Positions 1 to 64,000 are shown, numbered from the stretch's first letter. The stretch: 64,000 nucleotides of DNA from Clostridia bacterium (GCA_040772685.1 JAXGXQ010000001.1:449930-513929); one strand, 5' to 3'. Made by a program: numbers and translations. The notes: generated by a model not told the origin, from the sequence alone.

Positions 1-196
1 TCTCAAAAGCTCTTGCCCCACTGTCAAAGGCAAATCCTTCATGAAAGAATGTGCCGATCAGCCCGCCGGTTTTATTCTGTTTCTCAAGTACAAGTGTGCG
101 CAGCCCGCTACGGCTCAGGTAAGCTGCGCATGTCAAGCCGGCAATGCCTCCGCCGACTACAACCGCTTCGTAAGATTCTACTTTAGGTTGGCTCAT
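1..196 (-). CDS. FAD-dependent oxidoreductase, N-terminal part only (gene runs off the left edge)
   Basis: Minus-strand translation from the ATG at 196-194 gives MSQPKVESYEAVVVGGGIAGLTCAAYLSRSGLRTLVLEKQNKTGG. This is a Rossmann GxGxxG dinucleotide-binding N-terminus. The ATG overlaps the stop of the upstream paralog (ATGA at 193-196). Confidence 0.6.
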   Translation of the reverse strand, partial: MSQPKVESYEAVVVGGGIAGLTCAAYLSRSGLRTLVLEKQNKTGGLIGTFFHEGFAFDSGARAFE

Positions 197-2037
197 GCTT
201 TTAACCCCATCAGATAGTCCAAGACTTCACGAACAGCTACAGGTTCTTCGCCCTCAATACCGAGAATACAATTTGCTTCGAATTCAATCAGCTTGTCCTT
301 TTCCACTGACTGCTGCTGCCAACGCTTCAGCGCTCCGACGAAATTGCCGACAGCAACCCGCCGCATAATGCCCCGGACATCCAGCTTGTCAACAGGTGCG
401 CAGACCGGTTTCTCACACATGCGGCAGCGCCTTGCCTGACACATTACAGCCCTCTGGTCTGCAGGATAGGTATCATAAAGCTGATCTTGAGTAAATGGCT
501 TATTTACCAGACGCACGTAGTCCTTCATACGTGGGTTCCAGACAAATGGTTCTTTTCCCAGTTTTTTCAGTAAGGCATTCGCTGCTGCCAGTCCTTCAGT
601 CGTAACGGTAGGTGTGCCGGTACCCATTACTGTCGACTCACCGCAACAGAAGAGATTATCCCATTCAGTTTTTGTTTTAAGCCGCTTAAACATGTGCTGC
701 CCCAGCATTTGCTTGGGCCCCGCAACGGCTCCGCCATTTTTTAGTGTATAGCGCTCAATTGTCCGGGGAGTGGCCAGCTCCTTGTAGCGCAGGCCTTTAC
801 GATATCCAGGGAAACGTTTTTCGAGGACAGATACTAACCGTTCTTCTTCCTGTTTTTTCAGCCTGTCATACTCTTCTGTGCTGCCTGACTCCCAATTATT
901 AAAAGTCGGTCCGATGGCAATAACCGTATGTTCATCTTCAGCACAAAGAGTGCGATCATCAATACTGAGGATGTAGGCTGTAACTTCACTCTCATCCAGC
1001 TCTGCAGGGTTGCCGATCAACATCTCAATCGGCAGGGTATCCTCAGGTATTACCTTGCGGTCAACTACTGTATAAAAAACAACGCTGGGGTACGTCGGTA
1101 CTTGCTTTTTTGCCCACGTGCGCCGCTGTGCACTGCTGTTCCGGGGATCGATCAGCTTGCCGTAAAGATTCCACACAGTGCCCGAATAAATTAGATAATC
1201 AGCCTGCAGTTCAGTACCATTATCGAGCAGTACACCGTTGGGTTTCCCATCTCGAAACGTGATCTCAACCACCTCTCGCTCCAACAACATTTCGCCGCCG
1301 TGTTCTTCAATAACTTTCTCTAATTTGCCGGGCAGGAAAACTGTTGAACCGGCGGGGTAGAAACTGCCGCCGACGTGATTGTCAATGAACATTATTGCGG
1401 CCAGGATAGCCGGTGCTTCTTTTACTGTAGCGTAACAATAGGTCGAAGTCAGCTTGTCGAAAAAATTGAAGATATCTGGATTACTAAAGTATATTTTCAG
1501 CAGCTGTTCAGCGCTCTGATTGAGATAGCTCAGGAATTTTAAATATGAAACGGGGTGCTTAAAGAAGCTCTTCATGCCCGCGACAGGATCTGTCTCGTCA
1601 GGTGTAGTATAACTTGGGGTCTCGACCATCACATGCTTGTAGAGCTTACTCATATCCTGATAAAACCGTTTGATGTTTTCGGTTTCATCGGGAAAGAAGC
1701 TGGCCAGTTCAGTCGAAAAACGTTCAACATCGAGCCAGAAAGGGATACGTTTGTCTTGATAATTTACTCGGTAAAGCAAATCATGTTGAATTATGTCAAT
1801 TGGTTCTTCAAGACAATTAAAAACGAAGCGGTGCGCGTTGAAACCTTTCTCACCGAAACCGTAAAGCATGGCTGAGCCGATATCAAAAGTAACATGACCG
1901 CGCCGGAATGTTCCACAGGAGCCGCCTGGATTATAATTACGATCAACAACTGCTGTCTTAAGGCCGCGTTTCGCTAGCAAACTTGCTGCTGTCAGCCCCG
2001 AAAGGCCTCCACCAATTACAATGACATCGTAATCCAT
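193..2037 (-). CDS. NAD(P)/FAD-dependent oxidoreductase (CrtI/phytoene-desaturase-like fold) with a Cys-rich C-terminal tail
   Basis: 614-aa ORF. The N-terminus DVIVIGGGLSGLTAASLLAKRGLKTAVVDRNYNPGG is a classic FAD-binding motif. The C-terminal CQARRCRMCEKPVCAPV cluster resembles a Fe-S-binding helical domain. Confidence 0.8.
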   Translation of the reverse strand: MDYDVIVIGGGLSGLTAASLLAKRGLKTAVVDRNYNPGGSCGTFRRGHVTFDIGSAMLYGFGEKGFNAHRFVFNCLEEPIDIIQHDLLYRVNYQDKRIPFWLDVERFSTELASFFPDETENIKRFYQDMSKLYKHVMVETPSYTTPDETDPVAGMKSFFKHPVSYLKFLSYLNQSAEQLLKIYFSNPDIFNFFDKLTSTYCYATVKEAPAILAAIMFIDNHVGGSFYPAGSTVFLPGKLEKVIEEHGGEMLLEREVVEITFRDGKPNGVLLDNGTELQADYLIYSGTVWNLYGKLIDPRNSSAQRRTWAKKQVPTYPSVVFYTVVDRKVIPEDTLPIEMLIGNPAELDESEVTAYILSIDDRTLCAEDEHTVIAIGPTFNNWESGSTEEYDRLKKQEEERLVSVLEKRFPGYRKGLRYKELATPRTIERYTLKNGGAVAGPKQMLGQHMFKRLKTKTEWDNLFCCGESTVMGTGTPTVTTEGLAAANALLKKLGKEPFVWNPRMKDYVRLVNKPFTQDQLYDTYPADQRAVMCQARRCRMCEKPVCAPVDKLDVRGIMRRVAVGNFVGALKRWQQQSVEKDKLIEFEANCILGIEGEEPVAVREVLDYLMGLKA

Positions 2038-2214
2038 ATTCCCCCCATAATGATTACCAACAATATCAACAGGATGGATAGTGCCAATTAATGTATTTTT
2101 TCTGACAGAACAGGAGTTGATTGATTTTATCAGAAATCAAGCCGGCTGTGTTATTATCATTCTGAAACCTATCACATTAGAGCAGATAATAGCTGCGAAA
2201 GGAAGGTATGACGT

Positions 2215-2973
2215 ATCAGAGCATTAGTAACAGGAGCCAGTTCCGGTATCGGGCGCGATCTGGCTAAAGAACTAAGCGCCCGCGGTTATGAACTTATCCT
2301 GACTGGGCGTAATCAAAAGGCCCTTGAAGAACTGCAAACTGAGCTACCAACGTTTTCAGAAGTTTATGTCCTCGATCTCACCGATCCGCAAGCCTGCCTG
2401 GAGCTGCATAACGCTGTAAAGGAAAAAGGCCTGGATATTCTGGTTAACAATGCCGGCATGGGTGTGTACGGCGAATATCACGAAACCAGCCTGGAAGCAG
2501 AGATTGCCCAGATCAATCTCAATGTGGGTGCTCTTGGGATTCTGACGAAGTTGTTTTTGGCCGATTTTGTCGCGGCTGACCACGGCGCGATTCTCAATGT
2601 CGCTTCTCTGGCGGCCTTTGTCCCCGGCCCGATGATGGCAGGTTACTATGCCTCAAAATCCTATGTGTTGCGTCTTAGCCAGGCGATATACGAAGAATTG
2701 CGTCAGCGTGGCAGCAAAGTATCGATCAGTGTTCTCTGCCCCGGTCCGGTGCGAACCGGTTTTAATCAACGCGCCGGCGTAGACGAGGGCGTTCCAGGCA
2801 TGGAAAGCTCCGATGTTGCCGCCTATGCAGTTAAATTGATGTTTAAGCGCAAGCTGGTAATAATTCCTGGTTTTATGATGAGATTAACCCGGTGGGGACA
2901 AAGTTTATTGCCGACTAAACTGCTATTACGAGTACTATACAGGTTGCAACTGCTGAAAAAAGTTTCTGAGTAG
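2215..2973 (+). CDS. SDR-family short-chain dehydrogenase/reductase (start codon unresolved)
   Basis: The frame contains ALVTGASSGIG (TGxxxGxG cofactor motif, from 2221), NNAG, and YxxxK (YYASKSY). This frame has no ATG/GTG/TTG before 2458. An ATC at 2215 lies 8 nt after the AAAGGAAGG RBS. Confidence 0.7.
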   Translation: MRALVTGASSGIGRDLAKELSARGYELILTGRNQKALEELQTELPTFSEVYVLDLTDPQACLELHNAVKEKGLDILVNNAGMGVYGEYHETSLEAEIAQINLNVGALGILTKLFLADFVAADHGAILNVASLAAFVPGPMMAGYYASKSYVLRLSQAIYEELRQRGSKVSISVLCPGPVRTGFNQRAGVDEGVPGMESSDVAAYAVKLMFKRKLVIIPGFMMRLTRWGQSLLPTKLLLRVLYRLQLLKKVSE

Positions 2974-3002
2974 CTGACACCAGGTTGCTCGGCTTCAACA
3001 TG

Positions 3003-4361
3003 TCACCTGTCAGGCTTGAAGCTGGGATAGCTACCTTCACTGCCGTCCAGTCGCGTCAGGCTTCTAACCTCAGCCAGCACTCGCTCTTCATCAATTGTTT
3101 GAATCTCGCGTTTATACATCAGAAAATTTCCGTCTACCATTAGTGATTCCACGTAGTCAGCGGCACCACTGTACACCATGGCCGCCTCGTAGTCACCTGC
3201 CGGCTGCAGGGCAGGATGATTCAGATTTACCACCTGTAAATCGGCCGGATGGCCGGCGGCAATATAACCGGATTCGACGAAACCCATTCCGGCAAAGCCG
3301 TTACAGGTTGCCAGCCGTAAAATTTCCGTAGCTGGAAGCACGCTGGCATCCAGATGAGTGGCTTTGGCGATTAACGCTGCTAAAAGCATTTCCCGGTACA
3401 TATCAAGCCGATTGTTACTTGCAGCTCCGTCTGTTCCTAAACCGACCTTTATTCCAGCTTTCAACATGGCAGGCACATCTGCCAGCCCGCTTCCTAACTT
3501 CATGTTACTTGCGGGACAATGCACTGCCAGCAAATTAGGCCTGGCCAGAATCTGTCGATCTTCTTCGTTAAGATGCACACAATGCGCAGCAATAACAGGA
3601 CCATCCAGGATTCCAGCGTCAGCCAGAAAAGCAGGCGGCCGTCTGCCGGTTTTTGCCAGGCAGTCCTGCACTTCCCTAGCAGTTTCCGATATATGCACTT
3701 GGATCGGGCACCCAGCAGCTTGGGCCATAGCGGCAAGTTCCGAGTACAAGGATTCCTGGTAAAGATATACGGAATGAACCATCAGCGAAACCCGAATTCT
3801 GCCGTTGGCACTGCCGTCATAGTCAGAAATGAACTGCTGTAACTCGCCCGGTTTGGCGATTGTTATCCCTGTTTGGCGATCTGTCGACTTGGCCTCGCAG
3901 GCAATCTGACCGCGCATGCCACTTACGGTAATGGCTTCCACTGTCCGGTTGGCAAAAAGGTACATATCTGCTGTTGCGCCAACACCTCCGCGGATCATTT
4001 CGCATAATCCCAGCTGCGTCCCCAGAAACGCGGCCTCTTCGGTCAGCCGTTCTTCGCGCGGGATAATTTCCTTGAACAGCCAGTCGTATAAGCTGAGGTC
4101 ATCAGCAGAATTACGCATCAATGTCATTGCAATATGGTTATGAGCATTAGCAAAAGCCGGCATTAAAAGCCGACCTGTACCATCGTAAATATCGTAGTTG
4201 GAAAATGGCAGCAAAGCTTCGCGAGCGGCTGCTTCCGAGCTGCCAATATACAGGACGCTGCCGCCTGCCGCAACATAAGCATTGTCAAACTGGGTTATAC
4301 CGCCTTTTACGTTTGGCGTGAGTACCGCTATGTTACGAAAAAGAACAGCTTTACTCTTCAT
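3003..4361 (-). CDS. mtaD: amidohydrolase, 5'-methylthioadenosine/S-adenosylhomocysteine deaminase-like
   Basis: About 452 aa with the metal-binding HNH motif (FANAHNHIAMTLMRN) and the later HxxE and GTDG motifs typical of MtaD/DadD-type deaminases. The ATG at 4361 lies inside the last codons of ahcY. Confidence 0.75.
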   Translation of the reverse strand: MKSKAVLFRNIAVLTPNVKGGITQFDNAYVAAGGSVLYIGSSEAAAREALLPFSNYDIYDGTGRLLMPAFANAHNHIAMTLMRNSADDLSLYDWLFKEIIPREERLTEEAAFLGTQLGLCEMIRGGVGATADMYLFANRTVEAITVSGMRGQIACEAKSTDRQTGITIAKPGELQQFISDYDGSANGRIRVSLMVHSVYLYQESLYSELAAMAQAAGCPIQVHISETAREVQDCLAKTGRRPPAFLADAGILDGPVIAAHCVHLNEEDRQILARPNLLAVHCPASNMKLGSGLADVPAMLKAGIKVGLGTDGAASNNRLDMYREMLLAALIAKATHLDASVLPATEILRLATCNGFAGMGFVESGYIAAGHPADLQVVNLNHPALQPAGDYEAAMVYSGAADYVESLMVDGNFLMYKREIQTIDEERVLAEVRSLTRLDGSEGSYPSFKPDR

Positions 4362-5607
4362 TATCAAGCCAATGACTCAGGTAGTATTCCTGCTCAGGTG
4401 TCAAATGTTCAATAATTATGTCTTTTGCTGACAGTAAACGCCAGGCAACGTCATCATCTATAGCAGCAGGCATATCGTACACTTTGGGTTTCAAGCCGGT
4501 GGCATTTTCAGCCATAAACCGTAAACCAAGGGCCTGTAATGCAAAGCTCATATCCATTATTTCAGCCGGGTGGCCATCGCCGGCAGCGAGATTAACTAAA
4601 CGGCCTTCCGCCAACACATACAAGCTGCGCCCATCTTGCAATTTGTATTCTTGAATATTATTTCTCGCTTCACACTTACTTACCGCCAGTTCGGCCAACT
4701 GACGCAAATTGACTTCAACGTCGAAGTGGCCGGCATTACAGAGAATTGCTCCATCTTTCATCAAAACAAAATGTTCTTCTGTAATTACATCCTTGCATCC
4801 TGTCACCGTTACGAATATGTCGCCCTCTAAAGCAGCTGCTGCCATCGGCATAACCTCGTAGCCTTCCATCAGAGCTTCACAAGCGGCGACAGGATCAATT
4901 TCCGTGACAATTACCCGGGCACCCAGACCTTTTGCCCGCATTGCCACGCCGCGGCCACACATGCCAAAGCCGGCCACAACAATTGTTTTGCCGGCAATTA
5001 TCAAATTGGTAGTAGCCATAATCGCTGTGAAAACAGACTGTCCTGTGCCATAACGGTTATCAAATAAATGTTTGCAGCGGGCATCGTTAACCGATAGAAC
5101 CGGGTATAACAGCTGACCTGATTGCTCAAGCAGCCGCAAACGGTGAATTCCTGTTGTCGTTTCTTCACAGGCTCCGCGGATATTGGCTGCAAGATCCTGA
5201 TACTGTGTATGCAGCAAGGCCGCCAAATCACCGCCATCATCAATAATTAAATCAGGTTTGATCGCTAAAGCTGCTTCCAGATGAGATTCATATTCAGTGG
5301 CAGACGCGCCGTAAATACAATATACCTTCATCCCCCCTGCCGCCAGAGCCGCGGCAATATCATCCTGGGTAGACAAAGGATTACAGGCTGTTAAAGCCAC
5401 TTCAGCGCCGCCTGCAGCCAGTGTGCGTGCCAGACAGGCTGTTTTGGCTTCAACATGAATACTTACCGCAATTCGTAAACCGGCAAAAGGCCTGGTTTGT
5501 ATAAACTCTGCTGCGATCTGTTGCAGGACAGGCATGTGTCGCCAGGCCCACTGGATTTTTTGCTCGCCGGTTGCTGCCAACCCAATGTCTTTGATTATCG
5601 ATGTCAT
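4351..5607 (-). CDS. ahcY: adenosylhomocysteinase (short form, about 418 aa)
   Basis: MTSIIKDIGLAATGEQKIQWAWRHMPVL N-terminus and an NAD-binding GFGMCGRGVA motif. A GAGGAAG RBS precedes the ATG at 5607, so the longer ORF start at 5628 is less likely. Confidence 0.9.
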   Translation of the reverse strand: MTSIIKDIGLAATGEQKIQWAWRHMPVLQQIAAEFIQTRPFAGLRIAVSIHVEAKTACLARTLAAGGAEVALTACNPLSTQDDIAAALAAGGMKVYCIYGASATEYESHLEAALAIKPDLIIDDGGDLAALLHTQYQDLAANIRGACEETTTGIHRLRLLEQSGQLLYPVLSVNDARCKHLFDNRYGTGQSVFTAIMATTNLIIAGKTIVVAGFGMCGRGVAMRAKGLGARVIVTEIDPVAACEALMEGYEVMPMAAAALEGDIFVTVTGCKDVITEEHFVLMKDGAILCNAGHFDVEVNLRQLAELAVSKCEARNNIQEYKLQDGRSLYVLAEGRLVNLAAGDGHPAEIMDMSFALQALGLRFMAENATGLKPKVYDMPAAIDDDVAWRLLSAKDIIIEHLTPEQEYYLSHWLDNEE

Positions 5608-5684
5608 ACTTGCTTCCTCAGAACACATTCAAAATTGAACTCTTTAATCAATATAATTTCAGCTGGCAGGCAGAGACCGAGGAA

Positions 5685-8576
5685 TCAGCCGCGGCCATGA
5701 CAGTTTTTGTATTTTTTGCCGCTGCCGCAAGGACACGGGTCATTTCGGCCTGCCTTGTACTGGTCGCGCTTTGCCGGTGCCGGAGCCCCGCCATCTGTAT
5801 GCGGAGTCGCTGCTCCCGGGATTGCGGGACCGCCGCCTGAGCTGCTGCCGCGACTGCCGCGGCGTGGAGCTATTGCGGCTGCAGCATTCTGCTGCCTTGC
5901 CTGTTCATTTGAGCCGCCGCTTTCATCACCTGCGTAGCCGCTGCCGCCATGACCGGCCGTGATATTACGCGCGACACTGCGCCGTTCAACATTTTGTTCT
6001 GTGTTGAAACGGGCACGCATGATCAGGCGAACAGAATCTTCCTGAATAGCCTTATTCATAGCTTCAAACATTTCGAAGCCTTCACGTTTATATTCAATAA
6101 TCGGATCATGTTGAGCGTAGCTGCGCATACCAATGGTATCGCGCAGTTCATCCATGGCATCAATATGATCCATCCACTTGGCATCAACAGTGCGCAACAG
6201 GATCACGCGCTCAATTTCCCGCATTAATTCGGGATTTCCAACTTCATTTTCACGCCTGGCGTAGCGATCGAGCGCTTCCGCAGTGAGCTCACTGGTAAAT
6301 TCTTCAGCATCAATACCGTTACGGGCATCCTTGAGCTTATTCAGCGCATTGAGATCGCCAAAAAGATCACGGATTCTGGCGTCTATCGCAGGGATATCCC
6401 AAGTGGCCGAATCAGGTAGCTCAGAACAAAAATCGAGCATGGTTTCGCGCATCAGGTCTGTGATCATGTGCCGGTAGTTATCCCGCAGATCAGCACCTTC
6501 CAGCACCTGGCGACGCTGGCCATAGATCAGCTCGCGCTGCTTGTTCATTACATCATCGTATTCAAGCACATGCTTGCGGATTGAAAAGTTGCGTGCTTCC
6601 ACCCGCTTCTGGGCGGTTTCAATTGCGCCGGACAGCATTTTGTTTTCCAGCTGCATATCCTCTTCAACACCCAGAGTATTGAAAATTGTGGTCATTCGTT
6701 CGCCGCCGAACAAGCGCAGCAGATCGTCTTCCAGTGAAAGGAAGAACTGGCTCGAACCGGGGTCTCCCTGACGGCCGGCGCGGCCGCGCAGCTGATTGTC
6801 AATTCGGCGCGATTCGTGTCTTTCTGTACCGATTATCGCTAAACCGCCTGCCTCCACCACTTTTTTGTGTTCCAGGGCGGTTTCACGCGCATGCGCTTCG
6901 TTGATTTCTTTGAAGCGGCGGCGGATATCGATAATCTGAGGATCAGTTGTTTCATTGAAAGCAGTAGAAGCTTCGATCAGTTCTTCATCAAAGCCCTGCT
7001 TGCGCAGTTCCTGTTTCGTCATGAACTCAGGATTACCGCCCAGCAGAATATCTGTACCACGGCCGGCCATGTTTGTCGCTATTGTCACAGCGCCAATCCG
7101 CCCTGCCTGAGCGACAATTTCCGCTTCACGTTCGTGCTGCTTGGCATTGAGCACGTTATGAGGGATGCCATTGCGCCGGAATAATTCCGAAATCATCTCG
7201 GAACGCTCAACCGAAACAGTACCAATCAAAATCGGTTGACCAGTTTCATGTATTTCCCGGACAATTTCCAAAAGGCTTTTATATTTGCCATTCTGGGTTT
7301 TGTAAATCGCGTCCGGCCGGTCTTCCCTCACCATTGGTTGATTAGTAGGGATACTGATTACATCAAGAGAATAAATCGTGCGAAACTCGTCTTCTTCGGT
7401 TAAAGCTGTACCAGTCATGCCGGAAAGCTTCTTATACATCCGGAAATAATTCTGGAATGTAATCGTCGCGAGAGTCTTATTCTCCTTCTCGACCTTGACA
7501 TTTTCCTTGGCCTCAATAGCCTGGTGTAAACCGTTGCTATAACGGCGCCCCAGCATCAAGCGGCCAGTGAAGTCGTCAACAATCACGATCTCATCGTCCT
7601 TAACAACATATTGCTGATCGCGATGCATTGTGCCATGGGCTTTGAGCGCGTTGTTAATGTGATGGTTTATTTCGTAGTTTTCCTGATCGGACAGATTCTC
7701 GATATTGAAAAACTTTTCTGCCTTACGAACGCCGCTCGGTGTCATTACAGCGGTTTTAGCTTTTTCATCGACAATATAGTCGGCGTCATCGGTAATATCG
7801 CTTAAGTCAACTTTGGCATCTGTTTCTGTGACAACCATCGGCTTGAGCCTGCGCACAAGCTTGTCGGCCCGCTCATACAGATCAGAAGATGCCTCTCCTT
7901 CACCGGAAATGATCAGCGGGGTACGGGCTTCGTCAATCAGAATGCTGTCAACCTCGTCAATAATCGCGAAATTGAGCGGGCGCTGTACACACTGCTGCAG
8001 ATACATCACCATGTTGTCGCGCAGGTAGTCAAAGCCGAATTCGTTATTGGTTCCGTAAGTGACGTCGCAGGCATAGGCTGCCCGGCGCTGATCATTGTCC
8101 ATACCATGAATAATCAGGCCAACTGACAATCCCAGATAACGGTAAATTTTACCCATCCACTCACTGTCACGCCGGGCCAGATAATCGTTTACTGTGACAA
8201 CATGCACGCCCTTGCCGGTCAGCGCGTTCAGATACACCGGTAAAGTCGCGACCAGAGTTTTGCCTTCACCGGTTTTCATCTCTGCGATCCGGCCTTGATG
8301 CAATACCACGCCGCCAATCAGCTGAACCCGGAAGTGATACATGCCAAGAACTCGCCGCGAAGCCTCCCGCACCGCCGCAAAAGCATCGGGCAACAGATCA
8401 TCGAGTTCAACGCCCTCAGCAAGGCGGGCACGCAGCAATTGCGTGGTTTCTTTTAAATCCGCTTCAGACAAAGCGGCATATTTAGGCGCCAGTTCTTCAA
8501 TTTGGCTGACAATCGGGGTAATACGGCGAATCTCACGTTCACTGTGAGTACCGAATATTTTTTGGAGTAATCCCAT
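5685..8576 (-). CDS. secA: preprotein translocase ATPase SecA
   Basis: 963-aa ORF with a Walker A motif (MKTGEGKT) and a DEVD box ([18 protein letters not shown]). It has the C-terminal zinc-binding tail [14 protein letters not shown]. Confidence 0.97.
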
Positions 8577-8675
8577 GTTTTAAATGATCCTCTTATTCTT
8601 TACCGCCTTCCAGAATTTGCAGGCCAGGCGAATAAACATTTCAGGTGCAATTTCAAATTTTCGTGACTAAAAAGA

Positions 8676-9002
8676 CTATTTTTCTTTTTGTTTGTCGATG
8701 TCTTTTAGGCTGCCGCTTTTATCTAAACGTTCCAGCACCAGCTTGTAACCGTCGGCACCGTACTCAAGCGAGCGGTTAACCCTGCTGATAGTAGCAGTAC
8801 TGACGCCTGTTGCCTCACAAATTTCGGTATAGGTGCTGCCGCGGCTCAGCATAACTGCTACATGCAAGCGCTGCGCCAGGGACTTAAGTTCTGCGATTGT
8901 GCAGATATCTTCAAAGAACGCATAGCATTCCGTATGGTTTTGCAGTGAAAGGATAGCTTCAAACAATAAATCTGTAGCCTGGTCCTTTAGTTTATCATTC
9001 AT
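8676..9002 (-). CDS. YerC/YecD-family TrpR-like small DNA-binding protein
   Basis: LFEAILSLQN..CYAFFEDICTIAELKSLAQRLHVA..L..G.TY.EI...TGVSTATISRVNR is the family signature. A GAGGTGGG RBS precedes the internal ATG at 9002. Confidence 0.8.
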   Translation of the reverse strand: MNDKLKDQATDLLFEAILSLQNHTECYAFFEDICTIAELKSLAQRLHVAVMLSRGSTYTEICEATGVSTATISRVNRSLEYGADGYKLVLERLDKSGSLKDIDKQKEK

Positions 9003-9139
9003 TCTGCCCACCTCTGCTTCGCCCGGTTTTCCGAATGCAGCGCATCCGTTAACAGCCTGTTTCACACGCTAAAATGATAACGTATGAACTCCGTTAAAAC
9101 AAGTAAACAGACGGCGGCCTCCGTTTTCAAATCTGCTGT

Positions 9140-10195
9140 TTATTGTTCTTCAGCGCGCTTTGCTTTGCCGTATGCAATAAGTTCGAAGCTAAGCCCAAGG
9201 CTTTCTGCTTTTCTGCTCAAGCCGGTGAATGTATCTGTATATCTGCTTAAGTCGGCATCTGCTGGTACAATCAGCAACAGGCGCCGAGCTGAAATATCTC
9301 CAGGTTTTATCCAAATTTCACTGTTGCCAAAGGGCTTTGGGGTACCCACAAAAGCAGTTAACCTGGCAAATTGTTCGTTAATGGCCAGCTCAACTGCCTG
9401 TGGCCGGGCATAAGTCGGCTTAGTTAAATCCATGCTTTTAATAGCCAATGCTTCGCCTTGTTCAAACCTGGCGATAACGGGGTAGCTGGCTGGCAAATTG
9501 CCGCCGAATTGCTGGCGCAGCTTTTTGCCGCGAGAAAAATTATCGAGGTGCCAGATTGAACTTTCATCGCCGCTATCTTTTGCAGAACTATCTGTTTTGA
9601 TATCAGCAGGCCGCCAAATCGGGATAAAAGCTACTGCCCGACGATTGGTTTTCCCCAACAAGGTGCGGATTTCATAATCGGCTTCCAGAAACAGTTGATC
9701 AGCTTCCAGGTTCCAGTCCAGCCAGACTTGAGGCGGGTCCAGTTTGTTTTCGATTCCCAGTCGTCGATGCCAGTAATTGATCCGTGCTTCCACAATATCT
9801 GCTAACAATGCTGAAGAAGCCAGATCCAGCACAGCATCGTTGAGCAACGCTTCCAGTTTATCCGGTTGGATAACCTCCAAAATTCCTGTGCGTAACTGTT
9901 TAGCGGCTGTAAAGTCCGGATCAGGCTCAGAATTATCTGCACCTGAATCGGCAGCAAGAATCGAGTTGTTTAAAATATCTGCAATTGGAATATTAATATT
10001 GCTTTCATCGATCAAACTAAAGATTATCGGCGGCAACAATGAAATTTCTGCTGCTGTCCGGTCAAGCGCGGTTTTTAAACGCATTTCCGCCTGCACAGAA
10101 AGACACATTGAGATCAAAAACAAGAGGATCAGCAACAACGGCGGCACAGCCAAAGCTGCTTCTAAAGCAAAAGAACCTTTACGTTTCTGAATCAT
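9140..10195 (-). CDS. TadE-like N-terminal membrane anchor fused to an uncharacterised soluble region
   Basis: 351 aa. The N-terminus KGSFALEAALAVPPLLLILLFLI matches the TadE-like G-x-x-x-x-E plus hydrophobic segment. Its start overlaps the upstream stop by 4 nt. Confidence 0.6.
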   Translation of the reverse strand: MIQKRKGSFALEAALAVPPLLLILLFLISMCLSVQAEMRLKTALDRTAAEISLLPPIIFSLIDESNINIPIADILNNSILAADSGADNSEPDPDFTAAKQLRTGILEVIQPDKLEALLNDAVLDLASSALLADIVEARINYWHRRLGIENKLDPPQVWLDWNLEADQLFLEADYEIRTLLGKTNRRAVAFIPIWRPADIKTDSSAKDSGDESSIWHLDNFSRGKKLRQQFGGNLPASYPVIARFEQGEALAIKSMDLTKPTYARPQAVELAINEQFARLTAFVGTPKPFGNSEIWIKPGDISARRLLLIVPADADLSRYTDTFTGLSRKAESLGLSFELIAYGKAKRAEEQ

Positions 10196-11733
10196 GCGGT
10201 TGCCTCTAATGTCAGTAAACTGCCGTCGCGACTATATTGGCGGTTGCGATAAACGCAGCTGACAGAAATGCCGGTTGCCAGTTCGCCGGGATGCCGTTTA
10301 CTTATTAACGCGGCTGTGCGGGAAAGCAGTCTGCTGTCTGGTGATAAAAGCAGTAGAATCCGCAGATGCATCTGGTAGTTCAGTGAAAGCGCCTGGTGGC
10401 CTGCCTTTTGCTTGAAACTTAGCCGTTCACCGTTCAGCAGGCGGCCGTAGTCACTAAAGCCACTTCTGAGTCCATCGCAAATTAACAGGATATAAGCCAT
10501 AATCTGCGGATCGACAACGATACTGGTTGTTGCTGCCAGTGCGGCGGAAATAACAGCGGCAGTTGCCTGGTATCCGGCAATTCCCTGATCACTTAAGAGC
10601 TTGCGCCCAACAAACAGTGCTGCCCGATAAACTATCAAAATTGCTTTAACCTGGTTAATGGCGCTGGCCGGCGATTTTGCTCCAGTTAGAATCTGCTCGA
10701 CTTCGCCAGCCTGGCGGCCAGGAAAATCTTTTAAAGGCGAACCGGAAAGGTTGCGAAATACCGTATGCGCAACTGGCTGCTGTCGATTTGACAGTATCGT
10801 AGCTCTGCCTGGCTTGCCGGCTGACCAGAAAGTGTTAAGGATGTATTCGCGGATTGCCAGTCTGTTGTACAAACCGCCACTCGGCAGTGTCATTGCCGAG
10901 CTTAAGAGTTCCGTAAAACCGGCCAACTGTTCTGGTTCAAACAAATTCGGCATTGTCACCAATTGCTGGTGCTCACTGTCAGCAGCGCAATCGTTGACAT
11001 AGCGTCGGTATTGATCCAACGCTTCCTTGAGTTCCTGATCAAGCAGCCCATAAACAGCGTTACTTAGCAGTTGAGGAATCGCTTCTGCAACTGTCGTAAT
11101 TTCTTTGACAGGCGGCTTTTCCGGTTGTTGTGCATTATTTCCTTTAGGCGGTTCAGATTCTGAATCATGTGTTTTATCTGAATTTCCAATATCAACATTG
11201 GGATAAACAACTGCAGCCGGTTCAGCAGAACCAGAACCGAAGCTGAAGCCTGTTTGTTCGGCAATCGTACGCAAAGCCGTTGCCGGCAGGCGTAAACGCA
11301 TAAAAGTGAGAATGCCTTCCTTGAGGACATCCGGATCGGAGAGCGATTCACCAACAGCCTGGCTAAGTTGCAGTTGCGCTCCCCGCAGATGCTCCGGCAG
11401 TATTCGTTCAAAGCAATCCTCACGCTTGTTGCTGTCGAACGACAATAAACCAAATTCAGTGTAAAGCGCTTTGTTGAAGCCTGCCAAACGGCTCTGGACC
11501 TGGCCCGACAAAGCTCGGTCGATATCAAGCAGGTCGGCCTGCAGCCGGGCGCCCCCAAACAATGTTGTAAGAATCAGAATCAAAGGCAGAGAGATTATGG
11601 TCAACAACAGAACAGCGCTTCCCTGCCGCCTGCGGAGAGTTTGAGGAAAACCCTGACGCCTTACGGACTTGTTTTTGCTTGCCCGGTATCTGCGCTGCAC
11701 ATATTTGTTTGCTGTCTTACTTTTTCGCCTCAT
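10192..11733 (-). CDS. TadG-like/uncharacterised membrane-anchored protein
   Basis: 513 aa. A basic N-terminus is followed by QGSAVLLLTIISLPLILIL (TadG-like N-terminal anchor) and a Pro/Glu-rich linker. A C-terminal region carries hydrophobic helices. It is translationally coupled on both sides. Confidence 0.55.
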   Translation of the reverse strand: MRRKSKTANKYVQRRYRASKNKSVRRQGFPQTLRRRQGSAVLLLTIISLPLILILTTLFGGARLQADLLDIDRALSGQVQSRLAGFNKALYTEFGLLSFDSNKREDCFERILPEHLRGAQLQLSQAVGESLSDPDVLKEGILTFMRLRLPATALRTIAEQTGFSFGSGSAEPAAVVYPNVDIGNSDKTHDSESEPPKGNNAQQPEKPPVKEITTVAEAIPQLLSNAVYGLLDQELKEALDQYRRYVNDCAADSEHQQLVTMPNLFEPEQLAGFTELLSSAMTLPSGGLYNRLAIREYILNTFWSAGKPGRATILSNRQQPVAHTVFRNLSGSPLKDFPGRQAGEVEQILTGAKSPASAINQVKAILIVYRAALFVGRKLLSDQGIAGYQATAAVISAALAATTSIVVDPQIMAYILLICDGLRSGFSDYGRLLNGERLSFKQKAGHQALSLNYQMHLRILLLLSPDSRLLSRTAALISKRHPGELATGISVSCVYRNRQYSRDGSLLTLEATA

Positions 11734-12035
11734 TGTTTAATCAAGCCGAGAATTTTCATGTCATCAATAACAGCAGTTATCAGACAAAACATCAGCTTAG
11801 GCGAAGTCAGCAAAACTTCCCTGCCAGCTGCAGCGGGCTCGTCTGTCGTCGCTGTTGCTGAAACTTCCGCTAACAGGTACAACGTTGCTGGATCAGCCGT
11901 CAGGCGGGCTGCCTGGCGAAAGCAGCCGGCAGTAGCTACTGCTTGCCGGTAACAGTTAATAGCCGGTGGTACTGTGCCCAGAATCAAACTTATCGTCATG
12001 GGCAGCACCAGAGCCGCTTCGAGTGTAAATGCCAT
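11730..12035 (-). CDS. small TadE-like pseudopilin-like protein
   Basis: MAFTLEAALVLPMTISLILG N-terminus. A GGGAGG RBS sits 7 nt before the ATG at 12035, so the track's GTG at 12044 is less likely. Confidence 0.55.
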   Translation of the reverse strand: MAFTLEAALVLPMTISLILGTVPPAINCYRQAVATAGCFRQAARLTADPATLYLLAEVSATATTDEPAAAGREVLLTSPKLMFCLITAVIDDMKILGLIKQ

Positions 12036-12181
12036 AAAAAACACCTCCCGCGTTATTGTCGCAGGAGGCGTAATTAACTTGTTTATTATCTTGGCGTCAG
12101 GAAGCGACAGGTGCCGCTTTCATCATTTCAGTGTACTTCTTGGCGCCGAACTTGACGCCGCGCTTGACGCTGCTGTTGAGA

Positions 12182-12910
12182 TTACCTTGGCAGCACCTTC
12201 GACAGGAATGCCCGGGTACGCTCTTGTTGCGGATTGTCGAAAATCTGCTCAGCGCTGCCTTGCTCAACAATCATCCCCTCATCCATGAAAAAGATGCGGT
12301 TGCTGATCTGGCGGGCGAAGCCCATTTCGTGGGTGACGATCACCATGGTCATGCCTTCGTTAGCCAACTCGCGCATTACTTCCAGCACTTCACCGATCAT
12401 TTCCGGATCAAGCGCCGAGGTTGGTTCGTCAAACAGCATTGTTTTCGGATTCATCGCCAGAGCCCGCGCGATTGCGATTCTCTGCTTCTGCCCGCCTGAC
12501 AAACGTCCGGGGTACTCATTGATCTTGTCCATCAGGCCGACACGTTTGAGCAGATAGTCGGCTTTTTCACGTGCCTGCTCCTGATCCATCAGCTTAAGCT
12601 GCAAGGGAGCCAGCGTAATGTTTTCCAAAACTGTCAAATGCGGAAACAGGTTGAAATTCTGGAATACCATGCCCATATGACTGCGCACTTTATTAATGTC
12701 TACCTTTGGGTCTGTTACTACAACATCATCGATAGTGATTTTGCCGGATGTTGGTGTTTCCAATAGATTCAGGCAACGCAGAAATGTGCTCTTGCCGGAA
12801 CCGGACGGCCCAACAACGACAATCTTTTCGCCGTCATGAATAGTTTCACTGATGTCTCGTAAAACTTCCAGGTCACCAAATTGTTTGTACAGGTTTTCAA
12901 CGGTTATCAC
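12182..12910 (-). CDS. amino-acid ABC transporter ATP-binding protein
   Basis: Walker [10 protein letters not shown], signature LSGGQKQR, and Walker [16 protein letters not shown] at 12910 lies 10 nt after AAAGGAGG. The track's TTG at 12919 is too close to the RBS. Confidence 0.9.
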
Positions 12911-13607
12911 TGCGTGCAAGCCTCCTTTCCAGCATATTCATAATCTTGGTCAGGAGGACCACAACAATGAGGTAAATCAGCGCCACAGCCAGCAGGGGCA
13001 GCAGCGGGTCAAAGGTACGCGCCCGGATCAGGTCACCGGCACGGGTCAGGTCGGCCACGGCAATGTAACCGGCCACAGCGGTTTCCTTAAGCAGAGTAAT
13101 CAGTTCATTAAACAGCGTGGGCAGAATATTTTTGACAGCCTGCGGCAGAATGATCTTCCGCATGGTTATGCCATAGTTGAGGCCCAGTGAACGTCCGGCC
13201 TCCATCTGGCCACGGTCAACCGATTGAATGCCGGCCCGGAAAATTTCCGCGACGTAGGCACCGCTGTTAAGGCCGAACGCCAGCGCGGCCACCAACACCT
13301 TGTCGATGGTCACACTGGCGAAAATTACGTAATAGATAATCAGTAGCTGGACGACAACCGGTGTGCCGCGGATCACAATCAAATAGGCGTCCGCTAACTG
13401 ACTGAGCACCGGAATCTTGCGTCCATGCAGCTGCGAGACCTTGATCAGTGCCAGAAACAGACCGATGACGACACCGAGCAAAGTGGCCAATACTGTAATC
13501 TTGAGCGTAACTCCAAGACCTTCGACCAACCACATCCAGCGGTTATCAACGATAAAATCGTTTATGAAGTTTTCTTTCAGCGTACTGAGGGTCAATGCAG
13601 CTATCAT
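12897..13607 (-). CDS. amino-acid ABC transporter permease
   Basis: 236 aa and polytopic, with the EAA-like loop ([23 protein letters not shown]) typical of polar amino-acid permeases. Confidence 0.9.
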
Positions 13608-13613
13608 CTTTGC

Positions 13614-14534
13614 TTACTTCTGGCTGGATTTGCGCATCAGCACAACCTGCCTGGCATCAGTGTAAGGATCGGAGAAAGAAACGTTAACTTTACGGTCATC
13701 ACTGACTGTCATACCGGCAGCAATAACTTTGATCTTACCGCTTTTAACGGCCGGAATCAGGCCTTCAAAGCTCATATTCTCAACCACCAGCTCCATATTG
13801 AGTTTCTTGGCTACTGCAGCCATGATGTCAATATCAACGCCGATAATGTCGTTGCCCTGTGTATATTCGTAAGGCGGGAATGTAGGTTCTGTACCGATCA
13901 CAAGCTTGCCGCCACTGGCGCCAACATTGAAATCGGGGGCTTTGCCGTTTTGGCCGACATGTGATTCTTTGAATTTGACAATGCTGTCACTGGCTTTAAG
14001 TTCAGCGATAACTTCATTGATCGTTTTCAACAAATCCTCAGAACCTGTTTTGGCAACGCCCATGGCATACTCTTCAGGTTCAAAACCAACATCAAGAACC
14101 ATCAGATCAGTGTTCTGCTCAGCATAGGCGGCAGCAGTGTCCGCATCCATAATCATGCAGTCAACTTTTTTCTGCTTCAAAGAGCTTACAGCGTCAACAT
14201 AAGCAGTAAAACGCTCGACAGATTTTGCCTTAATTTCGTCAGAAGCGATTTCGTCGCCGATTGTGCCCAACTGAACACCAATCACTTTGCCCTCCAGGTC
14301 TGCCTGACTGCCGATTTTGATAGCGTCAGACGCAGTTGTTGTCGGGGCGGCAGTGGTGGGTGCTGTTGTTACAGCAGTTGTGCCAGCGGTGGTACCGGCA
14401 GTTGTACCAGCGGTTGTGCCAGCGGTTGTGCCGGCAGTTGTAGCAGTGGTCGTGGTTGAACCAGTGCCGCAGGCGGTCAGGAAAATCATGCTCATGACCA
14501 GGATTACAGAAAGTACCAAACTAATTCTTTTCAT
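13614..14534 (-). CDS. amino-acid ABC transporter substrate-binding lipoprotein with a Thr/Ala-rich linker
   Basis: Signal peptide plus lipobox (MIFLTAC|G), then the linker TTTATTAGTTAGTTAGTTAGTTAGTTAVTTAPTTAAPTTTA, then a family-3 binding domain. A GAAGAGGAG RBS precedes the ATG at 14534. Confidence 0.85.
   Translation of the reverse strand: MKRISLVLSVILVMSMIFLTACGTGSTTTTATTAGTTAGTTAGTTAGTTAGTTAVTTAPTTAAPTTTASDAIKIGSQADLEGKVIGVQLGTIGDEIASDEIKAKSVERFTAYVDAVSSLKQKKVDCMIMDADTAAAYAEQNTDLMVLDVGFEPEEYAMGVAKTGSEDLLKTINEVIAELKASDSIVKFKESHVGQNGKAPDFNVGASGGKLVIGTEPTFPPYEYTQGNDIIGVDIDIMAAVAKKLNMELVVENMSFEGLIPAVKSGKIKVIAAGMTVSDDRKVNVSFSDPYTDARQVVLMRKSSQK
14377..14448. repeat. 6 x 12-bp imperfect tandem repeat encoding (AGTT)n in the lipoprotein linker
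   Basis: The plus strand reads gttgtgccagcg/gtggtaccggca/gttgtaccagcg/gttgtgccagcg/gttgtgccggca/gttgtagcagtg. Confidence 0.9.
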
Positions 14535-14628
14535 TACTTGCTCCTCTTCAACTTTTATCACGGTGCGAATTTAAATCACATCACGGTGAATGTTCACGCA
14601 TCTCAAATTTATATCGTATTATGCTTGT

Positions 14629-14660
14629 AATTGCAATTATTGAAGCCAGAAATTGCAATT
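14629..14660. promoter_or_regulatory. two identical 10-bp palindromes AATTGCAATT, 22 bp centre-to-centre (candidate operator pair)
   Basis: Perfect palindromes at 14629-14638 and 14651-14660. They lie in the gap between the pheT stop and the ABC transporter operon start. Confidence 0.35.
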
Positions 14661-14722
14661 TTCTTCAGCTGTCTAATACTGCGGCCTTTTTTGTTGCAGC
14701 AGTTTAATGTCGGCGCGAGCAA

Positions 14723-17149
14723 TTACTCGCGCAGCTGGGCTGCAAAACTCGTTTTGGCAACCGCGATCAGTTCCTGGATTACCGGCGCGATTTCTTCTTC
14801 TTTCAATGTGCCGTCAGCTTTACGGAAAACTAGGCTGAAGGCTACGGATTTCTTGCCTTCCTGCACCTGCTGGCCCTGATAGATATCGAATATTTCCACC
14901 GATTCGAGATATTCGCCGCCTTTAGCACGTAACAGATTCAAAAGATCACCTACCGGAACATCCGCGTCCATCAGGAACGCCAAGTCGCGGGTGACAGCCG
15001 GGAAGCGCGGCAAAGAACGGCAAGTGCGTGCGACAGTGGCCTTTGCAATCAGAGGCTCCACCAGCAAATCCAAATATACAGCCGTTTCAGGCACCTCGAA
15101 ATCAGCCGCTACATCCGGGTGCAAAGCGCCCAGGCGGCCAACCTCCTGGCCCTCCAGCATAATCAAGGCCGAGCGACCGGGATGCAGTGAAGGATCGTCG
15201 GTCAAGCGTTTGAACTCCGGTTCGGGTAGGCCGAGCCGTGCAAAAACTTCCAGCGCGGCAGCTTTTACTTCAAAGAACAGGCGGCCGTCCTTCTGGTTAT
15301 GATCGAGATCGTAGGCAATCCCCGCCAGATGTTCAGCCTCATTCGGCAGTTCAGTCAAGGGCAGGTTGTGTGGATGATAAGTAAACGCGCATTCATAAAG
15401 CTGAACAAGTCTGTTACTGCGGCTGTGGTTAATTGCCGCGCATTCCAGCAGACTCGGCAGCATGCTGGTGCGCATTACCGCAAAATCTTCGCCCAGCGGG
15501 TTACGAATCCTAACCTGCCGACGCTGCGGCGCCTCGGCCGGCAGACGCAGGCGGTCCAGCTGGCTGGGGCTTTCGAAGGAAAAAGTCATGGCCTCATAAA
15601 ACCCGTTTTCTTCCAGAGCGTCCTGCATCAGACGACGCAGAACCTGACCGGTTGTAAGTGCACCCAAAGTAGTTTGTTTACCCGACAAAAGTGTCGGTTT
15701 GATTTCGTTATAGCCATAAAAGCGCGCGACTTCTTCAGCCAGGTCGGCCATGCACTCCAGGTCAGGCCGGAAACTGGGAATAGAAGCAACTGCGCTGGTA
15801 CCGCTTGTTTGCAGTTCAACGCCAAGACGTTTAAGTATTGTTTCCATAAATTCTGTGCTGATATCAGTACCCAGTAAATTGTTGATCTGCGCCGGCTCGA
15901 AGTTAATGCTCACAGGTTTCGGCTGCACGGGAAAAGCATCGATCACGCCTGCAGCGATCTGGCCGCAACCCAGTTCTTCGATCAGTTCACAAGCACGGTC
16001 CAGCGCTCTGGTAACCTGATGCGGGTCGAGCCCTTTTTCAAAGCGAGATGACGACTCAGTGCGCAGTCCAACCCGTTGCGCTGTACGGCGCACGCTGACT
16101 GGAGCAAAGTTGGCTGATTCCAGTAAAACAGTGCTGGTATCAGCCTTTACTTCCGAATTTTCCGCACCCATGACGCCGGCTATGGCCACTGGCCGTTTGC
16201 CATCGGCGATTACCAGCATGTCAGCCGTCAGCTGACGCTCCACCCCGTCCAGGGTTTTCATCGGCTCACCGGCTTTAGCCCGGCGCACAACAATTCTTGC
16301 ATCATTTAGGTCACGCAGGTCAAAGGCATGCATCGGCTGGCCCAGTTCGAGCATTACATAATTGGTGATATCAACCAGATTATTGATCGGCCGCATTCCG
16401 GCTGCGCGTAAACGGCGCTGCATCCAGAGCGGTGAGGGCGCGATTTTAACATTGGTAGCGATACGGGCGGCATAGCGCGGACAAAGGTCTGGTGCTTCAA
16501 TCGTCACGGACGCGAATTCAGCAGCACTCTTATTCTCTTCAGCCTTTACTTCAGGAGAACGCGGCGTGAAAGGCAGCTCGAAAGAAGCCGCAGCTTCGCG
16601 TGCCAGTCCTTCAGCACAAAAACAATCCACCCGGTTGGAAGTGATCTCAAATTCAATCTGCGTATCACGCAGGCTCAGAACATCGCGCACATCCGCTCCT
16701 AATTCAGTTGTTGCGGGCAGAATGAAAATTCCGTGTTCAGGCACATCAAAACCAGGGAAATCAGCAGGTGCGTAGCCAAATTCCTGGGCAGAAACCATCA
16801 TGCCCTCCGAAAGCACGCCACGCAGCTCGCCGGTTCGGATAACAACGTCACCCGGCAGTTTGGCGCCGTCCAAAGCTACAGGTACAACAGCGCCTACATA
16901 GACATTGTCGGCGCCTGTTACGATATTAAGGCTGCCGCTGCCGGTATCAACCTTGCACACCAGCAGTTTGTCGGCGTTCGGATGTTTTTCGATCGACGTA
17001 ATTCGAGCGGCAACGACATTGGTGATGTCAGAGCCGAGTTCAACAATATTCTCAACTTTGGAGCCGGTCAGAGTCATTCTGTCAGCCAGGGTTTTCGAGT
17101 CCATGTTCAGCGGGGTAAAATCGCTGAGCCATTCCATTGAAAGCTTCAT
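14723..17149 (-). CDS. pheT: phenylalanine--tRNA ligase beta subunit
   Basis: 808-aa ORF with an N-terminal tRNA-binding (OB) domain and B3/4, B5 and C-terminal FDX-ACB regions. It lies immediately downstream of pheS. Confidence 0.95.
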   Translation of the reverse strand: MKLSMEWLSDFTPLNMDSKTLADRMTLTGSKVENIVELGSDITNVVAARITSIEKHPNADKLLVCKVDTGSGSLNIVTGADNVYVGAVVPVALDGAKLPGDVVIRTGELRGVLSEGMMVSAQEFGYAPADFPGFDVPEHGIFILPATTELGADVRDVLSLRDTQIEFEITSNRVDCFCAEGLAREAAASFELPFTPRSPEVKAEENKSAAEFASVTIEAPDLCPRYAARIATNVKIAPSPLWMQRRLRAAGMRPINNLVDITNYVMLELGQPMHAFDLRDLNDARIVVRRAKAGEPMKTLDGVERQLTADMLVIADGKRPVAIAGVMGAENSEVKADTSTVLLESANFAPVSVRRTAQRVGLRTESSSRFEKGLDPHQVTRALDRACELIEELGCGQIAAGVIDAFPVQPKPVSINFEPAQINNLLGTDISTEFMETILKRLGVELQTSGTSAVASIPSFRPDLECMADLAEEVARFYGYNEIKPTLLSGKQTTLGALTTGQVLRRLMQDALEENGFYEAMTFSFESPSQLDRLRLPAEAPQRRQVRIRNPLGEDFAVMRTSMLPSLLECAAINHSRSNRLVQLYECAFTYHPHNLPLTELPNEAEHLAGIAYDLDHNQKDGRLFFEVKAAALEVFARLGLPEPEFKRLTDDPSLHPGRSALIMLEGQEVGRLGALHPDVAADFEVPETAVYLDLLVEPLIAKATVARTCRSLPRFPAVTRDLAFLMDADVPVGDLLNLLRAKGGEYLESVEIFDIYQGQQVQEGKKSVAFSLVFRKADGTLKEEEIAPVIQELIAVAKTSFAAQLRE

Positions 17150-17166
17150 TTATCATTCACCTCGCA

Positions 17167-18198
17167 TTATTTGAACTGTGCCAGAAAACGGACATCGTTT
17201 TCGTGGAACAGGCGGATATCGTCAATGCCGTAGCGGGCCATAGCGGTGCGTTCAACGCCGATACCAAAAGCAAAACCGCTGTAAACATCAGGGTCAATCC
17301 CGCAATTTCTCAGAACTTCGGGGTGAACCATGCCGGCCCCAAGCACTTCGATAAACCCTTCAGATTTGCAAGTGCGGCAGCCGACACCGCCGCAGGTCCA
17401 GCAGCTGACATCTACTTCACAGCTGGGTTCAGTAAACTGGAAATGATGCGGACGCAAGCGGATTTCGGTATTTTCACCAAACAGCTTGCGGGCAAACAAC
17501 TGCAATGAACCGACAAGATCACCCATAGTTACACCTTTGTCGACAACCAGACCTTCAATCTGATGAAAGATCGGCGAGTGAGTCGCGTCAAGCGTATCGG
17601 AGCGATAAACTTTGCCGGGGCAGACTATTTTGATCGGCGGCTGCTGTTGCTCCATCACTCGGATCTGAACCGGTGAAGTCTGCGAGCGCAGCAGGATTTC
17701 GTCTGTAATATAAAAAGTATCCTGTGAATCGCGCGCCGGATGGTCTGCCGGAATGCGCAGCATTTCAAAGTTGTAGTGATCGAGCTCAACTTCCGGACCT
17801 TCGGCAATCGTAAAGCCCAAGCCCATAAATACACCGCAGATTTCGTCGACGACGCGGGTCAGCGGGTGACGCCCGCCCAAAGCGCGCCGCTTGGCAGGCA
17901 GTGTGATATCAATAGTTTCACGAATCAGGCGTTGCTCCTGCTCAACCGCGTGCAGTTCAGCCTGGCGGTCAGCCAGAGCCTGCTCGATTTCAGCACGGAC
18001 TTCATTGGCAACCTGTCCGACCAACGGCCGTTCTTCAGCTGACAAAGCGCCCATGCCGCGCAAAATTTTTGTGAGTTCGCCTTTTTTACCAAGATAGCGA
18101 ATGCGCAGCTCTTCAATCTCTTTTTGAGAACTGATATTGCCGGCCTGCTGCAAAAACTCAGACTTCAGGGTCAGCAATGATTCTTGCAAGGGATTCAT
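17167..18198 (-). CDS. pheS: phenylalanine--tRNA ligase alpha subunit
   Basis: MNPLQESLLTLKSEF start with a GAGGAGGA RBS, and class II motifs (FRIPADHPARD, GxGxGxER-like GFAFGIGVERTAM). The upstream part of the 400-aa track ORF is the T-box leader, not coding sequence. Confidence 0.95.
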   Translation of the reverse strand: MNPLQESLLTLKSEFLQQAGNISSQKEIEELRIRYLGKKGELTKILRGMGALSAEERPLVGQVANEVRAEIEQALADRQAELHAVEQEQRLIRETIDITLPAKRRALGGRHPLTRVVDEICGVFMGLGFTIAEGPEVELDHYNFEMLRIPADHPARDSQDTFYITDEILLRSQTSPVQIRVMEQQQPPIKIVCPGKVYRSDTLDATHSPIFHQIEGLVVDKGVTMGDLVGSLQLFARKLFGENTEIRLRPHHFQFTEPSCEVDVSCWTCGGVGCRTCKSEGFIEVLGAGMVHPEVLRNCGIDPDVYSGFAFGIGVERTAMARYGIDDIRLFHENDVRFLAQFK

Positions 18199-18214
18199 TA
18201 TATTTTCCTCCTCA

Positions 18215-18480
18215 GGTTTGATGCTGTTTTGACGTAAAAAAACCTTCTGCCCCACACGGGACGGAAGGTTATTCCGCGGTACCACCCGAATTCCGCGACT
18301 CAGAGCCGCGGCACTCCAACAACCGTTTTCGGGGCTGAACCGTCTGCGTCTACTGCCTAAAGCCATCAACGAGCCGCTCCGGAGTGAACTTCACGTTTTC
18401 CTGCCCGGGCGGGTTTTCAGCCAATGACCCTTCCCTCTCTGCCGGCCGGAGACAACGCTACTCTCTCCATCTGCGCGTTA
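18215..18480 (-). promoter_or_regulatory. T-box leader (candidate Phe UUC specifier) upstream of pheST
   Basis: The minus strand carries an AGAGAG box (GATGGAGAGAGTAGCG), GAAGUUCA in the specifier region (about 18385-18393) and the T-box core AAUUCGGGUGGUACCGCGG (18271-18292). That core overlaps the terminator's 5' arm. Confidence 0.85.
18234..18270 (-). terminator. intrinsic terminator of the T-box leader
   Basis: The minus strand reads AACCTTCCGTCCC-GTGT-GGGGCAGAAGGTT followed by TTTTTTT. Confidence 0.8.
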
Positions 18481-18505
18481 GCAGTTATAATAACATCAAA
18501 ATGTA

Positions 18506-19222
18506 TCAAAGTAAATTGAAATTGCCCTGCAGATAAGGGTTTGTCTCTCTTTCGCGACCAATTGTAGTGGCGGGTCCATGACCGGGATAAACCTGCACAC
18601 TGTCCGGCAGCTCCATCAAGCGGGCCAGAGAGGCCGCCATCGCCTTTGAGTCGCCTCCCAGATCCAGCCGACCGATTGAGCCCTGAAATAATGTGTCACC
18701 GCTAAACAAACTGAGCGGTTTTTTGCCTTCCAGCAGCAACAAGCAAATGCCGCCGGGAGAGTGGCCCGGCGTCGCAATTACCAGCAGCTTGTGATTGACG
18801 TCCAGTTCTATTTCGTCACCATCTACGAGCAGGCGGTCTGCCGGCTTCTGGCGTAACGGGCGGCCTGCCAGCTGACTGGCATTGGCCAGCGGATCTGTCA
18901 GTGCGTTGGCATCGTCAACATGAATCCACAAAGGTGCACCGGTTAACTTGCGCACGGCATCGGCTCCGGCAATATGATCGAAATGACCATGTGTACAGAT
19001 AATCGCGCTTAGATGGGGCAGCTCAGGCATAATTACCGAAGGCTCACTGCCCGGATCAATCAGGACATTATTTTCGTCGGTTTCTATCAAATAGGCGTTG
19101 GCCTCGAAAACTCCCATGGGAAATGCCCGGATGCGGGGCCGTTTAGCCGGCTGGGCAGTGCCGCCGGTTGAATCAGCGATAAAACGAGCTTGAAGCTTAT
19201 TTAGGTTTTTGGAAAAATACAT
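18506..19222 (-). CDS. MBL-fold metallo-hydrolase (glyoxalase II-like)
   Basis: HxHxDH motif (ICTHGHFDHIAGA) and a later GHSPG. A GGAG RBS sits 7 nt before the ATG at 19222. Confidence 0.8.
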   Translation of the reverse strand: MYFSKNLNKLQARFIADSTGGTAQPAKRPRIRAFPMGVFEANAYLIETDENNVLIDPGSEPSVIMPELPHLSAIICTHGHFDHIAGADAVRKLTGAPLWIHVDDANALTDPLANASQLAGRPLRQKPADRLLVDGDEIELDVNHKLLVIATPGHSPGGICLLLLEGKKPLSLFSGDTLFQGSIGRLDLGGDSKAMAASLARLMELPDSVQVYPGHGPATTIGRERETNPYLQGNFNLL

Positions 19223-19305
19223 TGACGAACTCCTGTTGAGATACCCGAGGTAAACAAAATCAGCTACTTTAACTACTTTACCATGTTTTGGAGATTTCAA
19301 CAGGT

Positions 19306-19742
19306 TCAGCGTTCCAGCAGAATTGTCACAGGGCCGTCATTTTGTAAGCTCACCAGCATATCAGCACCAAATTCACCCTTTTGAACAGGCACCCCGAATT
19401 TGGCAAGTTCTGCCATAAAATGTTCATACAGCGGCTCAGCTTCAGTCGGTAAAGCTGCCGGTTCAAAGCCCGGGCGATTTCCCCTAGTGGTATCGGCGTA
19501 TAGTGTAAATTGTGAAACCACCAGCGCCGCGCCGCCACAATCCAGCAATGAGCGGTTCATCTTACCTTCTTCATCTTCAAAAACACGCAGTCGCGCGCAT
19601 TTTCCTGCCAGCCAGGTACTCGCCGCAGTCGTATCGCCTTTGGCCACTCCCAATAAAATGAGGAGACCAGAACCGATGGCGGCAATGGACTCCCCCTTAA
19701 TACTTACTTGTGCTGCTTTAACTCTTTGAACCAGCGCCCGCA

Positions 19743-19743
<1 letters not shown>
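19306..19743 (-). CDS. dtd: D-aminoacyl-tRNA deacylase
   Basis: 145 aa. [15 protein letters not shown]...GLLILLGV...[13 protein letters not shown] is the Dtd signature. The start overlaps the gdhA stop (TAATG). Confidence 0.93.
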
Positions 19744-21095
<1,352 letters not shown>

Positions 21096-21196
21096 TTATG
21101 GTCAAGCAGCATTGCACTTCTAATGTACCACGCTGACACTGAGCAGATCTGGCTGATTGTTGTAAACATTTTAGTACGCGGCTATTTTCATGTCAA

Positions 21197-21231
21197 TAAA
21201 AAATGCAGGAACGAATGTCATTTCCTGCATT
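21197..21231 (-). terminator. intrinsic terminator after the PBP2/MGS-like operon
   Basis: The minus strand has an ATGCAGGAA..TTCCTGCAT hairpin followed by TTTTTT (the plus-strand A-run at 21197-21202). Confidence 0.7.
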
Positions 21232-21307
21232 TATGTGCATATTATCAGTTTTAATTCATTGTTTCTGCGAGTTTTTGATATTTTTACTGCAGTTCAGCGC
21301 CTGAAAG

Positions 21308-21697
21308 TCAGCGTACAAGCTCACGCCAGTCGAGATCACCGCGGTCGATAGCCAATACAAGCAGCTCGGAAGTCGCGATATTGGTCGCGATCGGGATGCT
21401 GTTAGTGTCACAGGCTTTCATCAGCGAGTTGGGCAGATCGTAGGCTTCGAGCAAAGGGTCGCGCAAATAGATAACTGCGTCGATTTCGTTATAATGCACT
21501 CTGGAAGCAAGTTGATCGAGCCCGCTGACAAGGTCGGCAGCTAAACCGTCAACGTTTATTTTAGCCGAATCGTTGATCAGACGAGCGGTGTTAAATAACG
21601 AAAACAAGTTATGGCGCGAGAGTATTTGGCTATAGGCAATACAAAAATTTACCAATAGCTCATTCTTGCGATTATCAGCAAGAAGTACGATATTCAC
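21308..21697 (-). CDS. methylglyoxal-synthase-like domain protein with degenerate catalytic motifs
   Basis: 129 aa, GTG start with an AGGAGG RBS. It aligns by eye to MgsA (IVLLADNRKNE / DAVIYLRDPL / NIPIATNIATSE). It lacks the AHDxxK, TGTTG and PHxPD motifs. Confidence 0.7.
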   Translation of the reverse strand: MNIVLLADNRKNELLVNFCIAYSQILSRHNLFSLFNTARLINDSAKINVDGLAADLVSGLDQLASRVHYNEIDAVIYLRDPLLEAYDLPNSLMKACDTNSIPIATNIATSELLVLAIDRGDLDWRELVR

Positions 21698-21926
21698 AAA
21701 TATTCCTCCTGATTCGGCAATCTTTTTAAACTGCCGATTAAATTAACTCATATTGCTCTATTTTATATATCATTGCCTAAAAAATCAATACTAAATATCA
21801 CTGTAGCTGTGCAATTAGGCAATGCAAATGTTTCATACAGCAATCTAAGCAAGTATAACAACTAAAATGATAAAAGTAGAACTGCCTTTGTTACAGTTTT
21901 TACGACAATATATTAATTTACTAAAA

Positions 21927-24239
21927 TCAATTTACACCCGGCAGAATGACCAAATCATGGTCGGTTTTCACGCCAAAACCGAAATATTCATCCAAAAGAG
22001 CTTTAGTTATGCCAATGGTATTTGAACCCCAGGCACCTTTTTCCACTATTTGCGCAATCGCGACTTCGGGATTATCTGCTGGTGCATAGGCTATGAACAA
22101 GCCGTTGGAAGACGAAACATCTTCGAAGCCCGTTTCGGCCGTACCGGTTTTAGCAGCAACTTTAACGGGATAATCCTTGAAGTAGGAATAAGCAGTGCCT
22201 TCTTTGTCATGAGCAACAGCGATCATGCTTTCACGCACGGCTTGCAAAGTTGATTCTTTTAAGTCAATCGGTTCCGGCTCCTGATGGTCAGCCTGAACAA
22301 TCGTGCCGTCATTCCGGGTTACAGAATCGATTACATAAGGGGTTACCAGATTACCTGTTGCCAGCGAAGCTGTGAAACGGGCCAACTGCAGAATTGAAAA
22401 GCTGTTATCGAACTGACCGATCGCAGATTGAGCAGTATCGGCCGGGAACCAGGTTTGATCGACTGGATTGGCGCGCAGCAATTTCTTTGTTTCGCGGCTG
22501 GAACGGTAGCCTTTGGCCTCGCCGGGGAGATCAATTCCGGTTCGTTCACCCAGGCCAAGCATTTTTCCGTATTTATCAATACTATCGATGCCGGTGCGCA
22601 CACCAAGCTGGTAAAAATAAACGTTGCAGGAAGTAGCCATCGCCCGCTTCAGCGTCAGGTTGCCATGTCCGCGGCTGGGATATTCCAGACAGCGGAAAGG
22701 CCAGTTGTCAATTGTTATTCTACCGGGGTCGTTAATCACATTGTTGTTTGGAGTAATAGCTCCGGTTTCCAGGCCGGCAATTGCCGTAACTGGCTTGAAA
22801 GTAGAACCTGGCGCGTAGATTTCCATCATCGTCCGGTTCCACATGGCTTTTTGTTGATTATTCGTCAAGTAGTCCACAACGCGAGCTCTGGCTTCCTCAT
22901 CAGTTGCCTGATCGATAAAATCACTTGGATTATAGGAAGGATAGCTGGCCATCGCCAGAATTTTCCCGGTGCGGACATCCAGCATCACAACTGCGCCGGC
23001 ATCAGCATCACCCAGGTTGGCATTGCGAGGGCTGCTGCGGATTTCTTCAATGACCTCTTCCAACACGCGATTGGCAGTTTTTTGTAAATTAAGATCGATC
23101 GTGAGGCGAACATTGGCGCCGGGAATCGGGTCACTGCCCGACAACTCCGAAAAGAAGGTGCCATCTTCACCGGCTATACTCCAAATGTTATAGGGCTTAG
23201 TGCCGCTGCGCCCGGCCAAATAACGTTCGGCTGACGCCTCCACTCCCGCTTGCCCGGTAATCGCGTCCGGGGCGTACCCCAACGATTTCAGTTCTTCGTA
23301 CTGGCTGGCCGAGATACGGCCGGTATAACCGATGACATGGCTCAAGTGCCTGGCATCGTCAGTATATACACGTTCAGAATCAAGACCGGTCATAACTCCT
23401 CGGAAACGGTAATTCTGCTCAGTGATAATACTGACAACTTCGTCAGGGATCCCGCGGACCAGCTCTACAGGCCTGCCGTTGATGAAAGTCCAATTGTTTT
23501 TAGTCAGCAGGTATCGCAGGTTAATAATCTGCATTGCCTCAGTTTTGGTGTACATTTGTCCGTCTGCTTCCGGATCTTCAATCGCGTATTTGTAGCGCAG
23601 CCAGTCAAAAAATATGTCCGGATTGAGCTTGACAGCATCATTCAGCGCTGATTCCGCCTGGCCTGCCTTTGGCTGTTTGAGCGCATAAAGGTTACTGTCT
23701 GTCTGCCAATAGGTAATTTCTTTATCATCTTTCATGAATATTGGCAGGCCGCAATCATCTCCATCACCCTCGGCATGTGAACAAGCCGAATGGTCTAGTT
23801 GAAAGTAATCAGCTAATTCCGGCTCAAAAGTCACGTTGTGTGCCTGCAAAAATTCAGCTAAATCAAGCAGCATGGCATTAAGCTGCAGGTCTGGCAACGA
23901 AGCATAAGTCAGGTACAGCACGTTGACTGAACGTGAATAAGCCAAAGGTATGCCAGCAGCGTCAACAATATCACCGCGATTGGCCGGAATAACTTGCTGT
24001 CTGGAAACACCGGATGTTTCGCTGACCGGAGCGGCGGATACACCGGTAAGCTGCAAAGCAGCCGTATTGTAGAAAATCATCACTCCGGCCAACAAAAAAG
24101 CAATTGCCAGCAAAGCGTAGCGACTGCGTAAAAAACGGCCCAGCCGGTTCTTCAGCTGTGGGCGTTCCTCCTGGGCCTGCTGCTCGTCTTGACTGGCATC
24201 ATCAAACGTATAATAACTGCCAAACTTGGGGTCACTCAC
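21927..24239 (-). CDS. mrdA: penicillin-binding protein 2 (elongation transpeptidase)
   Basis: 770 aa with an N-terminal TM anchor, SxxK (GSTFKP), SxN (TSCNVYF) and KTG (AKTGTA) motifs. The GTG start overlaps the mreD stop. Confidence 0.9.
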   Translation of the reverse strand: MSDPKFGSYYTFDDASQDEQQAQEERPQLKNRLGRFLRSRYALLAIAFLLAGVMIFYNTAALQLTGVSAAPVSETSGVSRQQVIPANRGDIVDAAGIPLAYSRSVNVLYLTYASLPDLQLNAMLLDLAEFLQAHNVTFEPELADYFQLDHSACSHAEGDGDDCGLPIFMKDDKEITYWQTDSNLYALKQPKAGQAESALNDAVKLNPDIFFDWLRYKYAIEDPEADGQMYTKTEAMQIINLRYLLTKNNWTFINGRPVELVRGIPDEVVSIITEQNYRFRGVMTGLDSERVYTDDARHLSHVIGYTGRISASQYEELKSLGYAPDAITGQAGVEASAERYLAGRSGTKPYNIWSIAGEDGTFFSELSGSDPIPGANVRLTIDLNLQKTANRVLEEVIEEIRSSPRNANLGDADAGAVVMLDVRTGKILAMASYPSYNPSDFIDQATDEEARARVVDYLTNNQQKAMWNRTMMEIYAPGSTFKPVTAIAGLETGAITPNNNVINDPGRITIDNWPFRCLEYPSRGHGNLTLKRAMATSCNVYFYQLGVRTGIDSIDKYGKMLGLGERTGIDLPGEAKGYRSSRETKKLLRANPVDQTWFPADTAQSAIGQFDNSFSILQLARFTASLATGNLVTPYVIDSVTRNDGTIVQADHQEPEPIDLKESTLQAVRESMIAVAHDKEGTAYSYFKDYPVKVAAKTGTAETGFEDVSSSNGLFIAYAPADNPEVAIAQIVEKGAWGSNTIGITKALLDEYFGFGVKTDHDLVILPGVN

Positions 24240-24811
24240 CAGACATGATCTCCTGTAAGCACTTCAGAGTTTACATTATGTAGATGGCCTTTACGGTAAG
24301 GCCCGGTGTGAAGCAGCAGCTGAAACATGGGAACTGCCGCCGCCAGATTAAGCAATAACGAGCCGGCGCCGGTCCGGGACATCTGTTGCCAGAGGATTTG
24401 CCACTCAGGCACCGTGTCTTGAACCATAGGAAAAAAGCGATTAAGCCCGACGATAAAAATTGTGTAAAACACGGTCACCAACGCAACCAGAATTAAAGCA
24501 AAAAACTGTTGGCGGCGAAAACGCTGACGGAAAAGGAGCGCGCCGCAGATACCGGCATACATCAGAAGCAGCATCCCCATACCCAGGCTGCGGCCGGCAA
24601 GAGAGTCACGCAAATAGCCAGCAGCCAAACCGATAGCAATGCCGTCGCCTATGCCGAACAGAAACCCACTGAGTACACTCAATACCAGTGTAAAATCAGG
24701 CCCGGCGCCCCAAAGCATCCAGGTACCCGGCCAGAATATCTGCAAAATGGCGCTGCCCAGCAGAGCAATGGCGTAGACAGCAAGCTGACGGATCCGGGCA
24801 CTGCGTTCCAT
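24236..24811 (-). CDS. mreD: rod shape-determining protein MreD
   Basis: 191 aa, polytopic. It lies directly after mreC with a GGGAAGGAG RBS. Confidence 0.8.
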   Translation of the reverse strand: MERSARIRQLAVYAIALLGSAILQIFWPGTWMLWGAGPDFTLVLSVLSGFLFGIGDGIAIGLAAGYLRDSLAGRSLGMGMLLLMYAGICGALLFRQRFRRQQFFALILVALVTVFYTIFIVGLNRFFPMVQDTVPEWQILWQQMSRTGAGSLLLNLAAAVPMFQLLLHTGPYRKGHLHNVNSEVLTGDHVW

Positions 24812-24812
24812 G

Positions 24813-25706
24813 CTACTCCTTCCCTTTCATAATAAATACGGTCTCAATGTTCTCGAGATCTATGTAGGGTTGCAGAATAGCCATACGGGTTTGGCGCGAG
24901 CCTGAATCCCGAACTTCTGTTACCTTGCCAATCGGCAGACCGGCCGGGAACAGGCCGCCTTCGCCGCTGGTAATGATTTCGTCACCCACCCGGATCACCG
25001 CAGCCGCGGGAATGTGGTCAACCACACAAAAACCCTGGCTTTTCAAATCAATATCGCCACGTACCCGTACCAGTGCGCCGGTAGCCGAATTCACTTTGGC
25101 ACTCATCGCAAAGCCTTCATGGAGCAGCGGTAGAATTCGCGCCGAAACCAAATCCGTTGAAAGCACACGCCCCACTAAACGGGACTGTGCGTCAACCACG
25201 GCAAAAGATGATGTTTCGGAAACATTAATCCCATCCTTTTGACCTGAATCTATCCGGAAAATATCAAACCAGGAACCGAGTTCACGCGTCATGATGCGGG
25301 CACCGACAATTTCGTAATTGGAATAGCGGTCTTTCAGTTGGAAAGCATCTTTCAGTGACTCGTATTGACGGCCGGCTTCCTGCAACTGGATAATCTGGTT
25401 TTTCAGCTCGGCATTCTCTTGCTCCAAGGCGCGGTTCTCTTCACGTATCTTCACGCCTTCGCGAAACGCGTTGTAAAAGTCGTTAGCCTTCGTCATGACT
25501 CCGTAAATCGCGCTCTGAACTGGCCCGAAAACAATCGAAACCGGACTGGTGAGGGTATTCAAAAAACTGCCAGGTATTGAGGACAATAAAATAAAAGCCA
25601 ACAACAAAAGTGTTGTGAATACCACCAGGACAATTTTATTTTTGAATAAGCGGTGCAAGGTGCTGCCTGATTCCTTCCTGATAATGGTTGGTTTATAATA
25701 GCCCAA
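24813..25706 (-). CDS. mreC: rod shape-determining protein MreC
   Basis: 297 aa with an N-terminal TM, a coiled-coil (EENRALEQENAELKNQIIQLQE) and C-terminal beta domains ending GLFPAGLPIGKV. It has a TTG start with a weak RBS. Confidence 0.85.
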   Translation of the reverse strand: MGYYKPTIIRKESGSTLHRLFKNKIVLVVFTTLLLLAFILLSSIPGSFLNTLTSPVSIVFGPVQSAIYGVMTKANDFYNAFREGVKIREENRALEQENAELKNQIIQLQEAGRQYESLKDAFQLKDRYSNYEIVGARIMTRELGSWFDIFRIDSGQKDGINVSETSSFAVVDAQSRLVGRVLSTDLVSARILPLLHEGFAMSAKVNSATGALVRVRGDIDLKSQGFCVVDHIPAAAVIRVGDEIITSGEGGLFPAGLPIGKVTEVRDSGSRQTRMAILQPYIDLENIETVFIMKGKE

Positions 25707-25719
25707 ACCCAGAGCCTTT

Positions 25720-26556
25720 TCAAATTGATCCCTGCTGTTTCAAGCTGGTAAAACCACCGCGGGCTACAATGATATGGTCAACCACTCTAACTCCCATTAA
25801 TTCGCCCATCTCGACAAACCGGCGAGTAGTCTCAATGTCTTCCGTGCTCGGCGAAGGGTCACCGCTGGGGTGATTATGAGCCAGGATCAGGGCTGCGGCA
25901 TTAGCCCTGACAGCTTCTCGGAACAAATCGCGCGGGCAGATTACTGAAGCGGAAAGACCGCCTTCTGCAATCCGGATTACTCTGATAACACGATTGCGGA
26001 TATCCATCAGGACTGCCCGTAATTCCTCGCGCGGCAGGTTTGCCATTTCTGTTTCAACCAGCCTGGCTGCGTCCTCAGGTGTACGGATTGTTTCCCGCGG
26101 TTTGCGGGCACCGGCACCGGCCCGCGCAGCAATTTCGATTATTGCTTTCAGCTGGATCGCCCGTACTCTGCCAATACCTGCATGAGACATTAGTTCCTCC
26201 AAAGATCTTTCCTGGAGGAAATCGAGCCCGCCCTTGCCGTCAGAAGCATTGATTATCAAATTTTGAGCTAACTGCAAAGCATTGGAATTGCGGTTGCCGT
26301 TGCGAATGATAATTGCCAGCAACTCTGCATCTGTCAGGGCAGCAGGTCCAAGCGCACAAAAGCGTTCGCTTGGCCGCTCGCTGTCTGGAATCTGTTTCAT
26401 AGTGTAGCGGATGTCAGAGTCAGCGCCTGTTTTTGTTTCTGCAGCAGTTGCAGCAAAAGATTCAGCGGTGGTTGCGGCAACAGATTCAGCAGTGGTTACG
26501 GTAACAGATGCAGCGGCGGTTGCGGAAATTGTGTCAATGGCAGTAATTGTAGACAT
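25720..26556 (-). CDS. radC: RadC-family JAMM-motif protein with a repeat-containing N-terminal extension
   Basis: ERPSERF..G...L.D.ELLAIIIRNG helix-hairpin-helix region and the JAMM motif HNHPSGDPSPS. An AGGAGGG RBS supports the long form starting at 26556. Confidence 0.85.
   Translation of the reverse strand: MSTITAIDTISATAAASVTVTTAESVAATTAESFAATAAETKTGADSDIRYTMKQIPDSERPSERFCALGPAALTDAELLAIIIRNGNRNSNALQLAQNLIINASDGKGGLDFLQERSLEELMSHAGIGRVRAIQLKAIIEIAARAGAGARKPRETIRTPEDAARLVETEMANLPREELRAVLMDIRNRVIRVIRIAEGGLSASVICPRDLFREAVRANAAALILAHNHPSGDPSPSTEDIETTRRFVEMGELMGVRVVDHIIVARGGFTSLKQQGSI
26447..26542. repeat. about 4 x 24-bp degenerate tandem repeat in the radC 5' end
   Basis: Units begin at 26447, 26471, 26495 and 26519 (gttgcNgcaaNagattcagcNgtg). 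They encode A(T/A)TAES(V/F)A-type octapeptides. Confidence 0.8.
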
Positions 26557-26580
26557 AAGCCCTCCTGTTGAGAGGGCCTG

Positions 26581-27258
26581 TCAGGCAAACGGTAAGATAA
26601 ATGAACGCATCTGAACTGATCCTGTTGTCGCAGCCATTTCCTTAAGTTCGACAAACAGTCGGTGCACAGGCAGGCCCATTACGTTGTAATAGCAACCGTT
26701 GATCCCTTTGATAAATGCCGCGCCAAGGCCTTGAATGCCGTAGGCGCCGGCTTTGTCAAAGGGTTCACCAGAAGCAAGATACCAATCAATCATTGCCTCG
26801 TCGAGGCGGCCAAAAGTTACTTCTGTTGTTTCAGCAACATTTTTTTGCTTAACGCTGCCACCTGATCTGATTTGAATTGCCAGCCCGGTCACGACCTTAT
26901 GTGTGCGGTTGGACAGCAGTTGCAGCATATCAGCCGCTTCCCTGCCAGTTTCCGGCTTGCCCAACATTTTTCCGTCAATGGTTACGATTGTATCCGCAGC
27001 GATTACCAGCGCTTCAGCAGGCAGCTCATTTTGTTCAAGCAAAGCCGTAAGCTTGCCGGCAGCGAGTTGACCGGCTAAATCTGCCGGCTCGGCTACTGAG
27101 TCTGTTTTAGTAGTATTCATCAGCGGCAACTCATCGTATGCAGGCACAATCACAGTTATCCGCTCAGGCGGGTAAAAACGCTCCAGCAGCTCCAAACGGC
27201 GCGGCGAAGCACTGGCCAGCACCAGCCGCGGCAGCGCGTATGTGTTAAAACTCGGCAT
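26581..27258 (-). CDS. maf: Maf-family nucleoside-triphosphate pyrophosphatase
   Basis: [16 protein letters not shown]-terminal signature and AGAYGIQG near the C-terminus. The start chosen is the ATG at 27258, just after the asnS stop. Confidence 0.88.
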
Positions 27259-28639
27259 TACCGGTAGTTCTCGGGAATGGAATGACGTCGCGGATGTTGG
27301 AAACACCGGTCAGGTACATAATCATGCGTTCAAAACCAAGACCGAAACCGGCATGGCGGACTGAGCCATAACGGCGGAGATCCAGATACCACCAGTAATC
27401 AGCTTCGTTCAAGCCCATTTCCTGCATTCTGGCGAGCAGAACTTCGTAGTTGTCTTCACGCTGACTGCCGCCAATGATTTCGCCGATCCCGGGGACGAGG
27501 CAATCCATTGCCGCTACAGTACGGCCGTCTGGATTCTGCTTCATGTAGAAAGCCTTAATATCCTTCGGGTAATCGACCACAAATACCGGCTTTTTGAATA
27601 GCTTCTCAGTCAGGAAACGTTCATGTTCTGTTTGCAGGTCACAGCCCCACTCAACCGGGTAGTTGAAGATCTTGCCTGCTTTCTTCAGCTCTTCAATCGC
27701 GTCAGTATAAGTGATGACGCCAAAATCAGAATCCGCGACCAGCTCAAGGCGTTCCAACAGCCCTTTATCGACAAATTTATTGAAAAATTCCATTTCAGCG
27801 GGACAGGTATCAAGAACAGTGCGAATAATATAACGGATCATTTCCTCAGCTACCCGGCGATTGTCGGCTAAATCGGCAAAAGCCATTTCCGGTTCAATCA
27901 TCCAGAATTCCGCTGCGTGCCGGGCGGTATTAGAATTTTCGGCCCGGAATGTCGGCCCGAAGGTATATACATTTCCGAAAGCCATAGCAAAGGCTTCCGC
28001 GTTTAGCTGACCGCTTACTGTCAGGTTCGCCTCATGGCCAAAGAAATCCTTGCTGAAATCTATCTCGCCTGCGGGCGTCAGCGGAGTTTGCTTAAGATCC
28101 AGTGTCGTCACCCGGAACATTTCACCGGCGCCTTCAGCATCGCTGCCCGTGATGATCGGCGTATTTACATAAACAAAATCACGTTCCTGGAAAAATTTAT
28201 GAATCGCGAAGGCCGCAACCGAGCGCACACGGAACACAGCATTGAATAAATTGGTGCGGGGACGCAAATGGGCGATTGTTCGCAGGTATTCCGGCGTATG
28301 CCGTTTCGGCTGCAGAGGATATTCCGGTGGCGAACCGCCTTCAACCTCAACGCTGTTCGCTTTCAATTCAAATGGTTGACTGGCATTTGGGGTTAATTCC
28401 AGAGTTCCTTCAACAATAATCGCTGAACCGTTGCCCAAGTGGGCAATCCGGTCGTAATCGGCAAGATGCTCGCGATCGATGACAACTTGCAGCGGACTAA
28501 AGTAAGAGCCGTCATTGAGGCTGATAAAACCAAATTGTTTTTGATCGCGCAGAGTGCGGATCCAACCGGCAACACACAAAGTTTTGCCAGCATACTGTGC
28601 CGGATCGCGATATAGTTCACGAATTGCTGTTTTGTTCAT
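27245..28639 (-). CDS. asnS: asparagine--tRNA ligase
   Basis: It has an OB anticodon-binding N-terminus ([23 protein letters not shown]) and class II motifs ([30 protein letters not shown]). The start is at [10 protein letters not shown]. Confidence 0.93.
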
Positions 28640-28671
28640 GCTTGCTTCTTTTCCCTTCTTCCAGCCTTGCT

Positions 28672-29181
28672 TCAGGCGCGGCCACAACATACCTTGTATT
28701 TTTTGCCGCTGCCACAGGGGCAGGGGTCATTGCGGCCGACTTTATTACTTACCGCAATTTTGGAGCGGCGCCAATCTTTGGCCAGTTCTTCACGTCGAGC
28801 CGCTGAGAGCACCTTATCCCAGGTTTCGAGGTTGTACAGCCAATCGGCCTTGGCTTCATGCATCTTGATATAAAGCTTTTCAAAGTCGAGCTCTAACTTC
28901 ACAGAGGTTTCGTCGGCAATTTCTTCAAGTTCGAGCGTCTGTTTCAGAGCTTCATTCAGCCCGTCAAGAAAGCCCACGAATGTGACCATATCATTCTTAA
29001 AGCCAAGTTCTTTTGCTAAATCAGCGGCTGTGCCTTGCGGGATCTCTGGATAATTAGCCAAAATCTGGCTGTAAGCCTCAGTTTCAACGTCATAGTAATT
29101 TTGGACAAAAGCCTGGTATTCCGACTCATTGGCCATGCCGGAGCCTTGGATTGCTGTCTCCCATTCGGAGAAATAACTCAT
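28672..29181 (-). CDS. SEC-C metal-binding motif protein of unknown function
   Basis: 169 aa. The C-terminal [21 protein letters not shown] is the SecA-type zinc-binding tail. The rest is acidic and helical. Confidence 0.75.
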
Positions 29182-29185
29182 TGGT

Positions 29186-30394
29186 TTAACCTCTTTTCTT
29201 GAGTTTAGCGGCTATAGCTTGCAGGAAGCCTTCTGTATCAACAACAGTGGTTTCCGGAAGTTCTACGATACTTTTCAGGTCACCCGTGATGATTCCTGAT
29301 TCAATCGCGGCGATCGATTCTTCTTCGAGAGCGTTAGCGAAATCTACCAGTTCCGGCAGTTCATCCATTTCACCACGCTTACGCAAAGCGCCGCTCCAGG
29401 CAAAAATCGTAGCTATTGGATTCGTCGATGTTTTCTCACCTTTGAGGTGCTTGTAATAATGACGGGTCACAGTGCCATGAGCAGCCTCAAATTCGTAGGC
29501 ACCGTCCGGTGAAACCAGCACAGAGGACATCATGGCCAGACTGCCATTGGCGGAAGCGATCATGTCCGACATGACATCGCCGTCATAATTCTTGCAGGCC
29601 CAGACAAAACCGCCTTCAGAACGCATCACGCGGGCGACAATGTCGTCAATCAATGTATAGAAATAACTAATGCCGGCTTCTTCGAAATCATCAGCATATT
29701 CAAGTTCGAATATATCAGCGAAAATGTCTTTAAAACGATGGTCATAAGTTTTGGAAATGGTGTCTTTGGCCCCAAACCACAAATCCTGTTTGGTTTCAAG
29801 CGCATAATTAAAGCAGGCGCGGGCAAAGCTGCTGATTGATTCGTCAAGATTGTGCACTCCCTGAATGATGCCCGGGCCTTCAAAATCATGAATCAGACCT
29901 GTTTTAATGGAACCATCCGGATAGGTTACACACAGTTCAGCACGGCAGGGGCCTTCGATCTGCAACTCAATATTCCTGTAAATATCACCGTAGGCATGAC
30001 GCGCGATCGTGATCGGCTTGGTCCAGCAGCTGACATAGTGATTGATGCAGTCAACCAGAATCGGGGCACGGAAGACAGTGCCGTCCAGAATAGCGCGGAT
30101 AGTGCCGTTCGGGCTTTTCCACATCTCGCTGAGATTGTATTCCTTGACACGTTGGGCATTTGGGGTGATAGTGGCGCACTTAACAGCCACGCCCAGCTCG
30201 CGGGTACGGTTGGCAGCGTCAATTGTAACCTGGTCTCCGGTTTTTTCCCGGTTCTCCAAACCCAGATCGAAGTATTCGGTTTTGAGATTGATAAACGGAT
30301 TCAGCAGGATATCCTTGATCTGCTGCCAGATGATTCGGGTCATCTCGTCGCCGTCCATCTCTACCAAAGGTGTTTTCATCTGCAATTTTGCCAT
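29186..30394 (-). CDS. icd: NADP-dependent isocitrate dehydrogenase (about 400-aa subfamily II type)
   Basis: The N-terminus [20 protein letters not shown] and later conserved blocks are typical of dimeric IDH. A GGAGG RBS is present. Confidence 0.92.
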
Positions 30395-30515
30395 TTTGTA
30401 CCTCCAAAACCTTATATAACTTTAACTTTCAGGCCGCTGCGGCTCTGAAGCGATGTTTCTGAAGCGATCTTATAAGTCAAACTATTATAAAGAACCCTGC
30501 TTTCAAACGTCAATC

Positions 30516-31706
30516 TCAGTTAAGACGAGATTTGCCTGGGTTTTTCGCCGCTTCGCCAGCGGATATCAGTAATGTTTCCAGCGCCAGACGATCTGGCAGA
30601 CGCCCTGTTTTAACGGCCAGATCCGCCTCAAAGCAAGCCAGATACTGGCTTTCGAGCTCAGTAAGGCTTAAGCTTTGAGCCTGTTTTAAGAGTCGGGCGG
30701 CCACAAAAGGCATAACTTTCAGTTGAGATGCAGTTTTACTTTGTGAACCAAGTGTTTTCGCGACAATCAGCTGACGGTAATGGCGGGCTAACATGAAAGT
30801 GATCAACTGAACAGGTTGTTTTTGCGCGATCAGCGTATCGAGCAAGGTCAGCGCGCGTGAGGTCTGTCCGGCTGATACCGCGTCGGTTAAATCAAAAACA
30901 GAGCCGCGCAGATCCGGCAGCGCCAGCTGTTCCAACAACTTCAGATCAATCATGTCGGTGGAGCTGCCTGCCAGATAAAGGTATATCTTGCTGAGTTCAT
31001 TCCAGATCAGCTGCATTGAGCCGTCGCAACGGTCAATCAGACTCGAGGCAGTTACAGGATCGATTCTGAAGCCACGATGCCTGGTCTCCGCTTCTATCCA
31101 CTGGATCAGAGTTGCCGGATCTTCTTGTTCAAACACGCCGAGGATGCCGTTTTGTTCAACAGCTGTGATTAGGCGCTTCAAACGTTTATCAACCTTTTGT
31201 TCGCAAAAAACCAGACAAACGCTGTCAGGCAATGCATTTAACAAGGCTATTAATTGATCGGTCAGATTCCCGGCCGCTGCAGAGGCTGAAACCGGCGTGG
31301 CATCTTCAACAGAGTCAGTATCGTCAACTTCAGAATCAGCATCTTCGGCTGTTTTTGTTGCCACAGTATTGGCAGCGTTGCCGCGGCCACCGCGGGCAGT
31401 GGCGAACCAGCCGGATTGACTGACAATCACCAAACGGCGTTCCGAAAGAAAAGGTGGTGTCATTACTTCGGCTTGCAGCCGGTCGATTGTCAGTTGACTG
31501 CCGGCGCGATAGGTGCTGATGGCAACTTTGTCCAGTGTAATGGCTTCAGGACGAATCAGGTTTTGCTCGAGCAGCAGCACGAATCTTTCCATCAGGAAAT
31601 TTTCTTCGCCGCTTAACACATATAGCCGGCAAATCTCGCCCTTTTTAACCGCAGCTCTTAAAGCGGAATATCCCGGACCTGCTTGTTTTTTGGCTGCTCT
31701 CGCCAT
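30516..31706 (-). CDS. holA: DNA polymerase III delta subunit
   Basis: 396 aa with a delta-type N-terminus (LYVLSGEENFLMERF). It sits immediately downstream of comEC, as in most Firmicutes. An acidic insert lengthens it. Confidence 0.8.
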   Translation of the reverse strand: MARAAKKQAGPGYSALRAAVKKGEICRLYVLSGEENFLMERFVLLLEQNLIRPEAITLDKVAISTYRAGSQLTIDRLQAEVMTPPFLSERRLVIVSQSGWFATARGGRGNAANTVATKTAEDADSEVDDTDSVEDATPVSASAAAGNLTDQLIALLNALPDSVCLVFCEQKVDKRLKRLITAVEQNGILGVFEQEDPATLIQWIEAETRHRGFRIDPVTASSLIDRCDGSMQLIWNELSKIYLYLAGSSTDMIDLKLLEQLALPDLRGSVFDLTDAVSAGQTSRALTLLDTLIAQKQPVQLITFMLARHYRQLIVAKTLGSQSKTASQLKVMPFVAARLLKQAQSLSLTELESQYLACFEADLAVKTGRLPDRLALETLLISAGEAAKNPGKSRLN

Positions 31707-31740
31707 GCTTTACCTCTTCAGACTACTAATCGCTTGTATA

Positions 31741-34314
31741 TTACTTAGTCTTACTGCCAGGGCTCCTCAACCAGGTGCTGACTGAAGTGCGGTCAGAATA
31801 AATTTTGACTACTATGGCCCCACACTGATCGGTGCGGGCCAGGCCGATATCCCGCTGCTCAAGGCGTTCCAGCATGGTCGGGGCCGGGTGACCATAATCG
31901 TTACGTCCGACGCTGATCAAAGCCAGTTCTGGTTCAACAGCGCTCAATAGTGACAAGCCAGTAGTTGCGTTTGAACCGTGATGAGCGACTTTTAAAATAT
32001 TTGCCTTCAGGTTTTGCCCTGAGCGAACCAGTTCCTGTTCGCTCTCCCGGTCGCAATCAGCTGTTAACAGCAACGAAAAGCTGCCGTCGGCAGCGGTCAA
32101 ACGCATAATCAGGCTATGAGCGTTGCTTCCGCGCCGGTTCAACTCCAATATGGCTGCATCACTGCTGAGCGGCTCTGTCGGTGCCAAAACCAGAAGTTTT
32201 GCGCCTGAACCTAACGGGATTGTATCACCTTTTTCTGTGCCCTGCACCTGCAGACCTGCTGCCCCGGCAAGCGGTAAAAGCCCTGCCAATACATCCTTTT
32301 CCAAACCATTAGAATTTTTCTGTAGCTCGTTGTCCGAATTTGTCAATTGATCAAGACTAATCTGCGGTACGACAATCCGGTCAATTTTCACTGGCGTAAG
32401 CAGACTCTTAAGACCGCCTGCGTGGTCAGCATGTCCATGCGTTATGATAACCTGACTAAGCTTGCGAATGCCCAAAGCCTGCAAAGCGGGTTGTAAATCA
32501 GCTTTTCCCGCAGCCTCTGTGCCTGTGTCGATTAAGGTAGTAGTTCCATCCCGCGCCTGCAGTAACATGGCATCGCCCTGACCCACATCAAACATCCAGA
32601 TTGTCAGATCCGGCCTGGTCACACTGGTTTGAAGCTGGAGAATCATTGCTGCCAGCAACAGCAAACAAGCTAAACGCTGCATTCGGCGCCGCCAATGGAA
32701 CGACACTATAATCAGACTGGCGAAAGCGATTGCCAAGGCTGCCAGATAGAGTTGCGGCAGCTGGCCGGTGAGGACACGCGGCCAACCAGGCGCGGCAAAA
32801 ACAGTCGCCAGTCGGATCAGAGCCTGCAAAAGCCAGCGCACCGGCCAGGCCAGGATGCGCAAGCATACTGCTATCGCGGATATTTTGGCGGTCATAGGCA
32901 GCAATAACAAGGTTGGCAGCAGAACACAGGCTCCGAGTAAAGAAATGCCTTCTGCCAACGGCAAGGCCGGCAGATTCGCGACAATTGAAAGCGGCGAGAA
33001 GATGCCCGTGACCAGCAGCTGCAGAGGCAAAACAGTCAGTTGGACAGAGAGATTAAGGGAAAGCAGTACCCTGATTCCTGCAGGCAACAAGGGAATCCAG
33101 CGTTGCAGTCTTGCTGACATTCTTTCACTTGCCAGTAAAATTCCGGCAGTCGCTAAAAACGAAAGCTGAAAAGAAAATGAAAGAATTAGCAGCGGTTTGC
33201 TCAGCAGCATAAAAGTGGCAGCAAACAGTAAAGCGTTCAAGGGGTCACTGCGGCGGCGGCCAAGTTTCCCGACCAGCGTCAGAATAACCATTATGATGGC
33301 GCGGGTTACGGAAGCTTCCCAGGCAGTTAAAAAACCAAAGCCAAGCACAAAGATCAGCAAGCCCAAAATCCGCAAATTGCGGCGGCGCAACACCTTCAGT
33401 AACAGATATGTCATTGGCGCCAATAAGAAAGCGACATTAGCCCCAGATACAGCTGTCAGGTGAGAAATTCCGGCTGCCTGAAAAGCAGCTTTGTCTTGCT
33501 TCGACATTCGAGCTGTATCGCCCGTCAAGACACCCAGCAACAAGCCGGCTTCTTCTGCTGGCATCAACATCAGAGCAGCCTTGGTGAGCGCTGCCCTGGC
33601 CCGCAGAGCACCGACTGACAGAATATTAGTACTTTTGTCGGTTACTTGCAGTCGATTGAGAAATAAATCGGCTTTGAGAAAAATTCCGGAACGGGCTAAA
33701 TACATCTTTTCATCAAAACCACCGGGATTTCGTTGAGCAGAGGGCACAGAAAACCGGGCCTGAAAACTGATTGTCTGCCCCGGCAGCAGATGCCCCACTT
33801 CCCCGCTTAATTGCACAACACTGCCGTCAGATAATCGGACATCAACCCGCCCCCAGTCATTTCCAAAGTCGGGATCAGCAGCTGTTACCAGCTTGATTAC
33901 CTTGCCGCTTTCACGGGCGATTCTGCCGCTAAGCCGTTCCTGGGCAGCCTTGCCGCCAGCCAGCAGTACCTTTGTCTGCCAAAAAGTTAAACAAAAACAG
34001 ACACAAACAAGCAAAATTACAAAACGGAAGAATGAAGCTTGTTGTTCTTCTAAGACTGGTCTAAGCAAGTCTGAAGCTTGTTGGTTTTTTAATCTGTACC
34101 TTTGACCTGGCGAAATTACCAGCCGAAAAATCAGCAAAACAACGACAAAAAGCGACACAAGAACAAGCGGCACAAACGAAACCTGGTTGCCAAGCCTGCT
34201 GTCTGCAACCCGCCAGGCAAGTCCTGAACCGGCAGCCGCAGCACAGGCAGGTCCCAGCATTGGTGGACATCTGGCAAAAGCGGCCTGAAAGCGACGGTTC
34301 TGAATGTCTGGCAT
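31741..34314 (-). CDS. comEC: DNA internalisation-related competence protein ComEC/Rec2
   Basis: It has a polytopic competence domain plus a C-terminal MBL domain (ITHGHADHAGG, VAHHGS). An AGGAGG RBS precedes the ATG at 34314. Confidence 0.88.
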   Translation of the reverse strand: MPDIQNRRFQAAFARCPPMLGPACAAAAGSGLAWRVADSRLGNQVSFVPLVLVSLFVVVLLIFRLVISPGQRYRLKNQQASDLLRPVLEEQQASFFRFVILLVCVCFCLTFWQTKVLLAGGKAAQERLSGRIARESGKVIKLVTAADPDFGNDWGRVDVRLSDGSVVQLSGEVGHLLPGQTISFQARFSVPSAQRNPGGFDEKMYLARSGIFLKADLFLNRLQVTDKSTNILSVGALRARAALTKAALMLMPAEEAGLLLGVLTGDTARMSKQDKAAFQAAGISHLTAVSGANVAFLLAPMTYLLLKVLRRRNLRILGLLIFVLGFGFLTAWEASVTRAIIMVILTLVGKLGRRRSDPLNALLFAATFMLLSKPLLILSFSFQLSFLATAGILLASERMSARLQRWIPLLPAGIRVLLSLNLSVQLTVLPLQLLVTGIFSPLSIVANLPALPLAEGISLLGACVLLPTLLLLPMTAKISAIAVCLRILAWPVRWLLQALIRLATVFAAPGWPRVLTGQLPQLYLAALAIAFASLIIVSFHWRRRMQRLACLLLLAAMILQLQTSVTRPDLTIWMFDVGQGDAMLLQARDGTTTLIDTGTEAAGKADLQPALQALGIRKLSQVIITHGHADHAGGLKSLLTPVKIDRIVVPQISLDQLTNSDNELQKNSNGLEKDVLAGLLPLAGAAGLQVQGTEKGDTIPLGSGAKLLVLAPTEPLSSDAAILELNRRGSNAHSLIMRLTAADGSFSLLLTADCDRESEQELVRSGQNLKANILKVAHHGSNATTGLSLLSAVEPELALISVGRNDYGHPAPTMLERLEQRDIGLARTDQCGAIVVKIYSDRTSVSTWLRSPGSKTK

Positions 34315-34479
34315 AGAAAAAACCTCCTGACGGAGGCATTTTCGCACTTAAGTATTGTTATTGGGGCATCCCCCTGAAGTCAGAAAACGACAGGTCAGGT
34401 TTTAATAAGTTGCGTGGAACAGCTGGCAGGGAAAATATCCGCTTTGATTGTGACCGTTTTGATTGGCTTTGTCGGCAGA

Positions 34480-35073
34480 TTATTCCAGGCCCAAAGCAGC
34501 AAGGATAATGCTGCGCAACTCTTCAATGCCGATTTTTGCGGTTGTCGAAAAAGGCACCAGGTCGGCAGGGTCGGTATCGAGCAACTTCGCCATTTCCTTG
34601 ACACGCAGATTCATCGCCTGTCGGCTAAGCTTGTCGGCCTTGGTTAAAACAATTTGGTACGGCAGGTTATGGGCATGCAGCCAGTCCATCATGCGTCGGT
34701 CCGCTTCGGTAGGCGCATGCCGGATGTCCAGCAAGTGGAGCACCAGACTAATCGGGCGGCCGGAGTTAAGGTAAGCATCTGTAAGGCGATTGAAATTATC
34801 CTTTACTTCCTGAGCCACCAGCGCATAGCCATAGCCGGGAAGATCTGTCAGGTAGAATTGATTATCAACCAGAAAATAAAGAATGATACGTGTTTTGCCG
34901 GGTGCCTGGCTGACTCGCGCCAGCTTTTTCTGGTCGGTCAGCGAGTTGATCAGGGACGATTTGCCAACATTTGAACGACCGGAAAGAATGATCTCAGGCC
35001 TGCCGTTTTGCGGCACCTGGTCAAGCCTCCCGGCTGCAACATCAAGATTTGCTCTGCGAAAATCAATTGCCAT
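34480..35073 (-). CDS. engB: ribosome-biogenesis GTPase YsxC/EngB
   Basis: G1 GRSNVGKSS, G3 DLPGYG and G4 TKADK motifs. An AAGGGG RBS favours the ATG at 35073 over the GTG at 35082. Confidence 0.9.
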   Translation of the reverse strand: MAIDFRRANLDVAAGRLDQVPQNGRPEIILSGRSNVGKSSLINSLTDQKKLARVSQAPGKTRIILYFLVDNQFYLTDLPGYGYALVAQEVKDNFNRLTDAYLNSGRPISLVLHLLDIRHAPTEADRRMMDWLHAHNLPYQIVLTKADKLSRQAMNLRVKEMAKLLDTDPADLVPFSTTAKIGIEELRSIILAALGLE

Positions 35074-35364
35074 TTTTTGCACCCCTTTACTGCTTGCATT
35101 CTACCTGAGCATAGACACAGCGTCAAAATTTCTCACTGCTGAATAATCAAACTTGACAGACATGCAGGGTACTTGCTGCTTCAATCTTAGTTAGTTTGTA
35201 AAGCCAAATTAGTTTCATTCAAGCCATGAATCAGCTATAATCAAATAATAATGTCTGCAAATCAATAAGATTACTGCACTACGGCACGCAGACACCACAT
35301 CAGCCAGCGAAGCAAGGCTGAGAAGCGGCGTTACACCAACCCGTTTGAGAGTGGACGAAAGTTG

Positions 35365-35395
35365 AGCCGTTGTTCTTAATTGTCTGACAACGGCT
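35365..35395 (+). promoter_or_regulatory. 9-bp stem hairpin in the long 5' leader of the prs-like operon
   Basis: AGCCGTTGT (35365-35373) pairs with ACAACGGCT (35387-35395). It is followed only by TTAATAAA, so it is not a canonical terminator. It lies about 25 nt before the start codon. Confidence 0.3.
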
Positions 35396-35420
35396 TTAAT
35401 AAACTGGCAGGAGAGAATTG

Positions 35421-36641
35421 ATGTCGGCTGAACAGGTCGGAGGCGACAAAAACTACTTCATTTATGATCAGTACGGCGACAACACCATGCCGCCTGTGGG
35501 CCCGATAGGGCTTGTTTCATTGCAAATCAGCGATGATTTTTCGGACGCTGTCAATTATCATCTGCGCAACCGCCGCTCTACTTATCTGGCAAAACACCCT
35601 GAACTGACGCAGAACCCCGGTTTTATCCGGCTTGATTACCGCCTTAATTATGATATTGAGCGTTTCCCTTCCGGCGAAGGCAAAGCCGTGATCAACCAAT
35701 CGGTACGCGGCCACGACTTATTTATCATTACCGACGTGCTCAATTACAGTGTCGAGTACACCCGCTTCGGCAAATCCGTCAGCACCAGCCCCGATGATCA
35801 TTTTCAGAACCTGATCCGGGTTATTCTGGCAACAGCCGGCCAGGCACGACGCATCAATCTGGTAATGCCTTATCTTTATGAAGCCCGCCAGTACCATCGC
35901 ACAGCCCGTGAATCCCTCGATTGCGCCCACATGTTGCAGGAACTCGACAAACTCGGCGTTGACAACATCATTACTTTTGATGCGCATGACGCCCGGGTTG
36001 CCAATGCCATACCGCTGCGCAGTTTTGAATCGATCCCCACTTCTTTCCAGATAATTGAATCGCTGCTGACCTCCGTTCCCGACCTCGATCTCGTGCCGGG
36101 CCGCTTTATGGTTGTCAGTCCTGACGAGACCAGTATTGCCCGTTGTATGTACTACGCCTCGATGATGGAAGTGCCGCTCGGCATTTATTACCGCCAGTTC
36201 GACCATTCCAAAATTGTTAATGGCCGCAATCCGATTATCGCCTACTCATTCCTGGGCGAAGATGTCAGCGGTCAGGACGTTCTGGTGGTTGACGACATGA
36301 TCATGACAGGCAACACCATGCTGCGAATTGCCCGTGATCTCAAGGCTAAAGGTGCCCGCCGCGTTTTTTGCGCCGCATCCTTCGCCCTGATGACCAATGG
36401 CATCAAGGAAATCCAGCAGGCATACGACGAAGGTGTAATTAACAAGGTAGTATCCACCAACCTGATCTATCGACCGGAAGAACTGCGCCAGGCGCCCTTT
36501 TTCACCGAAGTTGACATGTCGCGTTTTGTCGCTCTCCTGATCGATGCCATTAACCATGACGCCTCATTGTCCACCTTGATTACACCTACCATTAAAATCA
36601 CCAAGTTGCTTGATTATCATCGAAGGAGGACACAACTTTGA
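35421..36641 (+). CDS. PRPP-synthetase-like (ribose-phosphate pyrophosphokinase family) protein, paralog A
   Basis: About 406 aa. Prs N-domain RFPSGEGKAVINQSVRGHDLFIITD, ARRINLVMPYLYEARQ, and PRPP loop VLVVDDMIMTGNT. The SPDxGG and KRR motifs are replaced by SPDETS and RQF. Confidence 0.75.
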   Translation: MSAEQVGGDKNYFIYDQYGDNTMPPVGPIGLVSLQISDDFSDAVNYHLRNRRSTYLAKHPELTQNPGFIRLDYRLNYDIERFPSGEGKAVINQSVRGHDLFIITDVLNYSVEYTRFGKSVSTSPDDHFQNLIRVILATAGQARRINLVMPYLYEARQYHRTARESLDCAHMLQELDKLGVDNIITFDAHDARVANAIPLRSFESIPTSFQIIESLLTSVPDLDLVPGRFMVVSPDETSIARCMYYASMMEVPLGIYYRQFDHSKIVNGRNPIIAYSFLGEDVSGQDVLVVDDMIMTGNTMLRIARDLKAKGARRVFCAASFALMTNGIKEIQQAYDEGVINKVVSTNLIYRPEELRQAPFFTEVDMSRFVALLIDAINHDASLSTLITPTIKITKLLDYHRRRTQL

Positions 36642-37861
36642 TCGTTCCAGACGATAAGTCTTACTACATTTATAACCAGTATGGCAACAATCGGATGCAG
36701 CCAGTCGGCCCGGTTGGGATTATTCCCTTAATCGGCAGTATGGAATTTGCGGAAAAAGTCAACGAATTCCTCTGTTCCCGCCGCACTGAATACCTGGAGC
36801 TGCAGCCTGAAGCTGCTGACGAAAGCCCAGGGTTTATCCGCAGCGACTACCGTGTCTCAGTCAATACCCTGCGCTTCTCCTCGGGTGAAGGCAAAGCTGT
36901 TATCAACAACACCGTTCGCGGGCATGACATATTCATTATCACTGATGTGATGAACCATTCCTGCACCTACTGCATGTTTGGCGAACCCAACCGCATGAGT
37001 CCTGACGACCATTACCAGGATCTCAAGCGCGTTATTTACGCGATCAGCGGCAAAGCCCGCCGGATCAATGTTGTCATGCCTTTTCTGTATGAAAGCCGCC
37101 AGCACAAACGCAATTCCCGCGAATCGCTGGACTGTGCCGCCATGCTGGAAGAACTCGCTGACCTCGGCGTTGCCAATATCCTCACCTTTGACGCCCATGA
37201 CGACCGCGTAGCCAATGCTGTACCGATTGGCGGTTTCGAAAATATCGGCGCTGTTTACCAGATTATCAAGGCCATGTTCCGGACAATCGAGAACCTCAAT
37301 ATCCGCGATGACAAAATGATGATCGTCAGCCCGGATGAAGGCGGTATCCCGCGCGCCATGTATTACTCATCCATGTTGGGTCTGCCGCTGGGAACTTTTT
37401 ATAAGCGACGCGATTACACCCAGGTTATCGAAGGCCGCAACCCCATTATTGCGCACGAGTTCCTCGGCGATTCCGTTGAAGGACTTGACATCCTGATTGT
37501 TGATGATATGATTTCTTCCGGCGAATCGATGATCGATATCGCACGTGAACTCAAGAGCCGCAAGGCTAACCGTATCTTCTGCGCAGTTACTTTCGGCTTG
37601 TTCACAAACGGCATTGATGCTTTTCAGGAAGCCTATGAACAAGGTATAATACATAAGGTTTTCGCGACCAACCTGACCTATCGCCGGCCTGAACTGCTGG
37701 CAGCGGAATGGTTTGTCGATGTAAATATGGCAAAATTTGTGGCGCTGCTGATCGATGCGATCAACCATGACGCTTCGTTGTCCACCCTGGTTGACCCAAC
37801 GGTTAAAATCCGCAATCTGTTAAATAACCGCGGTAGCCTGGACAACAGCTCAAACAAATAA
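36638..37861 (+). CDS. PRPP-synthetase-like protein, paralog B
   Basis: 407 aa. The TTG start is coupled to the stop of A (TTGA) and lies behind a GAAGGAGG RBS. It keeps SPDEGGIPRA and KRRD, but the PRPP loop is ILIVDDMISSGES. It shares the block FVALLIDAINHDASLSTL with A. Confidence 0.75.
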   Translation: MIVPDDKSYYIYNQYGNNRMQPVGPVGIIPLIGSMEFAEKVNEFLCSRRTEYLELQPEAADESPGFIRSDYRVSVNTLRFSSGEGKAVINNTVRGHDIFIITDVMNHSCTYCMFGEPNRMSPDDHYQDLKRVIYAISGKARRINVVMPFLYESRQHKRNSRESLDCAAMLEELADLGVANILTFDAHDDRVANAVPIGGFENIGAVYQIIKAMFRTIENLNIRDDKMMIVSPDEGGIPRAMYYSSMLGLPLGTFYKRRDYTQVIEGRNPIIAHEFLGDSVEGLDILIVDDMISSGESMIDIARELKSRKANRIFCAVTFGLFTNGIDAFQEAYEQGIIHKVFATNLTYRRPELLAAEWFVDVNMAKFVALLIDAINHDASLSTLVDPTVKIRNLLNNRGSLDNSSNK

Positions 37862-37943
37862 AGCAAGCAAACAAAACCACCACCCGACCCGTCCTGTCCA
37901 GTGCAGAGAATCCAGAACACAAACACAAGAGAGGTAAGTTGAA

Positions 37944-39134
37944 ATGGGAGAATTGCTACGGGAAGTATTCAGTGGTGTACTTTATTTCGGAACAGTTGAA
38001 GGAATAAAGACACTCGTTATGTTTTTGATCGCAGGTATATTGATTTACCTTGCTATCGCCAAGGATTATGAGCCCGCACTGCTTTTGCCGATCGGCTTCG
38101 GCGCCATCCTGGCGAACCTGCCGCCGGCCGCCGAGGGAGTCGCTGCCGTTATCGGTACCGAACTGTCACCAGGCTTTCTAAAAGTCCTTTACAGTGCCGG
38201 CATAGCCAATGAACTCTTCCCAATTTTGATCTTTATCGCCATCGGCGCGATGATTGACTTCACACCCCTGCTAAAAAACCCTGTAATGATTTTCTTCGGC
38301 GCTGCCGCCCAGTTTGGTATTTTCGCCACATTCCTGGTAACCCTGGCACTTCTGCCGCTCATGGGAGTTACCGGAGCCGACGCCATGCACCTGGCTTCCG
38401 CCATTGGCATTATCGGCGCAGCTGACGGTCCTACCACACTTTATGTTGCCAACTGGTTCAATCTGACAGAATACATCGGGCCGATCTCAGTGGCCGCGTA
38501 TTCCTATATGTCGCTGGTTCCGATCATCCAGCCGCCGGTTATCCGCGCCCTTACCACCAAAAACGAGCGCCGGATCCGGATGGATTATTCCGAAGAAAAG
38601 GTCAGCAGAGTAATCCTGATCATCTTCCCGATCGCCATCACAATTATCGCCGGTATCATTGTTCCGATGAGCGCTCCGCTGGTTGGCGCCCTGATGTTCG
38701 GTAACCTTATCCGTGAGTGCGGCGTGCTTGAGCGCCTTTCCCAGTCAGCCCAAAACGAGCTTTCCAACCTGGTCACCATCCTGCTGGGTATCACCATCGG
38801 TTCAACCATGGTCGCAGACAAATTCATCGATCCGATCACCGGTCTGATCATGCTCTTTGGTCTCTTCGCCTTTGTCTTTGACACAGCGGGCGGCGTCCTT
38901 TTCGCCAAATTCCTCAACCTTTTCCTCAAGAAGAAAATCAACCCGATGATCGGCGCGGCCGGTATCTCCGCTTTCCCAATGTCCGCCCGTGTTATCCAGA
39001 AACTCGCTAAACAAGAAGATCCGAGCAACTTTATTCTCATGCAGGCTATCAGCGCGAACGTCGCCGGCCAGCTGGGCTCAATTGTTGCCGGTGGTCTCGT
39101 AATCTCGCTGGTCACCATGCTGGTTGGCCGCTAA
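37944..39134 (+). CDS. sodium ion-translocating decarboxylase beta subunit (OadB/GcdB/MmdB family)
   Basis: 396 aa, polytopic. The N-terminal block IAGILIYLAIAKDYEPALLLPIGFGAILANLP is characteristic of the family. Confidence 0.85.
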   Translation: MGELLREVFSGVLYFGTVEGIKTLVMFLIAGILIYLAIAKDYEPALLLPIGFGAILANLPPAAEGVAAVIGTELSPGFLKVLYSAGIANELFPILIFIAIGAMIDFTPLLKNPVMIFFGAAAQFGIFATFLVTLALLPLMGVTGADAMHLASAIGIIGAADGPTTLYVANWFNLTEYIGPISVAAYSYMSLVPIIQPPVIRALTTKNERRIRMDYSEEKVSRVILIIFPIAITIIAGIIVPMSAPLVGALMFGNLIRECGVLERLSQSAQNELSNLVTILLGITIGSTMVADKFIDPITGLIMLFGLFAFVFDTAGGVLFAKFLNLFLKKKINPMIGAAGISAFPMSARVIQKLAKQEDPSNFILMQAISANVAGQLGSIVAGGLVISLVTMLVGR

Positions 39135-39161
39135 GCTAAGGAATTCCGGGAGGATTAAAAA

Positions 39162-39308
39162 ATGTTAGAACAACTTAAAAACGCTTCGACAATGACTCAG
39201 GGATTCTTTGTAGCCGGCTTCGGCCTGCTCGGTGTCTTCCTGGTACTTGTACTCTTTTACTTCATGATCAGACTCATGCAGCGTTTCCCGGGCAGCAAAA
39301 AAGATTAA
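39162..39308 (+). CDS. OadG-like small membrane subunit (48 aa, below the ORF-track cutoff)
   Basis: A GGGAGGA RBS is followed by MLEQLKNASTMTQGFFVAGFGLLGVFLVLVLFYFMIRLMQRFPGSKKD. It has a single TM and sits directly after the beta subunit. Confidence 0.6.
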   Translation: MLEQLKNASTMTQGFFVAGFGLLGVFLVLVLFYFMIRLMQRFPGSKKD

Positions 39309-39409
39309 GCCTGCGGGAATTGCCGGAAGCAAAAAGTAAAGCGAGTTTATCCGGCTGCGAAATAATCGGAAAACTGATCTGGTCAAATAAAACAAAAACA
39401 CCTAAAAAA

Positions 39410-39446
39410 ATCGGACAGTTGGAGAAATCCGCTGTCTGATTTTTTG
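39410..39446 (+). terminator. intrinsic terminator ending the prs-like/oadBG operon
   Basis: ATCGGACAG (39410-39418) pairs with CTGTCTGAT (39432-39440, one G-U pair) and is followed by TTTTTT. Confidence 0.7.
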
Positions 39447-39534
39447 TGCTCAAATAAGTACCATTGATACCGATTCTCTTATTTAGCCATGTTATTATAA
39501 TTGGCAACTTTGTTTAAAAGCTGGAGGTATATAG

Positions 39535-41139
39535 ATGAGTAAAAAACTTGATTTAAACAAGACAGTAAGCGAACTTGTCGCAGAATACCCGGAACTGAAA
39601 GAGATTCTGGTAGAACTGGGGTTTAAGGACATAACACAGCCACTGGCGCTCTCAACTGTTGGCCGCATCATGACTATCCCTAACGGTGCATCAATTAAAG
39701 GCATTGAACTGGCGAAAGTTATCACGGCATTACAGGCTAATGGTTTTGAAATCGAAAGCCCTCAAACAGGAGCGGCGCTTGATAAGCTGCAACCGGCAGC
39801 AGGCACTGACGCAAAAGCTGACGCAAAGGCCGCCGCAAAAAGTACTGGAGATAAAGCTGCGACAGAAACCCCCGAAGGCCGGGCGCAGCTGCTGAAGGAG
39901 TACATCACCCGCCTGAGTGATGGCGAAGACCTTGAATCAGTCAGGGCGGATTTTGTCGAAAACTTCAGCTCTGTAGATGCTGCGGAAATCGCTAAAGCGG
40001 AGCAGGATCTAATTCAGGACGGCATGCCTATTGCAGAAGTTCAAAGACTGTGTGATATCCATTCAGCCTTGTTTCATGGTGCTACGCGGGAAGAACAGAT
40101 TGCCAATGCCGATAAGGCGGTAATGGATTCTCTGAAAAACAGAGAGAACGAGTCAGAGTCTACAGCACTTGATTTTTCTCAGATCACCGGACATCCAGTG
40201 AATGTATTCATGGCCGAGAACGAAAATTTCAGCCGATTAATAGATGATGTTAAAAAGGCTTTAGCAGAGCAGCTGGAAGTGCCGGAAATTATCAAGCGGG
40301 TTAACGCGCTTAGAGCCGTCACCATTCACTACGCCAGAAAAGGCGACCTGATCTACCCACTCTTAAACAAGACTTATGGGTTTTCCGGACCTTCAAATGT
40401 AATGTGGGGCGTTGATGATGAGATCAGGGACGAGCTGAAAGTCCTTGCCGGCGCGGGCAATACACTGCCCGATTTTGCTCAGCGGCTGGAAAATGTGCTT
40501 GTTCGGGCTGAGGAAATGATTTACAAGGAAAATAACATTCTTTATCCTCTCTGTATCCAAAAATTCAGTGAAGAAGACTGGATGAGAATTTATTATGAAA
40601 TTCCTGCTTACGCCACAACACTGGCTGAGGGATATCCGGTTTGGCAGGCTGCAGAAGAGAAAAGGGCTGAACTGAAAACTGTTGGCGGAAAAACCGCGGC
40701 AGAAGCGCGGAAGAACGCCGCGCAAGCGCCAGCAGCCAGTGCAGATGCTGTTACCGGTTACGTTACCCTCGGCTCAGGCATGATGACGCTGCAGCAAATT
40801 GAAGCAGTACTTAACACAATTCCCATGGAACTGACCTTTGTTGACGCGGAGAATATCAACCGCTTCTTCAGCCCCGGCGAAAAATTATTTAAGCGTCCGG
40901 ATATGGCGATCGGCAGAGAAGTGTTTTCCTGCCATCCGCCCAAAGTCGAGGCGATGGTCCGGCGGATTATTGACGATTTCCGGGCAGGTAAAGGAGACAG
41001 TGTTAAAGTTTGGGGTAATAAAGGCGGCGTGCCGGTCTACGTACAGTACCTGGCAGTCAGAGACAGTGAAGGTAAATATGTCGGCACATTGGAATGCGTT
41101 CAGGACATGACGTTTGCTGAAGAGCATTTTAAGAAGTAA
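39535..41139 (+). CDS. DUF1858/hemerythrin-like/DUF438/PAS multidomain protein
   Basis: 534 aa. The N-terminal DUF1858-like region (VSELVAEYPELKEILVELGF) is followed by a helical H/E-rich region. A C-terminal PAS-like block contains FSCHPPK. Confidence 0.65.
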   Translation: MSKKLDLNKTVSELVAEYPELKEILVELGFKDITQPLALSTVGRIMTIPNGASIKGIELAKVITALQANGFEIESPQTGAALDKLQPAAGTDAKADAKAAAKSTGDKAATETPEGRAQLLKEYITRLSDGEDLESVRADFVENFSSVDAAEIAKAEQDLIQDGMPIAEVQRLCDIHSALFHGATREEQIANADKAVMDSLKNRENESESTALDFSQITGHPVNVFMAENENFSRLIDDVKKALAEQLEVPEIIKRVNALRAVTIHYARKGDLIYPLLNKTYGFSGPSNVMWGVDDEIRDELKVLAGAGNTLPDFAQRLENVLVRAEEMIYKENNILYPLCIQKFSEEDWMRIYYEIPAYATTLAEGYPVWQAAEEKRAELKTVGGKTAAEARKNAAQAPAASADAVTGYVTLGSGMMTLQQIEAVLNTIPMELTFVDAENINRFFSPGEKLFKRPDMAIGREVFSCHPPKVEAMVRRIIDDFRAGKGDSVKVWGNKGGVPVYVQYLAVRDSEGKYVGTLECVQDMTFAEEHFKK

Positions 41140-41161
41140 AAATTAATCATCTAAAAAAGCA

Positions 41162-41205
41162 CCCCAAAAGCTTACTAATACTCAACTTTTGGGGGCTTTT
41201 ATTTT
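41162..41205 (+). terminator. intrinsic terminator
   Basis: CCCCAAAAG (41162-41170) pairs with CTTTTGGGG (41186-41194) and is followed by a T-rich tract. Confidence 0.7.
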
Positions 41206-41214
41206 TGATTCCCC

Positions 41215-41490
41215 TTAATCGTCGGAGCGCACCATGACCCTGACGAAGCCGACAGCTAGAAAAAGCAGGATTTCAACTGCAGTAATAATGTAAAAAGTGC
41301 TAAAGCGATTGCCGGAGATCAACAGGTTGATTCCCAGCAGCAAAGCGGCAAACAATACAACCAGGAGCATGCGGCCAAAAAAGGTAGCCCTCAGTGCCTG
41401 AATAAAGCTGCGCCAGGCAGATTTTTCGGTATTTGCTTTACTGCGGCTGACGCCTTTGCCTGAGCGGGTGTTCCTCTTCCCTGTCGCCAT
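41215..41490 (-). CDS. small two-TM membrane protein, unknown function
   Basis: 91 aa with a basic N-terminus and then two hydrophobic helices. Confidence 0.5.
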   Translation of the reverse strand: MATGKRNTRSGKGVSRSKANTEKSAWRSFIQALRATFFGRMLLVVLFAALLLGINLLISGNRFSTFYIITAVEILLFLAVGFVRVMVRSDD

Positions 41491-41609
41491 CTGAATCCTC
41501 CCCGAATTTGTTTGTACTGTTCATTTTAGCACGAAACAAGCGACGGTTTGTATCGCTTCGCTGATTGCTATATCATTATCTGGATATAAAGACGCCTTTT
41601 GGAGGATAT

Positions 41610-43658
41610 ATGCCGCTTGACGGAATTTCTACACGCTGCCTTTCGGCTGAACTCGACGTTGCTTTAAAAGACGCGCGGGTTGATCGGATTTACCAGCCGG
41701 ACAAGTTCGACATTATTATAAATATGCGCCAGGATAGGGAAAACCTGAAGTTGCTGCTTTCGGCCAACCCTTCTTTGCCGCGCCTGCACCTGACTACAGA
41801 AACCAGGGAGAACCCGGCTTTGCCGCCAATGTTCTGTATGCTGCTGCGCAAGCATCTGCAGGGAGCGCGCGTACTTTCTGTGAGCACACCCGGCTCAGAG
41901 CGTATTATTGAGCTGCGCTTTCAGACTCAAAACGAACTGGGAGACAAGGTTGAGAAAACCCTGGTCGCTGAGCTGATGGGCCGCCACAGCAATATTATCT
42001 TTTTAAATGAGGACCGTCGCATTCACGACGCTATCGTGCACGTTGATGAATCGATCAGCCGTGTGCGCGAAGTAATGCCGGCCAGGGTTTATATCAGCCC
42101 GCCGGACCAGGGAAAGCGCAGTATCGAAGCCGCAGCTGCAATGCTTGCCCAGCTGCCTGTCTCAGCTGCAGAAGCCTCCGATCTATTGCCCTTTTTCCCG
42201 CCTGAACTGCATGAACGTGGGGTCGAGAAGGCTCTGCTCGAGCTGATGGCAGGTTTCTCACCGGCTCTTTGCCATGAAGTTGCTTTCCAGGCTGGCATTG
42301 ACGGCCGCAAACCGCTAAATCGTCTGACTGACGCCGAAATGCGCCTCTTGCTTTTGGCTCTGCAACAATTAATACGCACTGTGCTGACGGGCAACTTCCG
42401 GCCCAGTGTTTTCTTTCGCGATGCCGAGCAGAAAATCCCGGTGGATTTCCACGCCTTAGCTTTGAGCGACTTCGCTTTTCACCGAAAAATGCCAAACCTC
42501 TCAGCTGCCATGGACCTTTACTACACCGAGCGGCACTTACAGAATGCCCTGGCCCAGAGCCGACAGGCACTGGCCCGGCAGGTTAACCAGCAGTTGGAGC
42601 AGACACGCAAGCGTCTGCTGATTCATGAAACTGATCTGCGTGAGAGCCAGCAGATGGATGAATACCGCCGGGCCGGTGACTTGATTTTATCTTTGATGCA
42701 TGAAATCGAGGCCGGAGCCGACAGTTTGACTCGCAGCGCCGCTGAAAGCCCTGACGGCCTGCCGCTTGAGGTTAAGCTTGACCCCACACGCAGCGCGGCC
42801 CAAAACGCGCAACGTTATTATCGCCGTTACACCAAAGCCCGTGCCAGGGCCGAAATGAGCGAGCGTCTGCTGAATGCCGACCGTGCGGAAATGGAATGGT
42901 TGGAATCGCTGGAAAACGCTGTAGGCGCAGCGGAGAATCTTGGAGACCTTAAGGCTCTGCGCGACGAGATCAGCGAAGTTGGCCTGCGCCCAGCCAGTCC
43001 GTTTGGCCGCGAAGCTGAGACAAATTATTCAGATTTTGCTGCTGGCCAGGCAAACGGCAAAACAAGGGGTAAAAACGGACAAGAAACAACAGCAGGAGTC
43101 AAAGTTCAGGAGCCGGGTAAGCCCGGTAGCCGTAAGAAAAAAGCTGCTGCTCAAGCCAAACAGCGACAAATAGAGCTAAGCCGGGCTTCAGCCAAAGGCA
43201 AAGGTAAAAATAAAGCCAAGGGCAAAGGGGAGAAATCGCCTGCCGCTCTGCCGCCGCGTAAATATACCAGTTCAGACGGCTTCGCCATTTTGGTTGGCCG
43301 TAACAACCTGCAAAACGACCAGTTAACGCTCAAACAAGCGCGCAAGGATGACATCTGGCTGCATGTACAGAAAATGCCGGGCACTCACGTGATCATCAGC
43401 AGCGGCGGCCGCGAGGTGCCAGACAGCACTTTGCTGGAAGCTGCTGAAACAGCCGCTTACTTCTCGCGAGCGGCAGTTGGCGGCGGCTCGGCTGCGAAAG
43501 TCGCGGTAGATTACTGCCCGGTTGCACATGTGCGCAAACCTGCCGGCGCCCGCCCAGGCAAGGTTGTTTATGATCGTTATCAAACAATTATCGTTGAACC
43601 AAAGGATCCGGCAAGGTTGCTGCATACTCAGCCTGCTGGCGAAGAATCTTCTCTTTAA
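41610..43658 (+). CDS. rqcH: NFACT-family ribosome quality-control protein (RqcH / FbpA-like)
   Basis: MPLDGISTRCLSAELD...RIYQPDKFDIII N-terminus, a coiled-coil middle and a C-terminal NFACT-R block (DIWLHVQKMPGTHVII). A GGAGG RBS precedes the ATG at 41610. Confidence 0.85.
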   Translation: MPLDGISTRCLSAELDVALKDARVDRIYQPDKFDIIINMRQDRENLKLLLSANPSLPRLHLTTETRENPALPPMFCMLLRKHLQGARVLSVSTPGSERIIELRFQTQNELGDKVEKTLVAELMGRHSNIIFLNEDRRIHDAIVHVDESISRVREVMPARVYISPPDQGKRSIEAAAAMLAQLPVSAAEASDLLPFFPPELHERGVEKALLELMAGFSPALCHEVAFQAGIDGRKPLNRLTDAEMRLLLLALQQLIRTVLTGNFRPSVFFRDAEQKIPVDFHALALSDFAFHRKMPNLSAAMDLYYTERHLQNALAQSRQALARQVNQQLEQTRKRLLIHETDLRESQQMDEYRRAGDLILSLMHEIEAGADSLTRSAAESPDGLPLEVKLDPTRSAAQNAQRYYRRYTKARARAEMSERLLNADRAEMEWLESLENAVGAAENLGDLKALRDEISEVGLRPASPFGREAETNYSDFAAGQANGKTRGKNGQETTAGVKVQEPGKPGSRKKKAAAQAKQRQIELSRASAKGKGKNKAKGKGEKSPAALPPRKYTSSDGFAILVGRNNLQNDQLTLKQARKDDIWLHVQKMPGTHVIISSGGREVPDSTLLEAAETAAYFSRAAVGGGSAAKVAVDYCPVAHVRKPAGARPGKVVYDRYQTIIVEPKDPARLLHTQPAGEESSL

Positions 43659-44183
43659 AGTCTGATTCTTCCAACGAACGGATACAGCCGCAGTATTTTT
43701 GGCGGTATAGTCCGTCTGTGCGCGCCTGGTTCTGCCCTTCACGGAAGCCAGGGCGGAAATCCCGGTAAAGAACTTAACGCCGTATTTAGCTGCTGCCTTC
43801 TCCCCTGTTTCGCGGATCATTTCGTGATCTTGATATGGGCTGACCAATAATGTCGTTGTAAAAACAGGGATCTTATTTTCAGCAGCAACACTGGCAGCTT
43901 GCTCCAGACGCAGTTGATAACACTGCCGGCAGCGAATCGGCACCGGTTCATCGGTAGCCAGCCAGGGCACTTCATCATAGGCCGGGTCGACAATTACGGG
44001 AAAACCCAGTAGTTCGGCAAGCTGCAGCAAGTTGTCGCGCCTGCGGGTCCACTCGATAAGCGGATGAATATTTGGATTATAAAAATAACCTTGCAGCACT
44101 TCGCCCTCGGCCAGTAAAGTCCGGGCAGGATACTCGGCACATGGTCCGCAGCAGGCATGCAACAGGATAGTCGGTTTTGTCAT
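43588..44183 (-). pseudogene. queH: epoxyqueuosine reductase QueH (DUF208), apparent 1-nt frameshift
   Basis: The N-terminus LLHACCGPCAEYP and the RCRQCYQLRLE motif are intact. After KYGVKFF the conserved C-terminus YRDFRPGFREGQNQARTDGLYRQKYCGCIRSLEE continues in the +1 frame, behind a TTT run at 43767-43769. That frame stops at 43588. Confidence 0.75.
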
Positions 44184-44251
44184 AGTATTTCTTCCAGTGA
44201 CATCATTTCAGCCACAAAATTTTGCTCTTTTACAGGCATTATTTCGGTCAA

Positions 44252-45358
44252 TTAGTTTAGTTCTTCCAGCGACATTTGTTCGTTCTCAGGGCTGCCATTG
44301 CCGTTTGTGCCCGTGCCGTAGCCTTTCAGTTTCAAATCATATTTATCTGGTACCGGCAGTCCCAGGTGTTCAAAAGCCAGATGCGTCAGCACGCGGCCGC
44401 GCGGTGTTTTGGCCAGATAACCCAGCTGCATCAGGTAGGGCTCATAGATATCTTCGATAGTCACCGGATCTTCGCCGGTGCAGGCGGCCAGCGTCTCCAG
44501 GCCCACAGGACCGCCGCCGAACATCTCGGCCATGCTTTGCAGCATCCGCCGGTCTGTAGCATCCAGGCCTTTACTGTCGATGTCCAGCGCATTCAGTCCA
44601 TACTCGGCAATCGCACTGTCAATAGTGTGGCTGCCACGTACCTGGGCAAAGTCGCGCATCCGCTTCAGCAGCCGGATCGCAATACGCGGTGTGCCGCGCG
44701 AGCGATTGGCGATTTCAGCCAATCCATCCGGTGTAATTCCAATGTTCAGAATCGCGGCGTCGCGCAACAGGATCTGGCTGATTTCGTCGGGAGTATAAAT
44801 TTCCAGCCGGTGAATCATGCCGAAGCGGTCACGCAGCGGCGCTGTCAGCAAACCGGCGCGGGTTGTAGCTCCAATCAAGGTAAAATGCGGTAAATCCAAA
44901 CGAATCGAACGGGCGCTTGGGCCTTTGCCGATCATGATATCAAGCGCGTAATCCTCCAGCGCCGGGTAAAGAATTTCTTCAACTGAGCGGTTAAGACGGT
45001 GGATTTCATCGATAAATAAAACGTCGCGATCGGTTAGGTTCGTCAGTATCGCTGCCAGATCACCGGGCTTTTCGATCGCCGGACCGGTAGTGATTTTCAT
45101 GGTAACGCCAAGCTCATTGGCGATAATCCCGGCCAAAGTTGTCTTGCCCAGTCCGGGAGGGCCATAAAGCAGTACGTGATCCAGCGCTTCGCCGCGCATC
45201 TCGGCAGCTTTTATAAAAACCTGAAGGTTTTCCTTGACCTTGGTCTGGCCGAAGTATTCCCCCCAACGCGTGGGGCGCAAACTGGCCTCATCGTGGTCCT
45301 CAGGAATCCGTTCCCTGGTTGTCAGGCTTTCATTGAAATCATCGTCATCAAAAAGCAT
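44252..45358 (-). CDS. ruvB: Holliday junction branch-migration helicase RuvB
   Basis: Walker [10 protein letters not shown], Walker [10 protein letters not shown] and sensor regions. The ATG at 45358 follows an AGGAG RBS. Confidence 0.95.
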
Positions 45359-45468
45359 CGCTTGTTGTCTCCTGTTGCAAAAAAGCTGCGCCAAAGCGCC
45401 CAGCAACCTCGCTGGGAAATTATGTCGCCACTTGTAGAATTATGTCGCTGCTTGCGTGTCGGCCAGGT

Positions 45469-46070
45469 TTACTTCATCATTTGGCGCAGGCCGAGTTTGA
45501 TCAGTTCTTCCAGCTCCTGATCGCCGTCATCCACAGCTTTAATTGCCTGAGAGGCCTCACCAGAACTGTAACCAAGCACCATCAGGGCGCTGATTGCTTC
45601 CTGTTGGCGGCTTTGTGGTCTGCCGGCGGCAATATCGCTACCGTCAAGCGTGGTTGGATCTATCCCCTCCGCGCCCTTGATCTTGTCCTTGAGTTCAAGG
45701 ATAAGACGCTCGGCGCCCTTTTTACCAACTCCGCGCACGCGGGTAATTGTCTTAATGTCACCCGTGATAACTGCCAGCGCAAATTCGCCGGGCGAGAGAG
45801 TGCCAACCATGGCGCTGGCCACCTTGGGGCCGATACCGCTGACCGTAATCAGCAGTTCAAACATGGAGCGGTCTTCCTGCGTCGGAAAACCATAGAGCAT
45901 CAGGATGTCCTCCCGGACATGCAGATAGGTAAAAACGGTTATATCCTTGCCGACAGCGCCAAAGCGCTCCAGCAATTCCGGCGCGGCCTGCACCTGATAA
46001 CCGATGTTATTGTTCTCAACTACAATGCTGTCATTTAAACGGGCTGCCAGCGTCCCTTTCAGATAGGCGT
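45469..46070 (-). CDS. ruvA: Holliday junction DNA-binding protein RuvA
   Basis: The TTG start at 46070 lies 9 nt after AGGAGG and gives MYAYLKGTL. HhH motifs are present (LITVSGIGPKVA, VRGVGKKGAERL). Confidence 0.9.
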
Positions 46071-46577
46071 ACAAGACTGATAGCCTCCTACTGCTTTCGC
46101 GTTTTTTCTGGGCCCGGTATGGGCGTGACAAATGGCAATGGCCAGAGCGTCGGCCGCGTCATCCGGTTTCGGTATCTGACGCAAATTTAGCAGAATCCGC
46201 ACCATCTGCTGCACCTGCTGCTTGTCGGCGCGGCCATAACCGGTTACCGCCAGCTTAACCTGCATCGGCGTGTATTCATATACGGGCAGGCCGGCTTTGG
46301 CACCGGCCAGCACCGCTACGCCGCGGGCCTGAGCTGTACCAATGGCGGTAGTAGTGTTGCGGCTGAAAAACAGCTCCTCAACGGCCACAACTTCAGGCTT
46401 ATAATGCTCGATAAGCTCCGCCAGCATGTCGGAAATCGTCAGCAAACGCTCCGGAAAGGCCGTCCGCGCCGAAGTGGAAACAACACCGTAATCGATCACC
46501 CGCAAGCGCCCGCGCTGATATTCCACCAGCCCGTAGCCCGTTATCGCGTAACCCGGATCAATGCCTAAAACAAGCAT
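46059..46577 (-). CDS. ruvC: crossover junction endodeoxyribonuclease RuvC
   Basis: MLVLGIDPGYAITGYG N-terminus with catalytic acidic residues; 172 aa. Confidence 0.93.
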   Translation of the reverse strand: MLVLGIDPGYAITGYGLVEYQRGRLRVIDYGVVSTSARTAFPERLLTISDMLAELIEHYKPEVVAVEELFFSRNTTTAIGTAQARGVAVLAGAKAGLPVYEYTPMQVKLAVTGYGRADKQQVQQMVRILLNLRQIPKPDDAADALAIAICHAHTGPRKNAKAVGGYQSCTPI

Positions 46578-46610
46578 GCAAACTCCCGCCAGCCGCTACC
46601 CGGCCGTGCC

Positions 46611-46622
46611 AAACAATCGTTC
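46611..46622 (-). promoter_or_regulatory. candidate LexA (Cheo-like) box upstream of ruvC
   Basis: The minus strand reads GAACGATTGTTT against the GAAC-N4-GTTC core (one mismatch). It lies about 35 nt upstream of the ruvC start. Confidence 0.25.
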
Positions 46623-46785
46623 TACTTATGATAGCATAAGCGGTAAAGGCAGGACAATCGCGAGTTGCCGCCGGCGTGGTCAGCTTAGGGCGCAGGGTCG
46701 CCAGCGCTGGCAGCTTAGAACCCTGATTATAGCATCGGCGTGCCGTGAACCTGTGCAGTGCGCCCAGTGCGCGCAGCGTACCCTG

Positions 46786-48246
46786 CTACTCAGCTTGTTT
46801 GCCGGCTGTTTTTGCCAACTGATTGAGAATGGAGGCGGCAGCAGCCAGAAAAATCAGATAATAAGGTGTTGTATAAGGCATAGTATTACCAAACAAGGCA
46901 GAAACAAAATAAGCAACTATTGTGCCCGCCAGAACGATGCCCTCAACACCCAGCTGCAGGCGGCTATACCAGAAGCGCTTGAACAAAACAGCCAGAGCGC
47001 CAAGATAGAACAATAGTGCCGGTATGCCCAGGCTGGCAGCCAGCTGGATAAGTTCATTGTGGGGCCGGTCTATATTCACATTAACAAGCAGATAGCGGGC
47101 GCCCAGATTATCAGGCCCATAGCCAAACCAGGGTTTTTCAGCGATAAAACGAACACCGTTGGTCCAGAGAACCCAACGTCCGGAACCGGCTCTGCCTGAT
47201 TCTTCGGCACGGCGCAGAATCAGGCTGAAATCACGGAAAAGACGCATTAAGTCAGCGCCCAGAACATTAGTATAAATATTCATCAACAATGAAACCAGCA
47301 GGAATAAGCCGCTGACCAGCAGCAGACGTTTCAGCTGATCAGGCTGCAGCCGGCGCAGGCCGATACCAACCGCTATCAGGCCGCAGACAACAGCCAGATA
47401 CGGCCCTAAAGACTGATCCTGCACTAAAGCGGCTGTCTGCAATAAAAAAGCCGCTAGATACAGGCCTCGATGCTGACGCTTTAATTCCGTTAAGTACAAA
47501 AGCAAAGCTGACATGATAGTCAGACAAAGGTAATAACCATAGTGATTGGAATTATAGAAAATACCTGTTCGAGCCCCGATACCGAGGCGCTGGTTTAGCG
47601 GCTCATAGTTAAGCAGCACTAATACAGCCATTAACGAGGAAACCGCTGTCAGCAGACGCAGCAGACGTTTAAAATCAGGCCAGTTTCTCAGCGCCAGGGC
47701 GCTTAAAAAAACTCCGCCATACATCAGGTAGGTGCGCAAGCCCTCGCGGCGATACTGATCGCCATACCAGGAAAGTAAACGGTTATCAGAAAAGAAAAAA
47801 GACAATACGCTCCAGCCAAGCAGCAGAGCAAGGCTCAGTTCAAAATAATGCGTTTTGAACCAGGCGCCTAGATGCAGCTGCTTGTGTTGAATCTGCCTGA
47901 AACCTTTAGCAAGCACAACTATACTCATCAACCAGCTTAATAAACCTGCCTGCTGCAGTATCTCTTCCCAGAAAAAGCTGCGTGAAAGATGGTTAAGCAT
48001 TAAGTTCAATTCAGTATTCGCCGGCAAAGCTATACTCCTGAGCATCACGATCAGGGGCCCAGCCAGCCAATAAAAGAGCGGCAGCTGCCGGGCTATATCA
48101 AGCGAGCGCGCTGGTATATAATCCAACAATTCCGGAACAGTTCGAATAGCCAGCAGTTCTGTTCTGACAGTACTCGCCCGCGCAAGAAAAAACACTGTTT
48201 TCGCACGTAGATTCAAACCGTTGCCCAGGCTGGCCTCGCCGCTCAT
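46786..48246 (-). CDS. O-antigen ligase / Wzy_C-family polytopic membrane protein
   Basis: 486 aa with at least 10 hydrophobic helices. It contains NSNHYGYYL and the C-terminal FGYGPDNLG......RPHNELIQLAASLGIPALLFY block typical of Wzy_C proteins. Its start overlaps the upstream stop (ATGA). Confidence 0.75.
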   Translation of the reverse strand: MSGEASLGNGLNLRAKTVFFLARASTVRTELLAIRTVPELLDYIPARSLDIARQLPLFYWLAGPLIVMLRSIALPANTELNLMLNHLSRSFFWEEILQQAGLLSWLMSIVVLAKGFRQIQHKQLHLGAWFKTHYFELSLALLLGWSVLSFFFSDNRLLSWYGDQYRREGLRTYLMYGGVFLSALALRNWPDFKRLLRLLTAVSSLMAVLVLLNYEPLNQRLGIGARTGIFYNSNHYGYYLCLTIMSALLLYLTELKRQHRGLYLAAFLLQTAALVQDQSLGPYLAVVCGLIAVGIGLRRLQPDQLKRLLLVSGLFLLVSLLMNIYTNVLGADLMRLFRDFSLILRRAEESGRAGSGRWVLWTNGVRFIAEKPWFGYGPDNLGARYLLVNVNIDRPHNELIQLAASLGIPALLFYLGALAVLFKRFWYSRLQLGVEGIVLAGTIVAYFVSALFGNTMPYTTPYYLIFLAAAASILNQLAKTAGKQAE

Positions 48247-49523
48247 ATAAATGTATCGCTGCTATCGGGGTTGAGCACGCTGTTGAGAAAATCGCGAGCA
48301 AACAGCAGATTAACTTCTTCCAGGCGCAACAGCACACGATTGCCGCGGTTTTTGGCCAGGACCAGCTCGCGCGCTGTAATTACCTTACCGTCAGGCGCGG
48401 CCAGCTCGGCCGGGTCCTGTTTGTTTTCCAGGGCAAGTTCAAGAGTCGGGCGATCGTAATACATAACCTGGTGGCTGAAATCCTGGTGATCCAGCAAGTA
48501 AAAGCCGGGGAACTCCAGCAATAAAACCGCCGGTGCCAACAGGCAGCAATTGACCAGTTGCATTAACAAGGGCTGGTACAAAGCGCGTTTGCGCTCCTGG
48601 CCAACCGTCTGGCGGCCAATCAGGTTAATCATGGCCCACTGCCGGAAATTCAACCTGACCTGCTCCGGCACAATTGCCCAGACTTGCAGGGCGTCAGCAC
48701 TGGCGGCGGCCGGGTCCGCTTTCGGCTTGGCCTGATCAGCCGCGGGCGGCATGCCAAACTGCTGCAGGATAACCTGATTCAGCGGGAGAAACTTCTGGTC
48801 GCCGCGAAACTCGTTGTAAATCGCTGTAATCAGCCGGGCCTTTTCAGCGGTTTCGGCCAGTTCCAGGCACTGGCTGAATAGTTCCGTTTCAGCGGCGGTA
48901 AGCTCGGGCGGGCACAACTGAAAAAATTCCAGCAGGAGGAGTGTCCCGAAGCGGCTGGCGGCATAAACGCTCAGCTCCGCCAGCTTGCTGCTTAAAGACC
49001 ATGGCCCGTTTACGCCGCTGAGCGGCTTTTGCTGTTCGTCAAGCAGAAACTGGGCTGTTTGGCGCGGCAGGCTTTCCTCGCAGCCAAAACGCCCGCACAG
49101 CGCCAGAAACGGCGGTGTTTCGCCTTTTGCTGTCAGGGCGGTATTCAGCCGGGCCATAGCTTCGGCTAATTCAACGTGGTAGAAGTGCTGCTGATAAAAC
49201 GCCCAGCCGGTTTGAGCCAGCGAAAGTGTCGCCCGGCGTTCAATAATCTGCTGAATGCGCTGCTGAGCCTGTTCAGTAGCAGTTAAGGCTGAAAGCGGCG
49301 CTTCAATTACCAGCAGCAGGCCAAACAGATCATTAAGCTGGCGCCTGGGCAAGCGGGCCACCAGTAAATCAAAGCCGTCACCGGTGGCGGTGGTTTCGAT
49401 CAGCTGCAGCAGCTCCTGCAGCCTGGTTTCATCAAGCCGGACAGAAAGCTCTTCCGGTAAGGGCTGCTGGCGAATAACCTGCTGGCGAACGTGATGAAGT
49501 TTTGAGTCGGACACATGCAGCAT
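48243..49523 (-). CDS. hypothetical soluble protein (426 aa), no motif recognised
   Basis: A long ORF with no TM segments. Its start abuts the stop of the 988-aa gene (TAAATG at 49521-49526). Confidence 0.6.
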   Translation of the reverse strand: MLHVSDSKLHHVRQQVIRQQPLPEELSVRLDETRLQELLQLIETTATGDGFDLLVARLPRRQLNDLFGLLLVIEAPLSALTATEQAQQRIQQIIERRATLSLAQTGWAFYQQHFYHVELAEAMARLNTALTAKGETPPFLALCGRFGCEESLPRQTAQFLLDEQQKPLSGVNGPWSLSSKLAELSVYAASRFGTLLLLEFFQLCPPELTAAETELFSQCLELAETAEKARLITAIYNEFRGDQKFLPLNQVILQQFGMPPAADQAKPKADPAAASADALQVWAIVPEQVRLNFRQWAMINLIGRQTVGQERKRALYQPLLMQLVNCCLLAPAVLLLEFPGFYLLDHQDFSHQVMYYDRPTLELALENKQDPAELAAPDGKVITARELVLAKNRGNRVLLRLEEVNLLFARDFLNSVLNPDSSDTFI

Positions 49524-52490
49524 TTACTGTGGTCTCCTGACAGGTGCCAGTGCCTGGGGCAGGCCGTCAACAGCGTCACCCAGTTCAGTAGTCGCGTGTG
49601 AGAGGCGCTTGAGCACATCGGCAATATTATGGTCGAATTCACTAACCATCTGGTTAAGCTCAGTGCGAATCTCAGTATTGAAGCTGGTTACAGAATCACC
49701 CAGAGTTGAGCTCAGGGCCTGAATATCGCTGTTGATCTGCTGCGCGAACAGGCTCATGCTGCGTGATTCTTCGCCGAGAATCTCAACCAGATTACGGACA
49801 TCATTGGCAAAGATGCTGTTTTGCTCATTCAGTGAGGCATGAACGCTGTTCACCAGGTCTTCCGTGATGCCGGTGAAACCGAGCGTAAGCTGTTCAATTC
49901 TGGTCGACAGTTCGTCGGAGAAGGTTGTAATCTGACCGGCAAGGTCGCTGATCTGCTGTTGATTCAGCTGATGCGAGGTTTCCATCTGTTCCTGCAGATC
50001 TCTGGCATTTTGTAAAGAGCTGGAGGTGATTTCAACCAGGCTTGTCTGCAGCGTGGTCATGGTCGCCGCCAGTTCGCCGATCGAGTCGGATAACCCAGAT
50101 TCACTGCCAGAGAAAATAGCGCTCATCTTATCAGCCGAGGTACTCATTGTCGCGGCGGAAGCCCGCAGCTCAGTCAGGTCCGTGAGCATGGTCGTGCGGG
50201 TTTCCACGAAGGCGTTGATCGCGTCCTTCATGCCTGCCTCAACCTCAACCACCTGTTCACGCTGCAGCTCGAAGGCGTCCTGGACTTTATCGGCATAAGC
50301 CTGAGCCGCTACCAGCACGTCCGCGGAAGCGATCAGGCGGTTGGATACCGGTTCCAGATATTTATCCAGATAACTGCCCAGGTTTTTGGCCACGTCAGCA
50401 GTCATGGAATCAAGGCTGCTTTGCTGGTAAGCAGCGATTTTATTCAGGGTAGCGTCCTGAGCCTGCTGTAATTGTGTAATAGCGGCCAGCTGCTGGGTCT
50501 GGAAAGCGGCCTGCAAGCGTTCCTGCAGCTCGTTGCTGGCGCTGGCCAGCGTTTCCTGGCTGGTTTGCAAAGAACGTACCAGATCCTCCTGACGCAGCTG
50601 GAAAGCCTGTAAAAGCTCAGCCTGGCGGCTCTGCATGGTGTTGGCAAGCTCAACCTGCTGCGTTTGCAGGGAACGGGCGAATTCATCCTGCCGGTTGCGC
50701 AGGTCGGCGCTGAGCGCGCTCTGCTGCCCCAGCAGCTCTGTGCTCACAGTTTTAGTTAAGTCGCTGGTTGAAGCGGCAAGTTCCTGCTGGCTTGTGGTCA
50801 GCAGACTGGTAAGGCTGCTCTGCTGCTCAGCCAGAGCGGTGCTCCACTTCTGCCAGGAATCGTCAAAGCGGGCCTGTTGACCAAGCAAAGTTTCGCCAGT
50901 GGCCGCCGACTGGCTGGCAAGGGTTGTCAGAATTTTATTTTGGATGCTGGTCAGCTCTTGCGTTACCTGCGTTTGCTGACCGGCCAGGGATTCTGTCAGC
51001 AACTCCAGTTTTTGCTCCAGTGTGGTTGCCAGCTTTTCGGTCAGGCTAAAGGTAGATGCCGCCAGTTCCGCTTGGCGATCGGTCAGCTGAGTCTGAAGCA
51101 GAGTCTGATTGGCGCTTAACCCGGCAGCCAGCTCGGCCTGTTGGTTGTTAACAGCGGCGAGCAGACCGGCCTGAGCAGTCTGCAGTTCATTGTTCAGTTT
51201 TTCCTGAGCGGCAACCAGGCTGGAAACAGTCAAAGCCAGGCCGCCCTGCCATTCCGACCAGGCCTGCTGATATTTTTCGGTCAGGGCGCTGCCGCTGGCC
51301 GTGTTCGCCGCGATTAAGCCCTTCATAGCCTGCTCGAAATCGCTCAGTAACCCTTTAACAGATTCCTGCTGTTCGTTGCTGAGTGTACGGTAGCTATATT
51401 GCTGGCCTTCGGAGAGCGCGGTTAAAGTTTCTTTCTGATTCTCAGTCATCATCGCCAGCGTCTGTTGCTGCTGGTCGCGAATCTGCTCCAGCAGCAGCGA
51501 TTGCACAGCGCCAAGCTGTTTAAAAGACATTTCCTGCTGCTGCAGCAAAGTTGAAGTAACTGTCTCATACTGGTTCTGCAGAAATTTGGCGCCTTCCGCC
51601 TGCTGGTACTCCAGCGCGATTAAACGGTCGCCCAGAGTGTTCAGGGAGCTGCTCATCTGCTTTTCCAGCTGAATGGCCAGCCTGGCCAGCGCTTCCGAGC
51701 TGCGCTGCAGCGGCGGGCCGATAGTAGCGGCAAGCAGATGCTTAACAGAATCAGTAATAGCCGTAGTAATTTCGCCGGCAGCCAGGCGCTCAACACGCTG
51801 GGTCAGCTGCCGGACTGAAGCCAGCATGGCCTCGTCATGGTCTGTATAACGGTTCAGAACTATCGCGGTTTCACCGGCCTGGGTGTAAACCGGCACCTTG
51901 CGCGTGAGCGTGTGCACCAGCTTGCGGTGGGCGCCGGCCAGGCTCTGCTGCAAGCGGCCGCGCTGCTCATAAAGAATAAACAGGGAAACCAGGCCGATAG
52001 CCAAGGGCATAAGCGCCAGAGCGCCGACCAGCGGCGCCAGGCTGAAGCTGCCGGCAGCAATAAAAGCCAGCAGCAAAGCCAGAACAAATAAGCCCAAACC
52101 GATAAGCCCGCTGAAGACCGGGCCATTATTACTGACAGCTGCCTGGGCCGCGGGCGCGCAGCTGGCCGGGTAAGGCAGGCGTGATTCCGGTTCCGGAATC
52201 CAGTTGCCGCGAAAAACATCCTGACTGTCCTGAGCTAAGAGTTTCACAGCACCGCCCAGTTCCGGCAGTTCCTGATTCACCTTGGCTTCCACCCGGGGCA
52301 GGTTATCGATACTGCAGCCCTTGAGAGTATCAAGCGAGGCGGCCAGCGCGTGCCAGCGTTCAGCTTCCTGCTCCACCTGAGCACGGTTACGCCGATACAG
52401 AAAGAGCGGGAATGCCGCACTGGCCAGAATGGCTAAGATAGAAACAACCAGCCACCAGATGCTTGCAAAGGTCAGAATCTCCCCGATCAT
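49524..52490 (-). CDS. membrane-anchored giant helical/coiled-coil protein (988 aa), unknown function
   Basis: TM1 spans residues about 5-30, followed by a loop of about 95 aa and a TM hairpin at about 125-175. The remaining roughly 800 aa are Q/L/A/T/S-rich with recurring Q(Q/R)xEL-type motifs. Confidence 0.65.
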   Translation of the reverse strand: MIGEILTFASIWWLVVSILAILASAAFPLFLYRRNRAQVEQEAERWHALAASLDTLKGCSIDNLPRVEAKVNQELPELGGAVKLLAQDSQDVFRGNWIPEPESRLPYPASCAPAAQAAVSNNGPVFSGLIGLGLFVLALLLAFIAAGSFSLAPLVGALALMPLAIGLVSLFILYEQRGRLQQSLAGAHRKLVHTLTRKVPVYTQAGETAIVLNRYTDHDEAMLASVRQLTQRVERLAAGEITTAITDSVKHLLAATIGPPLQRSSEALARLAIQLEKQMSSSLNTLGDRLIALEYQQAEGAKFLQNQYETVTSTLLQQQEMSFKQLGAVQSLLLEQIRDQQQQTLAMMTENQKETLTALSEGQQYSYRTLSNEQQESVKGLLSDFEQAMKGLIAANTASGSALTEKYQQAWSEWQGGLALTVSSLVAAQEKLNNELQTAQAGLLAAVNNQQAELAAGLSANQTLLQTQLTDRQAELAASTFSLTEKLATTLEQKLELLTESLAGQQTQVTQELTSIQNKILTTLASQSAATGETLLGQQARFDDSWQKWSTALAEQQSSLTSLLTTSQQELAASTSDLTKTVSTELLGQQSALSADLRNRQDEFARSLQTQQVELANTMQSRQAELLQAFQLRQEDLVRSLQTSQETLASASNELQERLQAAFQTQQLAAITQLQQAQDATLNKIAAYQQSSLDSMTADVAKNLGSYLDKYLEPVSNRLIASADVLVAAQAYADKVQDAFELQREQVVEVEAGMKDAINAFVETRTTMLTDLTELRASAATMSTSADKMSAIFSGSESGLSDSIGELAATMTTLQTSLVEITSSSLQNARDLQEQMETSHQLNQQQISDLAGQITTFSDELSTRIEQLTLGFTGITEDLVNSVHASLNEQNSIFANDVRNLVEILGEESRSMSLFAQQINSDIQALSSTLGDSVTSFNTEIRTELNQMVSEFDHNIADVLKRLSHATTELGDAVDGLPQALAPVRRPQ

Positions 52491-52922
52491 GAATTGCCCT
52501 CCCCATCTGCAGTTAAGTACTAATGCCGCGCCGCGACAGCGAATTCAGAAGATATTATTATTTTAACGGAAACCAGACTGGAATCCAGACGGTATAACAA
52601 ATGATACCGCAAATTAACCTGCTTGTCAGCTGAAACCGCAGCTAAAGCAGCAGCGTTTTAGGCAATGCTTATTACTGGCAGCAGAGGGCAATTCGCACCG
52701 CAACCTTCCTGCTGCCATTGAGTACCTAAACCCGTAAAGTCAATTAACAACCAGAATCAATCTGCTCGTTACCTTGTTCATTTATAAGTCATAATATTTA
52801 CATGAAGCCCTAACAAGTTGAGCAATGATTCTTTACTGGACAGATGCAAGTCAATATTAGTAAACTAAGCCCAATTAACCGTGCTATTAATCAAAAAATC
52901 ATCAAATTGTAGCAGTTGATAC

Positions 52923-52951
52923 TTGCTAAAACCGAAACACGTTACTATACT
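52923..52951 (+). promoter_or_regulatory. candidate sigma-A promoter for the pilin gene
   Basis: TTGCTA (52923-52928), a 17-nt spacer, then TATACT (52946-52951). This would leave a leader of about 145 nt. Confidence 0.3.
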
Positions 52952-53098
52952 GAGGTTGTAATGTATCTCAGCTGCAAATAAACTATTACTGCCCTGTATT
53001 CAGTTTATTTGTTGAGGAAATGACATCTTCCCTGCCCCTTTCCATTCATTTTACGCGTTAACAAAAAATGTTTCGAAAAGAAAACGGAGGTTTGAAAG

Positions 53099-53470
53099 AT
53101 GAAAAGAAAATCCAAAAAGGGTTTTACCCTAATTGAACTAATCGTCGTCGTCGCGATCATCGCCATTCTGGCAGCTATCGCAATTCCCAGATTCGCGAAC
53201 ATGCGGGCAAATTCTCAAGTAAGAGCTGAGGGTGCAACAGCGGCCCAGATCGTGACTGCCGCAAGAGTACAGGAAGCTGAAAAAGGTGCAAAAGTAAATG
53301 GTGATGCAGCTACAGCAATTTTAGACGAATATATGGATGCTCCAACTGGGTTTACAATCACTGGTGGTGCCGAAGATCCTTATGAAGTCAGTTGGACAAC
53401 ATCTGCTGCAGGTTACAAATCCTCACAGAAGTATACTGAGAATGTAGAGTTTAATCCAGCTAAATCATAA
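53099..53470 (+). CDS. type IV pilin / pseudopilin with a class III (prepilin) signal
   Basis: MKRKSKKG|FTLIELIVVVAIIAILAAIAIPRF is a canonical prepilin peptidase site followed by the hydrophobic alpha1 helix. 123 aa, ending ...NPAKS. An ACGGAGG RBS is present. Confidence 0.9.
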   Translation: MKRKSKKGFTLIELIVVVAIIAILAAIAIPRFANMRANSQVRAEGATAAQIVTAARVQEAEKGAKVNGDAATAILDEYMDAPTGFTITGGAEDPYEVSWTTSAAGYKSSQKYTENVEFNPAKS

Positions 53471-53531
53471 TTTATTAACCATTTTTTATAATCGAATTAA
53501 TCAAATATAATTTATTCAGCTAGCTAAAAAG

Positions 53532-53590
53532 AACTCCCCCGCTGTTCATAAATGGTAAAAAGCCATGACCGCGGGGGAGTTTTATTTTTG
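53532..53590 (+). terminator. intrinsic terminator after the pilin gene
   Basis: AACTCCCCCGC (53532-53542) pairs with GCGGGGGAGTT (53571-53581) and is followed by TTATTTTTG. Confidence 0.7.
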
Positions 53591-53674
53591 TATTGTTGAA
53601 TATATTAGAGTGTCGTTATATTTGGTGGTGTCAACGATCTTTCGCACTTTAGTTGTTCGCTTGGTTTCTGGCGG

Positions 53675-54007
53675 TCAGCCAACTGCTAGATCCGCTGTCA
53701 CCTCTGCTTCCAATTCCATAGCTTCTAGGTGTTTCATGTTCAGGTAATGCTTCGAACCCCAAAGCGAATCTTCCATGTAACGAAGCCTGGCACAGACCAG
53801 CATTAGGGCGGAATAGGCATCAGGGAAAGAGCCTACGACCCTGGTTCGTCGCCGGATTTCCCGGTTAAGCCGTTCGATGGCATTATTGCTGCGGATTTTC
53901 AGCCAGTGTTCACGAGGAAAAGCCATGTAGGTCAAGGTTTCAGCGATAGAATCTTCAACCTTTTTGGCTGCTTCTTTAAGCTTCATTTCCCGGAGTTTGA
54001 CAACAAC
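53675..54007 (-). pseudogene. IS256-family (mutator-type) transposase, C-terminal fragment
   Basis: KLREMKLKEAAKKVEDSIAETLTYMAFPREHWLKIRSNNAIERLNREIRRRTRVVGSFP is the conserved IS256 C-terminal block. The first residues of the track ORF are encoded by the IS21 end. Confidence 0.85.
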
Positions 54008-54172
54008 TGGAAACCACGCTCGCTTAAGGCCATCGCCGCACATAAATAAGGCCATCGCCGCGCACTAAGAAGGCCACTCGCGCGCTCGATGAAGGTCAGC
54101 CTGTAAATAATGTCAACCTTCAGTAGAATTTTATTGCCACCAGAGGTGGTAATTTTTTTATGGAGGTTTGAG

Positions 54173-55618
54173 ATGAGTTCAAACTATTTGTACATCGTGC
54201 GTTCTGTTTTCAATGGCATCAGTCAGAGGAAAGCGGCAAAATCACATGGTGTCTCCCGCGACACCGTATCGATTCTAGTTAACTATGCCCATAGTCGAGG
54301 GTGGATGAATCTTGAAGATCTGGAATCGTGTACCGAAGCGGATTTTGAGGCTGCCATGCAACGTAAGCCGGGTTTGGGAGCCAATCGAGACGTCTCGTAT
54401 GCGATGCCAGACTATGACTATGTTCACGCTGAACTAGGTAAGGAACATGTCACGCTCACCTTGTTATGGGAGGAGTATGTGGCAGATTGTATGGCAACTG
54501 GCAAACGTTATTACGGAGAAACCCAGTTCAGGCGGTACTACCATAGGCATGCCGGAATGTCGAAGGCGACTATTCGTTTAACGCATAAGCCGGGATTGTC
54601 TGTTCAGGTTGACTGGGCTGGCTCTCGTATCGCTTTCTATGACGAAGATGTGGGGGAAATGGCCCAAGCGTCCTTGTTTGTGGGTATTTTGCCGTGCAGT
54701 TCTCTTATTTATGTAGAATCGTTCCGGCATGAGAAAATGCCAAGTTGGATTTCCGCCCATAATAACATGTTCCAGTATTTCGGTGGAGTGCCAAGGACGG
54801 TCGTCACCGACAATCTTAAAGTAGGTGTAGACAAGGCTATCTTCTATGAGCCAAGCATCAATCGAACCTATCAAGAAATGGCTGAGCATTATGGGACGGT
54901 TATTCTCCCGACCAGAATCGCCAAACCGCGGAATAAAGGCGCTGTAGAAAATGCGGTCAAAATCGCATCACATAGGATTCTGGGCAAGTTGAGAAATCAA
55001 TCATTTCATACATTCTGTGAGCTGAAAGCTCACGTGGCAGACGCTCTGGAAGCCGTTAACTCGGCTCTGTTAACAGGGAAAAGCGTAAGTCGTTGGAGTT
55101 CTTTCCATGCTGAGGAGAAAGACTACCTGCTCACGCTTCCCCCAGAGCCCTTTATCTTGTCGGAGTGGACGACAGCCAAAATTCAACCAAATTGCCACGT
55201 CGCCTTCCAGGGCCATTACTATTCCGTGCCATTCGAATATCTAGGTGAAACAGCCGAGATTCGAGCCACGCAAGGAACAGTAGAGATATTTTACCATCAT
55301 CAACGTGTTGCTTCACATAAGCGGGAATGGGGACAGAAGCAGTACATCACCGTCACAGACCACATGCCCCCAAACAAGCTCTTCTTCGCTGACTGGAATG
55401 CGGATCGCTTCATTCAATGGGCTGCACAAATCGGGCCGTCGTGTAAGAAAGTCATCCGCCTGAACCTGGACGCCGCAGTGCACGAGCAACATGCTTACCG
55501 ATCCTGCTTTGGGATATTAGGACTCAAGGATAAATTCTCTTCAAAACGTTTGGAACAAGCGTGTCAGCTCATGTTGAGCCGTAGTTATTCGCCGCAATAC
55601 ATGTGTTTGGCAAGATAG
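54173..55618 (+). pseudogene. istA: IS21 IstA transposase (copy 1), interrupted after about 476 codons
   Basis: It has an HTH N-terminus and a DDE region (VQVDWAG, VVTDNLK). The reading frame is broken at 55601/55602 by the nested IS and resumes after 58093 (SQVKRILERKEDL...). Confidence 0.85.
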
Positions 55619-55730
55619 AAACCATCCATTGCGGAAGCTAAGAAACCAGCCAGCTGTAGAATAAAGACTCCACTGCCAACCACCCGCTCAGGTATCCTTT
55701 TAGTATTGCAAACTGAAAGGATGAACGGAG

Positions 55731-57251
55731 ATGTTAACAGTGGAGCAGATTTATGATATCAGAGAAATGTACTACAAAGAAAGTAGGAGCATCCGCGAAA
55801 TCTCGCGAATTACTCAGCGTGACCGCGGCACCATTAAACGTTATGTCGAACAAAATAGCTTCAGTCTTGATGCTCCCGTCCGCCAGCGACGCAGCAGAAA
55901 AACGGATGAGTATCGAGCGATGATTAAACAATGGCTGATCGATGACGAAAGAGCGCCGCGCAAGCAGCGCCATACAGCCAAAAAGGTCTACGACCGTCTG
56001 GTCGCAGAGCAGCAGAGAAAAGGACTTGTACTGGATATCTCCGACCGGAGCATCCGTACCCTGGTGGCAGAGATAAAACGCGAATTAGCTCAGCAGGAAG
56101 CAGCTTCACTGCCGTTGTTGCATCCTGCCGGAGAAGCGCAGGGCGACTTTGGCACAACCGTTTTTTACGAACGCGGTATTAAATACGAAGGTTATCACCT
56201 CTGTCTGACCTTGCCGCATTCAGATGCCAAGTATACCCAGCTTTTCAAGGGTCAGGACTTTGAGTGTCTGGCTCGCGGCTTAATCGAAATCTTCACACAT
56301 ATCGGCGGCGTGCCCACGGCAATCCGTTTCGATAACATGTCAACAGCGGTAAAGGCAATTAAGGCCCATGGCGGGCGCGAGCTGACAGACAATTTCCTGC
56401 GGTTGCAGTGTCATTTCGGGTTCGAGAGCAACTTTTGCAATCCGGCAGCCGGGCATGAGAAGGGATCAGTGGAGAACTTTGTCGGCTATAGTCGCCGCAA
56501 CCTGTTTGTTCCTGTCCCTGAGACTAATGACCTTGCCGCATACAATCAGGATCTGCTCCGGCGCTGTGATGCCCGTCTTGAAGAAGAGCATTACAAACTT
56601 GAACGTTTGGTGAAGGACCTGTTTACTGAAGACCAAGCCAGGCTTCTGCCGCTGCCGGCCTATCCCTTTGATGCCTGCCGCTATGTGCCGGCCCGGACTG
56701 ATAATTATGGCATGGCCAAGTACCAGACCAACCGCTACTCTACAGCCGGTCACCTCAGGCGCAGCAATATAACTTTGAAGGTTAACGCATATACGGTGAC
56801 GGTGCTGGACGAACAGATGCGAGTGATTGTCAGGCATCCTCGCATGTATGGACAAAAGAAAGAATCCATGATCTGGACCCCTTACCTGGAAGTACTGGCC
56901 AAGCGCCCGATGGCAATTAAGTACAGCGGTTTTTATGAGAATCTGCCCAGGCCACTGAAACGCTTTATGGATGACTGCGACCTTAGCGGCAAACAGCAGA
57001 TTCTGCAATTACTCGCCCGAGAGAGCAGCGACGGTGATCTTGATACCCCTTTATTTCACCTGACTGAGGCTGTTGGCCTGAACCCAACAGACGCTGACGG
57101 CCTGATCGCGACATACGCCTTTGTTACCAATAAACCGGGTCAGCCTTTGAAAGAATCCGTTCCTGAGCTATTGCCGGAAACACCCGGAATACAGTCTGGA
57201 TCTGGGCGTATATGGGCAACTCATGGGAGGGTTCGCATGTCAAAACAATGA
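55731..57251 (+). CDS. istA: IS21 IstA transposase (copy 2), apparently full length
   Basis: A 506-aa ORF with an HTH N-terminus and a DDE core (AQGDFG, IRFDNMSTAV, GHEKGSVEN). Confidence 0.85.
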   Translation: MLTVEQIYDIREMYYKESRSIREISRITQRDRGTIKRYVEQNSFSLDAPVRQRRSRKTDEYRAMIKQWLIDDERAPRKQRHTAKKVYDRLVAEQQRKGLVLDISDRSIRTLVAEIKRELAQQEAASLPLLHPAGEAQGDFGTTVFYERGIKYEGYHLCLTLPHSDAKYTQLFKGQDFECLARGLIEIFTHIGGVPTAIRFDNMSTAVKAIKAHGGRELTDNFLRLQCHFGFESNFCNPAAGHEKGSVENFVGYSRRNLFVPVPETNDLAAYNQDLLRRCDARLEEEHYKLERLVKDLFTEDQARLLPLPAYPFDACRYVPARTDNYGMAKYQTNRYSTAGHLRRSNITLKVNAYTVTVLDEQMRVIVRHPRMYGQKKESMIWTPYLEVLAKRPMAIKYSGFYENLPRPLKRFMDDCDLSGKQQILQLLARESSDGDLDTPLFHLTEAVGLNPTDADGLIATYAFVTNKPGQPLKESVPELLPETPGIQSGSGRIWATHGRVRMSKQ

Positions 57252-57962
57252 TTCTTGAGCTCTGCCGCCAGCTGCGTCTGGGTAACCATATCGCCGAGAG
57301 CTATGAAGATATTGAAGCAAAGACGAATGAAGAGTTTCTCATAAAGATTCTAACGGAAGCTGTTGCCCGCCGTGATACGGAACGACGCAAACGCTATATT
57401 CAGCAAGCCGGCTTTGATCTGATGAAAGGTTACGACAGCTTTGATTTCTCAGATATTGTCCTACCAGAGAGCCTCTCGCCAGCTAGCCTGCGTGCCTGTG
57501 AGTTTGTAGCCAACCGGCAGAACCTTATTTTGTACGGACGGCCAGGAACCGGCAAGACTCATCTGGCAATTACTTGTAGAATTGAAGCCTGCAAGCGCGA
57601 TTTCAAAGTTATCTACTACAAAGACCAGCCGACTGGTGAATCTGCTGTCACAAGCCAAGGGCGAAAACGAACCGAAAGCAAGTTCTGGCGCAAACTGCAG
57701 CAAGCCAACCTGCTGATTTTGGATGAGTGGGGCTACATCCCATTTGAGAGGGTCGGTACACAGTTACTGTTCGAGGCCATATCTGACTGTTATGAGAAAA
57801 CGGAGTGTGATAATTACGACCAACTTACCCTTTGACGAATGGAACACGATCTTCTATGACCAAAAACTGACGGCAGCCATTTTGGATCGTTTGATCCACC
57901 ATGGTTTGCTCCTGATGCACGATGGCCAGAGCTACCGCCTGCAGAATTCTCAGATGCAATAG
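57248..57962 (+). pseudogene. istB: IS21 IstB helper ATPase (copy 2), frameshifted
   Basis: The start overlaps the istA stop (ATGA). Walker A is GRPGTGKTH and Walker B is LLILDEWGY. The frame changes near 57800 (CYEK | SVIITTNLPFDEWNTIF). Confidence 0.8.
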
Positions 57963-58227
57963 CGGAGCACGAATGATTGGAATGAAGCGAGTGGCGGTAT
58001 TAATTTCCGCAGTGGTTGGTTTTTAGCTTCCATAGTGGTAGGTTTTTAATTTCCACGCTGGTTGGTTTTCTACTTGCCAAACACAGCAATACAGTCAAGT
58101 AAAACGCATTCTTGAGCGAAAAGAAGATTTGACGGCAGCAGAGACGGATATTAGCCAGCAGGAAAAACCGAAAGGCTTCCGCCGTGGCGCTGACTACTAT
58201 GGAAAAGAAAATTATGAGGATACGGTC

Positions 58228-58970
58228 ATGTTGAGAAATGAGACAGTACAACAACTGAGAGCATTGAGGCTCTCCGGATTTGCAGATGCATTGGAAGAAC
58301 AATACGCATCCATATCCTTTGAGGAATTAACTTTTGACGAGCGTCTTGGGCTCCTGGTCGATCGGGAAGTCTCAAAACGCAAGAGCAGCAAAATCGAGCG
58401 ATTCATTCGGCAGGCACGATTTCAGAACTCGGAAGCCTGTGTGGAAAACATCCATTACCATTCAGGACGCAAATTGGATCGAAAACTTATTCTTTGAGCT
58501 GGCCAGCTGTCAGTATATCCACCATGCTGGGAACGTCAACATCTTTGGTGCGACAGGTGCTGGGAAGAGCTATATCGGTCAGGCCTTGGGGCAGGCTGCA
58601 TGCCGCATGGGGATGGGCGCTCGATACATTCAATTGCCGGATCTGTTGGAAGAGTTGAAAATAGCCAGACAACACGGAACCGAGCGATGGACAAGGAAAC
58701 GGAAAGAATTTACTAACATTCCATTGCTTATTCTAGACGAATTCTTGCTGTTTAAAAATCGATGACTTGGACTGCCAGCATCTTCTGCAACTTATCGATC
58801 GGCGGAGTTCCAAAGGTCAACGATCGTCATCACACAGTACAACCCGGATGAGTGGATTGCACAGATGCCGATACAAGTGGCAGCGGGAAGCCATAACCGA
58901 CCGTTTGACGGCACAAGCATATTCGATCCTTATTGAAAGCAAGGAATCGATGCGAAACATCGGTAGCTAG
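58228..58970 (+). pseudogene. istB: IS21 IstB helper ATPase (copy 1), multiple frameshifts
   Basis: MLRNETVQQLRALRLSGFADALEEQ start, then Walker A GATGAGKSY and Walker B LLILDEF. The C-terminus lies in three different frames (breaks near 58490 and 58765). Confidence 0.8.
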
Positions 58971-59078
58971 GACATTTTTAGACTAAATCACTTTTATTGA
59001 GCGCGCGGGTGGCCTTTTTCATCCGCGCGCTTGGCCTTTTTAGTGCGAAGGACTGGCCTTTTTCATGCGCGGTTTCCA

Positions 59079-59950
59079 AACAACCGCTTTAGCTTTTTCC
59101 TGAGCAGCATCTTTGTCCTCTTGAGCGTGGATCGCCTTTAGCATCGCAGCCACATCTTTCATCTTTCCTCGGGGCACCACCGTGAAGACATTGCGATAAA
59201 AATGGATATAACACCGTTGGTATTTGGCATCTGGAAATACTGAGTTTATCGCATCCACAAGCCCTAAGCACTTATCGCCAATGAAAAGGCGTGTTCCGGT
59301 CAGACCCCGTTCTTTCAGGCTAACCAGGAAGTTTCGCCAGCTTTCCTTGTCTTCTTTCATGCCTTCAGCAGCACCGATGACTTCGCGCTGACCATCTGCG
59401 TTAACAGCCATTGCCACCAGGATTGCGACGTTTTCGAAACTGCCACCCCAGTTGCGTTTGAGATAAATGCCGTCCAGATAAACGTAAGGATAAGCCACAA
59501 GCAGAGCCCTGGCGCCATTCATCGATCTTGACGTAGACCTTCTGGTTTAGTTTGCTAACCGTTCCAGCGCTCACTTTCGTACCCCAAAGTGCTTCTGTGA
59601 TATCTTCCACTCGACGCACAGATACGCCGGCCAGGTACATCTCTACAAGCGCCTCTTCCACACTGATTTCACGCCGTTTATAGCGTTCAATGATCGCTGT
59701 CTCAAATGTCAGAGTCGCAGTTTCGGCACTTTCAGCTTAACCTCACCAGCTTTGGTTAAAAGCTTTCGTTTGTAATGCCGGCGCGAGTATCCAGACGGTC
59801 AGCCTTGCGCTCATAACGGGTCGCATTCGTCAGTCGATTTGCTTCTTCGTCCAGGAGCGCATTCAATGTGTCTTCTACACTTTGTCGCACCATTTCTCCG
59901 AGTTCTTGCTTTATGAGTCCCTCATTAAGCTGTATAATTTCTTTAGACAT
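59079..59950 (-). pseudogene. IS256-family transposase, N-terminal and central fragments with frameshifts
   Basis: MSKEIIQLNEGLIKQELGEMVRQ (RBS CAAGGAGA) is followed by VEMYLAGVSVRRVEDITEALWG and YPYVYLDGIYLKRNWGG...FPDAKYQRCYIHFYRN. These blocks lie in different frames. Confidence 0.85.
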
Positions 59951-60063
59951 GGCTCGTTCTCCTTGCTCGGTTTTATGTTTTTGTTTTCCACTTAACATTT
60001 TAACCAAGCGAACGGGTCATGTCCTTATTTTTCCGATTGTGCGAAACTTATGATACGTCATCT

Positions 60064-60148
60064 CTTGACGTAGACCTTCTGGTTAAGTTTGCTGACCGTC
60101 CAGCGCTCACTTTTGTGCCCCAAAGCGCCTCTGCGATATCTTCTACAT
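60064..60148. repeat. orphan fragment of about 85 bp from a second IS256-family copy
   Basis: It matches 59527-59610 closely by eye (cttgacgtagaccttctggtt.agtttgct.accgt...ccccaaag.gc.tctg.gatatcttc). Confidence 0.75.
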
Positions 60149-60205
60149 GGATGATGCAAGGGTTGCCTTCTCTATACATTCTGCTATAAACACAATAATT
60201 GCTTG

Positions 60206-61573
60206 CTACTCTAGGTGGTTACTAATAATGTAGTTCTCCACTCTATCTGCTTTTGCTTTTTCTTTTTTACTCCTATTAAAAGGATTTCGCATGAATTTTT
60301 TAAGCACAAACCCAATTGCTACAGCAAATGCTGCGTCAATCGCATACACATAATCGCCCACCATCTTACCGAATGCTGTATCTTTTACCCAGATGAAAAA
60401 CGACATGGCAAAATTCCATTGTTTATCACCAAAGAAAAACTGTAATACGATAAACACGATAAAAACAAGAGTAAGCAACACAGCAGCTATAGGCGCAAAA
60501 TAGTAATCGAAGAAATATCTAGGCAATATTTGTTTCTCAGCCAAATTGCAAATTTGCTCACGCTTTTTATCAAGCTCTTTTGATTTTTCTTCTATATCAT
60601 CTTGTTTTTGCTGGAGAAGCTTTTCTCGTGCTATCACATCTGATTGTAATTTCTGAACTTGCTGCTCCTTCTCAGCAGAAACTTCAGCGATGCTTACAAT
60701 TTGAAGACCTTTTTCCTTTAGTTGAGCTTCAAGATAGTTTTGACTGAATCGCTGTGTCTGCTTATAAAGATCATCATCTGTTTTACAGCGTTGAAGTATT
60801 TTTTGAAATTCATCGTCGTATACAGCAGAAACGAGCCCCTCTTGCGTCTCTATATCTTCGGTAATTGAGCTAATTCCAGAAATAATTATATTGGCCTTTT
60901 CTGGTGTGATTTGCTTGGAGGTTGCCCTAATATTTATAAAGCTAACAAAACTATCATAATCATTGGCAGAACGACCACACAGCTTTATCAATATCAAGAA
61001 TAGTTGGCTCGGATATACTACAACTGGATATAGGATCTCCCTTCTAGTCATATCCCAATAACGAAGAGCTTTGTCAGACGAAATTAAGAATATATCCTTA
61101 TCTTCATCATATTTCTCGCGTAATAGCTCAACATATCTTATTACAGTCGCATCATGACTATATCTAAGAGAATAAGATTCGTCCTCAGCTGTATAGAAAG
61201 GTTTCAGCTCAAGCTTTTTATTTTTTATAGATGATGAGTAAGCGTTTCTTTTTTCTTTGAATTCAGGTGAGTCATATATAAATTTTGGAATCTTTTCATC
61301 ATCTGTAATTCCATATTGCGATACTAAACTGTGATATAAGGTACGAATGTGAAAAATGAAATACTTCAAAGAAAGTGCGCTGTGGCTCTGATGCCAACTT
61401 TCATAAAACGCAAAGATATTATAATCTGTTAATTGTTCATAAGCGCCAGCAAAAACTTCGCCTCTTGGAAATTGTGCGATTTGCGATACATAGTAATCGA
61501 TCGTATCAAAAAATTCTTTTTTTGTAGAATGTGAAATGATAATTTTAACTTTTGCCTGCTTACACTTGCTCAA
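60206..61573 (-). CDS. hypothetical protein: soluble N-region + coiled-coil + C-terminal TM helices (possibly the surviving 3' part of a larger decayed gene)
   Basis: A 455-aa ORF in AT-rich DNA, with a TTG start and no convincing RBS. It has a coiled-coil (AEKEQQVQKLQSDVIAREKLLQQKQDDIEEKSKELDKKREQ) followed by 2-3 hydrophobic helices. The frame stays open 16 codons further upstream. Confidence 0.5.
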   Translation of the reverse strand: MSKCKQAKVKIIISHSTKKEFFDTIDYYVSQIAQFPRGEVFAGAYEQLTDYNIFAFYESWHQSHSALSLKYFIFHIRTLYHSLVSQYGITDDEKIPKFIYDSPEFKEKRNAYSSSIKNKKLELKPFYTAEDESYSLRYSHDATVIRYVELLREKYDEDKDIFLISSDKALRYWDMTRREILYPVVVYPSQLFLILIKLCGRSANDYDSFVSFINIRATSKQITPEKANIIISGISSITEDIETQEGLVSAVYDDEFQKILQRCKTDDDLYKQTQRFSQNYLEAQLKEKGLQIVSIAEVSAEKEQQVQKLQSDVIAREKLLQQKQDDIEEKSKELDKKREQICNLAEKQILPRYFFDYYFAPIAAVLLTLVFIVFIVLQFFFGDKQWNFAMSFFIWVKDTAFGKMVGDYVYAIDAAFAVAIGFVLKKFMRNPFNRSKKEKAKADRVENYIISNHLE

Positions 61574-62480
61574 AATGCTATTACAACTTTCTGTCTTTGA
61601 AGCACCGTTAATACGAGTGCTCTAAAAATTACATTCGTGCTCCAAAATAAACTTCACGTTTTCTAATTGTTGTTTTTAGCAATTTATTTGGAGAATCTCC
61701 ATTAACTAAAAGACAATATTCAAGGCAACAATAAACGACATTGCTAAGAGCAACATTTTTTTCATCATTATCCCATTCAAGAAAATCATGAACCATAGAT
61801 TTTTTCTTTGTCAGATAAGTAGTCGACATTTACAGATAATTCTTTGTCGGAAAAATCCCGATCATCTTTGCCCAAAAGGAGCACTCTGTATGAATTTATG
61901 TTAGTGGTAGTAAGCTCATATAGATATTGATGAATGGCATCCTGCATTTATCTTGGTCATTATTTTCGATTCCTTGAATGTAGGTATCAATATAATAATC
62001 AATATTATAATTTTGCGATTTAACTGTCTGCGCATAAACGTCATCCGCAAGCTTGTATCACGTACCCATCTATTTTTAAGCTTTGAAAGGTTCTTTTAGA
62101 GCGGCCAACTATTGAAAGCACTTTTATCTTTAGAAATGTGATATTTTATATATGTCCAAAGCTCTGCTTATAATTTCATTGCAGAGCATATAGCGATTGC
62201 CACTATTAACAAACATACACTTAACCATTTGTAATGTGAGCTTCAAAGAGTATAGATACTTGTTTCCGAATACAACGATAGACGCAAGACGAAAAATGTC
62301 TTTTTGTTTTGCTATATCGTTTTTTAATGGTGCTGAAATATAATGCCTTTATCGCTCCTTTATGTCGTATATTGGTTCCATGTTTAGCAACCACATGAGA
62401 TTTTCTATATGTACAATCAAAAAGTCAATACCGCTCGGAACAAGACTGTTGTTCGTCAGCGATAATGCCATGGTATAACT
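61574..62480 (-). pseudogene. decayed coding region upstream of the 455-aa ORF
   Basis: Protein-like minus-strand segments lie in all three frames and are broken by stops. Examples: ISAPLKNDIAKQKDIFRLASIVVFGNKYLYSL; QDAIHQYLYELTTTNINSYRVLLLGKDDRDFSDKELSVNVDYLSDKEKIYGS; MVHDFLEWDNDEKNVALSNVVYCCLEY. Confidence 0.5.
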
Positions 62481-62502
62481 CATCAGCGATAATGTCATCC
62501 CT

Positions 62503-63350
62503 TCAATGGATTAGAAGGGGTTCTGAACATATACAACTTTTGCCGAAGTTTCGTTTTTGAATTATCAGGCATAAGTAGTAGTTGTCGCCATATTGATGTG
62601 CGACGGTATACTCATTTTGAATCATCATCTCTGCGTAAAGATAACTTACCATATGACTCAACAACCGGAGGTGTGTCATCGTTTTCAAAATCCATTTTGC
62701 AAATAATAAACTCATCACCTAATAAATGGACATAGTGCTCTTGTAATAGATTTTTGATAATATTTATAAATTTAAGAAATATATTCATTATATCAAAATA
62801 ATCATTAATACTTCTTGGTGCTTTTTTATTCCCGAATGGATTATTTGCATGCAAGAAATCGGAAGAATAATTATATGCTACGATAAACCATTTCTTAGTC
62901 AATATATTTTTCGACAATATCCTGCTCAAGCTTCAGGGTAATATGTCTTAAAGCATCAACATCTTGTTTATAACTTATGTTAATGTCTTCGCATTTGCTG
63001 ACTCTTCGAGAAATTGTTCATTTTCAAGAGTAATGAAGCGACATTGGCTTGGATAAAAACCAGAATTCAATTTTTCTACAGTTTTGAGAATGCGAATCGC
63101 TTTTCCAATCAGTTTTCCAATCAGTTTTACAATTCACCGCCGAGCTTCTATATATTTTTCCTTGTTAGCGATAAGGCTCGAGAAAGCGATAATTTCGAGA
63201 CACTTTCTTAATTGCAAAGCAATTGTGTCAATATCCAATAGGAATTTGTTTCTTTTCGTTATGGAAGTGCGTAAAAATGCATATTATTGCTGTCAATCGC
63301 TGTTTCAATTCTGACATACAGTTCGCATACAATTGAAAATTAGTGTTCAT
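62503..63350 (-). pseudogene. decayed gene (about 280 codons) with in-frame stops and frameshifts
   Basis: AGGAGG plus the ATG at 63350 gives MNTNFQLYANCMSELKQRL. A frameshift follows, then a single frame carrying four in-frame stops (TGA, TAA, TAA, TGA). Another frameshift occurs near 62650. Confidence 0.65.
63101..63124. repeat. perfect 12-bp tandem duplication inside the decayed gene
   Basis: ttttccaatcag occurs twice (63101-63112 and 63113-63124) and encodes LIGK-LIGK on the minus strand. Confidence 0.9.
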
Positions 63351-63604
63351 TATTCCTCCTAGAATAATGTTGTCGTATGGTGACGGTAGATTACTGGATC
63401 AAAAGAACCTGCGATAATGCGGTATGTGGCTTCGAGTGTCGCCGGTGCTTTTGAGGCTTGTCCTCGTAAGGAGTCTGGTGTCTCTTTCGTGGCAGTTCAC
63501 GAAGAGCTGGATGTTGAGACCGTGGTCTACCGATCACTGTCAAGAGGTTGTGAGCCGCTTGAGCGTGAGGATTCATCCTGCAACTACGCTGTCAGAGGTG
63601 AATC

Positions 63605-64000
63605 ATGCTGTATCTGGGAATTGACATCGGCGAGCCGGTGAAGCCGGCCTGCTGAACGAAGATGGCACTCATCGTGGGAAGTCTCCTTACGCTTCAGTAA
63701 TACGACGGACGGTTTCGAGAAGCTCCGTCTTCATCGAAGGCAAACGCGAAGAAGATGAACCGTTGTCTATCAGGATGGAGGCTACGGGTCACTACTGGCT
63801 GGCACTATTCGTTCTCGCCAGCGTGACTTCAGCTTTCCGTCATCAACCCGATTCAGTCCGACAGCATGCGCAACTTCAAGATCCGCCAGACCAAGACTGA
63901 CAGCGTCGACTGCTTTCTCATTGCCGACGTCATTCGCTTTGGTCTCTTCACTGAAACCCATCTGGCACGAGGATATCCCGATCCTTGCGCACCTGGCCCG
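63605..64000 (+). pseudogene. IS110-family transposase, 5' part, multiply frameshifted (continues beyond the window)
   Basis: MLYLGIDIG.., AGLLNEDG, FSNTTDGFEKL, EPLSI.MEATGHYWLALF and VINPIQSDSMRNFKIRQTKTDSVDCFLIADVIRFG are all recognisable. They are spread over three frames. Confidence 0.7.

Follow-up and report, generated by a model that had tools for sequence, protein, structure and literature searches.

In the logic of guilt by embedding, a gene placed inside an R-M operon is taken as marking back-up defence, and PrrC has been found to be almost exclusive to Type I R-M systems (10.1101/2024.01.29.577857). The PrrC/RloC-type anticodon nucleases (as in the prr locus of EcoprrI) occupy the slot between hsdS and hsdR. 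HEC-09 and HEC-03B are defence genes embedded in Hma systems, and they carry an HTH plus NYN/PIN-like domains, or a VapC-like PIN; in HEC-09, an N-terminal HTH-like domain is joined to the nuclease, whose conserved aspartates are needed for function. Besides these embedded genes, small stand-alone genes are carried as single-gene cassettes in hotspots, such as old and tin of P2 or the DUF4238 gene of the gpA-gpQ hotspot of P2-like phages (a hotspot defined in PMC9122126).

In this work, we analysed a stretch of 64,000 nucleotides from a Clostridia bacterium (GCA_040772685.1 JAXGXQ010000001.1:449930-513929; hereafter the window), which carries at positions 60150-63390 an AT-rich island with two damaged genes, here called gene A and gene B. 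Intact relatives of gene B fill the same hsdS-hsdR slot as PrrC and RloC and, like them, carry a predicted RNase-type effector domain, whereas the copy in the window has no R-M partner (hsdM, hsdS and hsdR have no match anywhere in the window). The island is, on balance, probably the leftover of a horizontally acquired defence island, trimmed by IS elements and holding two inactivated accessory genes.

Composition, boundaries and content of the island

The GC fraction of the island is 0.340 overall, and 0.30-0.37 in each 400-nt segment across 60.2-63.4 kb, and the island lies about 8 sd below the mean of segments of its own size elsewhere in the window (0.506, sd 0.021, minimum 0.452). The sharp drop between 60.15 and 63.39 kb, which an initial annotation had noticed by eye, is therefore borne out by the windowed GC; so is the coding potential on the minus strand only, since every ORF of more than 80 aa in the island lies on that strand. 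The horizontal acquisition proposed at the same time is backed by this composition, far from that of the host (GC3 is 0.31 in the 455-aa ORF of the island and 0.48-0.66 in host genes), and by the distance of gene B from its nearest relative, which belongs to other Clostridia and shares only 57% identity.

The flanks are, as had been described, remnants of IS256 and IS110 elements (Table 1). On the left, PF00872 matches two segments of an IS256 element (E=1.5e-42 and 5e-19), whose transposase gene is interrupted by an IS21, which is in turn interrupted by a second IS21; the segment to which the 84-nt fragment at the island edge corresponds lies inside this same transposase gene. On the right, PF01548 (DEDD_Tnp_IS110) matches the frame-corrected, concatenated fragments (E=1.7e-17). 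Every one of the flanking IS256, IS21 and IS110 copies is frameshifted or interrupted. The host genes over 1-53 kb are long, tightly packed ORFs, and the decay is local. IS256 and IS110 activity in this Saccharofermentanales-like Clostridia genome may have trimmed a defence island on either side.

No RNA gene was found in the island and its flanks by Rfam and tRNA scans, and a promoter and terminator scan gave nothing above the shuffled expectation (19 promoter sites, with 14 ± 3.6 expected). Near-identical DNA was absent from the E. coli genomes and plasmids searched, and JGI metagenome contigs, queried with an exact island pattern and an exact pilin-terminator pattern, gave no independent assembly or empty site.

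Table 1. Features of the island and its flanks (positions in the window).
Feature	Position	Strand	Description
IS256-family element, left flank	53675-60007	-	Transposase_mut PF00872 on 53675-54055 and 59040-59522
IstA/IstB domains	54110-55618, 55731-57251, 57212-57835, 58334-58765		Within the IS256 element; rve, Mu-transpos_C_2; PF01695
Fragment of a second IS256-family copy	60063-60146		Internal fragment of 84 nt at the left edge of the island; 88-95% identity to 59526-59610
Gene B, whole	60206-62348	-	Family of ~713-aa proteins
Gene B, C-terminal part	60206-61573	-	455 codons, uninterrupted; family residues ~260-713
Gene B, N-terminal part	61574-62348	-	Predicted winged helix and helical domain, with the beginning of the PIN-like domain; 7-9 one-base frameshifts
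Spacer between genes A and B	62349-62611		19-nt imperfect direct repeat, 62453-62471 and 62480-62498
Gene A pseudogene	62612-63350	-	AGGAGG and ATG at 63350; at least 5 frameshifts; family of ~205-aa proteins
12-nt tandem repeat, 2.8 copies	63101-63133		Inside gene A; duplicates the conserved (T)DWK motif
IS110-family transposase remnant	63391-64000	+	Several frameshifts; continues past the end of the window

The island had been divided into three parts (a decayed gene, a region of about 900 bp of fragments and a surviving ORF of 455 aa), but it holds only two genes. The fragments and the ORF form a single gene B, since its homologues are about 713 aa long and their residues 4-242 map by tblastn onto the fragment region (62339-61626). 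The 455-aa ORF does exist, and it has the coiled coil (coiled-coil-like at about aa 294-350) and the hydrophobic helix (aa 353-385, Kyte-Doolittle 3.0) that were attributed to it; what did not stand is its description as surviving, as it is truncated and lacks the N-terminal 260 residues. It corresponds to the C-terminal two-thirds of the ~713-aa proteins (52-57% identity across 100% of the ORF length), and it comprises what is left of the PIN-like domain (the first strand and two helices are missing), then the coiled coil and the membrane helices. The N-terminal part is 57% identical in a frameshift-aware alignment, with no in-frame stop once the frames are followed; at the family position of the start there is no ATG, GTG or TTG, and the codon for Asp237 (the predicted first catalytic Asp) is disrupted. 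Gene A, which had been estimated at about 280 codons, has about 246-252 here, with about 30 extra codons in its middle, and frameshift-aware alignments give a stop-free path through it. The multiple frameshifts, together with the loss of the start codon and of a catalytic residue, agree with the decay that was noted initially.

The gene B family and its R-M neighbourhoods

PADLOC v2.0.0, Pfam and NCBIfam gave no match for the families of gene A or gene B (in PADLOC, only insignificant matches to PDC-S05, E=0.006 over 50 residues, and to DruG, E=0.54), and a literature search found no papers on WP_087237860, DUF7491, PF24319 or PF26635. Based on the AF2 model (pLDDT 80), intact gene B is predicted to consist of a winged helix, a helical linker, a PIN-like nuclease and a coiled coil, and to be anchored in the membrane by its C-terminus. 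In Foldseek, the model matched winged-helix proteins (2co5, PadR-type; TM 0.6) and, beyond the winged helix, most closely the PIN-like nucleases HARP (8ssf, 8kd9, 7og5), AF1683 (1w8i, TM 0.56) and the Rrp44 PIN domain, with probabilities of 0.87-0.98 and target TM of 0.42-0.57; the E values reached only 0.1-0.4, an effect of querying with the entire 713-aa model. The strands of this region (232-236, 269-273, 349-352, 418-422 and 443-444, with helices between them) are predicted to follow the same order as in VapC, HARP, AF1683 and Rrp44, and the family, like these nucleases, keeps four acidic residues unchanged at the ends of strands, one of them in a Ser-x-Asp motif. In particular, D237, E279, D400 and S423-x-D425, which match the three to four metal-site acidic residues and the (S/T)-x-D motif of PIN domains, are invariant in 56 gene B homologues and in eight further sequences, down to a plasmid homologue with 28% identity. 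Unlike these nucleases, gene B has large helical insertions between strands 2-3 and 3-4, and its fusion to a membrane anchor is unusual among PIN proteins. We infer a metal-dependent PIN-like nuclease activity for the intact protein; the winged helix is likely a nucleic-acid-binding or sensing module, and the coiled coil probably serves dimerisation.

No curated PIN profile scored above its threshold for the gene B family, a PDB sequence search with the family profile returned coiled-coil noise only, and a library of predicted viral structures returned only generic winged-helix matches. The best Pfam PIN match, found in one of four proteins, was to PF13638 (PIN_4, E=0.085, 13.6 bits for a cut-off of 21.9). 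This sub-threshold match falls at the right place in the protein.

The architecture separates gene B from the systems that it resembles. Unlike PrrC, it has neither an ABC-ATPase nor a PrrC nuclease domain (Pfam, NCBIfam, PADLOC) and no P-loop fold in the model, and the two share no sequence or profile similarity. With HEC-09 and HEC-03B it shares a predicted PIN-superfamily effector, but PADLOC v2.0.0 detected no homology to them, and gene B is about 713 aa long, has a coiled coil of about 90 residues and C-terminal transmembrane helices, and accompanies Type I/II R-M systems, whereas those genes accompany Hma.

The family is common in gut and rumen Clostridia (the protein P0033 alone is on 241 contigs). 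The order hsdM-hsdS-B-hsdR-YgjP is found in four lineages (L001-5/L010, L011, L014 and L016), with gene B on the same strand as its neighbours hsdS and hsdR and separated from them by spacers of 11-14 nt; across these loci, gene B is only 48-53% identical, compared with 72-78% for HsdM and HsdR. Other arrangements are D12 MTase-AlwI-B (L015), HTH-B-PLD/DUF3427 helicase (L007 and L026, the former with GmrSD_N and Eco57I-type methylases in addition) and ResIII/Eco57I beside gene B (L023), and further loci have SNF2, YhcG, SLFN-helicase or PglZ-like neighbours. In about a third of the contexts the neighbours are mobile-element genes only (L008, L013, L018, L020 and L021).

The numerous copies on integrative or conjugative elements, transposons and plasmids (with integrases, TnpV, a serine recombinase, Rep or VirB4) can also be read as those of an addiction or stabilisation module, or of a gene that regulates R-M operons and mobile elements, with no part in immunity; one version would be a membrane-bound RNase that controls R-M expression or, as a toxin, retains the operon. 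A small HTH_26 gene often lies just before gene B, in a toxin-antitoxin-like arrangement, and frameshifted copies are frequent (L022, L023-25, L026 and the window), as expected of a toxic gene. We consider this improbable as an account of the family: the tight insertion between hsdS and hsdR persists even though gene B has diverged to 48% identity, its neighbours are mainly restriction and defence enzymes, not transfer genes, and addiction and defence roles can coexist. If the family is instead one of defence, the gene B product would be a membrane-tethered nuclease acting as a back-up or abortive-infection effector, either restrained by the adjoining restriction system, as PrrC is by EcoprrI, or cooperating with it.

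The gene A family and its hotspots

A word-indexed search found only one homologue of gene A, whereas an exhaustive search gave 1287 cluster representatives. The AF2 model of the family (pLDDT 92) is a predicted helical bundle with a small sheet, and it had no match among solved PDB structures; the conserved residues are R52-K53-x-L-E56, H141-x-x-N-P145 and H173. Assignment to the HEPN superfamily was rejected, as the Rx4-6H motif is absent; the closest structural match was a weak one to the HEPN domain of sacsin (3o10, probability 0.30, E=1.1).

In Alteromonas (L027), the homologue at 6001-6618 is an integron cassette flanked by attC sites: about 16 copies of a repeat of 45-120 nt (...TAACAA to ...GTTAT/GTTAG) separate every small same-strand ORF and also stand on both sides of the gene. 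Another homologue stands in a SIR2_2-A-SmaI arrangement (L031), and a third is carried by a P2-like phage at its gpA-gpQ hotspot. Like the hotspot cassettes mentioned above, gene A is small and stands alone, but it has no homology to Old, Tin or the other listed cassette families; the family travels as a single-gene cassette, and a stand-alone role in defence or conflict is probable.

The phage-encoded homologue would also fit ordinary prophage structural or housekeeping genes that only look foreign, but this can be dismissed almost entirely for the two families: the copy in the P2-like phage is accessory and lies outside the structural genes, 50,697 phage records contain nothing that matches gene B (nor do the predicted viral structures offer a meaningful match), and both families are sporadic across phyla and found in variable regions. 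The defence-like nature suggested by the initial annotation gains from the intact homologues of genes A and B in R-M operons, defence islands, the P2 hotspot and integron cassettes, and it is from this genomic context that we infer a defence function for both families and a link to R-M; the adjacent surface-structure locus, which the annotation had invoked, does not enter into this evidence. The annotation had also taken the island as a single module. As a conserved two-gene system the pair was rejected: 51 gene A members used in tblastn found no copy in 22 gene B loci, no gene B was present in the gene A contexts examined, and the two genes co-occur in none of the other loci examined. Genes A and B would be unrelated accessory genes, both inactivated.

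Lesions and the present state of the island

The island has 12-14 lesions, all of them ±1 indels in short A/T or G runs and most of them insertions, and none of about 510 codons carries a nonsense mutation, although about 5.4% of random substitutions would make a stop. Stop-codon reassignment or recoding was rejected, as the apparent stops mix TAA, TAG and TGA and vanish once the frameshifts are followed. Such indel-only lesions are unusual for ordinary decay and resemble long-read consensus error. The decay could then be an artefact of uncorrected long-read homopolymer errors in an IS-rich region, with both genes in fact intact: the flanking IS copies are likewise rich in frameshifts, a 740-kb source contig that crosses nested IS elements suggests long reads, and one host gene (queH-like) has a T4 to T3 frameshift. 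General assembly error was discarded as a full explanation, since the host genes are intact (over 53 kb, apart from the gene just mentioned), and the regional version also seems improbable to us, as about 9 errors per kb cannot spare 1368 nt amid the affected region, the 12-nt tandem duplication and the ~30 extra codons of gene A are atypical of base-calling error, and a start codon is missing from gene B where the family has one.

The lesions are unevenly distributed. The 455-codon ORF has none in its 1368 nt (a Poisson probability of about 1e-6 to 1e-5), compared with 7-9 indels in the adjacent 777 nt and at least 5 in gene A, even though it has more homopolymer targets (35 runs of four or more, against 20 in the decayed part); additionally, it has kept 58 of the 58 family-invariant and 114 of the 117 near-invariant residues. 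This ORF is too clean for neutrality, and the view that the island is completely dead may therefore be wrong there. It may still be expressed and selected, in a new or residual role, in which case the dead parts would be limited to gene A and the 5'-terminal third of gene B, a reading to which we give limited credence. In an independent lineage, the break in gene B falls within three codons of this point and leaves ORFs of 262 aa and 451 aa joined by an ATGA stop/start overlap and present in several samples, and in the window the TTG that opens the ORF overlaps the TGA that closes the upstream frame. Against this, a lone fold of the 455-aa product is unlikely, because its nuclease domain has lost Asp237 together with strand 1 and two helices; the ORF depends on a TTG start with a weak and distant Shine-Dalgarno (AGAAAG), the promoter count given above stays close to expectation, and the closest homologue, at 57% identity, is too distant for dN/dS.

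The relic of a defence island remains the preferred reading. With no R-M partner, with gene A frameshifted at least five times and with gene B deprived of its start, its N-terminus and its first catalytic Asp, the module cannot work as built. A bolder proposal, which we hold only tentatively, is that genes A and B are relics of undescribed anti-phage families and that the 455-codon ORF is still under selection. In that case, gene B would be a PIN-like nuclease anchored in the membrane and guided by its winged helix, analogous but not homologous to PrrC and either guarded by Type I restriction or backing it up, and gene A would be a widespread single-gene defence disseminated through integrons and the hotspots of phages; that another lineage is independently split at this residue is a hint that the C-terminal module can work alone, or in trans with the N-terminal half.

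For the most part, the island itself is dead DNA of an ordinary kind, and its value is as a pointer to two candidate anti-phage families. Its uneven, indel-only decay is also a warning on the separation of pseudogenes from long-read consensus errors. The gene B family, which is unannotated, occupies the Type I R-M slot of PrrC with an architecture unlike that of PrrC, and the gene A family, which counts over 1,000 clusters across phyla and has a confident, unmatched predicted fold, is found in three kinds of defence or accessory hotspot. Both would extend the lists of R-M-linked back-up immunity and of single-gene defences carried by integrons and phages.

Composition, edges and gene content of the island

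The drop in base composition claimed in the initial annotation is real and sharp: the overall GC of 60150-63390 is 0.340, against 0.506 +/- 0.021 (minimum 0.452) for same-size windows elsewhere, each 400-nt window from 60.2 to 63.4 kb has a GC of 0.30-0.37, and the GC3 of the 455-aa ORF is 0.31, compared with 0.48-0.66 in the neighbouring host genes. Every notable ORF of the island lies on the minus strand and the flanks belong to the IS256 and IS110 families, both as had been proposed. Named members of the 90% clusters to which the host proteins belong place the host as Saccharofermentanales-like within the Clostridia. The two edges are IS scars, with the left one nested (an IS256 transposase gene is interrupted by an IS21 element, itself interrupted by a second IS21). 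A second low-GC stretch (0.38-0.44), immediately left of this IS cluster, includes a strong terminator hairpin as well as a type IV pilin-like gene; it and the island may originally have formed one continuous segment.

The proposed three-part anatomy (a decayed gene, about 900 bp of protein-like fragments and a long ORF) was not borne out. The 455-aa ORF has 259 homologues, of which the best intact ones (52-57% identical over the full ORF length) are about 713 aa long; since tblastn maps residues 4-242 of three intact homologues to 62339-61626, the fragments and the ORF are one gene (gene B), and the island comprises two genes. In a frameshift-aware alignment, the N-terminal 260 codons of gene B contain 7-9 frameshifts, nearly all of them +/-1 changes within short A, T or G runs, with no in-frame stop when the frames are followed, and this part is as similar to the nearest homologue (57% identity) as the C-terminal part. 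The gene is without the family start codon (R-H-Y-I-S-A-P-L is read after AGGAG), and the codon of the invariant Asp237 is ruined by two inserted bases. The spacer upstream contains a 19-nt imperfect direct repeat (TCRTCAGCGATAATGYCAT, copies 27 nt apart), which could be an operator or the remnant of a small upstream ORF.

For gene A, a word-indexed search returned one homologue and an exhaustive HMMER search 1287 cluster representatives, about 205 aa in length. At least five frameshifts and about 30 extra codons are present in the window copy; its conserved DWK motif is duplicated by a 12-nt tandem repeat, and it is readable stop-free when the frames are followed.

Features of the window, domains of the gene B model (residues) and disrupted gene B homologues in other loci
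Feature	Position	Strand	Remarks
queH-like host gene	43323-44183	minus	shift near 43.7 kb
Second low-GC stretch	52600-53600
Type IV pilin-like gene	53099-53470	plus	N_methyl motif; GC3 0.33
Terminator hairpin	53526-53587
IS256-family element, left flank	53675-60007		PF00872, E=1.5e-42
First (outer) IS21	IstA 54110-55618; IstB pieces 58129-58970
Second (inner) IS21	IstA 55731-57251; IstB 57212-57962
Stray IS256-family fragment	60063-60146		84 nt; touches island edge
Gene B	60206-62348	minus
455-aa ORF of gene B	60206-61573	minus
Direct repeat	62453-62498
Gene A	62612-63350	minus	perfect AGGAGG + ATG; upstream of gene B
IS110-family transposase, right flank			PF01548, E=1.7e-17; many frameshifts
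Model: winged helix	about 35-101
Model: helical domain	ends about 216
Model: alpha/beta domain	232-460
Model: continuous helix	524-638		coiled coil passing into transmembrane segment
Model: more hydrophobic helices	up to C-terminus
Frameshifted or split homologue, L022	4362-6580
Frameshifted or split homologue, L023	5216-7356
Frameshifted or split homologue, L025
Frameshifted or split homologue, L026	5528-7668

Predicted architecture and genomic contexts of the two families

Neither the 455-aa ORF nor its intact relatives match any family in Pfam, NCBIfam or PADLOC. An AlphaFold model was built for the Flavonifractor sp. An10 protein WP_087237860.1 (56 homologues as input; mean pLDDT 80). Its Foldseek matches against the PDB, whose E-values are weak because the query was the whole protein, form two coherent groups: winged-helix proteins (STIV F93, PadR/MarR types) and PIN-like nucleases (three HARP protein-only RNase P structures, AF1683 and the Rrp44 PIN, with probabilities of 0.87-0.98), the latter in positional agreement with a sub-threshold Pfam PIN_4 match. 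All 56 aligned homologues share Asp237, which lies where strand 1 ends, within an L-D-T-N motif, together with Glu279, Asp400 and Ser423-x-Asp425. The same residues are unchanged in eight further sequences, the most distant being a plasmid protein of Clostridium estertheticum with 28% identity. Together these lines point to a probable metal-dependent nuclease that is PIN-like rather than a demonstrated member of a curated PIN family.

In Flavonifractor-type contigs gene B occupies the order hsdM-hsdS-B-hsdR-ygjP, and the same Type I R-M order, with spacers of 11-14 nt, occurs in three more species-level lineages (L011, L014 and L016), where identities are 48-87% for B versus 72-94% for HsdM and HsdR. 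Other homologues follow a D12 methylase and an AlwI endonuclease (L015), precede a PLD/DUF3427 helicase-nuclease (L007 and L026, the former additionally with NUDIX, GmrSD and Eco57I-type methylases), or neighbour a ResIII/Eco57I enzyme (L023), an SNF2 helicase (L012), YhcG/DUF1016 (L019), a Schlafen-type helicase (L022) or PglZ-like genes (L017); gene B is often preceded by a small HTH_26 gene. The rest lie on integrative elements, transposons or plasmids, and no match was found in 50,697 phage genomes. Defence functions are strongly over-represented among genes nested in R-M, BREX and similar systems, PrrC being the classic Type I R-M-embedded example (bioRxiv 10.1101/2024.01.29.577857). Judged only by this analogy, the likeliest role of the gene B product is that of a nuclease effector tethered to the membrane, which would either back up the adjacent restriction system or be licensed by it.

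Directly upstream of hsdM in L001-L005 (1-4196) and L010 lie genes for a 1012-aa protein weakly matching PF05183 (eukaryotic-type RNA-dependent RNA polymerase), a 292-aa protein without assignment and an AAA_14/DUF4143 ATPase, which may be another defence module.

The gene A family has no Pfam model and lacks the HEPN motif; its structural model is very confident (pLDDT 92, pTM 0.88), with no significant match in the PDB (best, sacsin HEPN, probability 0.30). In Alteromonas (L027, SIHL01000008.1), one homologue forms a cassette of a chromosomal integron, with attC sites on either side; the integron is a long array (1-12618) of small ORFs, all on one strand, separated by attC-like repeats of ~100 nt and including a ParDE pair. 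An Undibacterium homologue lies in a similar small-gene array (L029), adjoined by a Guanidine-II (mini-ykkC) riboswitch (7290-7337, minus strand; Rfam RF01068, 36.1 bits) upstream of an SMR-family transporter. In Spirosoma (L031, CP041360.1, 913483-926133), an integrase island carries HTH_3-SIR2_2-A-SmaI-N4/N6 methylase, with near-duplicate integrase-VapE-primase modules at either end, an arrangement suggestive of integrative elements in tandem. Further homologues occur on a small MobQ plasmid and in the P2-like Yersinia phage vB_YpM_50, at the gpA-gpQ locus, which is documented as the old/tin defence hotspot (PMC9122126). Among the loci examined, genes A and B co-occur nowhere outside the window; a two-gene system was accordingly rejected, and their adjacency is defence-island clustering.

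Uneven decay of the island

As the window contains no R-M gene, both genes are disrupted and the edges are IS scars, the module is a relic. Simple decay does not fit its lesions, which are exclusively indels (12-14 frameshifts and 0 nonsense mutations in about 510 codons, with about 5.4% of random substitutions expected to create stops), nor does it fit the 455-codon ORF, which has zero lesions, keeps 58/58 invariant and 114/117 near-invariant residues, contains more homopolymer targets than the decayed third of gene B, and would be lesion-free by chance, at the local indel density, with a probability of about 1e-6 to 1e-5.

Consensus error of a long-read assembly would account for the indel-only spectrum, and a host queH-like gene does carry a T4->T3 frameshift; nevertheless, such error cannot give a clean 1.4-kb stretch within the affected region, nor be squared with 53 kb of host genes that are intact apart from this one. 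No other host gene in these 53 kb is obviously broken. The queH-like gene encodes the epoxyqueuosine reductase motif LYRQKYCGC, and its lost T bears on the question whether the assembly contains homopolymer errors.

Both the lesions and the clean ORF would be accounted for if the decay is real, with slippage eroding AT-rich DNA that is not under selection while the C-terminal ORF remains under purifying selection. In an independent lineage (L023-25), the loss of one nucleotide from the Cys263 codon yields ORFs of 262 and 451 aa with an ATGA overlap, split at most 3 codons from the start of the window ORF. If slippage and selection are the explanation, the truncated gene B protein would keep some function. 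Broken copies are common in other genomes (L022, L023-25, L026), and their frequency fits a costly or toxic gene.

The thrust of the initial reading, a foreign, decaying, defence-like module, stands, with the anatomy corrected and the defence role unproven. This instance of the island is itself ordinary; the gene A and gene B families are uncharacterised candidate defence genes, and gene B, as a predicted nuclease, gives the theme of R-M-embedded nucleases a new architectural variant.
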